Below, in pieces: positions 1 to 64,000 of a stretch of 64,000 nucleotides of DNA. The position numbers and the translations under genes were made by a program. The stretch comes from Vicinamibacterales bacterium. GTDB taxonomy: Bacteria; Acidobacteriota; Vicinamibacteria; Vicinamibacterales; UBA2999. Below the pieces are notes generated by a model. That model had not been told where the DNA came from. It saw only the letters and a program-made list of their open reading frames with translations, and did no database searches. Numbering within the stretch: the first letter of the stretch is position 1; each line of letters starts with the position of its first letter. The stretch covers positions 5,618 through 69,617 of the forward strand of contig DASYQV010000311.1 in assembly GCA_036005125.1 (NCBI GenBank). The letters are read 5' to 3'.

Positions 1-1941
1 GGCCGCGACACCGCGAAATACCTGCAGGAGCAGGTCGTCACGGATCGCAACGGGCGCTACGTGCTCATCGTGCGGGCGGAGCACCGCTCCGCTATTCCCG
101 GCATCGTTCACGGCTCCTCGGCGAGCGGCGCGAGCCTGTTCCTCGAGCCGCTCAGCACGGTCGAGATCAACAACGACATCGTCGCGCTCGAGGAGCAGGA
201 GGCCGAAGAGGTCCGGCGGATTCTGCTCGCGCTGACCGATGCGTTCCGCGGTCGTCCGGCCGAGCTGCGCCGCACCATCGACGTGGCCACCGAGCTCGAT
301 GTCATCCAGGCGAAGGCGCGCTTTGCGCAACTGGTGGACGGCGTCGAACCGATCATCGCGCACGATGGCGCGTTCGAGCTGCGCGGAGCCCGGCATCCGC
401 TGCTCATGGGTCGCGTGAACGACCGGTTGAAGGACGGTCGTCAGGGCGGCGTCGAGCCCGTGCCGGTTGATATCCTGCTCCTCCCGCCGGTCAATGTGCT
501 GCTGATAACCGGACCGAACACCGGCGGCAAGACCGTCGCGCTCAAGACGGCGGGGTTGCTGGCCGCAATGGCGCAGGCAGGGCTGCACGTGCCGTCGGAG
601 CATGGCTCGCGGCTGCCGGTTTTTCGATCGCTTTTCGCGGACATCGGGGACGAGCAATCGATCTCGGCCAGCTTGAGCACCTTCTCGGCGTACATCACGA
701 ACGTCGTGTCGATGGACCGCGACCTCGTGCAGCCCGCGCTGATCCTGCTCGACGAGGTTGGCGCGGGGACCGATCCCGTCGAAGGCGGCGCGCTGGGCAC
801 GGCGGTCATCGATCACTTCCGCCGTCGCGGCGCGCACGTCGTGGCGACGACGCACTACGACTCGCTGAAGTCGTATGCGTCCACCAGCGAAGGCGTCGCA
901 AGCGCCGCGTTCGGCTTCGATCCGGAGACGTTCGCGCCGACGTACCGGCTCGTGTACGGCTCGCCGGGCCGCAGCCTGGCGCTCGAGATCGCGGCGCGGC
1001 TCGGGATGCCACCCGATGTGATTGCCTCGGCCCGGGCAAATCTCAGCGAGCGCGAAAAGCAGTTGGCCCAGCACCTGGCAAAGATCGATGGCGATCTCCG
1101 TTCGCTCGAGCACGAGCGGCGCCTCGTGGCCCGGGAGCGGGAAACGATCGCCGAGTCCGAGCAGCGTCTGCGGGTGCGCGAGGACGCTGTTCGCCAGCGC
1201 GAGGACACGTTCCGCCGCCGCTTGAACGAGCAGCTCGACGATCAGCTTCGCGACGCTCGCCGCGAGATCGACACGGTCATCGACGGCTTGAAGACGCGCG
1301 CGACGGAACTGGCTGAACAGGCCGCGCGCCGGGCGGCCCACGCGATCTCGACCGGCGATGCGGGGAGCGTGCGGGCCGAGGCCCGGGCCGCCGTCGATCG
1401 CGTTGTCGAGCGGTTGAAGCAGGCTGATGAGTCGATGCCCACGCCGGAGCACGGCGATGCCGCCGCGCGACAGACGCCGCCCGCGCCCGCCGCGCAGCTG
1501 ATGGCCGGCGCTCGCGTGTCCGTCGGGGCACTGGGCCTCGAGGGGACGGTGATCCACGTGCACGACGGCCACGCGGAAGTGGACGTCCGCGGCAAGCGGC
1601 TTCGTGCCGCCCTGCGCGATGTGCGCGTGATTGCCGGTCCTGCGCCGACGGCGGGAAGCGTCAGGGTGAATATCGACCTGCAGCCGCGTGAAGGCTCGCT
1701 GACCGATCTCAATGTGATCGGCTGCACCGTCGACGAAGCGCTGACGCGCACCGAGAAGTTTCTCGATGAAACCACGGTCACGGATCAGCGCACCGTACGT
1801 CTGATCCACGGGCACGGCACCGGTCAGCTGCGACGCGCGCTTGCCGACTTCCTGAAGTCACATCCGCTGGTTGCGCGATTCGAAACGGCCCCACCGGAAC
1901 AGGGCGGGGGCGGCGTTACTGTCGTGGAGTTAAAAGACTGA
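1..1941 (+). CDS. mutS2: Endonuclease MutS2 (MutS ATPase domain + C-terminal Smr domain); 5' end lies upstream of the window
   Basis: Frame 1 is open from nt 1; Walker A ITGPNTGGKTVALKT, Walker B LLDEVGAGTDP, long coiled-coil linker, Smr motif LIHGHGTGQLR; stop TGA 1939-1941. Confidence 0.9.
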   Translation, partial: GRDTAKYLQEQVVTDRNGRYVLIVRAEHRSAIPGIVHGSSASGASLFLEPLSTVEINNDIVALEEQEAEEVRRILLALTDAFRGRPAELRRTIDVATELDVIQAKARFAQLVDGVEPIIAHDGAFELRGARHPLLMGRVNDRLKDGRQGGVEPVPVDILLLPPVNVLLITGPNTGGKTVALKTAGLLAAMAQAGLHVPSEHGSRLPVFRSLFADIGDEQSISASLSTFSAYITNVVSMDRDLVQPALILLDEVGAGTDPVEGGALGTAVIDHFRRRGAHVVATTHYDSLKSYASTSEGVASAAFGFDPETFAPTYRLVYGSPGRSLALEIAARLGMPPDVIASARANLSEREKQLAQHLAKIDGDLRSLEHERRLVARERETIAESEQRLRVREDAVRQREDTFRRRLNEQLDDQLRDARREIDTVIDGLKTRATELAEQAARRAAHAISTGDAGSVRAEARAAVDRVVERLKQADESMPTPEHGDAAARQTPPAPAAQLMAGARVSVGALGLEGTVIHVHDGHAEVDVRGKRLRAALRDVRVIAGPAPTAGSVRVNIDLQPREGSLTDLNVIGCTVDEALTRTEKFLDETTVTDQRTVRLIHGHGTGQLRRALADFLKSHPLVARFETAPPEQGGGGVTVVELKD

Positions 1942-1961
1942 ACACACGCAGGCCCGACATA

Positions 1962-2243
1962 GGTCAAAGGTCAAAGGTCAAAAGGCAAAGGTCAAAAGGC
2001 AAAGGTAAGGTCAAAGGTTTTGGGTCAAACGTAGAAGGCAAGGGCAAGGTACGGCTCTACCTGAGTCTTGGACCTTGCACTCAACCTTTGCCCTGAAACT
2101 TTTGACCTCACCTTTAGCCTTTGACCTCACCTTTAGCCTCTGACCTCACCTTTGACCTTTGACCTTTGACCTTTGACCTTTGACCTTTCACCTTTGACCT
2201 CTGACCTTTGACCTTTGACCTTTGACCTTTGACCTTTGACCTT
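1962..2243. repeat. Heptamer-armed hairpin/microsatellite: GGTCAAA-type words (left) and TTTGACC words (right, 13 consecutive units 2151-2241)
   Basis: Direct reading: left arm 1962-2035 GGTCAAA/GGCAAA words, apex near 2048-2061, right arm degenerate then 13 x TTTGACC (11 perfect) ending 5 nt before the dnaG ATG. Confidence 0.9.
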
Positions 2244-2246
2244 GAA

Positions 2247-4007
2247 ATGGCTCTGTTTCCTCAGCATTTCATAGACGACCTGAAGAACCAGGCGGACATC
2301 GTCGCGGTGATTCAGGACTACGTCTCGCTGAAAAAGGCCGGGGCCAACTACAAGGGACTCTGCCCGTTTCACGCGGAGAAGACGCCGTCGTTCCAGGTGA
2401 ACCGCGACAAGGGCTTCTTCTATTGCTACGGCTGTGGCGTTGGCGGAGACGTGTTCAAGTTCCTCGAGCTTCACGAGAAGGTCGGATTCCAGGACGCGGT
2501 CAGGCTGCTGGCGCAACGGTTCGGCATGCCGCTGCCGGAGATGGAAGCCACCGACGAGCAGCGGGCCAACACGGCCGAGCGCGAGGCGCTGCTGAAAGTG
2601 CACGAGGCTGCCGCTGCCTGGTTTCGCGCCCAGCTTGCGACAGCCGACGCCAGAATTCGGAATCAGCTCGCCGATCGGGGTATCGCGCCTGCGACCATCG
2701 ACGCGCTCGGGCTGGGATACGCGCCGACGCTGCGTGACGGTCTCCGGCAGCACCTCCTTGGCCGGGGTTTTTCGGAGGGGCTGCTGATTCGTGGCGGCCT
2801 GGTCGTGCAGCGTGACAACGGGAGCGTGGCAGATCGATTCAGGAACCGGCTGATGATTCCGATTTGCCGGGAGACCGGCTCGGTGATCGCGTTTGGCGGA
2901 CGCGCGGTGGACGCCGACCAGCAACCGAAGTATCTGAACTCGCCGGAAACTCCCGTTTACGTCAAGAGCCGCACACTTTACGGCCTGAACCTGAGCAAGG
3001 CCGCGATACGGGAGGGAGGGTTCGCGGTACTCGTCGAGGGCTACTTCGACTTCGCGCAGGTCTATCAAGCCGGTTTTCAGGCGGTCGTCGCCTCCTGCGG
3101 CACCGCGCTGACCGCGCAGCAGGCGCAGCTCCTCCGGCGCTTCACGTCGAAGGTCGTTCTCAATTTCGATCCGGATACCGCGGGTCAGGGCGCGGCCGCG
3201 AAATCCTCTGAACTCCTTGTATCAGAAGGATTTGATGTGAACGTGGCGCTACTCCCGAGCGGGGAAGACCCCGATACCTTTGTAAGGAGACATGGCCCTC
3301 GGGGTTATGCTGACCGGCTCAGGATGTCTCGGCCGTATCTCGAGTATTTGCTCGATCGGGCCGCCGCCGGTCGCGACTTGACGGGCGACGAGGGCCGGCG
3401 CCAGTTCCTCTCGAGCATGCTGAGCGTGGCCGCCAGGATCCCGGACTCCGCCGCGCGGGATCAGTTTGCCGACCGTCTGGCGCATAAGGCGAGGATTACG
3501 GAAGAAGTTGTTCGAGCCGAGATCCGTAAAGCCGCCGTCGCCAGGAGGACCACCCTGAGCCAGCGCGAGCTCCCCAACATGGGGCAGGCTAAGCAGGCTG
3601 AGAAGGCATTGATATGGGCGCTATTTCACAGCCCCGAGGAAGCCCTTGCCGCGCTCGATGCTGTCGAGGCCCAGGATTTGGAAGGTTTGGCGACGAGGTC
3701 GATCCTCGAGCTGGCCCGCGACGTGCACCGGGAGGGGGCACCTTTACCATCCGCATGGCTCGGGCGTCTAAGTGTGGTGGAGGCTCAGCTGGCTGCCGGC
3801 ATTGCGGCCGACCCGGCCCCTCCCGTTCTGGACCTGTCAGAATGCGTCCGGGAGTTCAAACGCCTGCGTTACGACCGTGAGCAGGCGGCGCTGCAGCGGG
3901 AAATCAACCGGCTCCAGGAGCTCGGCGCTACGGCGCACGGCGCTGAGATCAACGCGCTCTGGGCGCGGAAGCTCGAATTACTTCAGCGAATCGGCGGTTT
4001 GATCTAG
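2247..4007 (+). CDS. dnaG: DNA primase DnaG
   Basis: Zinc finger CPFHAEKTPSFQV..FYCYGCGVGGD, NSPETPVY, TOPRIM EGYFD and DPDTAG motifs; ATG 2247 (MALFPQHFIDDLK) preferred over in-frame 2229, which lies inside the heptamer repeat. Confidence 0.93.
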   Translation: MALFPQHFIDDLKNQADIVAVIQDYVSLKKAGANYKGLCPFHAEKTPSFQVNRDKGFFYCYGCGVGGDVFKFLELHEKVGFQDAVRLLAQRFGMPLPEMEATDEQRANTAEREALLKVHEAAAAWFRAQLATADARIRNQLADRGIAPATIDALGLGYAPTLRDGLRQHLLGRGFSEGLLIRGGLVVQRDNGSVADRFRNRLMIPICRETGSVIAFGGRAVDADQQPKYLNSPETPVYVKSRTLYGLNLSKAAIREGGFAVLVEGYFDFAQVYQAGFQAVVASCGTALTAQQAQLLRRFTSKVVLNFDPDTAGQGAAAKSSELLVSEGFDVNVALLPSGEDPDTFVRRHGPRGYADRLRMSRPYLEYLLDRAAAGRDLTGDEGRRQFLSSMLSVAARIPDSAARDQFADRLAHKARITEEVVRAEIRKAAVARRTTLSQRELPNMGQAKQAEKALIWALFHSPEEALAALDAVEAQDLEGLATRSILELARDVHREGAPLPSAWLGRLSVVEAQLAAGIAADPAPPVLDLSECVREFKRLRYDREQAALQREINRLQELGATAHGAEINALWARKLELLQRIGGLI

Positions 4008-4039
4008 CACAATTCATGTAGCACGGAGGAACGCGAACC

Positions 4040-5740
<1,701 letters not shown>

Positions 5741-5805
5741 TTCTTGATTCTTGATTCTCGATTCTTGATTCAAATCAAGAATCATGAATCGCAAATCATG
5801 AATGA
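5741..5805. repeat. Heptamer-armed imperfect hairpin (ATTCTTG/ATTCTCG words vs TCAAGAA/TCATGAA words)
   Basis: Starts 1 nt after the rpoD stop (TAA 5738-5740) and ends just before the tRNA; centre CTTGATT-CA-AATCAAG. Confidence 0.8.
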
Positions 5806-5810
5806 TTGGC

Positions 5811-5883
5811 GGGCCCGTAGCTCAGCGGTTAGAGCGGCCGGCTCATAATCGGTTGGTCCCAGGTTCGAATCCTGGCGGGCCCA
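5811..5883 (+). tRNA. tRNA with CAT anticodon (elongator Met or lysidine-modified Ile2); no encoded CCA
   Basis: Manual cloverleaf: acceptor GGGCCCG/CGGGCCC, D arm GCTC-AGCGGTTA-GAGC, anticodon arm GCCGG-CTCATAA-TCGGT (CAT at 5844-5846), variable TGGTC, T arm CCAGG-TTCGAAT-CCTGG, discriminator A. Confidence 0.88.
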
Positions 5884-5885
5884 TC

Positions 5886-5915
5886 AGCCTTCGCTCGCGG
5901 ACGCATGCGAAGGCT
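5886..5915 (+). terminator. Stem-loop directly downstream of the tRNA (9-bp stem AGCCTTCGC/GCGAAGGCT, 12-nt loop), no U-tract
   Basis: Perfect 9-bp inverted repeat 5886-5894 / 5907-5915; terminator or processing role is inferred from position only. Confidence 0.35.
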
Positions 5916-6006
5916 GTCCGCCGAAGCCCGAGGGGCGGAGGCGGACTGTGGATCGGCGCGCGAGTCAGGTCACTCGAACGAACGGATGCATGTTCACCAT
6001 GGCGAG

Positions 6007-6753
6007 ATGTCTCCCGATCTCGAGGGTCTAATCCAGCTTCAACAGCTCGAAACCGCGATGGAGGAGGCGCGTCGGTCGATTGCCGCGCATCCCGCGCGCG
6101 TGCAGGACGCCGAGGCGCGATTCGAAGCCGCGAGGCACGCTCTCGAAGAAGCCAGACAGAAGCTGAAGCTCAATCAGGACGCCCGCAGGGCGCTCGAGAA
6201 AGAGGCGGCCGTCTTCCAGACCCGGCTCTCCAAGTTCAAGGACCAGCTCTCCGAAGTCAAAACCAACCGCGAGTACCAGGCGATGCAGAAGGAAATCGAG
6301 GCCGCGCAGGGCGAGCTGCGCTCGGCCGAGGACAAGGTCCTCGAGCGGATGGTCGAGGCCGACAGCCTGGCGGCGGAGGTCAAGCAGGGCGAGACGGCGC
6401 TTGCGGCGCAGCAGAAGGCCGTAGACGCCGAGAAGAACACGCTCGGCGCGGAGCTCACGTCAACCGAGAAGGCGCTGCACGATGCGACCGCGGCGCGGAG
6501 GACGCTCATGGCTCGGATGGAGCCGCGACTGCTCGCGTTGTTCGAGCATGTGATGAAGGCACGGAAGGGTGTGGCCGTCTGCACGGCGGTCGATGGCCAC
6601 TGCTCGATCTGTCACGTGCGGTTGCGGCCGCAGGTCTTCCAGGACGTCCGGCGCAACGACAGCATCATCCAGTGCGAGAGCTGTCAACGCATTCTCTACT
6701 ACGTGCCGCCGCCGCAGCCCGTGCAGCCTCCATCGGCGGCGACGACCTCGTGA
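6007..6753 (+). CDS. Coiled-coil protein with C-terminal C4 zinc ribbon (COG1579/DUF164-like)
   Basis: About 190 aa of heptad-rich coiled coil, then CSICHVRL..CESCQRILY (CxxC-x18-CxxC); ATG 6007 (alt 5986); the longer ORF from 5905 has an Arg/Gly-rich, non-protein-like N-terminus. Confidence 0.75.
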   Translation: MSPDLEGLIQLQQLETAMEEARRSIAAHPARVQDAEARFEAARHALEEARQKLKLNQDARRALEKEAAVFQTRLSKFKDQLSEVKTNREYQAMQKEIEAAQGELRSAEDKVLERMVEADSLAAEVKQGETALAAQQKAVDAEKNTLGAELTSTEKALHDATAARRTLMARMEPRLLALFEHVMKARKGVAVCTAVDGHCSICHVRLRPQVFQDVRRNDSIIQCESCQRILYYVPPPQPVQPPSAATTS

Positions 6754-7199
6754 ATCAACTCTCCCTGTTCGGGTTTTCCAGCGGGCGATCGGCCGTGGCG
6801 AGCATCGACGGCGGGTCGCGCGGCAATCCCGGACCTGCCGGATACGGCGTCCGCATCGAGCAGGACGACGGCACCATCGTCGAGTTGAAGCAGGCGCTGG
6901 GGACCGCTACCAACAACATCGCCGAGTACAACGGATTGCTGGCCGCGCTGACATGGGCCGTCGACCACGGCATCTCGACGCTGCACGTGCGATCCGATTC
7001 CGAGCTCCTCGTCAAGCAGATGCGCGGCGAGTACCGCGTGAAGAATCCGGGACTGCTCCCGCTGCACGAGGAGGCGCGGGCGCTGATGCGACGGCTGGGC
7101 CGCGTGCGGTTCGAGCACGTCCGGCGAGAGCACAACAGGGACGCGGATCGACTGGCCAACGAGGCGATGGACGAAGCCGCGTCCATTCGTGATTCGTGA
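6750..7199 (+). CDS. rnhA: Ribonuclease HI family protein
   Basis: DGGSRGNPGPAGYG, NNIAEYNGLLAAL, SDSELLVKQM, EHNRDADRLAN (DEDD catalytic pattern); GTG 6750 overlaps the upstream stop (GTGA); only the last 150 codons of track ORF 5802..7199 look protein-like. Confidence 0.8.
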   Translation: MNQLSLFGFSSGRSAVASIDGGSRGNPGPAGYGVRIEQDDGTIVELKQALGTATNNIAEYNGLLAALTWAVDHGISTLHVRSDSELLVKQMRGEYRVKNPGLLPLHEEARALMRRLGRVRFEHVRREHNRDADRLANEAMDEAASIRDS

Positions 7200-7277
7200 T
7201 TCGTGATTCTTGATTCCGCTGTGTAGCTCGAATCATGAATCACGAATCATGAATCACGAATCATGAATCATGAATGG
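7185..7277. repeat. Heptamer-armed hairpin (GATTCGT words / ACGAATC-ATGAATC words); 32-bp stem 7185-7216 with 7230-7261
   Basis: Base-by-base pairing gives 32 bp with 1 mismatch and 1 G-U; contains the rnhA stop (7197-7199) and the pgeF stop (complement of 7261-7263). Confidence 0.92.
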
Positions 7278-8079
7278 ATCTGACCTTGATCACGCCCAGG
7301 ATCCTGCCGGTCTTCGAACCCTCCGCCCGGTACGACGGGAAGAGATCGAGGTTCGAGGCGGTACACAGGCCCGACACGTGGACCTTCTCGTCGGACAGCC
7401 CGGCAAGAATCAACTGATCGCGGTTTGCAGCGGAAATGTCGAACCGCAGCGTGGGACCGTCGACGGCGCCCGCGGCGACGCGACTGCCACGGCGCGGAAG
7501 CCACGGGATCGGGAACCATCGGTCGATCAGGTACCGTTCGTGGCCCGCGGCGGCAAATGCGTCAACGACGTCGCTACCGACCTCGTAACAGCACACACCG
7601 ATGCTCGGCCCGATCGCCGCGACGAGATCTGCCGGCCGCGACGAGAACTCGCGCGTCATGGCCGTGACGAGGGCGCCCGCAGCGCCTGCAGCCGTCCCGC
7701 GCCATCCCGCATGCGCGGCCCCGACCGCTCCGGTCCTGCGATCGGCCAGGAGAAGCGGCACACAATCCGCGGCACGAACGACGAGTGCCACATCGGGATC
7801 GTCGGAGACCAGCAGGTCGGCCGCGGGACGGCCCTCAGGCCTCGCCCCTCCCTTGCGGACGACGATGACCTCGCGACCGTGAACCTGGGCCAATGTGACC
7901 AGATTGTCCGGCCCCACGCCGATCGACTCCGCGACCGGACGCCATTCTCCGCTCGACGACAACTGGAGGTGACGGGTGGTAAACAGGTGGGGTGCCACCT
8001 CGTTCAGCGGGGTACATCGGAGCGCAGGTCCCCAGGGTTGATGCACCCACTCGAACGTATCGGGTACCGCTGGTAGCAT
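7261..8079 (-). CDS. pgeF: YfiH/PgeF family laccase-domain protein (purine nucleoside phosphorylase / peptidoglycan editing factor)
   Basis: Family motifs VHGREVIVV, RAADCVPLLL, AHAGWRGT, CCYEVG, CT..DLFPSYR; ATG 8079 (alt 8094). Confidence 0.8.
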   Translation of the reverse strand: MLPAVPDTFEWVHQPWGPALRCTPLNEVAPHLFTTRHLQLSSSGEWRPVAESIGVGPDNLVTLAQVHGREVIVVRKGGARPEGRPAADLLVSDDPDVALVVRAADCVPLLLADRRTGAVGAAHAGWRGTAAGAAGALVTAMTREFSSRPADLVAAIGPSIGVCCYEVGSDVVDAFAAAGHERYLIDRWFPIPWLPRRGSRVAAGAVDGPTLRFDISAANRDQLILAGLSDEKVHVSGLCTASNLDLFPSYRAEGSKTGRILGVIKVRSIHDS

Positions 8080-8086
8080 TACACGT

Positions 8087-8467
8087 GTGGACATTATAGG
8101 ACTTGGCCTCGATGCGACCGAGATTGACCGGGTCGCGAAGACGATCAGCCGTTACGGCGAGCGCTTCGTCCAGCGGATCTTCACCGAGGGTGAAATCGCC
8201 TATTGCCGCGCCAGGCGTGACTTCGCATCGTCGTTTGCCGCGCGATTCGCGGCCAAGGAGGCGGCGATGAAGGCGCTCGGAACCGGCCGCTCGCGCGGCG
8301 TGTGCTGGCGCGACATCGAGGTCGTCCGCTCCGGAGGCCCGCCGCAACTGCGATTTCATGGCGGCGCGGCTGCGCGCTTCGCGCGGATGGGCGCAACCGG
8401 CTCGCTGTTGACGCTGACACACTCGCAGAACCTCGCCATCGCGCACGTGATGCTCGTTCGCGCCTAG
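8087..8467 (+). CDS. acpS: Holo-[acyl-carrier-protein] synthase
   Basis: IGLGLDATEIDRV, ERFVQRIFTEGE, FAAKEAAMKALG, SLTHS; 126 aa, typical AcpS size; GTG start. Confidence 0.88.
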   Translation: MDIIGLGLDATEIDRVAKTISRYGERFVQRIFTEGEIAYCRARRDFASSFAARFAAKEAAMKALGTGRSRGVCWRDIEVVRSGGPPQLRFHGGAAARFARMGATGSLLTLTHSQNLAIAHVMLVRA

Positions 8468-8528
8468 GAGATAGGAGTCAGGAGTCAGAGCGACCCGCGC
8501 TCTTCCTCCTGACTCCTGACTCCTGTCT
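8467..8528. repeat. GGAG-word heptamer hairpin (GGAGATA GGAGTCA GGAGTCA - apex AGAGCGACCCGCGCTCT - CCTCCTGACTCCTGACTCC)
   Basis: Begins inside the acpS stop codon (TAG 8465-8467); same family as 46364-46500 and 55247-55322. Confidence 0.85.
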
Positions 8529-8696
8529 TCCGGCGACAACCACGGTTAACGAATTGTTCGTGGCCTGCTGGCACCGCGTTCGCGCGCGCAGGATAAACCC
8601 ACCTCTCTCATCGACTTTCGGCGACACGGTCCCACTCCTCCGCCCGGCACCCGCATTGCCTCCGTCTGACTCCGTAACGCCTTGACCGGCAAGGCT

Positions 8697-8765
8697 CATG
8701 ATTCGTGATTCGTGATTTCGGACTCGTGATTCAAATCGTGAATCACGAATCATGAATCATGAATT
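8697..8765. repeat. Heptamer-armed hairpin of the GATTCGT family (core stem CGTGATTC / GAATCACG)
   Basis: TGATTCG TGATTCG TGATTTCGG.. then ..GAATCAC GAATCAT GAATCAT GAAT; outer arms pair imperfectly. Confidence 0.75.
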
Positions 8766-8809
8766 TGGTGACTGGTCAGGCAACCCACGTCTGCGGAGAG
8801 AGGAGCACC

Positions 8810-9112
8810 GTGATCGTCAAAATCGTTCCGAACGACAAGAACACGCCGCCCGGCAAGCTCGCCGATGCGGAACTGCACTTCACCGACGGCGTTCTCGAGG
8901 GATTGAAGCTTCTCGGCTTCGCCGTGTGGGAGAGGCGCGTCGGTGGAGGGCGCAACGTGACGTTTCCTGCGCGCCAGTTCTCGGTGAACGGTGAACGCCG
9001 CTCGTTCTCGCTTCTCAGACCGATTGCGGATGCGTCCGCACAGGACCGCATCCGCGAGCTGGTGCTGCAGGCGTATTCCGATCACGAAGAGCGCGCGGCC
9101 ATTCCGTCGTGA
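8810..9112 (+). CDS. Hypothetical protein, possibly SpoVG-like fold
   Basis: GTG 8810 preceded by GAGAGGAG (spacing 5 nt); by-eye pattern similarity to SpoVG (GRNVTFPARQF.. vs G.FVAMPSKR.., RIRELVLQAY vs KIQAAVLTEY); family assignment is tentative. Confidence 0.45.
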   Translation: MIVKIVPNDKNTPPGKLADAELHFTDGVLEGLKLLGFAVWERRVGGGRNVTFPARQFSVNGERRSFSLLRPIADASAQDRIRELVLQAYSDHEERAAIPS

Positions 9113-9127
9113 CTGCAGGACCCGACG

Positions 9128-9232
9128 GATTTGCGATGTGTGATTTGCGATGTGTGATTTGTGATTTGTGATTTCGACTCGTCGGCCGTCGGCGTTCGTC
9201 GCCCTGCGCAATCACGAATCGCGAATCACGAG
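9128..9232. repeat. Heptamer array GATTTGC GATGTGT (x2) GATTTGT (x2) GATTTCG, with partner arm CAATCAC GAATCGC GAATCAC
   Basis: Seven consecutive heptamers from 9128; right arm 9209-9232 pairs with the last three left units only if three U-G wobbles are allowed. Confidence 0.85.
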
Positions 9233-9234
9233 TG

Positions 9235-10980
9235 TTATTGCAGGACCGGCAGCAGACGGCTGTTCTCTCTGGCGCGCTTCGGCGGAAGCGTCCACTCCTC
9301 GCGCAACGCTTTGTCGAACTCCGTGCGGAAGAAGCTGCTTTTCATGCCGCCGTCGATGATGTCCCACGGGAGCACCGTATCGCGCGACCGGTCGCGGAAC
9401 ACGTAGAAGTCTGCATCGACGCCGGCTTCGGCGCACGCCGCACGCCAGTTGCCCCCGTTGCGCTCCGCCGCTTCGATGGCCGGTGCGACCCGGCGGTCGC
9501 CAAGCGACAGGAGCGCCTGGTAAAACGAATGCCGCTCGGACTTGATCGTGACGTACACGTTGTCGATGCCGCTCATGAGCGAGCGCATGCGCTTCATCTT
9601 GCGCTCGATGACCGTCGACTCCTCCATCGGCAGCCATTGGTAGGCCGTGCCCGGCTTCGGCACCAGAGGATTCACGCTGCCGACGAGGTTTCCGATGCTG
9701 CCGCGTCCGCGCGCGTGCCGGAGCATGATCTCTTTGAGCTGCAGCGTCAGGTCGCGGATTGCCACGAGATCCTCGTCGGTCTCCGTTGGCAGCCCCATCA
9801 TGAAGTACAGCTTGAGGCTCTGAATGCCGCTCGAAAAGATCATGTCCGCGCTGGACAGGATTTCGTCGTTGGTCACCGTCTTGTTGATGACGCGGCGCAG
9901 GCGATCGGATCCGGTCTCGGGTGCGATGGTAAGGGAGCGCTCGCCGCTCTCTTTCAGCAGACGCACGATGGTAGGCGTCAGATCGTCGAGGCGAAGCGAT
10001 GCCGGACTGATCGCGTACCCCATCGCGTGCAGCCTGGTGAGGATCTCTTCGATCTCCGGGTGATCGCAGAGCGCAATAGACACCAGTCCGGCCCGGCTCG
10101 AGTACGGTTTCGCGCGTTCCGCAAGCGCGAGGATGCGCTCCTTGGGAAACGCGCGCACCGGCAGGTAGTTGTAGCCCGCCCAGCAGAACCGGCACAGGTT
10201 GGCGCACCCGCGCACGACCTCCACCAGGAATCTCGAACCGAACTCGGTGTCGGGCGTGAATATCGTCGTTGCCGGGGGATCCACGGCGTCGGTGGTTTTG
10301 AGCGCGGCTTTCTTCACCACTGCCGGTGCGCCCGTGCCCTCTCGAGGTACGAACGCGCGGATAGTGCCGTCCTCGCGGAATTCGACATCGTAGAAAGACG
10401 GGACATAGAAGCCGCGTTCGGCGGCGAGCCGACGCAGGAGGTCGCCTCGATCCGACGCCGTCTGGAAGGCCTTGAGGAGCGCGGGGATGAGCACCTCCCC
10501 TTCTCCGGCGGCAATGACGTCGGCAAACAGCGCGAGCGGTTCGGGATTGACGAAGGTGACCGCGCCCCCAATCAGCACGAGCGGATGTGCCGCAGTACGT
10601 GCCTCGGCTCGCACGGGCAAACCCGCCAGCCGCAGCATGGTGAGCACGTTCGTGTAGTCCCACTCGAACGATACCGAAAACGCGAAGATGTCGAACTCGG
10701 CCACGGGCGTCTGGGACTCGATCGTGACCAGGCGCACGCCCGACGCGATTTGCGCGGCGAGCTCCTGCTTGGGAGGCAGGAACACGCGCTCGCACACGAT
10801 GTCCGGTTCCTCGTTGAACAGCTTGTAGACGGTCTGCAGCCCCAGGTTCGACATCCCGACGAAATAGGTGTTCGGGAACGCCAGCGCGACGCGCAGCCGT
10901 CCGCCGTGCGGTTTGCGGACGTAGCCCACCTCTTTCGAAAGGATCTCGCGGGCGTGCTCACGCTGCTGCCAATGCTTCAT
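9235..10980 (-). CDS. Radical SAM protein with N-terminal B12-binding-like domain (uncharacterised TIGR03960-like type)
   Basis: VRGCANLCRFCWAGY (CxxxCxxC), N-terminal ALAFPNTYFVGMSNLGLQ; ATG 10980 (track start 11013 is a TTG). Confidence 0.8.
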   Translation of the reverse strand: MKHWQQREHAREILSKEVGYVRKPHGGRLRVALAFPNTYFVGMSNLGLQTVYKLFNEEPDIVCERVFLPPKQELAAQIASGVRLVTIESQTPVAEFDIFAFSVSFEWDYTNVLTMLRLAGLPVRAEARTAAHPLVLIGGAVTFVNPEPLALFADVIAAGEGEVLIPALLKAFQTASDRGDLLRRLAAERGFYVPSFYDVEFREDGTIRAFVPREGTGAPAVVKKAALKTTDAVDPPATTIFTPDTEFGSRFLVEVVRGCANLCRFCWAGYNYLPVRAFPKERILALAERAKPYSSRAGLVSIALCDHPEIEEILTRLHAMGYAISPASLRLDDLTPTIVRLLKESGERSLTIAPETGSDRLRRVINKTVTNDEILSSADMIFSSGIQSLKLYFMMGLPTETDEDLVAIRDLTLQLKEIMLRHARGRGSIGNLVGSVNPLVPKPGTAYQWLPMEESTVIERKMKRMRSLMSGIDNVYVTIKSERHSFYQALLSLGDRRVAPAIEAAERNGGNWRAACAEAGVDADFYVFRDRSRDTVLPWDIIDGGMKSSFFRTEFDKALREEWTLPPKRARENSRLLPVLQ

Positions 10981-11005
10981 CAGAGACCACTGGAACGTAC
11001 TTTCG

Positions 11006-11039
11006 AAGTACAAAGCGGGCCGTTCCGTTGGAACGGCCC
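11006..11039 (-). terminator. GC-rich stem-loop (GGGCCGTTCC-AAC-GGAACGGCCC on the minus strand) followed by GCTTTGTACTT
   Basis: 10-bp perfect stem 11017-11026/11030-11039; lies between ftsZ and the radical SAM gene; the following U-rich run is weak. Confidence 0.45.
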
Positions 11040-11258
11040 GAAAATCGTGGGTCGAGCGCCGGATGTAGCCAGATCACCTTCTGTCGAGACGGTCCAGTAG
11101 ATGCGCGCTGAACGACGAAACGAGACGCCGGGGCACGGTCGGGAGCTGATCCGCGAGCTGCAGCTGAAGCGACGCCGCTCGCGGGTGCCGTGGATATTCG
11201 TAGTCTATCAGGTCCGTCCGTGGCGACAGGCACGTGAAGCGCACCAAAAAGATGCTGC

Positions 11259-11317
11259 GATGACCAGTCGAGGGACTTTGCGAGGATATCAACGGCAGAG
11301 TCCCTCGACTGGTCATC
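11259..11317. repeat. Module-C-like hairpin (GATGACCAGTCGAGGGACT ..GATATCAA.. AGTCCCTCGACTGGTCATC) overlapping the ftsZ stop codon
   Basis: 19-bp perfect inverted repeat 11259-11277 / 11299-11317; loop carries the GATATCAA motif seen in module C of the A-B-C mosaics; ftsZ stop is at 11316-11318. Confidence 0.85.
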
Positions 11318-12647
11318 AGCTCTGGCGGCGAAGGAACGCTGGCACGTCGAACGGCGAGGAATGATCGACCGTCCCCTCGTCTCCCTCTGCCGGGTTCGAG
11401 ACGGCGCCCGAAACCGCGCCAATGCCCGCGCCGGTCCGGCTCGCGCCGGAGGGGGGCGGGGGGAGCGTCACGTCGAGCGCTGCCCGCCGCGTGACGGTCA
11501 GCTGCGGAGCCGCGGTTGGCGGCGTGCCTGCCTGTCCCGTCGGCTGCTCGACCCTCGCCTCCGCCGTGCGGCCGAGGTGTGCGTTGTAGGTATTCAGGTC
11601 GATCGGCGTCTGGAGCGCCGCCGCCGGCACTCCGCGACCTGTGCCTTTGCGGTCGAAGCCGGTCGCAATCACGGTGATCTTCACCCTGCCCGTGACGTGC
11701 GGATCCACCACGGCACCGAAGATGATGTTGGCGTCCTCGTGCGCCGCCTCCTGGATGATGCATGACGCCTCGCTGACCTCGGTCAGTGACAGATCGGGGC
11801 CGCCGGTGACGTTGATGATCACGCCGCGCGCGCCCGTGACGGAACTGTCCTCGAGGAGCGGGCTCGAAATCGCCTTCTGCGCGGCGGCCATCGCGCGCCC
11901 GTCGCCCTCGGCCACGCCCGTCCCCATCATCGCGACGCCCATGCCGGACATGATTGTCTTCACATCGGCGAAATCGAGGTTGATCAGTCCAGGAACGAGG
12001 ATGAGATCCGAGATCCCCTGAATCGCCTGACGCAACACATCGTCGGCGGTCATGAACGCATCGGTCATCGGCGTGCGGCGTTCGATGATCGAGAGCAGCC
12101 GCTCGTTGGGAATCGTGATCACCGTATCGACGCACTCCCGCAGCGCCTCGAGGCCGGCCTCGGCTTGAAGCGCGCGCTGCCGGCCCTCGAACTTGAACGG
12201 CTTGGTGACGACCGCAATCGTCAGCGCGCCGAGCTCCGTTGCGAGGCTCGCGATGACGGGGGCAGCGCCGGTCCCGGTGCCGCCGCCCAGACCCGCGGTC
12301 ACGAAGATCATGTCCGCGCCGGACAACGTCTGGAGGATCGTGTCGGTGTCCTCGAGCGCAGCCTGGCGGCCGACGTTCGGATCCGCGCCCGCGCCGAGCC
12401 CCTTGGTGAGCCTCGATCCGATCTGGATCTTGACGGCGGCCTTGTTGTAGTCGAGCGCCTGCAGGTCGGTGTTGGCGACGATGAATTCCACGCCGCCCAG
12501 ACCGGCATCGACCATGCGGTTGACCGCGTTGCAGCCGCCGCCGCCGACGCCGATCACTTTGATCCGCGCGCCGTTGCGTATGTCGCGGTCGAGCATCAGC
12601 CGCAGCCGCTCGTCAGCGCGTCCGTTCTGGCCGTCGAAGTCGCTCAT
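11316..12647 (-). CDS. ftsZ: Cell division protein FtsZ
   Basis: [17 protein letters not shown], tubulin signature [14 protein letters not shown]-terminal DVPAFLRRQ peptide; ATG 12647 preceded by GGAGGG; the track ORF start at 12983 adds 112 Arg/Gly-rich residues that overlap ftsA. Confidence 0.97.
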
Positions 12648-12673
12648 GCAATTCCCTCCTGGAACCGCGGGAC

Positions 12674-13915
12674 TCAGAAGAATTCCTTGAAGATGCCCCT
12701 CAAGCGGCCGGCCATGCGGCCGAAGGCGCCGCCGCCGGCGCGCGCGGGCTCGGGTCCCCGGTTGCGGTGCGCGTAGAGCACGAGCCCCGCCGGCGTGGCA
12801 AACGTCGGGCTGGCCACGTGGTCCGCGAGCCCGCCGACCCCGACCGGGCAGCCGCGCCGGATCGGCAGATCGAAAATCTGTTCGGCAATCTCCGGCATCC
12901 CCTCGAGAATCGCGCCCCCGCCCGTCAGCACGATGCCCGAGTTCAGCGATTTCTCGTATCCGGCGCGCCGGATCTCGTCCCACACCAGGTGGAAGATCTC
13001 CTCGGCTCGCGGCTGCAGGATCTCCGAGAGAATGCGGCGCGCCATCAGCCGCGGTTTGCGCCCGCCCACGCTCGCAACCTCGATCGTGTCGTCTTCATCC
13101 ACCATGGCCGACAGCGCGCACCCGTTCTTTCGCTTGACCTTTTCCGCGTCCGGGATTGGCGTGCGGAGCCCGACGGCGATGTCATTCGTGAAGTGATCGC
13201 CGCCGATGGCCACGACCCCCGTGTGCCACAGGCTGCCGCGCTCGAAGATCGCCAGATCGGCGGTGCCCCCGCCGATGTCTACAAGCGCCACGCCCAGTTC
13301 CTTCTCGTCGGGCGTCAGGACGGCCTCGCTCGCGGCGAGCTGTTCGATGACGGTGTCCTGGACAGTCATCCCCGCGCGGTTCACGCACGCGATCATGTTG
13401 TGCGTCGACGAGACGCTGCCGGTAACGATGTGGACGTTCACTTCGAGTCGCGCGCCGGTCATCCCCACCGGTGCGCCGATGCCGTCCTGCTCGTCGACCA
13501 CGAAGTCCTGCGGAAGCACGTGCAGGATCTCGCGCCCCGCTGGAAGCGCCACCGCCTTGGCGGCATCGATCGCCCGCCGCACGTCGTCACGCGTGATTTC
13601 GCGGTTCTTGCCCGCGACGGCAATCACGCCGCGGCTGTTGAACCCCTTGATATGCGGCCCCGACAGCGCCAGGTGCACGGAATCGATCTCGACACCCGCC
13701 ATCAGCTCTGCTTCGTCGATGGCCTTCTTGATCGAGTCGACCGCAGCCTCGAGGTTGACCACGGCGCCACGCTTGATGCCGTGCGATTCGGAGACGCCGA
13801 TGCCGACCACGTCGAGACTGCCGTCGTCCAGGCTCTCGCCGACAACCGCGCAGACCGTCGACGTGCCCACGTCGAGACCAACTACGTACCGCTCTCTATG
13901 CGCCACGCTCCCCAT
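12674..13915 (-). CDS. ftsA: Cell division protein FtsA
   Basis: Actin-like ATPase motifs [25 protein letters not shown]; amphipathic C-terminus [11 protein letters not shown]; ATG 13915 (alt 13936). Confidence 0.95.
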
Positions 13916-13941
13916 CCCTCGCGAACACCCGCACATGCATA

Positions 13942-14034
13942 CGTAGGCCGGGTCCTCAGACCCGGCACACAGTGACCGTGCGTAGGCCGGGTCTTTAGAC
14001 CCGGCGGGTGCCGCATCTGAAGATGCGGCCTACG
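13942..14034. repeat. REP-like hairpin cluster: two GCCGGGTC-loop-GACCCGGC hairpins plus GCCGCATCT-GA-AGATGCGGC, flanked by CGTAGGC/GCCTACG
   Basis: 13942-13966 and 13981-14005 (CGTAGGCCGGGTC(CTCA/TTTA)GACCCGGC), 14010-14034; same unit at 39244-39297 (inverted) and 43670-43731. Confidence 0.9.
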
Positions 14035-14046
14035 ACCGAAGAATCC

Positions 14047-14877
14047 TCAGCGATCCTTCCCTGCCGATCTCCCGGGCCTGACGTAGACCCGCTCGTCGAA
14101 TCGCATGTCGACGTAGTCGATGTTCGGCACTCGCTTCCGCACGGCCGGCAGCAGATCGAGGTAGGTCTGCAGGCGTTCAGCGAACTGATCGTCGCCGAGA
14201 CGAAGGAGCGCCGTGTCGTCCTTCAGCAGCACCACCGCGTCATGCGGGTCGGTCACGTCGATCTGCGAGACCCGCGCGGCGAGATCGGACCGTCCCTGGA
14301 GCGCCGCAAGGAGTCGGACCGCCAGCGCCGCACGGGTTCCATCGATCAGCGGTCCGCCATCCCGTGGCGCGGTTCCGAGGCCGTCGATGACCGGCAGGTC
14401 GAATTCCGCATAGTTCGGCCCGAACTCGTCGATGATCAATCCACGGTCGTCAATCAGGTACAGGTGGCTCCCGATCCGTCCCACGCCCAGCGGCCGGCGC
14501 TCGGCGATCGCAACGGCCACCGTGCCGGGCAGCACACGCCGCATCGCCGCATCGGCGACCCACGGCGACGTGAGCAGCTTCCGTCGCCACGCCTCGAGGT
14601 CGACCGTCAGCATGTGCTCGCCTCGAAGACCGTCCAGCAGCGTCACCACCTCTCCGCGCGCGAGCCGGTCGTTGCCGCTCACGGTGATGCGCCTCACCCG
14701 AAGCGCCTCCGCAAACAGCACCAGCGAGGCGGCGCGGTAGGCGACGTACAGACCGACGGCCAGTATCACGGCCGCACGTCCGATTACCCGCCAGTTCACC
14801 ATCCACGGGCGGCGCCTGTGCGACGGGCTCACGCGCGCGCGGCGGAAGCGCTTGTCCGCTGGCGCGGCGACCGGCAT
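14047..14877 (-). CDS. ftsQ: Cell division protein FtsQ (POTRA domain)
   Basis: Single TM (AAVILAVGLYVAY), then POTRA-like ITVSGNDRLARGEV; position between murC and ftsA; start ambiguous (14877 or 14910), and both lie next to or inside mosaic module A. Confidence 0.8.
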   Translation of the reverse strand: MPVAAPADKRFRRARVSPSHRRRPWMVNWRVIGRAAVILAVGLYVAYRAASLVLFAEALRVRRITVSGNDRLARGEVVTLLDGLRGEHMLTVDLEAWRRKLLTSPWVADAAMRRVLPGTVAVAIAERRPLGVGRIGSHLYLIDDRGLIIDEFGPNYAEFDLPVIDGLGTAPRDGGPLIDGTRAALAVRLLAALQGRSDLAARVSQIDVTDPHDAVVLLKDDTALLRLGDDQFAERLQTYLDLLPAVRKRVPNIDYVDMRFDERVYVRPGRSAGKDR

Positions 14878-14881
14878 CGGA

Positions 14882-15026
14882 CCGTTATGCGGGTTCAAAC
14901 GGAGTCTCATGCTCGTTGTGGGACCGCATAACGGTCCAGGCGCGCGGAGCGCGCCAGAAGATACCGGGCGAACCAGCCGAGGAGCTCTGCCGCCGATATC
15001 AAGGGGCAGAGTTCCTCGGCTGGTTC
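14882..15026 (+). repeat. A-B-C mosaic element, copy 1 (plus orientation)
   Basis: A 14882-14934 (CCGTTATGCGG..CCGCATAACGG), B 14939-14955 (GGCGCGC-GGA-GCGCGCC), C 14970-15026 (GAACCAGCCGAGG..GATATCAAGG..CCTCGGCTGGTTC); followed by 2 x GAGCTCCTTTCGGCC. Confidence 0.9.
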
Positions 15027-16456
15027 TGCAGCTCCTTTCGGCCCTGGAGCTCCTTTCGGCCGAGCGCCTCGACGAGCCGGGCCGGGACTGTCCCGATCGA
15101 GCCAGCTCCCAGAGTGATTACCGCGTCGCCAGGCTTAGCGATCTCGATCACCGTCGTCACCACCTCATCGAGCGTCCGGGCGAGCCGGACGCGCTTCCCG
15201 CTACCGCGGCTGATCGCGTCGGCGAGCGCGTCGACCGTCACACCCGGAATCGGTTCCTCATTCGCGGCATAAATATCGGTGAGGACGATCTCGTCGGCGT
15301 TCTTCAGCGCCGGTCCGAAGGCGTCCAGCAGGTCGCGGGTGCGCGTATACCGATGCGGCTGAAACGCGACGACCAGCCGCCGGTCGAGCGCGGCGCGCGC
15401 AGCCGCCAGGACCGCGGCGATTTCCGTCGGATGATGGCCGTAGTCGTCAATCACGAGCACGCCGCCGACCTCGCCGTACCGCTCGAACCGCCGCTCGGCG
15501 CCCTCGAAGCCTTCGAGCGCGCGCACCACCTGAGCGAAATCGACGCCCACCTGCTCGGCCACGGCGAGGGCGGCGAGCGCGTTCTGCAGGTTATGACGAC
15601 CCGGCATGAGGAGCCGCAGCTCGCCCAGTCTGTCCGTGGCCGTCGCGTGGCGGCGGTGGACGATACAGCGACCGCCGAAGCTGCCCACGTCGATGTCGGT
15701 CCCGATGATGTCGGCCTCGGCATTGTCGAGCCCGTAGGTGACGAGCCGCCGCTTCACGTTCGGCAGCACCGCCGCGAGCGGTTCATCATCGGCACACGCG
15801 ATCACGCTGCCGTAGAACGGCACTCTGTTCGCGAACTCGAGAAACGCACCCTGCAGCTCGGCAAAGCTCCCGTAGTTCTCCATGTGCTCCCGGTCGATGT
15901 TCGTAATCACCGCGATCGCGGGCCAGAGCATCAGGAACGATCGGTCGCTTTCGTCCGCCTCGGCCACCAGATACTCGCCGCCGCCGAGCCGTGCGTTGCT
16001 GCCGAACGCGCTCAGCCGGCCGCCGATCACCGCGGTCGGGTCGAGACCGGCGCCCTCCAGCACGAGCGCGATCATCGAGGTCGTCGTCGTCTTGCCGTGC
16101 GCCCCGGCCACCGCAATCGAGAACCGGAGCCGCATCAACTCGGCCAGCATTTCGGCCCGCGCGACGACCGGGATTCGGCGCCGCTGGGCTTCGGCGATCT
16201 CGGGGTTGGTCGGCTTCACCGCGGAGGACACGACCACGACGTCGGCGTCGCCCACGTACGACCCTGCATGTCCTTCCAGAACAACGACACCGAATTTCGA
16301 GGCGAGACGATCGGTCACCTTCGATCGCTTCTCATCGGATCCGGTGACGACGTACCCGAGATTTGCCAGCAGTTCGGCGATACCGCTCATGCCGATGCCG
16401 CCGATGCCGACGAAGTGGACCCGCCGGGTCTTCCCCAGCAAACCGTGTTGCAGCAC
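14999..16456 (-). CDS. murC: UDP-N-acetylmuramate--L-alanine ligase
   Basis: VHFVGIGGIGMSGIAELL, GAHGKTTTTSM, DESDRSF; the last ~20 codons (GRKELQGRKELQNQPRNSAP) and the stop lie inside repeat sequence. Confidence 0.95.
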   Translation of the reverse strand: MLQHGLLGKTRRVHFVGIGGIGMSGIAELLANLGYVVTGSDEKRSKVTDRLASKFGVVVLEGHAGSYVGDADVVVVSSAVKPTNPEIAEAQRRRIPVVARAEMLAELMRLRFSIAVAGAHGKTTTTSMIALVLEGAGLDPTAVIGGRLSAFGSNARLGGGEYLVAEADESDRSFLMLWPAIAVITNIDREHMENYGSFAELQGAFLEFANRVPFYGSVIACADDEPLAAVLPNVKRRLVTYGLDNAEADIIGTDIDVGSFGGRCIVHRRHATATDRLGELRLLMPGRHNLQNALAALAVAEQVGVDFAQVVRALEGFEGAERRFERYGEVGGVLVIDDYGHHPTEIAAVLAAARAALDRRLVVAFQPHRYTRTRDLLDAFGPALKNADEIVLTDIYAANEEPIPGVTVDALADAISRGSGKRVRLARTLDEVVTTVIEIAKPGDAVITLGAGSIGTVPARLVEALGRKELQGRKELQNQPRNSAP

Positions 16457-16496
16457 TCGTCACCTTTACGCGTGTGTCCCGACCGCGCGGCTCAGC

Positions 16497-16632
16497 CCGT
16501 TATGCGGCCGCAAACGCGAATTTTGTACGCGTTGTCGCACCGCATAACGGGCCTAGGCGCGCGGAGCGCGCCAAGAAGATACTGGGTCTGACCAGTCAAG
16601 GGCAGAGCCCGGCAGAGCCCCTGACTGGTCAG
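16497..16632 (+). repeat. A-B-C mosaic element, copy 2 (plus orientation)
   Basis: A 16497-16550, B 16556-16572, C 16588-16632 (CTGACCAGTCAAGGGCAGAGCCCGGCAGAGCCCCTGACTGGTCAG); the murG stop (16629-16631) is in the right arm of C. Confidence 0.9.
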
Positions 16633-17720
16633 ACCCGCCCTCGCGCCAGCTCGAGCGCCTTGTCCACGATCGCCCGTGCGGCATCAGGCCGCGCGAGCTG
16701 CCGCGCGGCCCTGGCAAGACCGGCGCGGCGCGCCGGGTCGCGAGCCAGCGCCAGCACGTCGGCCGCCAACCGGTCACCGGTCAGTTCGCGCTGCTCGATC
16801 ATCACGGCGGCTCCCTGCCGCACCAGCGCCTCCGCATTCCGGCGCTGGTGGTCGTCGGTTGCGGTCGGCAGCGGCACGAGGATCGCGGCGCGACCGGCTG
16901 CCGCGAGCTCGGCCAGCGTCGTCGCCCCGGCCCGCGAGACGACGATGTCGGCCGCCTTCATCTCACGATCCATGGTGAACAGGAACGGCTCGACCCTGGC
17001 TTCAAGGTCCGCGCGACGGTACGCGTCACGGACCATTTCCAGATCGCGCTCCCCAGTCTGGTGCGTGATTGCCACTCGTGGCTCTGCGGCAGCCAGCCGC
17101 GGCGCCGCCTCCACCAGGGCCACGTTGATCGCGTGCGCGCCCTGAGAGCCGCCAAAGACTAGTACCCGTGCCGCCCCTGGCGGCGAACGTCGATCGTCAT
17201 GAGCCTCCTCGGTGTTGAAAAACTCCGGACGTACCGGATTCCCCGCCACGAACGCCTTACCCGAAAAGAACGGCACACTCTCCTCGTAGGTGACGGCAGC
17301 CGCCTTCACCAGCCGCGCGAGCAGGCGATTGGTCAGGCCCGGCACCGCGTTCTGCTCCATCACCATTGTCGGAATGCCGCGCAGCGCCGCGAGCATCACG
17401 ACCGGGCCCGAGCTGTAACCGCCCACGCCGATGACCACCGATGGTCGCCGTCGCGCCACCACCTCCCAGGCGTCGCTCGCGCTCAGTGGCAGCAGTCCCA
17501 TGCCGCGAGCGAGGCTCGCGAGCGATTTGCCCTTCAGGCCGCCGCTCCGGATCACGTCGAGCGCGAATCCCTCGCGCGGCACCACTCGCGACTCGATCCC
17601 CTGCGCGGTGCCGACGAACGTGACCTGCGCGTCGGGCACGCGTGCCATGAACTCGCGCGCGACGGCGATGCCGGGGTAGAGATGCCCGCCCGTTCCGCCG
17701 CCCGCGATGAGGACGCGCAT
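16629..17720 (-). CDS. murG: Undecaprenyldiphospho-muramoylpentapeptide beta-N-acetylglucosaminyltransferase
   Basis: GGTGGHLYPGIAVA, GGSQGA, GT28 architecture; abuts the ftsW stop. Confidence 0.95.
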   Translation of the reverse strand: MRVLIAGGGTGGHLYPGIAVAREFMARVPDAQVTFVGTAQGIESRVVPREGFALDVIRSGGLKGKSLASLARGMGLLPLSASDAWEVVARRRPSVVIGVGGYSSGPVVMLAALRGIPTMVMEQNAVPGLTNRLLARLVKAAAVTYEESVPFFSGKAFVAGNPVRPEFFNTEEAHDDRRSPPGAARVLVFGGSQGAHAINVALVEAAPRLAAAEPRVAITHQTGERDLEMVRDAYRRADLEARVEPFLFTMDREMKAADIVVSRAGATTLAELAAAGRAAILVPLPTATDDHQRRNAEALVRQGAAVMIEQRELTGDRLAADVLALARDPARRAGLARAARQLARPDAARAIVDKALELARGRV

Positions 17721-18821
17721 TCATGCTCCGGAGGCCTGGTGCTGCGAGACGTTCAGCAACACGCCGATTCCCAGCAGGTTGACGAGCATCGACGATCCGC
17801 CGGCGCTCACGAGCGGCAGCGGCATGCCTTTGGTCGGGAGCAGACCCAGAACCACGCTCATGTTCACGAACGCCTGCACCGCGATCATCGTAGTGAGGCC
17901 GAGCGCGACGAACGCCCCGAACGAGTCCTCCGCGCGGAAGGCGATTCGCAGCCCTCGCCAGGTGATCACGGCGAAGCACAAGAGGATGGCCGTGGAGCCA
18001 ATCAGGCCCAGCTCTTCGGCGATCACCGCGTAGATGAAGTCGGTATGCGGCTCCGGCAGGTAGAACAGCTTCTGAACGCCCGCCATCAAACCGCGACCGA
18101 AGATGCCGCCGGTGGCCACGGCGATGAGCGATTGGATGATCTGGAAACCGTCGCCGAGCGGATCGGCCCACGGATCCCAGAAAGCGAGAAGCCGCCGGCG
18201 CCGGTACGGCGCGCTCACCAGCACGACGTAGATGACCGGCAGCGCGGCGAGCGTGACACCGATGAAGTAGCGATAATGCAGGCCCGCCGCGAAGACCATC
18301 ACCGCGGCGATCGTGACGATCGAGACGGCCGTGCCGAAGTCGGGCTGCAGCAGAATCAGCGCGACGAGCGCTCCGAGCACGATTCCGATCGGCAGAAGCG
18401 AGTACGACACCTCGTCGATGCGGTGCATCCGGCGCTCCAGCATGATCGCGGTGAACAGCACGCAGCCAATCTTTGCCAGCTCCGAGGGCTGGATGCCGAG
18501 ACCGCCGAAGCCGAACCACCGCCGGGTGCCGTTCACCGGGGCGCTGAAGAGCACGCCCACGAGCATCGCGGCGACAATGCCGACGAGCACCCAGATGAAG
18601 GCCTCGTTGCGATACGTGCGGTAGTCGACGCGGATGGCGATGGCGAGCACGGCAAGGCCCAGCGCCGTCCAGAGCGCCTGCTTGACGAGGAAGAGTTGAG
18701 GCTGCTGGAACCGTTCGAGCGCGAGAAGCGCGGAGGCGCTGTACACCATCACGATGCTGACGCAGACGAGGAGCAGCGTGGCAATGAACAGAATGCCGTC
18801 AGACTTGAGCTTGCGGGCCAT
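17721..18821 (-). CDS. ftsW: SEDS-family peptidoglycan glycosyltransferase FtsW
   Basis: Multi-TM profile; PSELAKI, LPEPHTDFI, GLLPTKGMPLPLVSAGGSS; dcw position. Confidence 0.93.
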   Translation of the reverse strand: MARKLKSDGILFIATLLLVCVSIVMVYSASALLALERFQQPQLFLVKQALWTALGLAVLAIAIRVDYRTYRNEAFIWVLVGIVAAMLVGVLFSAPVNGTRRWFGFGGLGIQPSELAKIGCVLFTAIMLERRMHRIDEVSYSLLPIGIVLGALVALILLQPDFGTAVSIVTIAAVMVFAAGLHYRYFIGVTLAALPVIYVVLVSAPYRRRRLLAFWDPWADPLGDGFQIIQSLIAVATGGIFGRGLMAGVQKLFYLPEPHTDFIYAVIAEELGLIGSTAILLCFAVITWRGLRIAFRAEDSFGAFVALGLTTMIAVQAFVNMSVVLGLLPTKGMPLPLVSAGGSSMLVNLLGIGVLLNVSQHQASGA

Positions 18822-18866
18822 TGTTACCGTTCGATCGAGCGATCACTGTCTGAAAGACACTGCGAA

Positions 18867-18960
18867 GATGCATGGCTTCGGACTACAGGCTTCGGGCTTC
18901 GGGAAAGAGCCTTCTGAATCTGTTCCTGCAGCCCGTAGTCCGTAGCCCGTAGCCTGCATC
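18867..18960. repeat. Imperfect heptamer-word hairpin (GGCTTCG/GACTACA words vs CCGTAGT/CCGTAGC words), closed by GATGCA/TGCATC
   Basis: By position-wise comparison, 22 of 30 arm positions are complementary, plus a 6-bp closing stem. Confidence 0.7.
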
Positions 18961-19028
18961 CGTCATACGGTCTAAAGTTCTCACCCATGAGTCCGAAATA
19001 CTTGTCAGCGCGCCGCGCGCTACAATTT

Positions 19029-19159
19029 GCGAGAGCGGTCAGCAGTCATCAGTCGGCCCGTGGGACGGGACACCATCCTCGCAGACCGGGGTAGTCTGCG
19101 TTCCCAGCGGAGGGCTCCCAACCGCGCCATGCCGACTGACGACTGCTGACCGCTCTCGC
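19029..19159. repeat. 131-nt element: 29-bp near-perfect stem enclosing a 73-nt multi-hairpin core
   Basis: GCGAGAGCGGTCAGCAGTCATCAGTCGGC (19029-19057) vs GCCGACTGACGACTGCTGACCGCTCTCGC (19131-19159), one non-Watson-Crick position; inner hairpins CCCGT-GGG-ACGGG and GCAGAC-CGGGGTA-GTCTGC (19081-19099). Confidence 0.85.
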
Positions 19160-19208
19160 CATTTGCGACTTGTGATTCGTGATTTGTGATGGCGCTCCAC
19201 CAGGATCG

Positions 19209-20567
19209 CTACTCACGAATCTTCTCGAGTCTCGCCACCTCGTCTTTGAATGCCTGGCCCCGCTCCGCGTAATCGCGGAACCAGTCGAAGCTCGCGCACG
19301 CCGGCACCAGCAACACGACGCCGTCGGGTGCCGCGGCATCAAACCCCTTTTCAACCGCGTCGCGCATCGATGCGGCGTCGATGACCGGCAACAGATCGGC
19401 GAGTGCCGCCCGCACCAGCGGAGCCGCCTCGCCAATCGCGATCACGCCGCGGCCGTGCGTCGCGAGCGGCGCGCGCAGGTCGCGCAGATCGCCACCCTTG
19501 AACCGTCCGCCGATGATGGCGACCACGCCCCGCTCGAAGCTTTCGATCGAGGCGCGGGCAGCCTCGACGTTGGTCGCCTTCGAGTCGTTCACGAATCGCA
19601 CGCCGTTGACGCGCCCGGCCGGTTCCATCACGTGCGGCAGCCCATGGAAGCCGCGGAGGGCCTGGGCCATTGCGGCAGATGGCACCCCCGCCACGTGGGC
19701 TGCGGCCGTGGCGGCCAGCACGTTGTTCAGCATGTGGCGCCCGGTCAGCTCCACGGCGCTCACCGGGAACAGTCGCTCGTCGCCAGTCGTCGTGCGGCGG
19801 ACGATCCAGTCCCGGCTCACCACGAACCCTTCGGCAATCGTGCCGCTCAGCGAGTAGGCCACGACACGGCTCTTCGCCGCGCCCGCGTGATGGACGACCG
19901 CGGCATCGTCGGCGTTGACGACCGCCCAGTCGTCGGGCTCCTGGTTCGCGAAGATCCGCGCCTTCGCCGCGGCGTACGCATCGACGGACGGGTGACGATC
20001 GAGGTGGTCGGCTGCCAAGTTGAGCCAGACGGCAATCCAGGGATGAAAAGAGGTCGTCGTCTCCAACTGAAAGCTGCTCGTCTCGACGACGTGCACGCTC
20101 TCGGGCGTCGATTCGTCCACCTGCGCGCTCAGCGGCACGCCGATGTTGCCGCCCACGAGCACGGCGCGACCGTCAGCATCGAGCATCCGTCCGATGAGCG
20201 TGGTGGTCGTCGACTTACCCTTCGTTCCGGTGACCGCAATCACTCGCCCCTTCAGCCATCGCCACGCCAGCTCGAGCTCGCCGACGATCTCGACGCCCCG
20301 CGCGCGTGCGACGTCGAACACCGGCTGCTCCAGCGGCACGCCGGGGCTCGCGACCACGAGGTTCGCCCTCGCGAACGTCGAGGGTTCGTGGCCCCCGAGC
20401 TCCAGCCTCACTCCGAGCGTGCGGAGGCGGTCGGCCGCTTCGAACGATTCACGCAGCTCCGACAGCGTCACCTGCGCTCCCCTCCGGACCAGCAGCTCCG
20501 CAGCAGCTATGCCGCTTCGGGCGGCTCCTACGACCACCACGTCCCTGCCCTCGACGGAGAAGTCCAC
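19209..20567 (-). CDS. murD: UDP-N-acetylmuramoylalanine--D-glutamate ligase
   Basis: VVGAARSGIAAAELL, GTKGKSTTTTL, Mur ligase domain order; dcw position. Confidence 0.95.
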   Translation of the reverse strand: MDFSVEGRDVVVVGAARSGIAAAELLVRRGAQVTLSELRESFEAADRLRTLGVRLELGGHEPSTFARANLVVASPGVPLEQPVFDVARARGVEIVGELELAWRWLKGRVIAVTGTKGKSTTTTLIGRMLDADGRAVLVGGNIGVPLSAQVDESTPESVHVVETSSFQLETTTSFHPWIAVWLNLAADHLDRHPSVDAYAAAKARIFANQEPDDWAVVNADDAAVVHHAGAAKSRVVAYSLSGTIAEGFVVSRDWIVRRTTTGDERLFPVSAVELTGRHMLNNVLAATAAAHVAGVPSAAMAQALRGFHGLPHVMEPAGRVNGVRFVNDSKATNVEAARASIESFERGVVAIIGGRFKGGDLRDLRAPLATHGRGVIAIGEAAPLVRAALADLLPVIDAASMRDAVEKGFDAAAPDGVVLLVPACASFDWFRDYAERGQAFKDEVARLEKIRE

Positions 20568-20570
20568 ATG

Positions 20571-21656
20571 TCACCGCAGCTTCAGCGTCGTGAGACTCAT
20601 CAGCGCGAAGATGACCGCGACGATCAGGAACCGCGCGATGACCTTCGGCTCGCTCCAGCCGATCAGCTCGAAGTGATGGTGGATCGGCGCCATCTTGAAC
20701 ACTCGTTTGCCGGTCAGCTTGAACGAGCACACCTGGATCATCACGGACAGGGCCTCGACGACGAACACGCCGCCAACGATCAGGAGGAGCAGTTCCTGTT
20801 TGATGAGGATGGCGACGGTGGCGAGGGCGCCGCCAAGCGCCAGCGATCCGACGTCGCCCATGAAGATCTCAGCGGGATAGGCGTTGTACCAGAGAAAGCC
20901 GAGGCTCGCCCCGACCAGCGCGCCGCAGAAAATCGTCAGCTCGCCGGCCGGCTGAAAGCGGACGATGAGCAGGTAATCCGCGAGGATGCGGTGACCGGTC
21001 ACGTACGACAGCGCGGTGAACGCGGCCGCCGCCACGGCAAACGTGCTGATGGCCAGTCCATCGAGGCCGTCGGTGAGGTTCACGGCGTTGCTGAAGCCGA
21101 CGAGGACGAACGTCGCGAAGGCGACGTAGAACCATCCGAGATCGGGGATGAGATTCTTGAAAAACGGAAAGATGAGGCGTGTGTTGTACAGATTGTTCGC
21201 GGCCACCGCCATGAGCGCCAGTCCGACGCCGACCCCAATCAGCAGCTGAAACGCCATCTTCTGACGGGGGCGCAGGCCGTGATGCGAACGGCGCGTGATC
21301 TTCAGGTAGTCGTCGAGGAAGCCGACGGCGCCAAACGCTGTGGTCGAGAGGACGGCAATCCAGATGTACGGGTTCGAGAGATCCGCCCAGAGCAGCGTCG
21401 GCACGAGCGCGGACACCAGGATCAGGAGGCCGCCCATCGTCGGCGTCCCCGCCTTGGTGCGGTGCGTTTGCGGACCTTCCTGGCGGATGACCTGGCCGAT
21501 CTGGAACTCCCGCAGCTTGCTGATCATCCACGGACCGAGCACGAGGCTCAGGAGGAGCGCCGTCAGGCTGGCCGCGGCGGTGCGGAACGTGATGTATCGC
21601 GTCACGTTCAGCACGCCGATGTACACCGACAGTGGGTACAGGAGGTAGTAGAGCAT
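20571..21656 (-). CDS. mraY: Phospho-N-acetylmuramoyl-pentapeptide transferase
   Basis: [36 protein letters not shown]; start overlaps the murF stop (TGATG). Confidence 0.96.
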
Positions 21657-23080
21657 CAGGCGAGCTCCGCCACGATTCGATCCACCACCAGGTCCGTGCG
21701 AATCCCGCGGGAACCCTTGACGAGCACGAGATCACCTGCGCCGAGCGCGCTGGCGACGCGCCAGGCCGCCTGATCGCTGTTTTCGACGTAGGTCACGTCG
21801 CCTGCGGGCATGCCTGCGCGGATCGCCGCGTCGGCAAGCGCGCGGGCCGGCGGCCCGCCGACGGCAAACAGCAGGCGCAGGCCGGCCTCTGCCGCGGCTC
21901 GCCCGCATTCCTCGTGCAGCGGCACCGACACGTCGCCCAACTCCAGCATCTCGCCGAGCACGGCGACCTTGCGTGTCGCGCCCGGTTCGCGCGCCACGAC
22001 CTCGAGCGCTCGCCGGAGAGCGGTCGGGCTCGAGTTGTACGAGTCGTCAATGAGCGTGACGCCCGAGTTGAGACGATGCACGGCGCCACGATGGGCGGCG
22101 GGCGTGAGCCGGCGCGCGATGTCCACGATGACGTCGAGCGCAACCTTGAACTCGAGCGCCACGGCCGTGGCTGCGAGCACGTTCGCGAGGTTGCCTCGGC
22201 CGAGGAGCGGCGTTTCGAACTCTCGCTCGCCCGCCGGTGTCGCGACGCGCGCACGCATCCCATTGACGCCGCGATCTTCGATCTCCACGGCGCGGACCGT
22301 CGCGTGCGGGGCCGCGCCGAATGTCACCACGCGTCCCGGGAACTTCGTCACGCGCGCCATCACCAGCGCGTCGTCGGCATTGCAGACGAGAACGGTGGAC
22401 GCGTCGGCCCGTTCCAGAATCTCCGCCTTGGCATCGGCAATCGCGTCGGCAGATGCGAAGAACCCGAGATGTGCGTCGCCGACGTTGATCCAGACACGCA
22501 CGTCGGGCTCGGCAATCGCGACGAGCGTGCTGATCTCGCCCGCGTGATTCATCCCGAGCTCCATGACCGCCACGTCGGGCCGGTCCCGCAGCTGCATCAG
22601 CGAGACGGGCAGTCCGATGTGGTTGTTCAGGTTTCCCTTGTTCTTCACGACCCGGAAGCGTGTGCCGAGCAACTCGGCGATCGTCTCCTTGGTGGTCGTT
22701 TTTCCGGCGCTGCCGGTGATCGCCACGACGCGCGTGCCCGACCCTTGTCGTACCGCGTGCGCGAGCTGCTGCAAAGCGAGCAGCGTGTCGTCGACCTGGA
22801 CCAAGGCCGGGGCCTCTTGCCGGGCGTCGAGGTCCGGCCGACGGTCGAAGCCTCCATCAACGAGTGCCCCCCCGGCGCCTTTCTCGAGCGCCTGCTCGAC
22901 AAAGGCATTCCCGTCGAACCGCGGCCCTCGTAACGCCACGAAGAAGTCGCCCGGCTGCAGCGCTCGCGTGTCGGTCGTCAGGTTGCCGACAGGCCGGGCA
23001 GGGGACCCGGAGATGATTCGGCCGCCGACGGTCGTTGCCAACCATCCGAGCGTGACGGGCACTACACCGGATGCGGGCAC
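21656..23080 (-). CDS. murF: UDP-N-acetylmuramoyl-tripeptide--D-alanyl-D-alanine ligase
   Basis: [18 protein letters not shown]; Mur ligase architecture; overlaps its neighbours by 1 nt at each end. Confidence 0.93.
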
Positions 23081-24603
23081 TAACTCACCTTCGCACGCAG
23101 ACGCCGCGCCGAGAGCGCCTCGCGCGCCACGGCGACGTCGTCGAACGGAAAGACCCGGCCGGCGACTTCCTGATACTTTTCGTGTCCCTTGCCGGCGATG
23201 AGCACGACGTCGCCGCTCGCCGCCCGCTCGATTGCCTGACGGATAGCGTCCCGGCGATCGATCACCGTAAGAGCCTCTGTCGATCCTTGCCGCAGCTCGG
23301 CCCGCACGCCTCGCATCACCTCGTCGATGATGCGCATGGGATCCTCGCTGCGCGGATTATCCGACGTGACGACCACCACGTCGCTCAAGCGCGCCGCGAC
23401 CATGCCCATCAGCGGCCGCTTCGTGCGATCGCGATCGCCGCCTGCGCCGAAGACGGTAATCAGCCGTTCCGGAGCGAGCGGCCGCGCCGTTTCCAGCAGA
23501 TTCCGCAACGCATCATCGGTGTGAGCGTAGTCGATGACCACCGTGATGTCGTCCTTGGCCGACGAGGCGATTTCAAATCGCCCCGGTACACCCGGCAGCT
23601 GGGCGAGCCCGCGCGCGATCGGGTCGAGCGGCAGGCCGAGGGCGGTCGCGGTACCGACGGCGGCAAGGATGTTGTACACATTCGGCCGGCCAACGAGTTT
23701 CGAGCGGACCGGTACAACGCCCACCGGCGTTCGAACGTCGAACTGCAGACCCTCGAGCGAGAACGACAGTGGGCCGGGCGCCACGTCGGCTGGCTTGCCG
23801 ATGGCGTACGTCACCGGATTGCCCGTCCGTTCCACGAGAGAGGCGCCGCGCGGATCGTCGAGGTTCACGACGGCCGGCGCGGCGTCCGGCAGCATGTCGA
23901 ACAGACGTCGCTTGGCCGCAAAGTAGTCTTCCATGTCGGCATGGAAGTCGAGGTGATCGCGCGTCAGGTTCGTGAAGACGGCCGCGGCGAACTGCATGCC
24001 GTCCACGCGCCGGAGCGCGAGCGCATGTGAAGACACCTCCATCACGCACGCCCCGCAGCCGGCCTCCACCATCTGGTGGAGCAGATCCTCTACATCAGGA
24101 GCCTCGGGTGTCGTGCGGGTCGCGTCGAATTCGCGATCGCCAACCCGGTATTTCACCGTTCCCATCAGCCCGCATCGCACGCCGGCGGCTTCGAAGGTCG
24201 CGCTCAACAGGTATGCCGTTGTCGTCTTTCCGTTTGTGCCGGTGATACCGACGACCTGCATCCGGCGGCTCGGATGACCGTAGAACTCCGCGGCCAGCAG
24301 TGCCAGCGCGAGACGGGCGTCCGGTACGAGCAGCCACGGTACGGGTGTGAACGTTTCAGGCGGCCGTTCGGCAACGACAGCCGCGGCGCCGCTGGCAATC
24401 GCCTGAGGCGCGAACCGAACACCGTCAGTCGTCAGCCCGCGCAGCGCGACGAAGATCGACCCGGGCTTCGTCCGGCGAGAGTCGTGGGTCACGCCTGATG
24501 CCTCGATATCGAGCGCTCCCGTGCGGGCGTCGGGCACGCTCGCCGGTCGCTGCTCGGGCGGCAGGGCGCGAACCAATGCGTACAGCAGTTGGCCGACGGT
24601 CAT
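23080..24603 (-). CDS. murE: UDP-N-acetylmuramoyl-L-alanyl-D-glutamate--2,6-diaminopimelate ligase
   Basis: GITGTNGKTTT, TSDNPRSEDP; ATG 24603 overlaps the ftsI stop (ATGA); track start 24651 is less likely. Confidence 0.93.
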   Translation of the reverse strand: MTVGQLLYALVRALPPEQRPASVPDARTGALDIEASGVTHDSRRTKPGSIFVALRGLTTDGVRFAPQAIASGAAAVVAERPPETFTPVPWLLVPDARLALALLAAEFYGHPSRRMQVVGITGTNGKTTTAYLLSATFEAAGVRCGLMGTVKYRVGDREFDATRTTPEAPDVEDLLHQMVEAGCGACVMEVSSHALALRRVDGMQFAAAVFTNLTRDHLDFHADMEDYFAAKRRLFDMLPDAAPAVVNLDDPRGASLVERTGNPVTYAIGKPADVAPGPLSFSLEGLQFDVRTPVGVVPVRSKLVGRPNVYNILAAVGTATALGLPLDPIARGLAQLPGVPGRFEIASSAKDDITVVIDYAHTDDALRNLLETARPLAPERLITVFGAGGDRDRTKRPLMGMVAARLSDVVVVTSDNPRSEDPMRIIDEVMRGVRAELRQGSTEALTVIDRRDAIRQAIERAASGDVVLIAGKGHEKYQEVAGRVFPFDDVAVAREALSARRLRAKVS

Positions 24604-26624
24604 GGCTGCATTCCGCTCGCAAGACGCACCGACGTTTGACGCGCGAGCCACAACGTGGCCGACGAGCCGCGGTCAGTGGGCGCACCGGGCCCGGGCTGCT
24701 GATCGACAACGACGCCAGCGCCCTGAAGACGGACGGTCAGGCCCATCTGGACCAGCGTGCGCAGCGCCTCGCGCGCGCTCAGTCCACGAAGGTCGGGAAA
24801 GGCGGAACGGTCTGCCGAGGATGGGCCGTGCAGCGGGACGAGTGGCAGCGCGCCCACCGGACCGGCAGTTGGCTGCGCTGGCGTCTGGTGACGTTCGGCG
24901 ACCAGCACCGGAGGCGGGGCGTTCACCGTGGCCGGCACGCCGGCATGCCGGAGTGCAGCGTCCGCGATTTTCTGAAACACGGGCGCGGCGACCTGTCCTC
25001 CGAAGTAACCATCCCTTCCATGGGGCGAATCGATGACGACAACGATGGTGAACACGGGTCTGGTCGCGGGGACGAAGCCGACGAACGACGCGTTGAATTC
25101 CGAGTGCGAGTAGCGCCCCCCGACGAGCTTCTGCGCGGTGCCGGTTTTGCCGGCAACCGTGTAGCCGGAAATCGCCGCGCGCGTCGCCGTCCCACGCTGG
25201 ACGACCCCCTCCATCATGCGTGTCAGTTCGACGGCGGTTGCGGCACTGATCGTACGCCGCACGATCTTGTGCGGAACGACGGTTCGCCTGCCGTCTCGGA
25301 TAACGGCCCGCACGGCTCGGGGCTCGAAGAGGTTGCCGCCATTGGCGATGGAGCTGACAGCCGCGGCCATCTGCAGCGGGGTCACCCCGACCTGATAGCC
25401 GATCGACACTGACGCGAGCGCGCTGTCGGTGAGCTTCGAGGGATCCCACACGATGCCCGGGCTCTCGCCTGGAAAGTCGCGCGACGTCGGCCGCCCGAAC
25501 CCGAACCGGCGAACGTACAGACCGAGTCGCTCCGGGCCCAGCTTGAGCCCCACTTTGGTGGCGCCGACGTTGCTCGACTTGACGATGACATCGGCGAATG
25601 ACAGCACGTTGTACGCGTGCACGTCGTCAATCACGCGCGCTCCGAGCCGGATCACGCCGCCGCTGACGTCGATCGGATCCTCCGGCCGGAATATCTTCTC
25701 CTCGAGAGCGGCCGATGCCGTCACGATCTTGAAGGTGGAGCCCGGCTCGTACAGGTCCTGTACTGCCCGATTACGCCGCGTCTCTTCATCCGCGTTCCGG
25801 AACGCGTTGGGGTTGAACGTGGGGACGTTCGCGAGGGCGAGGATTTCGCCCGTCCTCGGATCCATGATCACGGCAGACCCGCCGGCGGCGGCGTTCGCCT
25901 TGACCGCGGCGTGAAGCTCCCGTTCGACGATGTGCTGCAGGTGCTGATCGATCGTCAGCTCGAGCGTGGCGCCAGCGGTCGGCGGCCGCTCGATGCGGCT
26001 GAAGGCATGGCGCCGCGCGTCGGTCTGAATCAGCACCGTGCCCGGCCGTCCTTTGATGAGGCCGTCGTATGCGGCTTCGATTCCATGAAGGCCGGTGTTG
26101 TCGATGCCTACGTAGCCCAGCAGGTGCGCCGCAAGCTCCTTGTTGGGGTAGAAGCGGCGGTTCTCCTTCATGAAGCCGATGCCTTCGAGCTGCAGCGCGT
26201 CGACACGGCGCGCCTCCTCCGGTGACACCTGCCGCCGCACGTAGACGAACGCGCGCTGCCGCCGGAACCGCTCGACGAACCCCTCGCGCTCCTTTATCGT
26301 GCACACGTCCAGCGCGCCGCACAGCGCCGCGGCGGCGCTCTCTGGATTATCGATCTCGTTCGGAACGGCGTAGATCGATTCGGCATCCACGCTGTATGCG
26401 AGCACACGGCCGCGACGGTCGAGGATCTCGCCGCGCTTGGCGGGTGCGCTGACCGTGCGCATCTGCTGTCGATCGGCCCGTGCCGAGAGCTCGGCGTGCC
26501 GGAGGACCTGCAGGTACACGAGGCGGGCTTCGATCGCGACCGTCCATAGACCGAAGCAGACGGCGGCGACGACGAGTCGGCGCTTCAGGGTCGTGCGCCA
26601 GGGGTTGGCGGTGTCTTCGACCAC
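24600..26624 (-). CDS. ftsI: Division-specific class B penicillin-binding protein (FtsI/PBP3-like) with a C-terminal PASTA-like segment
   Basis: N-terminal TM, transpeptidase motifs STFK, SSN, KTGT; C-terminal LRGLSAREALRTLVQMGLTVRLQGAGVVVDQQPGPG. Confidence 0.93.
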   Translation of the reverse strand: MVEDTANPWRTTLKRRLVVAAVCFGLWTVAIEARLVYLQVLRHAELSARADRQQMRTVSAPAKRGEILDRRGRVLAYSVDAESIYAVPNEIDNPESAAAALCGALDVCTIKEREGFVERFRRQRAFVYVRRQVSPEEARRVDALQLEGIGFMKENRRFYPNKELAAHLLGYVGIDNTGLHGIEAAYDGLIKGRPGTVLIQTDARRHAFSRIERPPTAGATLELTIDQHLQHIVERELHAAVKANAAAGGSAVIMDPRTGEILALANVPTFNPNAFRNADEETRRNRAVQDLYEPGSTFKIVTASAALEEKIFRPEDPIDVSGGVIRLGARVIDDVHAYNVLSFADVIVKSSNVGATKVGLKLGPERLGLYVRRFGFGRPTSRDFPGESPGIVWDPSKLTDSALASVSIGYQVGVTPLQMAAAVSSIANGGNLFEPRAVRAVIRDGRRTVVPHKIVRRTISAATAVELTRMMEGVVQRGTATRAAISGYTVAGKTGTAQKLVGGRYSHSEFNASFVGFVPATRPVFTIVVVIDSPHGRDGYFGGQVAAPVFQKIADAALRHAGVPATVNAPPPVLVAERHQTPAQPTAGPVGALPLVPLHGPSSADRSAFPDLRGLSAREALRTLVQMGLTVRLQGAGVVVDQQPGPGAPTDRGSSATLWLARQTSVRLASGMQP

Positions 26625-26695
26625 CGGACGTTTCCCTGCCGTGGTTACACGGCGTTATTCGACACGTTCATGCACCTTCGCGCGTGTGAGCATGG

Positions 26696-27088
26696 TTACC
26701 GATGCGCGACGATGGAGCGCGGCGGCGGGGGGGACGGCCTCACGCGTTCGATGACGGATGCATCATCCGGGCCGGGCGCGATCATGTGCAGGCGCTCCAT
26801 CGCGAGCTTCTCGATGCGCGCCGGCGCTCGCAGCGTCTCGATCTCGAGGCGCAGGTGTCGGTTGATCTCGTCTTCCGCGGCTCGTTCGAGCTGCATGTTT
26901 TCGAGTCGGTACCCGTGGCGGAGCAACTCGAAGTGCTGCCACGCCGAGAAGAGAAGCACCGACACGAAGAAGAGGCCCAGCCCCACCGAGCGCCACATCT
27001 CGCGCTGCCGGTCGCGATCGATCTCGCGCACGATGGGATTGTTCCGTACATCCTTCTTGATCGCGTATTCGAACGTTTCGGCCGTCAT
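26696..27088 (-). CDS. ftsL: Cell division protein FtsL
   Basis: 130 aa, single TM (VGLGLFFVSVLLFSAW) followed by a coiled coil; position between rsmH and ftsI; AAGGTGA 8 nt upstream of the ATG. Confidence 0.72.
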   Translation of the reverse strand: MTAETFEYAIKKDVRNNPIVREIDRDRQREMWRSVGLGLFFVSVLLFSAWQHFELLRHGYRLENMQLERAAEDEINRHLRLEIETLRAPARIEKLAMERLHMIAPGPDDASVIERVRPSPPPPRSIVAHR

Positions 27089-27105
27089 ACCGAGTCACCT
27101 TGCCG

Positions 27106-27278
27106 ACGGAGGGCTACGGAGGGGACGGAGGGAACGGTATCTACACAGAGAAACCGAGAAACAGAGACCGAACACACGTATCTCCCTCCCGTTTCTCTCA
27201 GTCTCCGTATAAAAACCTTTCCCTCTGTCGTCGCGGTTCCCTCCGTCTTCCTGCGTTTTCCGTTCCGCTTCCGTTTCC
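27106..27278. repeat. Structured spacer of ACGGAGG(G) / CCCTCCGT and GAGAAAC / GTTTCTC words
   Basis: Perfect 12-bp pairing GACGGAGGGAAC (27124-27135) with GTTCCCTCCGTC (27236-27247), plus inner GAGAAAC/GTTTCTC complementarity; fills the rsmH-ftsL gap. Confidence 0.8.
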
Positions 27279-28172
27279 TCAGGTCCGTTCGGCGGCGCGG
27301 AGCTTGGCGCTTCGCGCTCGCGGGTTGCGTGCCGTCTCGGCCTCGCTCGGGACGACCGGGCGTTTGGTCAGAATCTTCAGACCGCCGTCGGCCTGCAGCC
27401 CGCGCAACGTGTGCTTGACGATCCGGTCCTCCAGCGAATGGAACGTGACGATCGACAGCCGGCCGCCCGCGGACAGATTCCGTGCTGCTGATGCGAGGAA
27501 TGTGTCGAGTCCCTCGAGCTCGCGGTTGATCCAGATGCGAATGGCCTGGAATGTTCGCGTCGCCGGGTCGATCCTCGAGTAGCCCTTGCGCGGGATCGCT
27601 CGCCGCACGAGATCGGCGAGCTGGCCCGTTGTTTCAATTGCGTTCCGAGCGCGGGCCTCGATCACCGCCCGCGCCACTCTCCGTGAGTAACGCTCCTCTC
27701 CGAACCTGTAAATCACGTCGGCAAGCGTCCGCTCGTCCACCTCGCGGAGGGCGTCGGCGGCGGTCGGTCCTTGCGTCGTGTCCATCCGCATGTCGAGCGG
27801 CTCGTCGCGCCGGAAGCTGAAACCGCGGCCTGGCGCGTCGAGCTGCATCGACGAGACGCCGAGATCCGCGAGCAGCCCGTCGACGGGCGGCAGGTTGCGC
27901 GCGGCGAGTATCTCGTCGAGGCGACGGTAGTCGGCGTGGACGAGCTCGACACGGTCGCCGAACGGTTGGAGCCGTTCGCGCGCGTAGTCGAGCGCCGCCG
28001 CGTCGCGGTCGAGGCCCAGGACACGCGAGGCCCCGTGCTCGAGCAGCGCCTGCGCATGACCGCCGAGTCCAACAGTGCAATCGACGAACTGGCCGCCGCG
28101 GGACGGCGCGAGCAGCGCGAGCACTTCGGCCACCAGGACCGGTTCGTGCGACGAACCTTGCGCCTGCTCCAC
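27279..28172 (-). CDS. rsmH: 16S rRNA (cytosine1402-N4)-methyltransferase
   Basis: VDCTVGLGGHA, DLGVSSMQLD, FHSLEDRIVK; follows mraZ. Confidence 0.95.
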   Translation of the reverse strand: MEQAQGSSHEPVLVAEVLALLAPSRGGQFVDCTVGLGGHAQALLEHGASRVLGLDRDAAALDYARERLQPFGDRVELVHADYRRLDEILAARNLPPVDGLLADLGVSSMQLDAPGRGFSFRRDEPLDMRMDTTQGPTAADALREVDERTLADVIYRFGEERYSRRVARAVIEARARNAIETTGQLADLVRRAIPRKGYSRIDPATRTFQAIRIWINRELEGLDTFLASAARNLSAGGRLSIVTFHSLEDRIVKHTLRGLQADGGLKILTKRPVVPSEAETARNPRARSAKLRAAERT

Positions 28173-28187
28173 GACCGCGGCTCTCCG

Positions 28188-28640
28188 TTAAATGCCATGC
28201 TCCGACATCCGAAGGCCGTCTTCGTCGGTCCACGGTTCCCGCTGGAGCTTCTGCTGGAATCGTTCCTCGTTCCAGACATCGAGGTAATCGATGCGGCCGA
28301 ACACGCGGACGTCGCCGATGATCGACGCGCTCTCACGAAGGTGCGCCGGAATGACCACCCGGCCCTGGGGGTCGAGCTCGACCGCCTGACCGTAGAAGTT
28401 CACCCGATCGAGGAACTTGAGCCGCGAGGGATGGTTCCCCGGCATGATTGACAGCTTCCGTTCGATTTCCAGCCAGACCGGCATCGGATAAATCCGTACG
28501 GAATCGCCGGCCAGGCTGGTGACGAAGACATCCGGCCCGTGCTGGTCCTGAATGACCGCCCGGAAGATAGTCGGCACCTTAAGTCGACCCTTTTCGTCGA
28601 TTCGCGCCGGAGCGCTCCCACGGAGGCCTCTTTGCTCCAC
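28188..28640 (-). CDS. mraZ: Transcriptional regulator MraZ
   Basis: Two MraZ/SpoVT-AbrB repeats with DEKGRLKVP and LDPQGRVVIP; GTG 28640 gives an N-terminus closest to canonical MFxG..; alternative TTG 28652. Confidence 0.9.
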   Translation of the reverse strand: MEQRGLRGSAPARIDEKGRLKVPTIFRAVIQDQHGPDVFVTSLAGDSVRIYPMPVWLEIERKLSIMPGNHPSRLKFLDRVNFYGQAVELDPQGRVVIPAHLRESASIIGDVRVFGRIDYLDVWNEERFQQKLQREPWTDEDGLRMSEHGI

Positions 28641-28660
28641 TTCTGTCCACAAAAATCCAC
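28636..28660 (-). promoter_or_regulatory. Three direct GTGGA repeats at exact 10-nt phase (candidate MraZ operator)
   Basis: Minus strand reads GTGGATTTTTGTGGACAGAAGTGGAGC; TCCAC at 28636-40, 28646-50, 28656-60 on the plus strand; the most downstream box contains the candidate GTG start of mraZ. Confidence 0.7.
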
Positions 28661-28663
28661 TCG

Positions 28664-28693
28664 ATGATATGGCGCAGCTCGGAAGATTGTCAA
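28664..28693 (-). promoter_or_regulatory. Candidate sigma-70 promoter of the dcw cluster (TTGACA - 18 nt - TATCAT)
   Basis: Minus strand TTGACAatcttccgagctgcgccaTATCAT; -35 = complement of 28688-28693, -10 = complement of 28664-28669; located directly upstream of the GTGGA boxes. Confidence 0.5.
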
Positions 28694-28750
28694 CCGCAAA
28701 CGCCAGATTGACAGCATGTTACGCCTAATTTTCGTCATACTTTCGTGAGC

Positions 28751-28881
28751 GGGTCAGGACGGGGTCAGACCAACGATGCGGGTCGACTCAAGGCATTGAG
28801 TCGACCCGACTGAAGGCCTTGAGTCGATCCGTCACCAGGGTCTGACCCCGTTCTGACCCCGTTCTGACCCCGTTCTGACCC
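28751..28881. repeat. Nested hairpins plus 3 x CGTTCTGACCC tandem 11-mer in the mraZ/ychF divergent region
   Basis: Outer 21-bp stem 28751-28771 / 28839-28859 (1 mismatch); inner perfect 12-bp hairpin 28780-28791 / 28796-28807; 11-mers at 28849-28881. Confidence 0.88.
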
Positions 28882-28902
28882 TCGTGCTAGGCTGGAGCGC
28901 TC

Positions 28903-29991
28903 ATGCTTCGTGCGGCGCTGATCGGCCTGGACGGGAACGGCAAGACCACGCTCTTTCAACTCATGACCGCGGCCCGGGAGGCGCCGCGCGGCAAAGGCGA
29001 CGTCAACATCGGCATCTCCAAGATTCCTGACGCGCGGCTCGACCGCCTCACCGCCATGTACAACCCGCGCAAGCGCGTCCCCGCCACGGTTGAGTTCACC
29101 GACATCATCGGCCCCGCCCGCAGCGGCGCGCAGGCGCTCGTTGACGTCGCCGGCTACAAGAACGCCGACGCCCTCGTGCACGTGGTCCGCGCCTTCCACG
29201 ACGAGGCCGTGCCGCATCCCTCGGGCTCGGTCGACCCCGCACGCGACGCCCAGGCGATGGAGGACGAGCTGATCCTCGCCGATCTCGGCGTCCTCGAGCG
29301 GCGCCTCGAGCGGCTCGAAAAGGACCTGAAGAAAGCACGGACACCGGAGCTCGAGAAGGAACGCGACCTCGTGCACCGATGCAAGGCGGCCCTCGAAGAC
29401 GGTCGGCCCCTGCGTGCGCTGGAGCTCACGGGCGAGGACCTCAAACGGCTCCGCGGTTTCCAACTGCTGTCAGCCAAGCCGCTGCTCCTCGTCATCAATC
29501 TCGACGAAACCGACCTGGCCACGGTCGGCGCGAGCGTCGACAAGGCTGCCGCCCGGACCGGGTTGACCTCGTTTCTCGCGCACGCCGCCACCCGCGCGGT
29601 TGCCGTGTGCGCAAAAATCGAGCTCGAGATCGGCCAGCTCGAAGGCGCCGACGCCACCGCCTTTCTCTCCGATCTGGGCTTGACGGAATCCGGCCTCGAT
29701 CGGGTGATCCGCGCCAGCTACGACCTGCTCGGGTACCTCTCTTTCTTCACCGTCGGCGAGGACGAGTGCCGCGCCTGGTCTATCCCGCGGGACACGCCCG
29801 CACAACTGGCAGCCGGCGAGATTCACAGTGACATCGCCAGAGGGTTCATCCGCGCCGAAGTGGTTGCCTACGACGCGCTGATCGCCCGCGGTTCGATGGC
29901 TGCCTGCCGCGATCACGGCGAGGTGCGCCTCGAAGGCAAGGAGTACATCGTCAAGGACGGCGATATCATAAATTTCCGATTTGCAACCTAG
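28903..29991 (+). CDS. ychF: YchF-family ribosome-binding ATPase/GTPase (divergent P-loop)
   Basis: P-loop GLDGNGKTTLF, coiled-coil insertion, C-terminal FFTVGEDECRAWSIPRDT..AAGEIHSDIARGFIRAEV..GKEYIVKDGDII. Confidence 0.85.
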   Translation: MLRAALIGLDGNGKTTLFQLMTAAREAPRGKGDVNIGISKIPDARLDRLTAMYNPRKRVPATVEFTDIIGPARSGAQALVDVAGYKNADALVHVVRAFHDEAVPHPSGSVDPARDAQAMEDELILADLGVLERRLERLEKDLKKARTPELEKERDLVHRCKAALEDGRPLRALELTGEDLKRLRGFQLLSAKPLLLVINLDETDLATVGASVDKAAARTGLTSFLAHAATRAVAVCAKIELEIGQLEGADATAFLSDLGLTESGLDRVIRASYDLLGYLSFFTVGEDECRAWSIPRDTPAQLAAGEIHSDIARGFIRAEVVAYDALIARGSMAACRDHGEVRLEGKEYIVKDGDIINFRFAT

Positions 29992-30160
29992 ATGATTCAT
30001 CTCGTCATCTCAGATTTCAGATTTGATCAATGCATCCGATCATCTGGCTCATTTGATCATGTTTGATTTGTTCATTTGTTCATCGCATGGCGATGACGCG
30101 ATGGCGATGAAATCCGATGATCAAATGCCAATGTCCAAATCTGATATCTGAAATGAGCAA
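29991..30160. repeat. AT-richer imperfect palindromic spacer built from TCAGATT / GATGATC / TGATCAAAT words
   Basis: TCAGATTTCAGATTTGATCA (30011-30030) vs TGATCAAAT..CAAATCTGATATCTGAAAT (30118-30154); shares an identical 19-mer with 38130-38148. Confidence 0.8.
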
Positions 30161-31192
30161 ATGAGAATCGTTGTCGCTGAGGCGCAGGTCCCGTTCGTCG
30201 AGGGCGGGGCCGAGCTGCATGTGCGGGCGCTCGTCGAACAGCTGCGGCGGCGGGGCCACGACGTCGAGAAGGTCGCGCTGCCGTTCCGGCCGCAGCCGAA
30301 ATCAGAGCTGCTGGCGCAGGCCGCCGCATGGCGCCTGCTCGATTTGTCGAGCAGCGCCGGACAACCGATCGACCTGCTGATTGCGACGCGCTTCCCGACA
30401 TATTGCGCGCGGCACCCGCGCAAGGTCGCGTGGCTGATTCATCAGCATCGTGCGGCGTACGAGTTGTGCGGCACCGAGTACAGCGACTTCACGGACACGG
30501 AAGAGGATGTCGGGCTGCGGCGACGCCTGATCGAGCTGGACACGCGCATGCTCGGGGAGTGCCGCCGCGTCTTCACGAATGCGCAGAACACGGCCAGTCG
30601 CCTCGCGAAGTTCAACGGCGTCGCGGGCCAGGCGTTGTACCATCCACCACCGCTCGCCGGGCGGCTTCACGGCGGGCGTTACGGCGACTACGTGCTGTCG
30701 GTGGGCCGGATCGAACGAGTGAAGCGCCACGATCTCGTCATTCGCGCCATGGCACACGTGCCCGCGCCGCTCCGGTTGATCGTCGTCGGCGACGGCTCGG
30801 GCCGCGCCGAATCCGAGCGCGCCGCGGCGGAGAGCGGCGCAGGCGATCGCATCACGTTCACCGGCGCGGCAGGAGCCGACCAGCTGTTGGATCTTTATGC
30901 GCATGCGCTCGCCGTCGTGTACGTACCGTTCGACGAGGATTACGGATACGTGACGCTCGAGGCATTCCTCTCATCGAAGCCGGTCATCACCGCAACCGAT
31001 TCCGGTGGCGTGCTCGAGTTCGTCGTCGATGGATCGAACGGGTTCGTCTGCGCCCCGCAGCCGCAGGCGATTGCGGCCGTCATCAGTCGCCTCGCGGCAG
31101 ACAGGACGCTCGCGGCGCGGCTTGGCAGCGCCGGCCGCGTGCGCGCGAGTGCCGTCACGTGGGACGGCGTCATCGAGCAGCTCCTTGGCTGA
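30161..31192 (+). CDS. Glycosyltransferase family 4 (GT-B, group 1)
   Basis: N-terminal MRIVVAEAQVPFVEGGAELH, C-terminal E..G.V.LEA motif (DEDYGYVTLEAFLSSKPVI). Confidence 0.85.
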   Translation: MRIVVAEAQVPFVEGGAELHVRALVEQLRRRGHDVEKVALPFRPQPKSELLAQAAAWRLLDLSSSAGQPIDLLIATRFPTYCARHPRKVAWLIHQHRAAYELCGTEYSDFTDTEEDVGLRRRLIELDTRMLGECRRVFTNAQNTASRLAKFNGVAGQALYHPPPLAGRLHGGRYGDYVLSVGRIERVKRHDLVIRAMAHVPAPLRLIVVGDGSGRAESERAAAESGAGDRITFTGAAGADQLLDLYAHALAVVYVPFDEDYGYVTLEAFLSSKPVITATDSGGVLEFVVDGSNGFVCAPQPQAIAAVISRLAADRTLAARLGSAGRVRASAVTWDGVIEQLLG

Positions 31193-31202
31193 TACCTCCG
31201 CC

Positions 31203-32051
31203 GTGTCGGTCGTCATTCCGGCCATGAACGAGGCCGACGCGATCGGCTCGGTCGTCACGACCCTTCGGGCAACGGCGCCGTGGCACGAAATCATCGTCGT
31301 CGACGACGGCAGCGTCGACGCGACCGGCGATCACGCCCGCGGCGCCGGTGCGCGCGTGATTCGACACCCCTACAACAAAGGCAACGGCGCGGCGGTGAAG
31401 ACCGGAATCCGCGCGGCCACCGGCGAGTTCGTCCTGATCGTCGACGCCGATGGCCAGCATCGTCCCGAGGACGCCGAGCGGCTGGTCAGCCGGCTTGGCG
31501 AGTACGACCTCGTGATTGCCGCGCGCGTGGCCGCGACGCAGGCCACGCTCATTCGGCGCATCGGCAACGTCACGCTCAATGGGCTCGCCAGCTATTTGAC
31601 GGCGCGCCCGATCCCGGATCTCACGTCGGGCTTTCGCGCCGCACGGCGCGACTGTCTCCGTGAATTCATCCATCTTCTGCCGAACGGCTTCTCCACGCCG
31701 ACGACGACGACGCTGGCGTTCATCAAGGCGGGCTACAACGTCGCGTTCGAGCCCGTCCAGGCGCGGCCGCGCGTCGGCACATCGAAGATCAGGCTCGCGA
31801 GCGATGGCGCCAGATTTTTCCTGATTCTGTTGAAGGTGATCACGCTCTTCAACCCGCTGCGGATCTTCCTTCCGATCAGCGTGGCCTCGTTCCTGCTCGG
31901 CACCCTGTACGGCCTCTGGAACGTCACCGTCCACTCCCGCATCCCGAACGGCAGCGTGCTGCTGATTCTCTTCGCGGTCGTCGTCTTCCTCGTCGGCTTG
32001 ATCTCGGAGCAGATCTCCGCGTTGCGGCTCGAGAGTCCGTCCAAACAGTGA
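31203..32051 (+). CDS. Membrane-anchored GT2 glycosyltransferase (polyprenyl-phosphate sugar synthase type, ArnC/GtrB/DPM1-like)
   Basis: VSVVIPAMNE, VVDDGSVDAT, DADGQH (DxD), two C-terminal TM helices; GTG 31203 inside track ORF 31005..32051. Confidence 0.85.
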   Translation: MSVVIPAMNEADAIGSVVTTLRATAPWHEIIVVDDGSVDATGDHARGAGARVIRHPYNKGNGAAVKTGIRAATGEFVLIVDADGQHRPEDAERLVSRLGEYDLVIAARVAATQATLIRRIGNVTLNGLASYLTARPIPDLTSGFRAARRDCLREFIHLLPNGFSTPTTTTLAFIKAGYNVAFEPVQARPRVGTSKIRLASDGARFFLILLKVITLFNPLRIFLPISVASFLLGTLYGLWNVTVHSRIPNGSVLLILFAVVVFLVGLISEQISALRLESPSKQ

Positions 32052-32058
32052 TCGCCAG

Positions 32059-32802
32059 ATGCAGACCGTAGTCATCGTGCCGACGTACAACGAGCGCGAC
32101 ACCCTGCCGGTCGTCGGGCGTGAGCTGCTCGACTTTCCCGACCTGCGGCTGATGATCGTCGACGATCGATCCCCGGATGACACGGGGACCGTGGCGGATG
32201 CGATCGCCGCGCGGCATCCAGGGCGCGTCTCGGTGCTGCACCGCGATGGCGTACGAGGGCTCGGGCGCTCGTACGTCGACGGCATGCGCGCCGCATTGTC
32301 AACCGACGCCGATCTCATCGTCCAGATGGATGCGGACCACTCGCACGACCCCGCGGACGTTCCGCGGATGATTTCCGCCGCGGCCCATGCCGACCTGGTG
32401 ATCGGCTCGCGCTACGTCGCCGAAGGGCGGATCGTGAACTGGCCGTTGCACCGCCTGATTCTGAGCGCGGGGGCCAACCGCTACATCCGCGTGCTGACCG
32501 GGCTCGACGTCCACGACATCACGAGCGGCTTCCGCTGCTGGCGCCGGGAGGCACTGCTCCGAATCCCGTTGGAGAGAATCGCATCGGACGGCTACGCGTT
32601 CCAGGTCGAGATGACGTGGCACGCGACGCGCGCGGGCAGCCGGATTCGCGAGGTGCCGATCACATTCGTCGAGCGGCGCCAGGGGGTGTCGAAGCTCTCG
32701 GGTCGAGTGATCCTGGAATCGGCCGTCCTTCCATGGCGGCTGGCGGCCCGCCGCGTCGTGCCATCGGCCTTGCCCGGAACCCGCGGGCGTGGTACGGTTT
32801 GA
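32059..32802 (+). CDS. GT2 polyprenol-phosphate mannosyltransferase-like (soluble DPM1/Ppm1 type)
   Basis: VIVPTYNERDTL, IVDDRSPDDT, QMDADHSHDP, FQVEM. Confidence 0.85.
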   Translation: MQTVVIVPTYNERDTLPVVGRELLDFPDLRLMIVDDRSPDDTGTVADAIAARHPGRVSVLHRDGVRGLGRSYVDGMRAALSTDADLIVQMDADHSHDPADVPRMISAAAHADLVIGSRYVAEGRIVNWPLHRLILSAGANRYIRVLTGLDVHDITSGFRCWRREALLRIPLERIASDGYAFQVEMTWHATRAGSRIREVPITFVERRQGVSKLSGRVILESAVLPWRLAARRVVPSALPGTRGRGTV

Positions 32803-32811
32803 CGCGTTTTC

Positions 32812-33600
32812 ATGGCAGACAAGCCCCTCGGTCTGTCGTTTTTCTTTCCCGCATTCAACGACGGCGGAACCATTGCCAGCCTGGTCATCAGAGCCGTGCA
32901 GGTCGCGAGCCGCCTCACGCCCGACTATGAGGTCATCGTCGTGAACGACGGCAGCTCCGACGCGACCGCCGAGATCGCCGAGGAGCTGGTGCGCACATAT
33001 CCGTGCGTGCGCGTCATCCACCACGCGGAGAACCGCGGTTACGGCGGCGCGCTGCGCACCGGCTTTGCGGCAGCTACCAAAGATCTCATCGCCTACACGG
33101 ACGGCGACGCGCAGTACGATCCCGCCGAGCTCGAAATGTTGTGGAACCGGTTGACCCCGGACGCCGACATGGTGAACGGCTTCAAGATCAGCCGGGCGGA
33201 TCCGCTGCACCGCATCATCATCGGGCGGATTTATCACCACACCGTGAAGATCCTCTTCCGCCTCCGCGTGAGAGACGTCGACTGCGATTTCCGTCTGATG
33301 CGCCGTGAAATCTTCGATCGCGTGAAGCTCGAACGCGATACCGGTGTCATCTGCCTCGAGATGATGCGCAAGATCCAGGAAGCAGGATTCCGCATCGTCG
33401 AGGTGCCGGTGAGCCACTACCACCGCGCCTACGGCACGTCACAGTTCTTCAACTTCCGGCGGGTCTTCTGGACGGGCGTCGACGTGATGAAGCTCTGGAT
33501 TCAGCTCGTCGTGCTCGGACAGCACAGCTCGCCGGTCCTGTTCCGCAACCCCACCATCGCCGGCACCGTGCCGAAGGAACCCAGGCAGGGCGCGCAGTGA
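32812..33600 (+). CDS. GT2 family glycosyltransferase
   Basis: FFFPAFNDG, VVNDGSSDAT, YTDGDAQYDP. Confidence 0.8.
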   Translation: MADKPLGLSFFFPAFNDGGTIASLVIRAVQVASRLTPDYEVIVVNDGSSDATAEIAEELVRTYPCVRVIHHAENRGYGGALRTGFAAATKDLIAYTDGDAQYDPAELEMLWNRLTPDADMVNGFKISRADPLHRIIIGRIYHHTVKILFRLRVRDVDCDFRLMRREIFDRVKLERDTGVICLEMMRKIQEAGFRIVEVPVSHYHRAYGTSQFFNFRRVFWTGVDVMKLWIQLVVLGQHSSPVLFRNPTIAGTVPKEPRQGAQ

Positions 33601-33690
33601 AGCTCCGCTTCAAATCGCCTGGACCCGTGCGGCGAACAGGCTGCGCGTCACCGCGCCCCAGTAGCTCTTGGCCCCGCTTCGCGGGGCCTC

Positions 33691-33755
33691 GACATCTCCT
33701 AAGGCCAAGCGGAAAACTTGCTTCATTCGTGACGATCTCGGCCTTAGGAGATGTC
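33691..33755 (+). promoter_or_regulatory. Perfect 16-bp inverted repeat that would sequester the AGGAG ribosome-binding site of the downstream SDR gene
   Basis: GACATCTCCTAAGGCC (33691-33706) and GGCCTTAGGAGATGTC (33740-33755), 33-nt loop; AGGAG 33746-33750 is 7 nt upstream of GTG 33758; preceded by hairpin GGCCCCGC-TTC-GCGGGGCC (33670-33688). Confidence 0.5.
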
Positions 33756-33757
33756 TA

Positions 33758-34783
33758 GTGGATTACCGCACCTTTTACGACGGCCGTCGCGTGATGATCA
33801 CCGGCGGGCTGGGGTTCATCGGGAGCAACCTCGCGCGCCAGCTCGTCGACCTCGGCGCCCACATCCTCGTCGTCGACTCGCTCATTCCAGAGTATGGTGG
33901 AAATCTCTTCAATGTCTCCGGCATCGAGGAGGCCATCCGCATCAACATCGCCGACGTTCGGCAGCAGAGCACGGTGAACTACCTGGTTCGCGACTGCGAC
34001 GTGATCTTCAATCTCGCGGGCCAGGTGAGCCACGTCGACAGCATGCAGGATCCTTATACGGATCTCGAAATCAACTGCCGCAGCCAGCTTGCAATCCTGG
34101 AGGCGTGCCGCCGCAACAATCCTGGGGTGAAGGTGGTGTATGCGGGCACGAGGCAGGTGTACGGGCGTCCCGATACTCTGCCCGTGACCGAGAATCATCT
34201 CGTGCGGCCGACCGACGTGAACGGCATCAACAAGGCCGCAGGCGAGTATTACCACCTCGTCTACAACAACGTCTTTGGCGTCCGTGCCTGTTCGCTGCGG
34301 CTCACGAACGTATACGGTCCACGACAGTTGATGAAGCACAATCGCCAGGGCTTCATCGCCTGGTTCATCCGGCTTGCAATCGAGAACCGCGAGATTCAGA
34401 TCTACGGTGACGGCTCCCAGCTCCGCGACTTCGTGTACGTCGACGACGCGGCAGACGCGTTTCTGCGCGCGGGAGCGTCGGACGCGTGCAACGGACAGGC
34501 GTTCAACGTGGGCGGGCTCGAACCGATCGCGCATCGCGACCTCGTCGCGCTGCTCATCCGGACGGCCGGCACCGGTCGATTCCGCTACGTCGACTGGCCG
34601 CCGGAGAAAAAGGCGATAGATATCGGGAGCTGTTACGCCGACTCGACCCGAATCGGCGCAACGCTGGGGTGGCGCGCGACGACCGTGCTGGCCGACGGCC
34701 TCGAGCGCACGGTCGCGTTCTACAGGGTCAACCTGCATCATTACGTGCCGACCGCCGACCAGCCGCAGGTCGCGGTCTCGTGA
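33758..34783 (+). CDS. Extended-SDR NAD-dependent epimerase/dehydratase family protein (non-canonical active-site motif)
   Basis: Rossmann ITGGLGFIGSN; where YGxSK is expected the sequence reads NGINK; GTG 33758 with AGGAG upstream (alt ATG 33794). Confidence 0.82.
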   Translation: MDYRTFYDGRRVMITGGLGFIGSNLARQLVDLGAHILVVDSLIPEYGGNLFNVSGIEEAIRINIADVRQQSTVNYLVRDCDVIFNLAGQVSHVDSMQDPYTDLEINCRSQLAILEACRRNNPGVKVVYAGTRQVYGRPDTLPVTENHLVRPTDVNGINKAAGEYYHLVYNNVFGVRACSLRLTNVYGPRQLMKHNRQGFIAWFIRLAIENREIQIYGDGSQLRDFVYVDDAADAFLRAGASDACNGQAFNVGGLEPIAHRDLVALLIRTAGTGRFRYVDWPPEKKAIDIGSCYADSTRIGATLGWRATTVLADGLERTVAFYRVNLHHYVPTADQPQVAVS

Positions 34784-35889
34784 GTGCCGTCCGGATACCC
34801 TTCATCGATCTCCGTGGGGGCGAAGACGAAGAGGGGGTGCGTACAGCCATCGCGCGCGTGATTCATGCCGGATGGTTCGTGCTCGGCCCCGAAGTCGAGG
34901 CGTTCGAGCACGAATTCGCTGCAGCCTCCGGCGTCGACATCGCGGTGGGCGTCGGCAACGGCACCGATGCGATCGCGCTGATCCTGCGCGCGCTTGGAAT
35001 CGGCGCAGGCGACGAGGTAATCGTGCCGGCTCTCACCGCCGCCTACACCGGGCTCGCGGTACTGATGGTCGGCGCGCGACCCGTGTTCGCCGATGTGGAG
35101 GCCGATCGGCTGACGCTCGATCCCGAGGCGTGCGCGGCGCTCATCACGCCGCGAACCGCGGCGATCGTGCCGGTACACCTGTACGGGCAGCCCGCGGATC
35201 TCGAGCGGCTCGTGGGAGTCGCGGCTCGACATGGTCTTCCGATTGTGGAGGACTGCTGTCAGGCGCACCTGGCCACCTCTCACGCCCGGCCCGTGGGCAG
35301 CTTCGGCGTCGCGGGCGCATTCAGCTTTTATCCAACGAAGAACCTCGGCGCGATGGGGGACGCGGGCGCCGTGGTCACGAGCGACGCGGCGCTCGCCGAA
35401 CGCGTGCGCCGACTCCGGCACGGCGGGCAGGCGGACCGATATCGGCACGTCGATGCCGGCGTCAACAGTCGCCTCGACGAGCTGCAGGCCGCCGTGCTTC
35501 GCGCCCGCTTGCCATACTTACGCGCCTGGAATGAGCGACGTCGCACCCTGGCAGCGCAGTACACGGCGATGCTGTCTGGCACGTCCGCGGCGCCAGTGCC
35601 GCAGCACGACCCCGGCCACGTGTACCATCTGTTCCCCGTCCGCTCATCCGGCCGCGACGCGCTGCAGACATACCTGCGCAGCGCTGGAATCGAGACCCTT
35701 ATCCACTATCCCGTGCCGCTGCCCGGACAGGAGGCGTTCGCCGCCTACGCGCCCGTTGAGTGCCCACGGTCGACGCGTGCGGCCAGCGAACTGTTGTCGC
35801 TGCCACTGCACCCGCGGCTCACCGACGGGGACGTGCGCGCTGTCGCCGAGACGGTCGGCGCATTCGAGAAAGGACGTGCACTCGCGTGA
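34780..35889 (+). CDS. DegT/DnrJ/EryC1/StrS family sugar aminotransferase (ArnB-like)
   Basis: GNGTDAIALIL, PLP-lysine region FSFYPTKNLGA, NSRLDELQAA; GTG 34780 overlaps the upstream stop (GTGA). Confidence 0.9.
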   Translation: MSAVRIPFIDLRGGEDEEGVRTAIARVIHAGWFVLGPEVEAFEHEFAAASGVDIAVGVGNGTDAIALILRALGIGAGDEVIVPALTAAYTGLAVLMVGARPVFADVEADRLTLDPEACAALITPRTAAIVPVHLYGQPADLERLVGVAARHGLPIVEDCCQAHLATSHARPVGSFGVAGAFSFYPTKNLGAMGDAGAVVTSDAALAERVRRLRHGGQADRYRHVDAGVNSRLDELQAAVLRARLPYLRAWNERRRTLAAQYTAMLSGTSAAPVPQHDPGHVYHLFPVRSSGRDALQTYLRSAGIETLIHYPVPLPGQEAFAAYAPVECPRSTRAASELLSLPLHPRLTDGDVRAVAETVGAFEKGRALA

Positions 35890-36848
35890 GGGCGCTGATC
35901 ACTGGCGGCGCCGGCTTCATAGGCTCGCACCTCGCCGAGCATCTGCTCGAGACAGGACACGAGGTGCTGATCCTCGACAACCTCTCGACCGGTTCGATCG
36001 ACAACATCACGCATCTGAAAGGAACGCCGCGGTTTTCCTACACGATTGATTCGGTGACCAATGAGCCGCTGCTTGCCGAGCTCATCGATCAGAGCGACGT
36101 CGTCTTTCATCTGGCCGCTGCGGTTGGCGTCAAGCTGATCGTCGAGCAGCCCGTCCACACGATTGAGACCAACGTGCACGGAACCGAAGTCGTCCTCAAG
36201 CACGCGAACAAGAAGAAGAAGCTTGTCTTCATTGCTTCCACCTCCGAGGTCTATGGCAAGAGCGCGGACGTCCCCTTCCGGGAGGATGCCGACCTGGTGC
36301 TCGGGGCTACCGTCAGGCACCGGTGGGCCTACGCGTGCAGCAAGCTCATTGACGAGTTCCTCGCGCTGGCCTATTGGAAAGAACGCCGGCTGCCGATTGT
36401 GATCGTGCGTCTATTCAACACAGTAGGGCCTCGGCAGACGGGTCGGTACGGGATGGTCCTGCCAACTTTTGTCAGACAGGCGCTGGCGGGCAAGCCGATT
36501 ACAGTATTCGGCGACGGAACCCAGTCGCGGAGCTTCACCTACGTCCGGGACGTGGTGGCCGCCCTCGCCGCACTCGCTGGCGAGCCCCGCGCCGTCGGCC
36601 AGGTGTTCAATATTGGGAATACCGAAGAGGTGACGATTCGGGCGCTGGCGGAACGGGTGCGCGTTCTGGCGGGCAGCCGCTCGCCCGTTCAACTGGTTCC
36701 CTACGACCAGGCCTACGAAAAAGGATTCGAGGACATGCCGCGCCGGGTGCCCGATATCTCGCGAATCCGGGATCTTATTGGTTTTGCGCCGCAAATGTCG
36801 CTCGACGACATCATTTGCCGGGTGATCGAACACATTCGCCAGCATTAG
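35886..36848 (+). CDS. Extended-SDR, ArnA C-terminal-domain-like (candidate UDP-glucuronate decarboxylase)
   Basis: ITGGAGFIGSHL, STSEVYG, RWAYACSK (YxxxK), FNTVGPR, FGDGTQSRSFTYVRD; by-eye similarity to the ArnA decarboxylase domain; GTG 35886 overlaps the upstream stop. Confidence 0.85.
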   Translation: MRALITGGAGFIGSHLAEHLLETGHEVLILDNLSTGSIDNITHLKGTPRFSYTIDSVTNEPLLAELIDQSDVVFHLAAAVGVKLIVEQPVHTIETNVHGTEVVLKHANKKKKLVFIASTSEVYGKSADVPFREDADLVLGATVRHRWAYACSKLIDEFLALAYWKERRLPIVIVRLFNTVGPRQTGRYGMVLPTFVRQALAGKPITVFGDGTQSRSFTYVRDVVAALAALAGEPRAVGQVFNIGNTEEVTIRALAERVRVLAGSRSPVQLVPYDQAYEKGFEDMPRRVPDISRIRDLIGFAPQMSLDDIICRVIEHIRQH

Positions 36849-36852
36849 TACC

Positions 36853-36999
36853 CCGTTATGCGGCCCGAAACGCGAATTTTGTACTCGTTGTGGGACCGCA
36901 TAACGGGCTAGGCGCGCGAAACGCGCCAAAAGATCCTGGTCTAACCAGCCGAGGGGCTCTGCCCGGGATATCAAGGGGGCGGAGCCCCTTGGCTGGTTC
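36853..36999 (+). repeat. A-B-C mosaic element, copy 3 (plus orientation)
   Basis: A 36853-36906, B 36911-36927 (GGCGCG-CGAAA-CGCGCC), C 36941-36999 (CTAACCAGCCGAGGGGCTCTGCCCGGGATATCAAGGGGGCGGAGCCCCTTGGCTGGTT); starts 5 nt after the SDR stop. Confidence 0.9.
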
Positions 37000-37097
37000 G
37001 ATATATCGGGTATCGGCCGACCCGCCGAAAGGATCAAGGTCGGGCTTGGAATGCTCGATTCTGCGGCGTACAATTGGGGTCCTCGTTGATGCAGCAC

Positions 37098-37898
37098 ATG
37101 AAGCCTTCCCTGTTTTGTCTCGCGTTCGTTGTCCTGCTGGCGCCGCACGCCGTCGCGCAGCAGATGAAGCTCGAGATTCACGACGGGCGCGTCTCCCTCG
37201 ACGCCCAGAATGTCTCCGTGCGCCAGATTCTGGCGGAATGGGCGCGTGTGGGTGGCTCCAGGGTCGTCAATGGCGACAAGGTCGGCGGGGCGCCGGTGAC
37301 GCTTCAATTCAATGGAATCCCCGAGCGGCAGGCGCTCGACATCCTCCTTCGCACTGTCAGCGGGTATATGCTGGCCGCGCGTCAGCCTGGCAGCGTCGGA
37401 GCCTCGGCGTTCGACCGCATTCTCATTCTTCCGACCAGCACCGGTCCGCGTAGCAATCAGCCGCCTCCAGCGACGGCCGCGAACCCCTTCGCCCAGCCGG
37501 GCATGGTGGGTCAGCCAGGCATGGCGGGGGTCCAACCCGGCACGATCGGCCGGCCGATGCCCGGTGTGCAGCCGGTCATTCCGGGGGTGCAGGTCGAGGA
37601 TGGGAACCAGACGAACCTGCAGGAAGAAGAAGAGGCTGACGACGACCAGGCGCCGCCGCCTGTGTTTCCCAAGCCGCGCAATCGCGCGGGCATCTCGCGG
37701 CGGCCGAACGTCTTTCCGACTCCGACTCCCTCGCCTCAGCCAGGCATGCCGCCGCAGATGCCTGTGGGTGAGGGAGGTGAACCGGGTCGCCCCGTGACGG
37801 CGTCACCAGGCAACCCGTTTGGCATTCCGGCCGGATCGGGAGGAACACCGGGCGCCATCACGCCGGTGCCCCAGCAGCAGCAACGCCCTCCGCAATAA
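37098..37898 (+). CDS. Hypothetical secreted protein: signal peptide, ~90-aa globular domain, long Pro/Gly/Gln-rich tail
   Basis: MKPSLFCLAFVVLLAPHAVAQQ signal-like N-terminus; low-complexity C-terminal half (PGMVGQPGMAGVQPG.., acidic EEEEADDD patch); no family recognised. Confidence 0.55.
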   Translation: MKPSLFCLAFVVLLAPHAVAQQMKLEIHDGRVSLDAQNVSVRQILAEWARVGGSRVVNGDKVGGAPVTLQFNGIPERQALDILLRTVSGYMLAARQPGSVGASAFDRILILPTSTGPRSNQPPPATAANPFAQPGMVGQPGMAGVQPGTIGRPMPGVQPVIPGVQVEDGNQTNLQEEEEADDDQAPPPVFPKPRNRAGISRRPNVFPTPTPSPQPGMPPQMPVGEGGEPGRPVTASPGNPFGIPAGSGGTPGAITPVPQQQQRPPQ

Positions 37899-38005
37899 GC
37901 GCACGGGAGGACGGGTTCGTCCCAACCTCAGGCAGCGCACCGATCACGGGCAGAGCTAGAATAAACACTGGCGGCCGCGCACTGTCCTCTGCCCGCCGCG
38001 CGCGT

Positions 38006-38148
38006 CATTTCGCCATTTGATATTTCAGATTCGATCATCGGATTCGATCATTGCATCATCGCCATCGGGTCATCGCGACGATGATTCAATGAACAAAATC
38101 CCGATGATTAGATTGTCCGATGAGCTGATCAAATCTGATATCTGAAAT
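38006..38148. repeat. AT-richer imperfect palindromic spacer of the same word family as 29991-30160
   Basis: ATTTGATATTTCAGATTCGATCATCGG.. vs ..CCGATGAGCTGATCAAATCTGATATCTGAAAT; 19-mer CAAATCTGATATCTGAAAT (38130-38148) is identical to 30136-30154. Confidence 0.8.
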
Positions 38149-38177
38149 AGTCCAATAAACCTGCTCAACGCCCTTGC

Positions 38178-39221
38178 ATGTCTGAAATCGATCGGTTCCG
38201 GCCCGACGACCGTCGTGGTGTCGAAACGCTCTATCGCCGCACCCATGGCCCCGACGCCGCCGAAGCGAACCGCCTGCGCTGGGACTGGCAGCACCGCCGC
38301 AATCCAAATAATCCAACAGGGCAGCCTGGGATTTGGGTCGCCCGCGAAGGGCCGACTGTTGTTGGTCAGTATCCGACGCTGCCGGTGCGCGTGTGCCTCA
38401 AGGGACTCGAGGTGGACGGTGCCTGGGGCACTGACGCCAACGTCGCCCCGGAACGCGACAGGCAGGGCCTTGACGAAGCCCTGATCCGCGCATGGGATCG
38501 GAACGCGGGCGCCGCGCTGGTCCTCGGCGTCTCACCCACGCTGCGGACGCTGCTCGACAGGCTCCACTGGCCCGACGCGAACGTCGTCCCTTGCCTCGTC
38601 AAGCCGCTGACCCGACGCGCCGTGCGGCGGGCGAACTGGCCGCGCGTGTTGAACCGTCTCATCTCGGCGTTGATGCTGCCGGTCATCCGCATCGTCGCGC
38701 GGTCGCGACCGTTGCGCGCCGAGTGCGAGCCGATCCGCCGGTTCGACGCGCAGTTCACCGCGTTGTGGGAGCGGCTCGCGCCCAAGTTCGACCTCGCGGT
38801 GCGCCGCGATGCGGCATACCTGAACTGGCGCTACATCGAACCGCCGCACGTCCGCTATTCCGTCGTCGCGCTCAAGCGGCATGGAGAAGTGCATGGGTAC
38901 GCGGTCTACCGTCACAGGTTCGAGCCGCTCGGCCGCGTCACCCTGCTCGTCGACTTCCTGGTCGATCCGGAGGATGTGTCCGGGCTCAAGACGCTGCTGC
39001 GATGGGTGGACCGCGAGGCGCGCTCTGAGGATTCGGACAAAGTGCGGTGTCATGTGATGCATGCAAACCTGCGTCGGGTCCTGCGCCGCAACGGATACTT
39101 TCAGGTGAAATCGACGCTCGAGGTGAGCGTCAAGGTCAATGCCGTGCAGGTGCCGAAGGGGTTTTACAGCGACACCGACAAGTGGCACATCACGTACGGC
39201 GATTCGGATCAGGATCACTAA
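38178..39221 (+). CDS. Hypothetical protein, possible GNAT-fold acyltransferase
   Basis: Coding-like composition and length; weak GNAT-like segment (VAPERDRQGLDEALIRAW); family assignment is tentative. Confidence 0.45.
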   Translation: MSEIDRFRPDDRRGVETLYRRTHGPDAAEANRLRWDWQHRRNPNNPTGQPGIWVAREGPTVVGQYPTLPVRVCLKGLEVDGAWGTDANVAPERDRQGLDEALIRAWDRNAGAALVLGVSPTLRTLLDRLHWPDANVVPCLVKPLTRRAVRRANWPRVLNRLISALMLPVIRIVARSRPLRAECEPIRRFDAQFTALWERLAPKFDLAVRRDAAYLNWRYIEPPHVRYSVVALKRHGEVHGYAVYRHRFEPLGRVTLLVDFLVDPEDVSGLKTLLRWVDREARSEDSDKVRCHVMHANLRRVLRRNGYFQVKSTLEVSVKVNAVQVPKGFYSDTDKWHITYGDSDQDH

Positions 39222-39243
39222 GTCCGGAGCCTGCTTGAGCGAC

Positions 39244-39297
39244 GCAGGCCGCATCTTCAGATGCGGCCCATGCCGGGTCTAAAAGACCCGGCCTACG
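39244..39297. repeat. REP-like two-hairpin unit (inverted orientation relative to 43670-43731)
   Basis: GCAGGCCGCATCTTCAGATGCGGCCCATGCCGGGTCTAAAAGACCCGGCCTACG. Confidence 0.9.
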
Positions 39298-39335
39298 TGT
39301 GTCGCTCGAGCGCCCGAAGCCAGCGAGTGACGTTT

Positions 39336-39785
39336 ATGACTCTCAGCGAGCGCGTCAACACCGACATCACGGCCGCCATGAAGGCGCAGGACCAGCGCCG
39401 GCTTTCAGCGCTCCGCATGCTGAAGGCCGCGATCATGAACAAAGGCGTCGAGAAGGGACGCGATCTCGAGGACGCGGAGGTGGTGCAGGTCGTGGCCTCC
39501 CTCGTGAAACAGCGCCGGGACTCGATCGAGCAGTTTTCGAAAGCGGGCCGCACCGACCTTGTTGAGAAGGAGACGGGCGAGATCGGCGTGCTCGAGGGAT
39601 ACATGCCCCCGTCTGCATCTGCAGAAGAGATCGACGCCGCTGTTGCTGCCGCAATTGCCGAGACGGGCGCCTCGTCGCCGAAAGACATCGGCAAGGTGAT
39701 GAAAGCCGTCATGCCCAGGCTGGCGGGCAAGTCGGTCGACGGCCGCGTCGTGAACGAGACGGTCCGCAAGCGGTTGACGTCGTAA
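39336..39785 (+). CDS. yqeY: GatB/YqeY domain-containing protein
   Basis: ITAAMKAQD, RLSALRMLKAAI, KDIGKVMKAVMP; ATG 39336 (the track ORF start at 39261 lies in the REP unit). Confidence 0.85.
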   Translation: MTLSERVNTDITAAMKAQDQRRLSALRMLKAAIMNKGVEKGRDLEDAEVVQVVASLVKQRRDSIEQFSKAGRTDLVEKETGEIGVLEGYMPPSASAEEIDAAVAAAIAETGASSPKDIGKVMKAVMPRLAGKSVDGRVVNETVRKRLTS

Positions 39786-39882
39786 TCCAACAGGGCGGCT
39801 GAAGGCCCCGCTACCCCAACCTTTCGAGCTCTCGCCGTGCGAGGGCCCCTTTTTTGGGTACGCTAAAGGGTGTCGACCTTGG

Positions 39883-39973
39883 TCTACCGGAACGGCTTAA
39901 CGCCGTTCCTTCGTCTACCGGAACGGCTTAACGCCGTTCCTTGGTCTACCGGAACGGCTTAACGCCGTTCCTT
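39883..39973 (+). repeat. Three tandem 31-nt units, each a hairpin (D unit: TCTACCGGAACGGC-TTAAC-GCCGTTCCTT)
   Basis: 29-nt cores identical at 39883-39911, 39914-39942, 39945-39973; a fourth copy with a loop substitution is at 52518-52548. Confidence 0.93.
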
Positions 39974-41625
39974 TGGGACACGGTCGCCTCTACAGCTTGG
40001 CCGAAACTTCCGCCGAAACGTTCGCACCCCCCGCAGCACGCGTCGCCCCTGCTTCCGGGCTCGCGCGGTCCGCCGGCGTGACCGGCGTGGCCACGATGAC
40101 GAGCCGCGTCCTCGGCCTGGTCCGCGATCAGGTCCTGGCCTCGATGTTCGGAGCGGGCAACGCCATGGACGCCTTCAACGTGGCGTTCCGCATTCCCAAC
40201 CTCGTTCGCGACCTCTTTGCCGAAGGAGCCATGAGCGCGGCATTCGTGCCGACCTTCACGCGTGAGCTCACGACCGGCGGCAAGGAACGCGCGTGGAGGC
40301 TCGGTAATAACGTTCTGACCGCGCTCGTTGTCATCACCGGTGTGCTGGTCGTCCTCGGAATGATCTTCGCCGAGCCGCTGGTGACAGCCTTTGCCGGTGA
40401 CTACTCGCAGGTCGAGGGCAAGCTCGAACTGACGGTGCTGCTCACGCGGATCATGCTGCCGTTCCTGACGTTCGTCGCGCTCGCGGCGGCGTTCATGGGC
40501 ATGCTGAACTCGCTGCATCAGTTCTTTGTTCCGGCGCTCTCGCCGGCGATGTTCAACATCGGCACGATCGTGTGCGCGTTTGCGCTCGTGCCGGTGATGC
40601 CACGCTTCGGGCTGCCGCCGATCACCGCGATCGCGATCGGGACGCTCGTCGGCGGTCTCGCGCAGCTGGCTATCCAGTGGCCCGCGCTCACGCGCGGGGG
40701 CTTCCAGTACCATCCGGTGCTCGACTTCCGCGATCCGGGCCTGCGGCGCGTGCTCGTCCTGATGGGGCCCGGCACGGTGGGCCTGGCTGCTACGCAGGTC
40801 AACGTGTTTGTGAACACGGTGCTTGCGACGGCACAGGGCACCGGCGCGGTGTCGTGGCTCAACTACGCATTCCGTCTGATGTACCTGCCGATCGGGCTCT
40901 TCGGCGTATCAATCGCGACGGCGGCGATTCCCGCCGTGTCCCGCCATGCAGCACAGGACGATCGGGCCGGAATCCGTCGCACGATTGCCGACGGCATGAC
41001 GCTGATGATGATGCTGAACGTCCCCGCAACGGTGGGTCTGATCGTGCTGGCGTCGCCAATCGTGCGTGTCATCTTCGAGCGGCGGGCGTTCACGCCGCTC
41101 GACACGGCCGCCACCGCGGCCGCGCTGCAGTTCTACGCCATCGGGTTGATCGGATATTCGGTGGTGCGGATTGCCTCTCCAACCTTCTACGCGCTCAACG
41201 AAAGCCGGACGCCGGTGAAGGTCAGCATGGCGAGCGTCCTCGTCAACGCGGGTTTGAACATCCTCCTTGCTCAGTTCATGGGCTACCGTGGTCTGGCGCT
41301 CGGGACCTCGATCGCGGCAATCGTCAACGCCGGTCTGCTCCTGTTCCTGCTCCGGCGACGCCTCCACGGGCTCGAGGGCCGGCGCGTGACGATCGCGCTT
41401 TTCAAGATCACCGCCGCTTCGTTGGCGATGGGCGCGGCGGCGCTCGTTGTCGACACGCTGATGCAGGGCTGGGTGCCCGGCGCCGGGTTCACCGCACAGC
41501 TCATTCGGCTGGCCGCAGACATCGGTGCCGCAGTGGTCGTGCTTGGGGCTACTGCACACCTCCTGCACATCAACGAGTTCCGTCGGGGCATGATGCTCGT
41601 GACGTCGCGGGTTCGGCGGCGTTAG
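39973..41625 (+). CDS. murJ: Lipid II flippase MurJ (MviN/MOP family)
   Basis: RVLGLVRDQVLASMFGAG.AMDAFNVAFRIPNLVRDLFAEGAMSAAFVP; 14-TM-like profile; start uncertain (TTG 39973 touches the last D unit; other in-frame TTG/GTG lie downstream). Confidence 0.9.
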   Translation: MGHGRLYSLAETSAETFAPPAARVAPASGLARSAGVTGVATMTSRVLGLVRDQVLASMFGAGNAMDAFNVAFRIPNLVRDLFAEGAMSAAFVPTFTRELTTGGKERAWRLGNNVLTALVVITGVLVVLGMIFAEPLVTAFAGDYSQVEGKLELTVLLTRIMLPFLTFVALAAAFMGMLNSLHQFFVPALSPAMFNIGTIVCAFALVPVMPRFGLPPITAIAIGTLVGGLAQLAIQWPALTRGGFQYHPVLDFRDPGLRRVLVLMGPGTVGLAATQVNVFVNTVLATAQGTGAVSWLNYAFRLMYLPIGLFGVSIATAAIPAVSRHAAQDDRAGIRRTIADGMTLMMMLNVPATVGLIVLASPIVRVIFERRAFTPLDTAATAAALQFYAIGLIGYSVVRIASPTFYALNESRTPVKVSMASVLVNAGLNILLAQFMGYRGLALGTSIAAIVNAGLLLFLLRRRLHGLEGRRVTIALFKITAASLAMGAAALVVDTLMQGWVPGAGFTAQLIRLAADIGAAVVVLGATAHLLHINEFRRGMMLVTSRVRRR

Positions 41626-41659
41626 TCTTGACCCGTTCTTGATCAAATCTGAATTGCCG

Positions 41660-42880
41660 ATGAGCAAATCCCCGTTTCTGGGACTGCACCCCACTGTCCT
41701 CCGGCTCGCGAGCACCCATTTCGTCGTTGATGGCTACGGCAACATCTATGCGCCGCTGTTGCCGCTCCTCATTCCGCAGCTCGGCTTGTCGCTCGCCACC
41801 GCCGGAACGCTCCAGATGCTGTTCCAGATGGCGAACTCGGTCGCCCAGCTCGGGTTCGGCCGCCTGGCCGATCGCTGGCGGCCGCGATTGCTCGTGCTGG
41901 TCGGCCCGGTTGTCGCGGTCACGATTCTGAGCCTCATCGGCCTTGCCCCGAATGTATGGACGCTCGCGACGCTCCTCATGCTCGGGGGTCTGGGAGGTGC
42001 GGCGTTCCATCCCCCTGCGGCGGCTCTCGTTCACCGGCTCGGCGGCTCGAAGACGGGACTGGCGATGTCGGTGCACATCACGGGCGGAACCATCGGATTT
42101 TCGCTCGGACCGCTCGTGTTCGCGCCATTCGTCGAGCGTTTTGGACTTCTGTGGACGCCGGTCCTGATGATGCCGGGACTGCTCGCGCTTCGGGTCCTTC
42201 TCCGCAGCGTGCCGCCAACCGAGCCGCTGCAGGCGCGTCCGGAAGGCGGCGGCTTCGCCGCGCTGCGACCGTACGTCAAGCCGCTCTCGCTTCTCTACGC
42301 CATCGTCGTGTTGCGGACGCTCGCGTCACTCAGCTTCGCGACGTTCATGCCCGTGATGCTGACCCGGCGCGGCCTCTCGCTCGGGGCGGCGGGCATCGCC
42401 GTGGCTGCGTACCTGTTCGCGAGCGGCGTGGGTGGGTTTCTCGGCGGCCCTGCAGCCGATCGATTCGGGCCGCGTCGTGTCATACTTATCTCCCTCGTGG
42501 CGTCGGTCCCGTTCCTGGCGCTCGCACCGACGTTGTCGGGGTGGACCTTTGTCGTCGTGCTCGCGATCGGCGGGCTTCTCTTGCAGTCAACTTTGCCCGT
42601 CAATGTAACATTCGGGCAGGTCGTGGCACCTATCGGCGCCGCCACCGTGTCGTCGCTGATGATGGGCTTTGCCTGGGGAACGGGTGGGCTGAGCGTGCCG
42701 TTTGTCGGCATGCTGGCCGACCGCATCGGTATCGAACGCGCGCTCGTCACAATGGCATTCATGCCGCTTTTCGGTGCCCTGCTGGCGCTGCCGCTGCCAT
42801 CGGGCAAACACACGCATACGCTGCCGCGTGCCGCGAGTGTGGGGGTTCCCGAGACTGCGGGCATGGATGTTGCTGAGTAG
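41660..42880 (+). CDS. MFS transporter
   Basis: 12-TM-like hydrophobic profile; FGRLADRWRPR between TM2 and TM3 (MFS signature-like); ATG 41660 (MSKSPF). Confidence 0.85.
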   Translation: MSKSPFLGLHPTVLRLASTHFVVDGYGNIYAPLLPLLIPQLGLSLATAGTLQMLFQMANSVAQLGFGRLADRWRPRLLVLVGPVVAVTILSLIGLAPNVWTLATLLMLGGLGGAAFHPPAAALVHRLGGSKTGLAMSVHITGGTIGFSLGPLVFAPFVERFGLLWTPVLMMPGLLALRVLLRSVPPTEPLQARPEGGGFAALRPYVKPLSLLYAIVVLRTLASLSFATFMPVMLTRRGLSLGAAGIAVAAYLFASGVGGFLGGPAADRFGPRRVILISLVASVPFLALAPTLSGWTFVVVLAIGGLLLQSTLPVNVTFGQVVAPIGAATVSSLMMGFAWGTGGLSVPFVGMLADRIGIERALVTMAFMPLFGALLALPLPSGKHTHTLPRAASVGVPETAGMDVAE

Positions 42881-42905
42881 GGGTCAGATAGAACAGACTG
42901 GTCCG

Positions 42906-43649
42906 ATGCCACGGTATCGCTCGACATCCGATTTCGCGTATTCCTTCGGTCCAGGGCCGTTGACGCCCGCGATCAAAATGCTGATCGGCGCCAATGTCGC
43001 GGCGTTTCTGCTGTCGTTCATGGTGCCGGTCGTGACCTTGCGGTTGGGTCTCATTCCCGCCGACGTGTTCGAGCACTTCGCCATCTGGCAGCCCGTCACG
43101 TACATGTTCCTCCACGGCGGCCTCTTCCACCTGCTGTTCAACATGTTGACGCTGTGGATGATGGGCACCGAGTTGGAGCGGATGTGGGGCAGCCGGTACT
43201 TCACCCGGTTCTACTTCATCTCGGGCGTGGGCGCCGCGCTGACAACGCTGCTGTTGTCGGTACTGCCGTTGCCGTTCCCGGTCAATCTGTACACGACGCT
43301 GACGGTGGGCGCTTCGGGCGCAATCTATGGCGTGCTGCTCGCGTACGCGATGTACTTTCCGAACCGTCCGATCATGATGTACTTCCTGTTCCCCGTCCCC
43401 GCGAAGTACTTCGTGATGATCCTTGGATCGCTTTCGTTGCTGGGCTCGATCAGCAGCTCGGGCGGCATCGCGCACACCACGCACCTCGGCGGTCTGCTCG
43501 CCGCCTATCTGTATCTCAAGAGCGGCCGCATCCATCCGATTTCGGAGATCAAGTACCGCTTCCTGAAATGGCGCATCAACCGCATGCGCCGCAAGTTCGA
43601 CGTCTATTCGGGGGGACGGGCCGACGACGTGAACCGGCGCGTGCATTGA
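42906..43649 (+). CDS. Rhomboid family intramembrane serine protease
   Basis: HLLFNM, catalytic GASGAIYG, AHTTHLGG; ATG 42906 inside track ORF 42702..43649. Confidence 0.88.
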   Translation: MPRYRSTSDFAYSFGPGPLTPAIKMLIGANVAAFLLSFMVPVVTLRLGLIPADVFEHFAIWQPVTYMFLHGGLFHLLFNMLTLWMMGTELERMWGSRYFTRFYFISGVGAALTTLLLSVLPLPFPVNLYTTLTVGASGAIYGVLLAYAMYFPNRPIMMYFLFPVPAKYFVMILGSLSLLGSISSSGGIAHTTHLGGLLAAYLYLKSGRIHPISEIKYRFLKWRINRMRRKFDVYSGGRADDVNRRVH

Positions 43650-43669
43650 CCGTCGCAGGCACTGACGGT

Positions 43670-43731
43670 CGTAGGCCGGGTCTTTAGACCCGGCGCCGCT
43701 TGCTGCGCCGCATCTAAAGATGCGGCCTACG
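43670..43731. repeat. REP-like two-hairpin unit
   Basis: CGTAGGCCGGGTCTTTAGACCCGGC-GCCGCTTGCTGC-GCCGCATCTAAAGATGCGGCCTACG between the convergent rhomboid and cupin genes. Confidence 0.9.
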
Positions 43732-43739
43732 TCCTATCC

Positions 43740-44099
43740 TCACTTCCGAAAGTAATCGTCGGTCCCATCGAGCCAGTCCTGCCGGATGGGACTGAAGATA
43801 TCGATCTCGAACGTGTCCTCGAGAGCCTCCGCCTGATGCGGAACCCACGACGGGATGTGGAGGACCTCTCCCTCGCGGACCGTCACGTCCTCGCCGCCGA
43901 TCAGAAATCTCAGCGCGCCCTGCAGGACGCAGGTCATCTGCTCGCTTTCGTGCGAATGCATGGGCACGAGCGCGCCGCGCTTGAGGTAGATCTGCGCAAC
44001 CATCTCGCGCTCCCCTGTCACGATCTTGCGGGAGATCATCTCGGTGACCTTCTCGAGTGCGATCTCGTCCCAGCGGTGAAGTCGAACGGTAGCTGTCAT
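43740..44099 (-). CDS. Cupin domain protein
   Basis: PMHSHESEQMTCVLQG..GEVLHIPSWVPH (two-His cupin motifs); ATG 44099 inside track ORF 43740..44201. Confidence 0.75.
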   Translation of the reverse strand: MTATVRLHRWDEIALEKVTEMISRKIVTGEREMVAQIYLKRGALVPMHSHESEQMTCVLQGALRFLIGGEDVTVREGEVLHIPSWVPHQAEALEDTFEIDIFSPIRQDWLDGTDDYFRK

Positions 44100-44212
44100 A
44101 GATCTCCTGATCGCGCGGCTCGCGCGAACATGACGAAAGGCGGCGGGACAGACCTTCGCCGCAGGGTCCGTGCTCACGGAGAGCGGCGGTGATTGTGCCA
44201 TAATTTCTCGTG

Positions 44213-46363
44213 ATGAAGAGTTCGACCTTGACCGACGGCGCGAACCCGCAGGCCCTGCCAGACGCCACAGCGCACGGGCTCGGGGAGTTGACGCGCGACG
44301 ATCTGCTCAAGGCGTATCGCTTCATGCTCCTGTCGCGGAAGATCGACGACAAGGAGATTCAGCTCAAGAACCAGAGCCAGGCGTACTTCCAGATCAGCGG
44401 GGCCGGCCATGAGGCGATTCTGGTCGCCGCCGGCATGCACCTGCGCGGCGGCCACGCGTGGTTCTATCCCTACTACCGCGATCGAGCGTTGTGTCTCACG
44501 ATTGGCATGACGCCGCTTGAAATGTTGATGTCCGCCGTCGGAGCGAAGGACGACCCGAACTCCGGCGGACGCCAGATGCCGTCGCACTGGGGACACAGGC
44601 GGCTCAACATTCCTTCGCAGAGCAGCCCGACCGGCACGCAGTGCCTGCAGGCTGTCGGCTGCGCAGAGGCGACGCTCCTCTACGATCGCATCACGGCGAT
44701 TCCTGATCGCGAGACGAAGTACCATCGCGACGAAATCACCTACGTTTCCATCGGTGAAGGCGGAACGAGCGAGGGCGAATTCTGGGAGTCGCTGAATACG
44801 GCCTGCAATAAGCGGCTGCCGCTTCTCTATCTGGTCGAAGACAATGGCTACGCCATCTCTGTGCCTGTGGAGGTTCAAACGGCCGGAGGCGACATCGCCA
44901 ACCTCGTGAAAAGCTTTCCCAACCTGCGGATTTTCCGTTGCGACGGCACGGACTTTCTCGCCAGCTACCAGACCATGAAAGATGCCGTTGCGCACGTCCG
45001 TGAGGGCAAGGGCCCCGCGTTCGTGCATGCAACCGTCATCCGGCCCTATTCGCACTCGCTCTCCGACGACGAGAAGCTCTATAAGACGGCGGCGGAACGC
45101 GAGGCCGAGGCACGCCGCGATCCGATCACGCGCATGCAACGGTGGCTCGTCGGCAACGCGGTCGCCTCGGAAGCCGATCTCGCCGACATGCTCAAGTCTG
45201 TCGAGCGAGAGGTCAACGAGGCAGCCGACCAGGCGCTGGCGGCCCCCAAGCCCGCGCCCGAGACCGCCACACTCTACGTGTTCTCGCCGGATGTCAATCC
45301 CTCGTCCCGCCAGTTCGCGACCCCGGCGCAGCCCGAAGGCAAGCCGGACACCGTGGTGGCGGCGATCAACCGCACGCTGAAGGACGAGATGTCGCGTGAC
45401 GCGCGAATCATCGTCTTTGGAGAAGACGTCGCGGATGCGAGCCGGGAGGACGCCTTGCCGAACGTGCCCGGCAAGGGCGGCGTGTTCAAGGTGACGCACG
45501 GCCTCCAGCGTTTATACGGCGCCGATCGGGTGTTCAACACGCCGCTCGCCGAGGCGAACATCATCGGCCGCGCCGTCGGAATGGCAACGCGGGGGCTCAA
45601 ACCGGTGGTCGAGATCCAGTTCTTCGACTACATCTGGCCCGCGATGATGCAGATCCGCGACGAGATGTCGATGATGCGGTACCGCTCGTCGAACAACTGG
45701 TCGTGTCCGATGGTCGTCCGCGTTCCGATCGGCGGCTACCTGCGCGGCGGCGCGCCCTATCACAGCCAGTCCGGCGTCAGCATCTTCGCCCATTGCCCCG
45801 GTATCCGGATCGCGTTTCCGTCGAACGCCGCGGATGCGGCCGGGCTGCTGAGGACGTCGATCCGTTGCGATGATCCGGTACTGTTTCTCGAACACAAGCA
45901 CCTGTACCGCCAGACGTACAACAAGGTTCCCTACCCCGGCGCCGGCTACATGATTCCGTTCGGCAACGCCGCCGTCAGACGCGACGGATCGGACATCGTG
46001 ATCTTCGCGTGGGGCGCGCTGGTGCAGCGGTCGCTGCTGGCGGCCCAGCAGGCGGAGAAGGACGGGATTAGCGTGGCGGTCGTCGATCTGCGCACCATCG
46101 TGCCGTGTGACTGGGACACGATTGCCGACTTCACGCGGAAGACCAGCCGCGTCATCATCGCCCACGAAGACCAGCTCACGTGCGGGTTCGGTGCGGAGAT
46201 CGCGGCGCGGATCTCCGACGAGCTGTTCGACGCCCTCGATGCGCCGGTGAAACGGGTTGCCGCCCTCGATTGCCCCGTGGCGTATGCGCCGGTGCTCGAG
46301 GAGACGATCCTGCCCGGATCGGCCGACGTCCTGAACGCGATCCGAGACCTCGCTGCGTATTAA
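44213..46363 (+). CDS. Fused alpha/beta E1 component of a 2-oxoacid (branched-chain/pyruvate type) dehydrogenase
   Basis: Alpha part [29 protein letters not shown]; beta part [26 protein letters not shown]-terminal transketolase-like domain; no E2/E3 adjacent. Confidence 0.88.
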
Positions 46364-46500
46364 GAGTTAGGAGTTAGGAGTCAGGAGATAGAGCGACACG
46401 TGCACTCTAACTCCTATCTCCTGACGCTGCGTATTAGAAGGAGTCGGGAGATAGAGCGGCACGGTGCACCCTGACTCCTATCTCCTGTCTCCTGACTCCT
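46351..46500. repeat. Tandem duplication (74 + 76 nt) of a GGAG-word heptamer hairpin together with the last codons of the E1 gene
   Basis: Unit 1 46351-46424 and unit 2 46425-46500 both begin CGCTGCGTATTA, then GAGTTAG/GAGTCAG words, apex AGAGCG(A/G)CACG(G)TGCAC, then CTCCTATCTCCTG. Confidence 0.88.
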
Positions 46501-46506
46501 TGGAAC

Positions 46507-47541
46507 ATGACTCGCCTCCTGCTTCGCGCCGTGCTTCTCGCCCTTCTGTGGATCGCCACGGCGCCTCTCGCTACCGCTCTGCAGGTCGAGGTGCTGCATT
46601 CACTGGGCGGCATCCCGCCTCACATCGTCGGCATGTTCCATGATCCCGTTGCCTTTCAGCAGGCGGCATCGGGGCAGTACTTCGTATTCGACCGTCGGGG
46701 TCACACTGTCTACAGCATCGACCCCGCACGAGCCACCGCGTCGAAGCTGATTGAGATCGGCCACGAGGAGGGACGCGTCATCGAGCCTGCCGCGTTCGAC
46801 GTGGCCCCGAACGGTACGTTCGCGGTCGCCGATGCGCCACGGGGACGGGAGCGCGTCCAGATCTTCACGCCCGAAGGCAGACGGCTCCTTGGGTTCACAC
46901 TGCCGGGGCGAGCGGAGGTGCGGGTGACGCTGAGCGGTCTCGTGCTCAGCGGCATCGCATCGTTCCAGTACAACGGGACGACACTCCTTATCAGTCACCC
47001 CGAGAGCGGCGCGCTGTTCACGGAGTACTCACCGCGCGGCTGGCCCGTGCGCAGCTTCGGGACCCTGCGCGACACCGGCTACGAGCAGGACCGCGATCTG
47101 CACCTCGCGATGAATGCAGGGCTGCCGCTCATCGACCCGACCGGCGGGTACTGGTACGTCTTCCTTGCGGGCACCCCGGTGTTTCGCAAATATGACTCGA
47201 AGGGCGGGCTCACCTTCGAGCGATATATGCAGGGCCGCGAGCTCGACGAGTACCTGCGCACGCTGCCCACCAAGTGGCCGACGCGACGTGTGGAGGACCG
47301 CGAGGTCCCACTTGTGACGCCGACCGTCAGGACGGCGGCGGTCGATCCGAACGGCGAGCTCTGGGTATCGTTCGTCGTCCCCTACACGTACGTGTACGAT
47401 GCGCAGGGCGACAAGACCAGGACGGTGCAGTTCCAGGCCGCCGGCATGATCGCCCCGACGAGCTTGTTCTTCACCAGCACGGGCCGCCTCCTCGTGACGC
47501 CGGGGTGCTATGAGTTCGATCCTGCTGAGTCCACGAGGTAG
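46507..47541 (+). CDS. Hypothetical secreted protein, probable beta-propeller (NHL-like repeats)
   Basis: Signal-like MTRLLLRAVLLALLWIATAPLATA; repeated ..G.. D.A..G...V.D....R.. patterns; family not firmly recognised. Confidence 0.55.
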   Translation: MTRLLLRAVLLALLWIATAPLATALQVEVLHSLGGIPPHIVGMFHDPVAFQQAASGQYFVFDRRGHTVYSIDPARATASKLIEIGHEEGRVIEPAAFDVAPNGTFAVADAPRGRERVQIFTPEGRRLLGFTLPGRAEVRVTLSGLVLSGIASFQYNGTTLLISHPESGALFTEYSPRGWPVRSFGTLRDTGYEQDRDLHLAMNAGLPLIDPTGGYWYVFLAGTPVFRKYDSKGGLTFERYMQGRELDEYLRTLPTKWPTRRVEDREVPLVTPTVRTAAVDPNGELWVSFVVPYTYVYDAQGDKTRTVQFQAAGMIAPTSLFFTSTGRLLVTPGCYEFDPAESTR

Positions 47542-47600
47542 CGCAGCGCATTGCGCGCCCGCGAAGCCTGAAGTCTGAAGGCCGGAGCCCGCATCGAAGG

Positions 47601-48515
47601 ATGCTCACCGCCTCACATCTGACGCGCCGCTTTGACGGACGCGTTGCGGTCGAGGACGTCACGTTCCAGGTCGCACCCGGCGAGATCTTTGCGCTGCTCG
47701 GCCCGAACGGCGCCGGCAAGACGACGACGCTGCGGATGCTGGCGGGACTGATCGAGCCCTCATCCGGAACCGTGCTCGTGGGCGGCGAGCCGATGACGCG
47801 CCGGTCCGCGTCACGCCTGCGCGGTCTCCTGGGTCTTCTCACGGAAGCGCCCGGTCTGTGGGACCGCTTGACCGTCCGCCAGAACCTCTCGGTGTACGCG
47901 CGGCTTCATGGGCTCGCCGCACCCGAGCGCGCCGTGGACGAGGCGCTTGCCACATTCGACCTGAGCGAGCGAGGCGACGAAGCCACCGCGCAATTGTCGA
48001 AGGGCCTCAAGCAGCGCGTCGCGCTCGCGCGGACGCTGCTGCACCATCCGTCGATTGTTCTCCTCGACGAGCCTACGTCCGGCCTGGATCCGGAGAGCGC
48101 GCGAGACGTCCGCGGGCTGATTCTGCGACTCCGCGGCGAGCGCCGGGCAATCCTGCTCTCGACGCACAACCTGGACGAGGTGGAACGGGTGGCCGACCGC
48201 GTCGCCGTGCTGCGAAGCCGGCTCGTCGCGGTCGATACGCCCGACGCGCTCCGGGCACGGGTGTTCGGCGCGCGGCTGCAGGTGGTGCTCGGGATGCCGG
48301 CGGCGCCGTTTGTGCCGGTCCTGACCGGCGCCGGCGCCACCGACGTGCGCGCCGACGGGACGACGCTCTCGATCGGGGTCGTCGATGCGGCGGCGGAGGC
48401 TCCGGCGCTTGTGCGCCGGCTGGTCGAGGCGGGCGCCGCCATTCAGACGGTCTCGCCCGAGGATCCACCTCTCGAAGAGGTGTACTTGAAGCTGCTGTCG
48501 GAGCCTCCGTCGTGA
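47601..48515 (+). CDS. ABC transporter ATP-binding protein
   Basis: Walker A GPNGAGKTT, signature LSKGLKQR, Walker B LLDEPTSGLD. Confidence 0.92.
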   Translation: MLTASHLTRRFDGRVAVEDVTFQVAPGEIFALLGPNGAGKTTTLRMLAGLIEPSSGTVLVGGEPMTRRSASRLRGLLGLLTEAPGLWDRLTVRQNLSVYARLHGLAAPERAVDEALATFDLSERGDEATAQLSKGLKQRVALARTLLHHPSIVLLDEPTSGLDPESARDVRGLILRLRGERRAILLSTHNLDEVERVADRVAVLRSRLVAVDTPDALRARVFGARLQVVLGMPAAPFVPVLTGAGATDVRADGTTLSIGVVDAAAEAPALVRRLVEAGAAIQTVSPEDPPLEEVYLKLLSEPPS

Positions 48516-49315
48516 CCCGCCTGGCAGCGCTCCTTCGCAAGGAGCTGACCGAACTGCGGAAGAACCCCTCGGTGTTCCTTCCCGCAATTCTCACGGGACT
48601 GTTGTCGATTCTTCTGCCGTTCTTCGTCGCGGTGATCGTGCCGGCGGTCACGGGTGAGCGGCTGGCAGATTCGAGCGACTTCAAGGTCGCCCTCGAGATG
48701 TACCGCAGTGAACCGGGCACGCGGACGCTCGATCCGGAGGCAGCGATTCAGGCGTGGATCTTCCAGCAGTTCCTGATTCTGCTCGTGCTGGCGCCGGTGG
48801 CCGGCTCGATGTCGGTGGCGGCCTACAGCGTGATCGGGGAGAAGCAGGCCCGGACGCTGGAGCCGCTGCTCGCGACACCGATCACCACGTTCGAGCTGCT
48901 GGCGGCCAAGGTGCTCGGTTCGCTGCTGCCGGCGCTGGCGCTGACGATTGCAAGCTTCGTCGTGAGCCTGCTTGGCACGGCAGTGTTCGCGCGGCCCGGC
49001 GTTTTCGCGATTCTCTTCGCGTCGCGATCGCTGCTGATCGTGTTCCTGCTCGGACCGCTGGCGGCGCTGGCCGCGCTGCAGCTGGCCGTGTGCAGCTCGT
49101 CGCGCGTCAACGACGCCCGAAGCGCGCAGCAGCTCGCCGCGCTGATCGTCCTCCCCGTCGGTGGTCTGCTGATCGCGCAGGTGACCGGGAGCGTGGTGCT
49201 CACCGGCCCCGTCATCCTGCTCATCGCCCTCGGGTTGGTGGCGCTGAACGTCGTGCTGATGCTGGTCGGTATCGCGCTCTTCGATCGCGAGTCGATCTTG
49301 ACGAGATGGAAGTAG
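48512..49315 (+). CDS. ABC-2 type transporter permease
   Basis: Six-TM-like profile; GTG 48512 overlaps the ATPase stop (GTGA); only the C-terminal 267 codons of track ORF 47858..49315 look protein-like. Confidence 0.75.
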   Translation: MTRLAALLRKELTELRKNPSVFLPAILTGLLSILLPFFVAVIVPAVTGERLADSSDFKVALEMYRSEPGTRTLDPEAAIQAWIFQQFLILLVLAPVAGSMSVAAYSVIGEKQARTLEPLLATPITTFELLAAKVLGSLLPALALTIASFVVSLLGTAVFARPGVFAILFASRSLLIVFLLGPLAALAALQLAVCSSSRVNDARSAQQLAALIVLPVGGLLIAQVTGSVVLTGPVILLIALGLVALNVVLMLVGIALFDRESILTRWK

Positions 49316-49417
49316 GCTCGGGACTCGGGGCTCGGGATCCGAATCTCGAACACCATCGCCAACTTCCGCATGTACCCGTGAATCAGCCCCCGAGCCCGAG
49401 CCCCGAGTCGCCGAGCC
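49315..49417. repeat. Heptamer-armed hairpin (GGCTCGG GACTCGG GGCTCGG vs CCCGAGC CCGAGCC CCGAGTC)
   Basis: Left arm 49315-49337 starts in the permease stop codon; right arm 49387-49417; ~50-nt loop. Confidence 0.8.
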
Positions 49418-49465
49418 CGCCGCATTTCGAACATTGCTCTTGCGCCGACACCCGATCAGGCCCTA

Positions 49466-49489
49466 GACTGAATGAACATTCATTCAGTC
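49466..49489. promoter_or_regulatory. Perfect 11-2-11 palindrome GACTGAATGAA-CA-TTCATTCAGTC (candidate TetR/FadR operator)
   Basis: Verified as exact reverse complements; lies 12 nt upstream of the TetR ATG (49501) at the head of the beta-oxidation operon. Confidence 0.7.
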
Positions 49490-49500
49490 ACGAGGTCCCC

Positions 49501-50145
49501 ATGCCCCCTGCCGCCGCACGCCGGGCTCGCGTCCCCGATGCGAGCGCCGATAAGCGTGCCGCCATCCTGAAAGCCGCGACCCGGACGTTTGCCCGCCGCG
49601 GCTACTTCCAGTCGCAGGTCGCCGACATCGCCCGCGCCGCGGGCATTGCCGCCGGCACCGTCTATCTCTACTTCCGCAGCAAGGACGACCTCCTGGTTTC
49701 CATCTTCGAACGCACGATGAAGGAGGCGATGGAGGAGGGCAAGGCCGCGATCGCCGGGGTGCAGGACGCCCGCGAGCGGCTCCGGCGCATCGCGCGCCTG
49801 CATCTCGAGCGCATGGGACGCGATCGCGATCTCGCGGTCGTCTTCCAGGTGGAGCTCCGGCAGTCCACGAAATTCATGGAACGGTTCTCCTCCACCTACC
49901 TCCGAAGCTATCTCGGCATCATCCGTGACACGATTGCCGACGGCCAGGCCACCGGCGCTCTGCGCAGCGACCTCAATCCCACGCTCGCTGCCAAGGCGCT
50001 GTTTGGCGCGCTCGACGAGATGGCCACCAACTGGATTCTGAGTCGCCGCCGGTACTCGCTTGCCGAGCAGGCGGACGAGGTAATCGACCTTTTTCTCAAC
50101 GGCCTGGCCGAGCTGAAGCTCGGCGCGACGAAAGCACGCGTATGA
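49501..50145 (+). CDS. TetR family transcriptional regulator (FadR/YsiA-like by context)
   Basis: HTH FARRGYFQSQVADIARAAGIAAGTVYLYFRSKDDL; ATG 49501 inside track ORF 48754..50145; stop overlaps the fadN start (ATGA). Confidence 0.88.
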   Translation: MPPAAARRARVPDASADKRAAILKAATRTFARRGYFQSQVADIARAAGIAAGTVYLYFRSKDDLLVSIFERTMKEAMEEGKAAIAGVQDARERLRRIARLHLERMGRDRDLAVVFQVELRQSTKFMERFSSTYLRSYLGIIRDTIADGQATGALRSDLNPTLAAKALFGALDEMATNWILSRRRYSLAEQADEVIDLFLNGLAELKLGATKARV

Positions 50146-52445
50146 CCGCAATTCGATCTGTGGCCGTGCTTGGCGCGGGGACGATGGGTGCGCAGATTGC
50201 CGCGCACTTCGCCAATGCCGGCGTCCCCTCGTTGCTCCTGGACGTGAGCGCCGACGTGGCGAAGCAGGGGCTCGATCGCGCCCGCAAGCTCAAACCCGAT
50301 CCGTTCTTCACGCCCGATGCGTGGAAGCTCATCACGACCGGCAGCTTCGACGAGCTGCCGCGCATCAAGGACGTCGACTGGATAACAGAGGCCGTCGTCG
50401 AGCAGCTCGAGATCAAGCGCGCGCTACTCGAGAAAGTCGACCAGCACCGCCGTCCCGGTTCGATTGTCAGCTCGAACACATCCGGCATTTCGATCGCCGC
50501 GCTTGCCGAGGGTCGCTCCGACGATTTCAGGACGCACTGGCTGGGGACGCACTTCTTCAACCCGCCGCGGTACCTGCGCCTCCTTGAGGTCATCCCGACC
50601 GCCGAGACCGCTCAGGACGTGCTGGATCGGGTCGTGCAGTTTGCCGATCACCATCTGGGCAAAGGGGTCGTGATCGCGAAGGACTCGCCAAACTTCATCG
50701 GCAACCACGTCGCACTGTACGGGCTCATGCGCGTGCTGGCCACGGTCGCCTCCGGCGAATACACGATCGAGGAAGTGGATGCCATCACCGGCCCGGCCCT
50801 CGGCAGGCCGAACAGCGCGACGTTCAGGACGATGGACCTCGCCGGTATCGACGTCCTCGCTCAGGTCGTCAACAACCTCCACGAAAGGCTGCCTGACGCG
50901 CGCGACCGAGAGATGTTCGTGCTCCCCGAGTTCGTGCGGAAGATGATCGAACGCGGCATGGTTGGCGAAAAGGCCGGCAAGGGCTTCTACAAGCGCGTGA
51001 AGCAGCCGAGCGGCGAGTCGGAGATCCTGACGCTGGATCCGGCGACGCTCGAGTACCGGCCGAGGCAGTCCGCGCGCCTCGGGTCGCTCGAGGCAGCACG
51101 ATCGATCGAGGATGGTGGGGAACGGGTAAAAGCGTTGTTTCATGGCAAGGATCGCGTAGGGGCGTTCCTCCGCCGGACGCTCGCGCCAACGCTCGTCTAC
51201 ACCGCGCGCGTCACGCCGTGCATAGCAGACTCGCCCGACGACGTGGACCGCGTCATGCGATGGGGGTTCGGCTGGGATCTGGGGCCTTTCGAGCTCGCCG
51301 ACGCCATCGGCATACGCGAAGTGCTCGATGCTGCGCGGGAAGCAGATCCTGCAGTGCTCCGCGACGGCGTGCCGCCGCTCTTCGAATCCGCTTTGAGCCG
51401 CAACCGGCTTCGAGAGGGCGAGGTGCCGCCTGCCGCGCCCGATCTGCAGATCCTCCGCTCGGCGAAGGAACGACGCCGCGTGGTGAAGAAGAATGCCGGG
51501 GCAAGCCTCGTCGATCTCGGTGACGGCGTGCTCTGTGTCGAGTTCCACTCGAAGATGAACGCCATCGGCGGCGACACGGTGCAGATGCTCCAGATGGGCG
51601 TGCGCGAGGCGTCACAGCATTTCGCCGCGCTCGTCGTCGGCAACGATGCGACAAATTTCTCTGCCGGCGCGAACCTGATGCTGGTGCTGCTCGAGGCGCA
51701 GGAGGAGAACTGGGACGAGATCGACGTCATGGTACGCGCGTTCCAGCAATCGACAATGGCGCTTCGTTACTCTGACGTGCCGGTCGTGGTGGCGCCCGGG
51801 GGCCTGACGCTCGGGGGCGGATGCGAGATTGCGATGCACGGCGATCGTGTGCAGGCGGCTGCCGAAACCTACATGGGCCTGGTCGAGGTCGGCGTCGGAT
51901 TGATTCCGGCTGGCGGCGGAACCAAGGAGATGACTGCGCGCGCCGCCGAGCAGATGCCGCCGGGCACGACCGATTATCTGCCGCCCATCCAACGGGCGTT
52001 CGAAACGATTGCGTTTGCCAAAGTCTCGGCGAGCGGCCCGGACGCGGAGCGCATCGGCTATCTCTCGCCGACAGACGCGTTCACGATGACCCGGGAACGG
52101 CTGATCGCCGACGCGAAGCGCCACGCACTCGAGCGCGTCCGCGACGGGTATCAGCGGCCGGTGCCGCGGACGGCGATTCCTGTTGGCGGCGACGCGGTCC
52201 TCGCACCGCTCAAGCTGGGAGTCCATCTTGCCTGGAGGGCCGGGCGCATCAGCGACCATGACGCGTTGATCGGACGGAAACTGGCCACGATTATGGCTGG
52301 CGGCAATCTGCCGCATCCGACGACGGTGTCGGAGCAGGCGCTGCTGGATCTGGAGCGGGAAGCCTTCCTCAGTCTGCTCGGCGAGCGGAAGACGCAGGAA
52401 CGGATTCAGCACACGTTGAAGACGGGCAAGCCGTTGCGGAACTAA
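50142..52445 (+). CDS. fadN: Bifunctional 3-hydroxyacyl-CoA dehydrogenase / enoyl-CoA hydratase (FadN-type domain order)
   Basis: N-terminal Rossmann VAVLGAGTMGAQIA, C-terminal crotonase fold with GGGCEIAMH. Confidence 0.9.
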   Translation: MTAIRSVAVLGAGTMGAQIAAHFANAGVPSLLLDVSADVAKQGLDRARKLKPDPFFTPDAWKLITTGSFDELPRIKDVDWITEAVVEQLEIKRALLEKVDQHRRPGSIVSSNTSGISIAALAEGRSDDFRTHWLGTHFFNPPRYLRLLEVIPTAETAQDVLDRVVQFADHHLGKGVVIAKDSPNFIGNHVALYGLMRVLATVASGEYTIEEVDAITGPALGRPNSATFRTMDLAGIDVLAQVVNNLHERLPDARDREMFVLPEFVRKMIERGMVGEKAGKGFYKRVKQPSGESEILTLDPATLEYRPRQSARLGSLEAARSIEDGGERVKALFHGKDRVGAFLRRTLAPTLVYTARVTPCIADSPDDVDRVMRWGFGWDLGPFELADAIGIREVLDAAREADPAVLRDGVPPLFESALSRNRLREGEVPPAAPDLQILRSAKERRRVVKKNAGASLVDLGDGVLCVEFHSKMNAIGGDTVQMLQMGVREASQHFAALVVGNDATNFSAGANLMLVLLEAQEENWDEIDVMVRAFQQSTMALRYSDVPVVVAPGGLTLGGGCEIAMHGDRVQAAAETYMGLVEVGVGLIPAGGGTKEMTARAAEQMPPGTTDYLPPIQRAFETIAFAKVSASGPDAERIGYLSPTDAFTMTRERLIADAKRHALERVRDGYQRPVPRTAIPVGGDAVLAPLKLGVHLAWRAGRISDHDALIGRKLATIMAGGNLPHPTTVSEQALLDLEREAFLSLLGERKTQERIQHTLKTGKPLRN

Positions 52446-52613
52446 TCAAGGACTCTGCCCTTGATACCCGGCAGAGCCCTTGATTAGTTCGCGCAGTATC
52501 TTTTTTGGCGCGCTTTATCTACCGGAACGGCTTAAGGCCGTTCCTTCGAGCGCGCCGAGCCCGTTATGCGGTCGCACAACGGGTACAAGATTCACGTTGG
52601 GGCCGCATAACGG
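52442..52613 (-). repeat. A-B-C mosaic element, copy 4 (inverted), with a D unit inserted into the loop of module B
   Basis: C' 52442-52487, B' GGCGCGC[..TCTACCGGAACGGCTTAAGGCCGTTCCTT..]GCGCGCC about 52507-52556, A' 52561-52613; A' matches the reverse complement of the other A modules. Confidence 0.88.
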
Positions 52614-52625
52614 GCTAAATGCGAT

Positions 52626-53438
52626 ATGGACATTGTCGACCTCGGGTCGGGACCGCCGCTGGCCGTGATTCCCGGCATCCAGGGACGCTGGGAATGGATG
52701 CGGCCGGGCGTTGAAGCGCTGGCGCGACGCTGTCGCGTCGTGACCTTCTCGCTCGCGGACGAGCCATCCTGCCACGCCCGGCTCTCCGCGCCGGTGGACT
52801 TCAACGCATACGTCGACCAGGTCCGCGGTGCGCTCGACCAGGCGGGACTCGAACGTGCGGCCATCTGTGGCGTCTCCTACGGCGGCTTGATCGCCACCAC
52901 GTTCGCGGCGCGGTATCCTCAACGAATCCATTCGCTCGTTCTCGTGTCAGCGCTGTCGCCCTCCTGGCTGCCGGACGCGCGTGTGTCGTTCTACCTCCGG
53001 TCGCCACGGCTGCTCGCGCCGTTGTTTTGCATCTCGTCCCCACTCCACATGCGGCGCGAGCTCGTCGCCGCGATACCAAACGTGCGTGAGCGCGTCGCGA
53101 TTACCGTGCGGAGCGGGTGGAACGTGCTGAGGCACATGTCGTCACCGACGCGGATGGCTCGGCGCGTTCACATGGTTGCCGGGCTGGATTTGACGGAAGA
53201 GGTGGCGAGCGTGCGCGTGCCGACGCTGCTCGTCACCGGCGAGGCGACGCTCGATTGCGTCGTGCCGCCCAGGGTCACCTACGAGTATCAGCAACTGTTG
53301 CCACACGCACGCGTGGCGACGATCGCGCGGACCGGTCACGTCGGGTTCATCACTCGGCCGCAGGCGATGGCCGACGCGATCGTGCCCTTCGTTGAAGAGA
53401 CTGCGGGGGAAGCGGATGCGAGGCGGCGGGTTGGCTGA
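52626..53438 (+). CDS. Alpha/beta hydrolase
   Basis: Nucleophile elbow GVSYGG, C-terminal TGHVGF histidine motif. Confidence 0.8.
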   Translation: MDIVDLGSGPPLAVIPGIQGRWEWMRPGVEALARRCRVVTFSLADEPSCHARLSAPVDFNAYVDQVRGALDQAGLERAAICGVSYGGLIATTFAARYPQRIHSLVLVSALSPSWLPDARVSFYLRSPRLLAPLFCISSPLHMRRELVAAIPNVRERVAITVRSGWNVLRHMSSPTRMARRVHMVAGLDLTEEVASVRVPTLLVTGEATLDCVVPPRVTYEYQQLLPHARVATIARTGHVGFITRPQAMADAIVPFVEETAGEADARRRVG

Positions 53439-54072
53439 GGACGTCATTCGCGAGATTCCCGGCGCGGTGGGTGCGCTCGAGTGTCTGGTCGATCGGCCCG
53501 CCGGCACGCCGCGCGCCGCTGTCGTCTTCGCGCATCCGCTGCCGACCGAGGGCGGGACGATGCACACCAAGGTGGTGTATCAGGGCGCCAAGGCGCTGGC
53601 CCGGATCGGCTGCGAGGTGCTCCGGTTCAACTTCCGCGGCGTGGGCCGCAGCGTCGGCGAATGGGACAAGGGACGCGGCGAGCTCGACGACTTTCGGACC
53701 GCCGTGGATTTCATGGCGGCTCGCCATCCCGGCCTCGAGATCTGGGCCGCCGGGTTCTCGTTCGGATCGTACGTCGCGCTCACGGCCGGCGCCCGCGACG
53801 ACCGTGTGTGTGCGCTCGTCGGCATCGCTCCTCCGGTCGACCGCTACGACTACGCGGAAGCGAAGAGGAGCACCAAGCCGAAGTTCATCATCCACGGCGC
53901 GGAGGACGAGCTGATACCGTTGAAGAAAGTGCGCGAGCTCTACGCGCAATTGCAGGAACCCAGAGAGCTCGTCGTCATCGACCGCGCGAACCACCTGTTC
54001 GATGGACAGACAAGCGAGGTCGGCGACGCGCTCGAAGATTTGTTGGGAGATTTCTCATGCACGAAGCTCTAA
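53416..54072 (+). CDS. Alpha/beta hydrolase (short, COG2945-like)
   Basis: GFSFGS elbow, HGAEDELIP, NHLFDG; ATG 53416 overlaps the upstream gene end. Confidence 0.75.
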   Translation: MRGGGLAEDVIREIPGAVGALECLVDRPAGTPRAAVVFAHPLPTEGGTMHTKVVYQGAKALARIGCEVLRFNFRGVGRSVGEWDKGRGELDDFRTAVDFMAARHPGLEIWAAGFSFGSYVALTAGARDDRVCALVGIAPPVDRYDYAEAKRSTKPKFIIHGAEDELIPLKKVRELYAQLQEPRELVVIDRANHLFDGQTSEVGDALEDLLGDFSCTKL

Positions 54073-55238
54073 TCGTCGCCGCAACGCGGACGCCGGTCGG
54101 CAAGGCACCAGGGGGATCGCTGCGCACGGTGCGGCCCGACGAGATGGCGGCCGCGGCGATCGGCGAGGTGTTGAAGCGCGCGCCCGGCGTCGAGCCGTCG
54201 GACATCGAGGACGTGGTCCTTGGATGCGCCATGCCGGAAGGCGAACAGGGACTGAACGTCGCCCGCATTGCCAGCCTGCGGGCGGGTGTGCCCGTCGAGG
54301 CCTCGGCCGTGACGGTGAACCGCTTTTGTTCTTCCGGCCTTCAATCGATCGCGTACGCCGCCGAGCGGATCATGTGCGGCTTCGGGCGCGCGGCCGTCGC
54401 CGGAGGAACCGAGTCGATGAGCATGGTGCCGATGGGCGGCAACAAGGTCTCGCCCAACCCGGCGCTGGTCGAGTCTTATCCCGACGTCTACCTCAGCACG
54501 GGCCTCGTGGCGGAGAATCACGCGCGCGAGAGCGCAATCTCGCGCGAGGAACAGGACGCCTTCGCGTTCCGAAGCCACCAGCGGGCGCTGGCGGCGATTG
54601 ACGCGGGTCGATTCCGCGAGGAGATCACGCCGCTCACCTTCAGCGTGCTCGAGCCGCCGGACGGCGGCCGCCCGCGTCGGACGCGTGAGGTCACCTTCGC
54701 GCAGGACGAGGGCCCGCGCCGCGACACCTCGCGCGAGGCGCTCGGGAAGCTCAAGCCCGCGTTCCACACGACTGGCACGGTGACGGCGGGAAACTCGTCG
54801 CAGACGAGCGACGGAGCGGCCGCGGTGCTCGTCACCTCGGCGGAGTTTGCCAGGGAGCGGGGCCTCACACCGCTCGGCCGCTTCGTCGGGTACGCGACGG
54901 CCGGCGTCGAGCCCGAGCGGTTCGGCGTCGGCCCGGTGCCGGCGATCCGGAAGGTCCTCAAACTCACGGGCCTGTCGCTCGATCAAATCGACCTCGTCGA
55001 GCTGAACGAAGCGTTCGCGGCACAAGTCCTCGCATGCCTGCGCGAGCTGCCGATCGATCCGGAGAAGCTGAACGTCAACGGCGGCGCAATCGCGCTCGGG
55101 CATCCGCTTGGCTGCACCGGCGCAAAGTTGACCACGACGCTCCTCTACGAGATGCGGCGCCGCCAGGCACGCTACGGTCTGGTGACGATGTGCGTCGGCG
55201 GCGGAATGGGAGCGGCAGGAATCTTCGAACGAGTGTAG
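54057..55238 (+). CDS. fadA: Acetyl-CoA C-acyltransferase (3-ketoacyl-CoA thiolase)
   Basis: NRFCSSGLQ (active Cys), [27 protein letters not shown]; ATG 54057 inside track ORF 53481..55238. Confidence 0.95.
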
Positions 55239-55246
55239 CTTAAACA

Positions 55247-55322
55247 GGAGGAAGGAGTTAGGAGATAGGAGTCAGAGTGACACGTGACACTCTAACTCCT
55301 GCCTCCTAACTCCTAACTCCTG
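55247..55322. repeat. GGAG-word heptamer hairpin (GGAGGAA GGAGTTA GGAGATA GGAGTCA - apex GAGTGACACGTGACACTC - TAACTCC TGCCTCC TAACTCC TAACTCC)
   Basis: Between fadA and fadE; the apex contains CACGTG, as in the 46364-46500 copies. Confidence 0.88.
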
Positions 55323-55344
55323 ATCATTGACCGAGGAGATCTCT

Positions 55345-57129
<1,785 letters not shown>

Positions 57130-57133
57130 CGCG

Positions 57134-57769
57134 ATGACGACCTCTGTGATGCCGCACGCGACCGGAGCCTGGAGGTTAGCGGCTCTTCTCGGCGTACTGG
57201 TCGTAGGCTGCTCGTCCGGGCCGGTTCCGGACGAGCGGTCGTACGTCGAACGCCTCACGGCCAGCCGCGCGGCCAAGGACCGCATGTTCCGCGAGTCCGC
57301 TGACTCTCCGATTCCACCGACCAAACGAGACGAGCTGCTGCCCTTGAGCTACTACCCGGTCGATCCCTCCTATAGTGTCCCGGCTGCGCTCAAGCTCGCG
57401 AACGAACGTCCCGTCTTCGAGATGCCGACATCGACCGGAACGATCCGCAAGTATCAGCACGTCGGCACGCTCGAGTTCTCGTACAAGGGTCAACCGTTCA
57501 GCCTCGGAGCCTTCACCGAGGCCGGGACCAAGCGGATCACGTCACTCTTCGTTCCTTTCGCGGATTTGACGACCGGGAAAGAAACCTACTTCGCCGGACG
57601 CTATCTCGACCTCGAGCCGACAGGAACCGGCATCTACGAGATTGATTTCAATCTGGCCTACAACCCCTACTGCGCGTACAACTCAGGCTGGGAGTGCCCC
57701 TATCCCCCCTCGTCGAACCGGCTCAAGGTGCCCATCCGGGCCGGCGAGCGCATGAAGAGCGGCACGTGA
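57134..57769 (+). CDS. DUF1684-like lipoprotein
   Basis: Lipobox LVVGCSS; YYPVD, FADLTTGKETY, GRYLD, AYNPYCAYN..WECP. Confidence 0.75.
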   Translation: MTTSVMPHATGAWRLAALLGVLVVGCSSGPVPDERSYVERLTASRAAKDRMFRESADSPIPPTKRDELLPLSYYPVDPSYSVPAALKLANERPVFEMPTSTGTIRKYQHVGTLEFSYKGQPFSLGAFTEAGTKRITSLFVPFADLTTGKETYFAGRYLDLEPTGTGIYEIDFNLAYNPYCAYNSGWECPYPPSSNRLKVPIRAGERMKSGT

Positions 57770-58461
57770 CCGCCGCGCGCGCGTTACAGGCGATCATCCT
57801 CGACTTCGACGGCGTGATTGCGGACAGCGAGCCGCTGCATCTCCGCGCGTTCCAGGCGACGCTCGCCGATCACGGCCTGGCCCTCTCGGCCGATCAGTAC
57901 TATTCGCGCTACCTGGGCTACGACGACCTCGGGATGCTCGAGGCGCTCGCCAGGGACAGAAGCCTCGCGTGGAGTGCGCCCGAGCTCAAGGCGCTCGTCG
58001 CGGAGAAAGGCGTGCACCTGCAGGCGATGCTGCAGAACAGCTCGGTGCTCTTTCCTGGCGCCGCCGAGTTCATCCGCAGCAGCGCGGCGGAGGTACCGAT
58101 CGGCATCGCGTCCGGCGCGATGAAGCACGAGATTCTGCAGGTCATCCAGGCTGCGGGATTGGCTCCCTGCATTGCGCTCGTGGTTGCCGCCGGGGACACC
58201 CCCGAAAGCAAGCCATCGCCGGCTCCGTACCGGCTCGCTCTCGAAGGGCTCCGGGAACGGACCGGGCTCGACCTCGACGCGCGACGGTCGGTCGCCGTGG
58301 AAGACTCACGCTGGGGGCTCGCATCGGCGAGCGGAGCCGGGTTACGCTGTGTAGGAGTGACGAGCAGTTACCCGGCGGAGGAACTGCCGGGCGCCGAGCT
58401 GGTGGTCGGAGGGCTGGCGGATCTCACGCTGGACATGCTGCATCAGCTCTGTTCGTCGTGA
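57766..58461 (+). CDS. HAD-superfamily hydrolase (beta-phosphoglucomutase-like subfamily IA)
   Basis: DFDGVIADSE (DxDG), SGAMK, KPSPAPY, VEDS; GTG 57766 overlaps the upstream stop. Confidence 0.85.
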   Translation: MTAARALQAIILDFDGVIADSEPLHLRAFQATLADHGLALSADQYYSRYLGYDDLGMLEALARDRSLAWSAPELKALVAEKGVHLQAMLQNSSVLFPGAAEFIRSSAAEVPIGIASGAMKHEILQVIQAAGLAPCIALVVAAGDTPESKPSPAPYRLALEGLRERTGLDLDARRSVAVEDSRWGLASASGAGLRCVGVTSSYPAEELPGAELVVGGLADLTLDMLHQLCSS

Positions 58462-58465
58462 GCGT

Positions 58466-59341
58466 ATGCACAAAGCCCTTGTCGACGAGCTGACCGCCGC
58501 GAACAGTTCTGGCATCGGCCTCGCGCAGACGGCGCTGGTCATCGCACGAATCGAATATCCTCGCCTCGACCCCAATCCCTACCTCACACGGCTCGATCGC
58601 ATGGGCGACGCGGCGCGTCGAGCGATCGAACACCACATTGCGACGACCGGCGACACGTCGACGCTCGGCTGTGTGAACGGGCTCAACGCATATCTGTTCG
58701 GCGAGCAGGGATTCGTCGGCAACGAAGAAAAGTTCGAAGACCCGCGCAACAGTTGTCTGAACGAAGTGATCGAGCGGCGGACCGGCATTCCGATCACGCT
58801 GTCGCTCGTCTACATGGAAGTGGCCCAGCGCGCGGGGCTGCACGTCGACGGGGTGAACTTCCCGGGCCATTTCCTCGTCCGCTGTCCGCAGACCGGCCGG
58901 GAATCGGGCGTGGGGTTGATCATCGATCCATTTAACGGCGGCGCGCTGCTGTCGGAACAGGACTGCCGCGTGCTGCTGCAGCGCCATGTCGGTTCGGAGG
59001 TCGCGTTCGACAAGGCACTGCTGATGCCCGCCACGCGCACGCAGATCCTGCTGCGGATGCTGCTCAATCTCAAACGCATTTACGTCCACATGCGGTCGTT
59101 CCCGCAGGCGCGAGTCGTCACCGAGCTCCTGCTCGCGTTGAGCCCCTCGGCTCTGAGTGAACTGCGCGACCGCGGTCTTCTCGCCTATCACCTCAACGAT
59201 CTCACCGGCGCGCTGCGCGACCTGCAGGCGTACTTGAAGCTCTCGAGCATGAGCGAGATGGACGATACGGCCCGCGAGGAACACGAGCAGATCTGGGAGC
59301 ACGTCAAGACTCTGCGCCGCCGGGTTGCGTCCTTGAACTAG
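58466..59341 (+). CDS. SirB1/YchA-like transglutaminase-like + TPR protein
   Basis: LNAYLFGEQGFVGN, DPRNS.LNEVIERRTGIPITLSLVYMEVAQRAGL, GVNFPGHFLV, TPR-like C-terminus. Confidence 0.7.
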   Translation: MHKALVDELTAANSSGIGLAQTALVIARIEYPRLDPNPYLTRLDRMGDAARRAIEHHIATTGDTSTLGCVNGLNAYLFGEQGFVGNEEKFEDPRNSCLNEVIERRTGIPITLSLVYMEVAQRAGLHVDGVNFPGHFLVRCPQTGRESGVGLIIDPFNGGALLSEQDCRVLLQRHVGSEVAFDKALLMPATRTQILLRMLLNLKRIYVHMRSFPQARVVTELLLALSPSALSELRDRGLLAYHLNDLTGALRDLQAYLKLSSMSEMDDTAREEHEQIWEHVKTLRRRVASLN

Positions 59342-59640
59342 CCGCCCTGAGCATTTCGAGCGCCATCGGTTCTCCAGTCGTCGGACACGAATCACGCGGC
59401 GCTGTCTCAACAGTGGGCACCACTCGATTGGAATCTTCGGTGTGAAAGCCGACGTGGCCTGTCGCGGCTCGGCACGACTATCGTTCAGGCAGCAGCTCCC
59501 AGCGGTCTTGCGGCACGTTAGCTGTCGCTTACCGGCTAACTGCCGAGCTGATGCCCGCAATCTCACACACATGGAGCAGGATGTAGCGGTGATCTGCCGT
59601 TGAGCGGGTCGTAATTACTCACCTCGACGAACCCGACACA

Positions 59641-61596
59641 ATGAATTTCGAGGCCCAGCCGTGGCATCCTTCCTGCTCCGGCCGCGGCATGCCCGACGGT
59701 CTTCGTCTTGGTTTCCTTGGAATCGTCTGCTTTTTTCTTTATTCGTTCCTGCCTGACCATAATCTCGGCGCGGCCGGTGCCAATGTGACGTGGACCAACC
59801 TCCTCAACGTCACCGTGAACGGGACGGTGCTGCAGAAGACCAACGGCTGCGACGGCTGCGACGATGCGGGCGCAACGTCCGAGGAGCAGCTGACGGCGGG
59901 CGATGGGTATGTCGAATTCACGGTCGGCGAGACCGGGACGATCTGGCTCGCCGGACTCAGCCATGGGAACGACGGCACCAGCTACGGCGACATCGACTTC
60001 GCTTTCAGCTTCAATGGCGGCGGGTCGGCCGAAATGCGGGAGAACGGCATCTATCAGTCCGAGACGACCTACGCGGCGGGCGACACATTCCGCGTCGCCG
60101 TCGTCGGCGGCCGGGTCCAATACAGCAAGAACGGCACGCTGCTGCGTGAAAGCGAGAAGGTGCCGGAGTACCCGCTGCTCCTCGACGCCACGCTGCTCAC
60201 GGCCGGCGCCACGATTCACGATGCGGTCCTCGGCGCGACCGATCCACTTCCCACCGGTGAAGGCGTGCTGGAAAAAAGCGGATCCCCCGCGCGGCGCGCG
60301 AGATTCACCCGTGCGCAGATCGAGGCGTTTCTCCCTCCGAATGGCGCGAAGGGCACATTCACGTTTCCCGCTCCCTACAACACAACCGGCGTCCGGCTCA
60401 CGAACAAGGATGACTGCGCGGAGGGTCAGGATTGTCTCTGGTACGTCGGGTACTCGTACTGGCGCAACACCAACAATCACGTCGGCAGCGCCTACATGTA
60501 CATCTTTCTCGGAATGGACAACAATCGGGGCGGAGGGGGGCCCACGCTGCTCCGTTACAACAAGAGCACCGATGAAGTGCAGAACCTCGGTCCCCTGTTC
60601 GGTCCTGAGAGTCCGTACAGCTACAGCACCGGCGAAGGATGGTACTTCAGCGCAACCCTTCCCACCCGGTTGTACACGTACATGGTCGGGTCACCCCAGC
60701 TTCGGCGGTACGACATCCTCACCAGACAGTTCGAGACGATGCCGGCGCTGGACTTGTCGCAGTGTCCGCGTCCGGAAGTATGTCCGGTCGATGCCGCCTC
60801 GATCATCCAGCCGCATTCGAGCGACGACGACGCGGTGCATTCGGCCACCGTGCAGAACGCGGACTGGCAGCGCACCGGCTGCGTCGTGTACCAATCGGCC
60901 TCGCAGCGTTTCGGGTACTACGCCACATCGGCCGGCCACGCGCTCGATGAATGCCACGTGGACAAATCGGGCGGCTGGCTGGCGCTGCTCGAAACTGCAT
61001 CCGACGGCTCGCGTATCAATCGCATCCTCGACCTGCGCACGGAACTCATCACGACGATTCGGGACGTGGATGGAGCTCTCGGTCATCTCGACATGGGCTT
61101 CGGATATGCCGTTGGCGCGGACTCGTACAACCCGCACCCAAATGGGACGATTCTTCTGAAGTTTCCCGTACTCAGCGCGGAGCGGCCCATCGGGCCCGTC
61201 GTGCATTTCAACAAGCGCTGGGATCTGGTCGAGGCGAATCACGTGTCGCATGGCAACGCTACAGTAGGTCTCACCGCGGAATCCCAGTATGTGTGTGGGA
61301 GCAACGCGAGCCGCGTGGCCGATATGGCGGATGAGATCGTCTGCTTTCCGCTGGACGCGAACCGTAACAGCGACGGCTCGCTGGACGTGCTCGCCGTCGC
61401 ACAGGTGATGACCGATCTGGACGCCCTTGGCGGACGTGACGACAACGGGGATGATTACGAGCAGTTGCCGAAGGGGAACCTGGATGTGACGGGACGGTAT
61501 TTCATCTGGACAAGCAACCTGGGTGGCGATCGACTCGATGCGGTCCTCGTCAAGATTCCCGTCGATCGATTGAAGCCCGCTCGGCCGATCCCATAG
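59641..61596 (+). CDS. Hypothetical exported protein (N-terminal hydrophobic anchor, jelly-roll-like module, propeller-like C-terminal region)
   Basis: LRLGFLGIVCFFLYSFL hydrophobic segment; coding-like composition over 651 codons; no family recognised; start could be 59689. Confidence 0.6.
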   Translation: MNFEAQPWHPSCSGRGMPDGLRLGFLGIVCFFLYSFLPDHNLGAAGANVTWTNLLNVTVNGTVLQKTNGCDGCDDAGATSEEQLTAGDGYVEFTVGETGTIWLAGLSHGNDGTSYGDIDFAFSFNGGGSAEMRENGIYQSETTYAAGDTFRVAVVGGRVQYSKNGTLLRESEKVPEYPLLLDATLLTAGATIHDAVLGATDPLPTGEGVLEKSGSPARRARFTRAQIEAFLPPNGAKGTFTFPAPYNTTGVRLTNKDDCAEGQDCLWYVGYSYWRNTNNHVGSAYMYIFLGMDNNRGGGGPTLLRYNKSTDEVQNLGPLFGPESPYSYSTGEGWYFSATLPTRLYTYMVGSPQLRRYDILTRQFETMPALDLSQCPRPEVCPVDAASIIQPHSSDDDAVHSATVQNADWQRTGCVVYQSASQRFGYYATSAGHALDECHVDKSGGWLALLETASDGSRINRILDLRTELITTIRDVDGALGHLDMGFGYAVGADSYNPHPNGTILLKFPVLSAERPIGPVVHFNKRWDLVEANHVSHGNATVGLTAESQYVCGSNASRVADMADEIVCFPLDANRNSDGSLDVLAVAQVMTDLDALGGRDDNGDDYEQLPKGNLDVTGRYFIWTSNLGGDRLDAVLVKIPVDRLKPARPIP

Positions 61597-61647
61597 CGGC
61601 TGACGATTGAAATCCGCGGGACCTCACAGGGCAGAGTCCTTGACTCG

Positions 61648-61932
61648 TCACTCCTGTTCCTCGACCACGCCGCGGCCGAGGCCCACCGCGGTCAGCTCCT
61701 GGCGACAGTATGCGGCCTGTCCCGACGTGACGTAGAAGACGGCCCCCATTCGCAACGTTCTGAAAAGAATGCTCCGCCCAATGGGTTCGACCTGCACCAC
61801 ATAGTCGACACCCACTGTGGTCAGCCGCTCTTCGACTCGTTTCGCCATGCGAAGCGTGCCGGAGACGAAAATCAGCTCCGGGTCGCGCAACTCCTCGGCT
61901 TCGATCCGTGCCATCCCTATGATCTGTAGCAT
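61648..61932 (-). CDS. Hypothetical small protein (94 aa)
   Basis: ORF with balanced composition, divergent from the dehalogenase gene; no motif recognised. Confidence 0.4.
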   Translation of the reverse strand: MLQIIGMARIEAEELRDPELIFVSGTLRMAKRVEERLTTVGVDYVVQVEPIGRSILFRTLRMGAVFYVTSGQAAYCRQELTAVGLGRGVVEEQE

Positions 61933-61955
61933 GATCCTGCGAACGCAGAGAGGCG

Positions 61956-62699
61956 ATGATGGACATGATCTCGCAGGCCGCCTTCGGCGCGAGCCTGAAC
62001 GCCGCGCAATCCTGCACGCTCGTCCGGCCCCCGCACGGTATCAAGGCCGTGGTCTTCGATGCGTACGGCACGCTCTTCGATGTCAGGTCCGTCGCCCGCC
62101 TTGCCGAGGAGCTGTTTCCGGGCCGAGGGGCGGCTCTGACGGACACATGGCGTACCAAGCAGCTGGAATACAGCTGGCTCGTGTCACTGATGGAGCGCTA
62201 CGAGGATTTCTGGAGCCTGACCGAGCGCGGGCTGCGGTTCGCCTGTCGCGTCCTTGGCTTGCCAGACGACGATGACAAACGGGCGCGTCTGATGGACGAG
62301 TACCTCCGGCTGGCGGTTTTCGAAGACGTGCAGCCGGCGTTCGCCCGGCTCGGCAACCTCCCCCGGACGATTCTCTCGAACGGTGCGCCCCGGATGCTCG
62401 GCGCGGTGATCGAGCACAACCGCCTCACCGGGGCATTGGCTCATGTCATCAGCGTCGACGAGGTCCGCGTCTTCAAACCAAGCCCGCGCGTCTATCGGCT
62501 GGCACCCGAGCGGCTGGGCATGCCTCCCGAGTCGATCGCGTTCGTGTCGTCGAACGCCTGGGATGCGCAGGGTGCGCGGGCGTTCGGGCTCTGGACGTGC
62601 TGGGTCAACCGCCGCGGCGCGGCGCTCGACGAGCTCGGCTTCGCTCCCGACGCGATTGTCTCGAGCTTGACCGAGCTCGCGGCGCTCGTGGCGGGATGA
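61956..62699 (+). CDS. Haloacid dehalogenase type II (L-2-haloacid dehalogenase family)
   Basis: VVFDAYGTLFD, TKQLEYSWL, FKPSPRVY, SSNAWD; ~26-aa N-terminal extension relative to typical members. Confidence 0.85.
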   Translation: MMDMISQAAFGASLNAAQSCTLVRPPHGIKAVVFDAYGTLFDVRSVARLAEELFPGRGAALTDTWRTKQLEYSWLVSLMERYEDFWSLTERGLRFACRVLGLPDDDDKRARLMDEYLRLAVFEDVQPAFARLGNLPRTILSNGAPRMLGAVIEHNRLTGALAHVISVDEVRVFKPSPRVYRLAPERLGMPPESIAFVSSNAWDAQGARAFGLWTCWVNRRGAALDELGFAPDAIVSSLTELAALVAG

Positions 62700-62777
62700 G
62701 AATTCTGCCGCTACTCGAGCACACCTCGACCGCCGATCGTGCTGCTTGCGAGGAGCTCGCCGCAGTCAGGCGGCGCC

Positions 62778-63041
62778 TTACTGACCATTTCTCGAGAGGT
62801 GTTCGAGCAGGTCGATAGCGGCACGGTTGGCGGCCAGCGCGGCGACAATCGCGTCGTCTTGCGCTTGACCGGCGGCGCCCATCGCTTGAACGGCGGTGCC
62901 CATCTCTTGAACGGCGGTGCTCATCGACTGAATGGCGCTCCCCATCGCTTCCCTCGCAATCTGCAAGGCGCGGAATGCCTCGTCATGAGCATCGAGGACT
63001 GCGCGCAGGTACCGATTGCTTTCCGGGTCCATGGGGGCCAT
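62778..63041 (-). CDS. Hypothetical small helical protein with four 7-aa repeats (xQxMxxA)
   Basis: REAMGSA IQSMSTA VQEMGTA VQAMGAA, encoded by four 21-nt tandem repeats (62871-62954); 36 nt downstream of the HhH-GPD gene on the same strand. Confidence 0.45.
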   Translation of the reverse strand: MAPMDPESNRYLRAVLDAHDEAFRALQIAREAMGSAIQSMSTAVQEMGTAVQAMGAAGQAQDDAIVAALAANRAAIDLLEHLSRNGQ

Positions 63042-63077
63042 GCATCACACTCGCTCGCGATTCTACCATCGTCATCC

Positions 63078-63722
63078 CTACTGGTGCCGCAGCCACTCGC
63101 AGTCGATCGCGAGCGGGCAGACGGCGCAGTGCGGCGAGGCCTCGGTGCACGTCGTGAGCCCGTGATGCGTGAAGTAGGTGGAGGCGGTCCGCGCCATTTC
63201 GAGATCGCCGCCGATCTCGGCCGCCAGCGCACGACGAACCGCGCGAAGAGCCCGATTGGCAGGAACCATCGCTTCGCGCGCGTCACCGCCATATCCGAGT
63301 CGACGGGCAACACGCAACGCAGGCTCGTCGAGGGGCACGAGCGGGTGAGCGCCCGCAAACAACAGCAGTCGAAGCGAAGACGCCCGTCCCAGGTGCGGGA
63401 CCTTGCGCGCCGCGCGTAGCGCCACCGGAAGTGGCGCACGCAGCGTCTCGGCCAGGCCCGGTTCCCGACGGAAAAGATCGACGCCGGCACGAAGCGCCTG
63501 GAGGCGCTCCTGTTTCATCGAGCCCGCGTGCGCGACGGCAGCATCGATCCTGCCCTCGGGCGCGCGCGCGAGCGCATCCGGCGTCAGCGCCGGCAGCCGC
63601 TTCAGCGCCGCGAAGCTCGCATCACGGCGAACAGGAGTCGTCCCGCGCTCCAGGACCTCCCAGACGTAGACGGCGAAAGGCTCGGATGGCGGCGTGGCCA
63701 GCGGGCCATAGAAAACCCGCAA
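63078..63722 (-). CDS. HhH-GPD / endonuclease III-like base-excision repair family protein with an Fe-S cluster loop
   Basis: C-terminal CTEASPHCAVCPLAIDC = C-x6-C-x2-C-x5-C, the EndoIII/MutY cluster spacing; helix-hairpin-helix-like middle region. Confidence 0.7.
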   Translation of the reverse strand: MRVFYGPLATPPSEPFAVYVWEVLERGTTPVRRDASFAALKRLPALTPDALARAPEGRIDAAVAHAGSMKQERLQALRAGVDLFRREPGLAETLRAPLPVALRAARKVPHLGRASSLRLLLFAGAHPLVPLDEPALRVARRLGYGGDAREAMVPANRALRAVRRALAAEIGGDLEMARTASTYFTHHGLTTCTEASPHCAVCPLAIDCEWLRHQ

Positions 63723-63751
63723 CCGTTCGAGCAGCCCCGAAAGCCGGGCCT

Positions 63752-63810
63752 GACGATTCGAGATTCGTGATTCGTGATTCGTGATTGTCCTTTCGTGATA
63801 GTCACGAATG
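63752..63810. repeat. GATTCGT-family heptamer run (4 units) ending in the small hairpin TTCGTGA-TAG-TCACGAA
   Basis: GACGATTCGAGATTCGTGATTCGTGATTCGTGATTG..TTCGTGATAGTCACGAA, between the EndoIII-like start and the M20 stop. Confidence 0.8.
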
Positions 63811-63813
63811 CCG

Positions 63814-64000
63814 TTACCCGTGGCCGTTCAGTGACGCAATCTCCTGATAGAGATACGCGGACGCGATGATGCCGTTGTGGAAGTTGCCGAGGTCGAGCTT
63901 CTCGTTCGGCGCATGGGCGTTCTCGTCGGGCAGACCGACACCGAACAGTACGCTCGGAACGCCGAGCTCCTCCTGGAAGGTCGAGACCACCGGAATCGAG
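63814..64000 (-). CDS. M20-family peptidase/dipeptidase, C-terminal 61 codons only (continues beyond the window)
   Basis: Manual translation of the minus strand: SIPVVSTFQEELGVPSVLFGVGLPDENAHAPNEKLDLGNFHNGIIASAYLYQEIASLNGHG*, stop = complement of 63814-63816; not in the ORF track because it has no start in the window. Confidence 0.6.
   Translation of the reverse strand, partial: SIPVVSTFQEELGVPSVLFGVGLPDENAHAPNEKLDLGNFHNGIIASAYLYQEIASLNGHG

Follow-up and report, generated by a model that had tools for sequence, protein, structure and literature searches.

The 64,000-nucleotide stretch of Vicinamibacterales DNA analyzed here (hereafter the window) harbors four full copies of a three-hairpin repeat, which is probably a gene-less palindromic DNA element of ~150 nt, present in multiple copies in Vicinamibacterales chromosomes and moved in trans by an HUH/Y1 enzyme. 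As the original prediction for this DNA held, the repeat is a dispersed mosaic of three separate hairpins (modules A, B and C) that is copied as a whole, since the linker and the subfamily-specific substitutions travel together.

The four A–B–C units lie at the positions first claimed for them and align over their whole length, and their modules A, B, linker and C have the composition described at that time. Searches with an nhmmer profile and with a covariance model, most of the input copies for which came from other genomes, recovered all four with E-values of 1e-28 to 1e-41, and the window copies are 62-79% alike in pairwise comparisons. The 11-nt arms of module A (CCGTTATGCGG/CCGCATAACGG) occur 8 times in the window versus 1.3 expected, a count reached in 0 of 100 shuffles. 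Copy 1 (14877-15026, plus strand; 127 bits, E 2e-37) is located between the ftsQ start and the murC end and comprises the tag TCGG-A (14877-14881), module A (14882-14934), module B (14939-14955), the linker (14956-14969) and module C (14970-15026). Copy 2 (16492-16632, plus strand; 122 bits) separates the murC start from the murG end, with the tag TCAG-C at 16492-16496, A at 16497-16550, B at 16556-16572 and C at 16588-16632. Copy 3 (36848-36999, plus strand; 138 bits; A 36853-36906, B 36911-36927, C 36941-36999) follows the 3' end of an NAD-dependent epimerase gene (stop codon TAG at 36846-36848) and is the sole window copy in sense orientation to its flanking genes. Copy 4 (52439-52618, inverted, minus strand; 121 bits) sits between a fadB-like gene and an alpha/beta-hydrolase gene and is made of the tag TTAG (52618-52615), A (52613-52561), B arms at 52556-52550 and 52513-52507, and C (52490-52439). 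Its B loop is longer because it contains a nested 36-nt GTAG-tagged hairpin repeat of another family (52514-52549, minus strand), which also forms a three-unit tandem array at 39871-39975. Other small hairpin repeats are likewise nested within B or C loops at several loci.

Two incomplete copies accompany the full units. The hairpin reported at the ftsZ stop as a solo C module is correctly located but is not solo: profile search identifies a fragment lacking A and consisting of a degenerate B, the linker and C (11228-11316, plus strand; model positions 63-145, E 4e-12), the last base of which is also the first of the ftsZ stop (11316-11318). The half-site noted near 61621-61640 is a relic of the C loop and right arm that extends further than first described, to about 61612-61648 (plus strand), and carries AGGGCAGAGTCCTTGA, identical to copy 4 (16 of 16 core positions); the covariance model returned no hit for this relic at E<=1. 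A weak model hit at 33591-33757 was rejected as a further copy since it resembles unrelated hairpins.

We defined the conserved block from an alignment of 35 non-redundant copies. Its 5' part reads (c)TTAG-N-CCGTTATGCGG, followed by an interior hairpin with the loop GAATTTTGTAC, and continues with the right arm of A as CCGCATAACGG-N'-CTA(g), the B hairpin GGCGCGC-GNA-GCGCGCC, an A-rich linker and the C hairpin (CTA/G)AAC(C/T)AGCC(G/A)AGGGGC...GGATATCAAGG...GCCCCTTGGCT(G/A)GTT(AG/C). The likeness between copies ends abruptly on either side of A–B–C. Conservation begins 5 nt upstream of arm A with (T)TAG-N, which pairs with the N'-CTA located after the right arm; TAG occupies positions -4 to -2 in 66 of 101 A modules and is preceded mostly by T and sometimes by G or C, and on the opposite strand module A bears a GTAG or CTAG tag. 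Module A alone spans ~64 nt, its halves are not palindromes by themselves, and its arms (CCGTTATGCGG) share no similarity with those of C (AACCAGCCGAGGGGC). A putative small open reading frame in A, which runs from ATG to TAG over 17 codons in copy 3, was discarded as a conserved feature since its frame is broken in other subfamilies.

On either strand, the window units fold as DNA into three hairpins, with energies of -54 to -59 kcal/mol (z = -9 to -11). Among 24 diverse copies, 96.7% of the cells in the three helices are paired versus 31-42% when the partners are slid, eight pairs show double-sided changes (a value reached by 2 of 500 shuffles) and the covariation score is 0.147 versus 0.073 (0 of 500 shuffles), so that the compensatory changes anticipated for the stems of A, B and C were indeed found. 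Although module A copies were gathered with exact arms fixed by the search pattern, the model also retrieved copies outside this pattern, in which the A arms are compensated (CCGCTATGCGG/CCGCATAGCGG, CCGTTGTGCGG/CCGCACAACGG and CCGCTATACGG/CCGTATAGCGG) and the loop GAATTTTGTAC is unchanged throughout. Because the arm variants are compensated while the loop stays the same, the stems are conserved as stems, and the loops GAATTTTGTAC in A and GGATATCAAGG in C as sequence, across Vicinamibacterales. This loop conservation across the order exceeds what simple parasitism needs and may point to a host factor or to a function as RNA.

Such features might also be expected of units acting at the RNA level, either as cis-acting structured RNAs (stabilizer, RNase processing site or translation decoupler) or as small or guide-like RNAs, in which case the conserved loops would be RNA–protein or RNA–RNA contacts. 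The very stable three-hairpin fold with its covariation, the loop sequences retained across the order even where the arms have changed and the location inside operons, directly after stop codons, agree with this reading, as does the observation that the A–B–C strand folds slightly better as RNA in 43 of 62 copies (mean -2.6 kcal/mol). Relative to co-directional flanking genes, positioned in the fetched loci with a simple caller using GC at codon positions, 22 units are antisense and 12 sense, a mild antisense excess, and a further 8 and 10 occur in convergent and divergent contexts, respectively; both orientations are nevertheless common. The fold advantage, moreover, arises from one fixed pair: G·T mismatches outnumber A·C mismatches by 19 to 8, but 11 of the 19 G·T cases are the same pair in C and the remainder are balanced (8 versus 8), so we rejected the G·T excess as a strand-specific RNA signature.

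Searches for the signals of a transcribed RNA point in the same direction. No promoter-like site was found in or beside the units, and the only terminator candidate was a weak five-pair match in the C region of copy 2, which occurs at the shuffle rate and is not convincing. The window yielded a single Rfam match at gathering threshold, a tRNA, and even at E<=10 the units attracted only spurious hits to microRNA-type hairpins far below threshold, in keeping with the expectation that they belong to no known RNA family. In the literature searched, we found no relevant publication on the motifs or on repeats of Vicinamibacteria. The presence or absence of units between relatives of 90-98% identity at essential operon junctions (see below) further argues against a required regulatory role. 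Since both strands fold equally well, both orientations occur and wobble pairs show no general bias, we favor a DNA hairpin element over an RNA gene and regard action at the RNA level as unlikely. The earlier proposal of a discrete structured RNA of ~150 nt is not supported on the same grounds, as orientations are mixed, folds are equal, mismatches are symmetric bar one position and promoters and convincing terminators are lacking. RNA effects of the units would then be consequences of the DNA element.

Many further copies exist outside the window, as had been anticipated. A one-genome-per-species scan with the module A pattern returned at least 94 loci; the 80 that were listed with titles derive from about 38 assemblies, and almost all of the matches listed belong to Vicinamibacterales or to unclassified Acidobacteriota, and the few short contigs from other bins among them are probably mis-binned. 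Viral contigs scanned with the same pattern gave no match. Profile search of 0.73 Mb of fetched DNA detected 64 A–B–C units, 38 A-only hits, 9 A–B hits and a few C or B–C pieces; the A-only hits include module A fused to a different 3' part (A–B–C2), which makes up about 26 of the 101 matches to the module A pattern. The metagenome-assembled genome (MAG) JBKPDL01 carries at least 20 copies with a median identity of 91% and a maximum of 98.7%, these copies not being independent of one another, whereas copies from different genomes are about 70% alike. High likeness within a genome combined with divergence between genomes is the signature that proliferation inside genomes would leave in the sequences.

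These distributions bear on the suggestion that the unit is a DNA site used by the host, for instance for nucleoid, gyrase or IHF-like binding, that is kept by selection and spreads mainly by recombination or gene conversion rather than through a dedicated transposase. Binding of nucleoid proteins, gyrase or IHF-like proteins has reportedly been proposed for the BIMEs of Escherichia coli. A host site would account for the conserved loop motifs, for the long persistence across the order and for the modular recombinants (A–B–C1, A–B–C2, A alone and A–B), and the C loop TATCAAGGGG has WATCAA in common with the IHF consensus. It fits poorly with near-identical bursts within one genome and with insertions at new junctions in close relatives; the placement beside a tag and superimposed on stop codons requires an insertion mechanism, and no binding protein is known. 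We consequently deem a host-used site improbable.

Comparison with relatives identified empty sites at the corresponding junctions of the division and cell wall (dcw) operon. In L096 (93% MurC identity), murG and murC are separated by a 34-nt spacer, murC and ftsQ overlap by ATGA, and both junctions are free of the element. In L095 (90%), the murC/ftsQ junction is empty and the murG–murC spacer houses an independent unit in the same orientation but at another position. The murC/ftsQ junction is also empty in L098, while in L097 murG and murC abut without an element and murC/ftsQ holds an unrelated, repeat-rich insert of 163 nt. The fadB-like/hydrolase junction of three relatives (L099, L101 and L103; 94, 95 and 98% protein identity) reads CGG AAT TGA TCCGGT ATG and is empty; the window has 171-177 bases more at this place. 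These empty sites come from relatives of 90-98% identity and not from identical strains, so that single-base boundaries and ancestral tags are deduced from the comparison. The window copies are thus present or absent between close relatives (90-98%) at identical junctions, a pattern most simply explained by recent insertions.

The units overlap gene ends, as first pointed out, with copies on the ends of murC, murG and the fadB-like gene, and we tabulated how neighboring genes terminate, again placing the genes of the fetched loci with the simple caller. For the 33 units with a same-strand gene at most 400 nt upstream, 10 of these genes stop exactly on the TAG of the element, with TAA in the tag position in 2 of the 10, another 3 stop no more than 4 nt away and A is never entered by the reading frame. 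Of 26 genes directed towards C, 19 terminate inside the element or at its end: 8 end on AAC-TAG/TAA, 4 on tAA or tGA at the last bases, 4 in the C loop (like murC) and 3 within one base of the element end.

Apart from murC, stops that can be compared with element-free orthologues are not displaced. The murG stop indeed lies in the right arm of a C module, that of copy 2 (TGA at 16629-16631), and its codon position is unchanged with respect to the element-free L096 (GTC TGA in the window, GTC TAG in the relative). The fadB-like gene stops at a TAA in the C arm of copy 4 (52443-52445), and all of its homologues end in ..KPLRN with the stop at the same codon. At locus L022, a gene encodes an NHL-repeat protein most homologues of which end in ..TN, and the homologue from L102, which lacks the element, ends in ..TTH and is of equal length. 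The MutS2 protein of L028 ends on the tag (..VVELKE) and matches the length of the element-free MutS2 encoded in the window (..VVELKD), and the polyprenyl synthase of L071 ends in ..RDR, which we take to be its native C-terminus. We conclude that the murG, fadB-like and other stops are kept at the same codon because the end of the element itself supplies the stop. The claim that the repeat remodels gene ends accordingly stands for murC, which gained 13 residues, but not for murG and the fadB-like gene, both of which stop at the same codon as in element-free relatives.

The window MurC is 485 residues long and ends in ..EALGRKELQGRKELQNQPRNSAP, whereas relatives of 90-93% identity comprise 472-473 residues and end in ..EALARKESQKE; as predicted, the nearest relatives without an element at this junction also lack the tail, and the window protein is longer by 13 residues. 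The murC 3' end spans 14999-15061 on the minus strand, with its stop codon TGA (14999-15001) in the C loop. The duplication next to it, initially described as 15 nt long, is in fact an 18-nt tandem duplication (15026-15043 and 15044-15061, with one mismatch) that encodes GRKELQ twice and thereby adds six residues. The right arm of the copy 1 C module then encodes NQPRNSAP before the stop, nine more codons being read up to TGA, and murC reads on to this TGA because copy 1 has CTGG as its 3' end. A similar tail (QAQPGSPAP) occurs in the protein P0005, and no protein identical to the window MurC is on record. At the other end of copy 1, the adjacency of module A to the ftsQ start was correct and the distance was not: by homology, the ATG occupies 14877-14875, 4 nt from arm A.

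Alignment of filled and empty sites delineates the element ends. The copy 4 junction reads ..GCAT-TTAG-[C CCGTT...CCTTGA-TTAG]-TTCCGC versus ..GGA-TCAA-TTCCGC at the empty site, that of copy 2 reads ..GGC-TCAG-[C CCGTT...GACTGG-TCAG]-ACCCGCC versus ..GGC-CTAG-ACCTGCC, and copy 1 ends in ..GGCTGG-TTCTGCAGC versus ..TTCTGCGAC. At copies 1 and 4 and at L022, the C stem is completed by a TT(C/G) that belongs to the native flank, and the empty sites of copies 1 and 4 already contain this TT(C). The junctions that could be resolved, at copies 2 and 4 and at L022, conform to TYAG^, and the element boundary is ambiguous by 3-4 nt at every junction. The unit adjoins the 3' side of a T-Y-A-G tetranucleotide and itself terminates, on its 3' side, in a similar one, Y-T-R-G. 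TTAG is rare, occurring 39 times on both strands of the 64-kb window. The simplest common description of these sites, as read from the sequences, would be that where a neighboring gene ends at a unit, the TYAG tetranucleotide is its stop codon.

Copy 2 can alternatively be read as flanked by a 4-nt target duplication (TCAG). A simple 4-nt duplication was rejected as a general explanation, since the bases at the 3' end covary with those of the C left arm and, in most copies, do not match the 5' tag, and the absence of terminal inverted repeats and of a consistent target duplication, noted at the outset, was upheld. The same data make it highly improbable that the unit descends, as a classical MITE, from an insertion sequence (IS) with a DDE transposase; such a MITE would move by cut-and-paste, be bounded by terminal inverted repeats and produce a target duplication of fixed length, such as TA. 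The size of the unit, its copy number, its place between genes and its terminal TAG/CTAG motifs would suit such an origin, and IS630-type elements use CTAG/TA. However, TTAGNCCGTTATG at the 5' end does not form an inverted repeat with the 3' end, the reverse complement of which is CTAACCAGCC or GAACTAGCC; the covariation of the 3' bases with the C left arm identifies a stem rather than a duplication; and most copies carry unlike tetranucleotides at their two ends.

An integron attC-like recombination site is also a folded hairpin beside stop codons, and the base of the C stem in some copies (GTCTAAC...GTTAGAC) fits the RYYYAAC/GTTRRRY consensus. Most copies (GAAC...GTTC) do not fit it, copies reside within the essential dcw operon, and the window contains neither an integrase nor a cassette array. 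No cassette gene was added at any compared site, the fadB-like junction having gained only its 171-177 nt, so the empty-site comparisons already contradict this origin, to which we assign a negligible probability.

A DNA element moved in trans best accommodates these observations. REPs and REPINs with RAYT, as well as IS200/IS605 derivatives with TnpA, move as folded single-stranded DNA, lack inverted repeats and target duplication, carry a tetranucleotide at the hairpin foot and insert 3' of a tetranucleotide. Because the combination of features seen here matches the products of IS200/IS605 TnpA and of REP-associated RAYT, we propose, by analogy, that the A–B–C unit moves as folded single-stranded DNA through a hairpin-recognizing HUH/Y1 enzyme acting in trans. 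The 5' tetranucleotide would be the target and often a native stop codon, either the T+TAG of a same-strand gene or the reverse complement of C+TAA/TGA of an opposite-strand gene. An opposite-strand gene would be cut from its old stop and the 3' end of the element would give it a new stop at the same codon, a renewal that would fail where the element ends in CTGG, as at murC. The flanking TAG-N and 3' TT(C) would pair with the internal N'CTA and GAA, and the target may be read by this base pairing. Very stable hairpins in operon mRNAs, lost stop/start overlaps and occasional C-terminal tails are likely side effects rather than the purpose of the units.

The window contains no transposase of any kind, and all-against-all clustering of 494 neighbor proteins at 94 loci uncovered only ordinary large families and no gene traveling with the unit. 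A phmmer search of the six-frame open reading frames of the 0.73 Mb with E. coli RAYT and IS200 TnpA queries gave no hit, a weak test since RAYT and IS200-type genes are usually single-copy. A gene between two A modules in L027, considered as a transposase candidate, proved to be an FAD oxidoreductase-like open reading frame.

A more specific version of this mechanism, to which we give some but clearly minor credence, is that the unit is the remnant of a stop-codon-homing, guide-directed HUH-type single-strand transposon that is nearly harmless in compact operons. The N'CTA after A and the GAA before C would together pair with a TTAG^TT(C) target, which corresponds to Asn-stop on the other strand, and the 3' YTAG end of the unit would rebuild the displaced stop. 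The conserved loops would be enzyme docking sites, or the transcript might be a guide-like RNA.

The closest parallels are found in the REP/REPIN–RAYT systems and BIME mosaics of E. coli and Pseudomonas. In the GTAG-tagged REP superfamily, high-copy extragenic palindromes often supply TAG stop codons to flanking genes through their termini (Di Nocera et al. 2013, PMC3733652). The A–B–C unit, likewise extragenic and of high copy number with termini able to provide TAG stops, also resembles these systems in that the foot of its hairpin bears a conserved xTAG, a tag of the same type but not GTAG itself (in one MAG, GTAG-A-CCGTTATGCGG is found on the opposite strand of A), in having no inverted terminal repeats or target duplications and in forming composites whose linkers are fixed. 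The window contains canonical GTAG REPs as well, including the one nested in copy 4. It differs from a REP of 20-40 nt, or an inverted REP pair, by comprising ~150 nt with three unlike hairpins in fixed order, by a tag that is mostly TTAG and base-paired into the stem, by loops that are conserved besides the stems and by having no RAYT linked to it in the window and the fetched loci. The comparison to a BIME-like mosaic is useful as an analogy only: a BIME is a mosaic of one REP family in alternating orientations with defined linkers, whereas the unit combines three unrelated hairpins in fixed order and orientation.

The unit also shares with IS200/IS605 elements and gene-less PATEs the lack of inverted terminal repeats and target duplication, the presence of hairpins at both ends, the insertion directly 3' of a specific tetranucleotide and a similar tetranucleotide at the 3' end. 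IS608 targets its sites via guide pairing, which the complementarity between flanks and internal motifs of the A–B–C unit recalls. Unlike in IS200/IS605, the ends of which resemble each other and are recognized by one TnpA, the left and right hairpins (A and C) are unrelated in sequence, the putative guide is located 3' and not 5' of hairpin A, and no TnpA or TnpB gene was found near any copy in the window and the 8-kb loci.

In architecture only, the pneumococcal BOX element (boxA–boxB–boxC) is comparable, being a three-part, non-coding intergenic repeat of ~150 nt with strong predicted structure and about a hundred copies per genome. BOX occurs in another taxon and its boxB is variably repeated, and we know of no stop-codon tags or target rule for it. 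Mycobacterial MIRU, Rickettsia RPE, Neisseria Correia and enterobacterial ERIC/RU elements are likewise found at gene ends or in the spacers of operons, where they can provide stops, starts or extra residues, but Correia elements have inverted terminal repeats and a TA duplication, RPEs are in-frame intragenic insertions and MIRUs carry small coupling open reading frames. As the A–B–C unit works like REP/REPIN/BIME and IS200/IS605 derivatives yet lacks defining features of each, we file it among the small structured non-autonomous bacterial repeats as a new family, our best reading being a new REP/BIME- or IS200/IS605-like non-autonomous element and not a new kind of system.

Vicinamibacterales rank among the most abundant bacteria of soils, and to our knowledge almost nothing is known about the dynamics of their genomes. 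Since its copies are present or absent between relatives of 90-98% identity, the A–B–C family provides a ready marker of recent genome change. The units cause mis-annotated gene ends, as illustrated by the tail of murC, the start of ftsQ and the stop codons that genes take from the repeat, and are probably one cause of metagenome assembly breaks. The features most worth following up are the conservation of the loops across the whole order and the way in which units sit seamlessly on stop codons and regenerate the stop. A tag on the native stop together with a regenerated stop would constitute a concrete sequence rule for colonizing essential operons such as dcw without killing the host and, if an HUH enzyme were found that reads this stop-tag rule, it would add a new case to the natural examples of sequence-directed insertion of single-stranded DNA.

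The C end of copy 1 of the A-B-C unit, which lies between the ftsQ start and the murC end, directly adjoins an 18-nt tandem duplication (CTGCAGCTCCTTTCGGCC / CTGGAGCTCCTTTCGGCC; 15026-15061) that added the residues GRKELQ to MurC. This is not a target duplication because both of its copies lie on one side of the unit. At the same junction, the 91% MurC relative L097 carries an unrelated, repeat-rich insert of 163 nt (L097 1566-1728), and its murC terminates AAC TAG. The murC/ftsQ junction is a place colonised repeatedly by different small repeats. The dcw cluster of the source lineage runs murG-murC-ftsQ (14047-16456), with neither murB nor ddl between murC and ftsQ, and the P0008 contig shares this order.

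In other genomes, module A and module B are fused to another G+C-rich 3′ part (..CGCGAGGGAGCGGCGCGGGGC..GAGCCGGGGTCCGGGGCGGAGCCCCGGTCTAGTT), as seen at loci L004-L007, L012, L019, L020, L023, L028, L029, L034, L039, L060 and others, so the modules recombine to give different mosaics. Module A also occurs on its own, as well as in an A-B form.

The window holds further small repeats. A 31-nt hairpin unit, TCTACCGGAACGGCTTAACGCCGTTCCTTCG, is repeated three times in tandem directly upstream of murJ (39871-39975) and also sits within the loop of module B in copy 4 (52514-52549). A weak covariance-model match (28 bits, minus strand) at 33591-33757 falls in a spacer between two plus-strand genes and contains two other hairpins, CTCCTAAGGCC..GGCCTTAGGAG and GGCCCCGCGAAGCGGGGCC, which probably represent another repeat family. 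Intergenic heptamer arrays are numerous: GATTCGT/TGAATCA at 5738-5803 (immediately upstream of the tRNA, 5811-5883), 7182-7275, 8685-8778, 9141-9247, 19159-19196 and 63753-63805; TTTGACC/AGGTCAA in the mutS2/dnaG spacer (1961-2264); and (T)AGGAGT at 8465-8503, 46368-46406 and 55252-55290. The same spacers in relatives contain different heptamers, such as TTGGGAT in locus L100 at the place of copy 4.

Two families of canonical GTAG-tagged REP-like hairpins, CGTAGGCCGGGTCTTTAGACCCGGCG and GCCGCATCTGAAGATGCGGCCTACG, are also found in the window. They form a BIME-like cluster occupying the ftsA-ftsQ spacer (13937-14046) and occur again at 39248-39275 and 43670-43734, which suggests that the source genome has a RAYT-type system.
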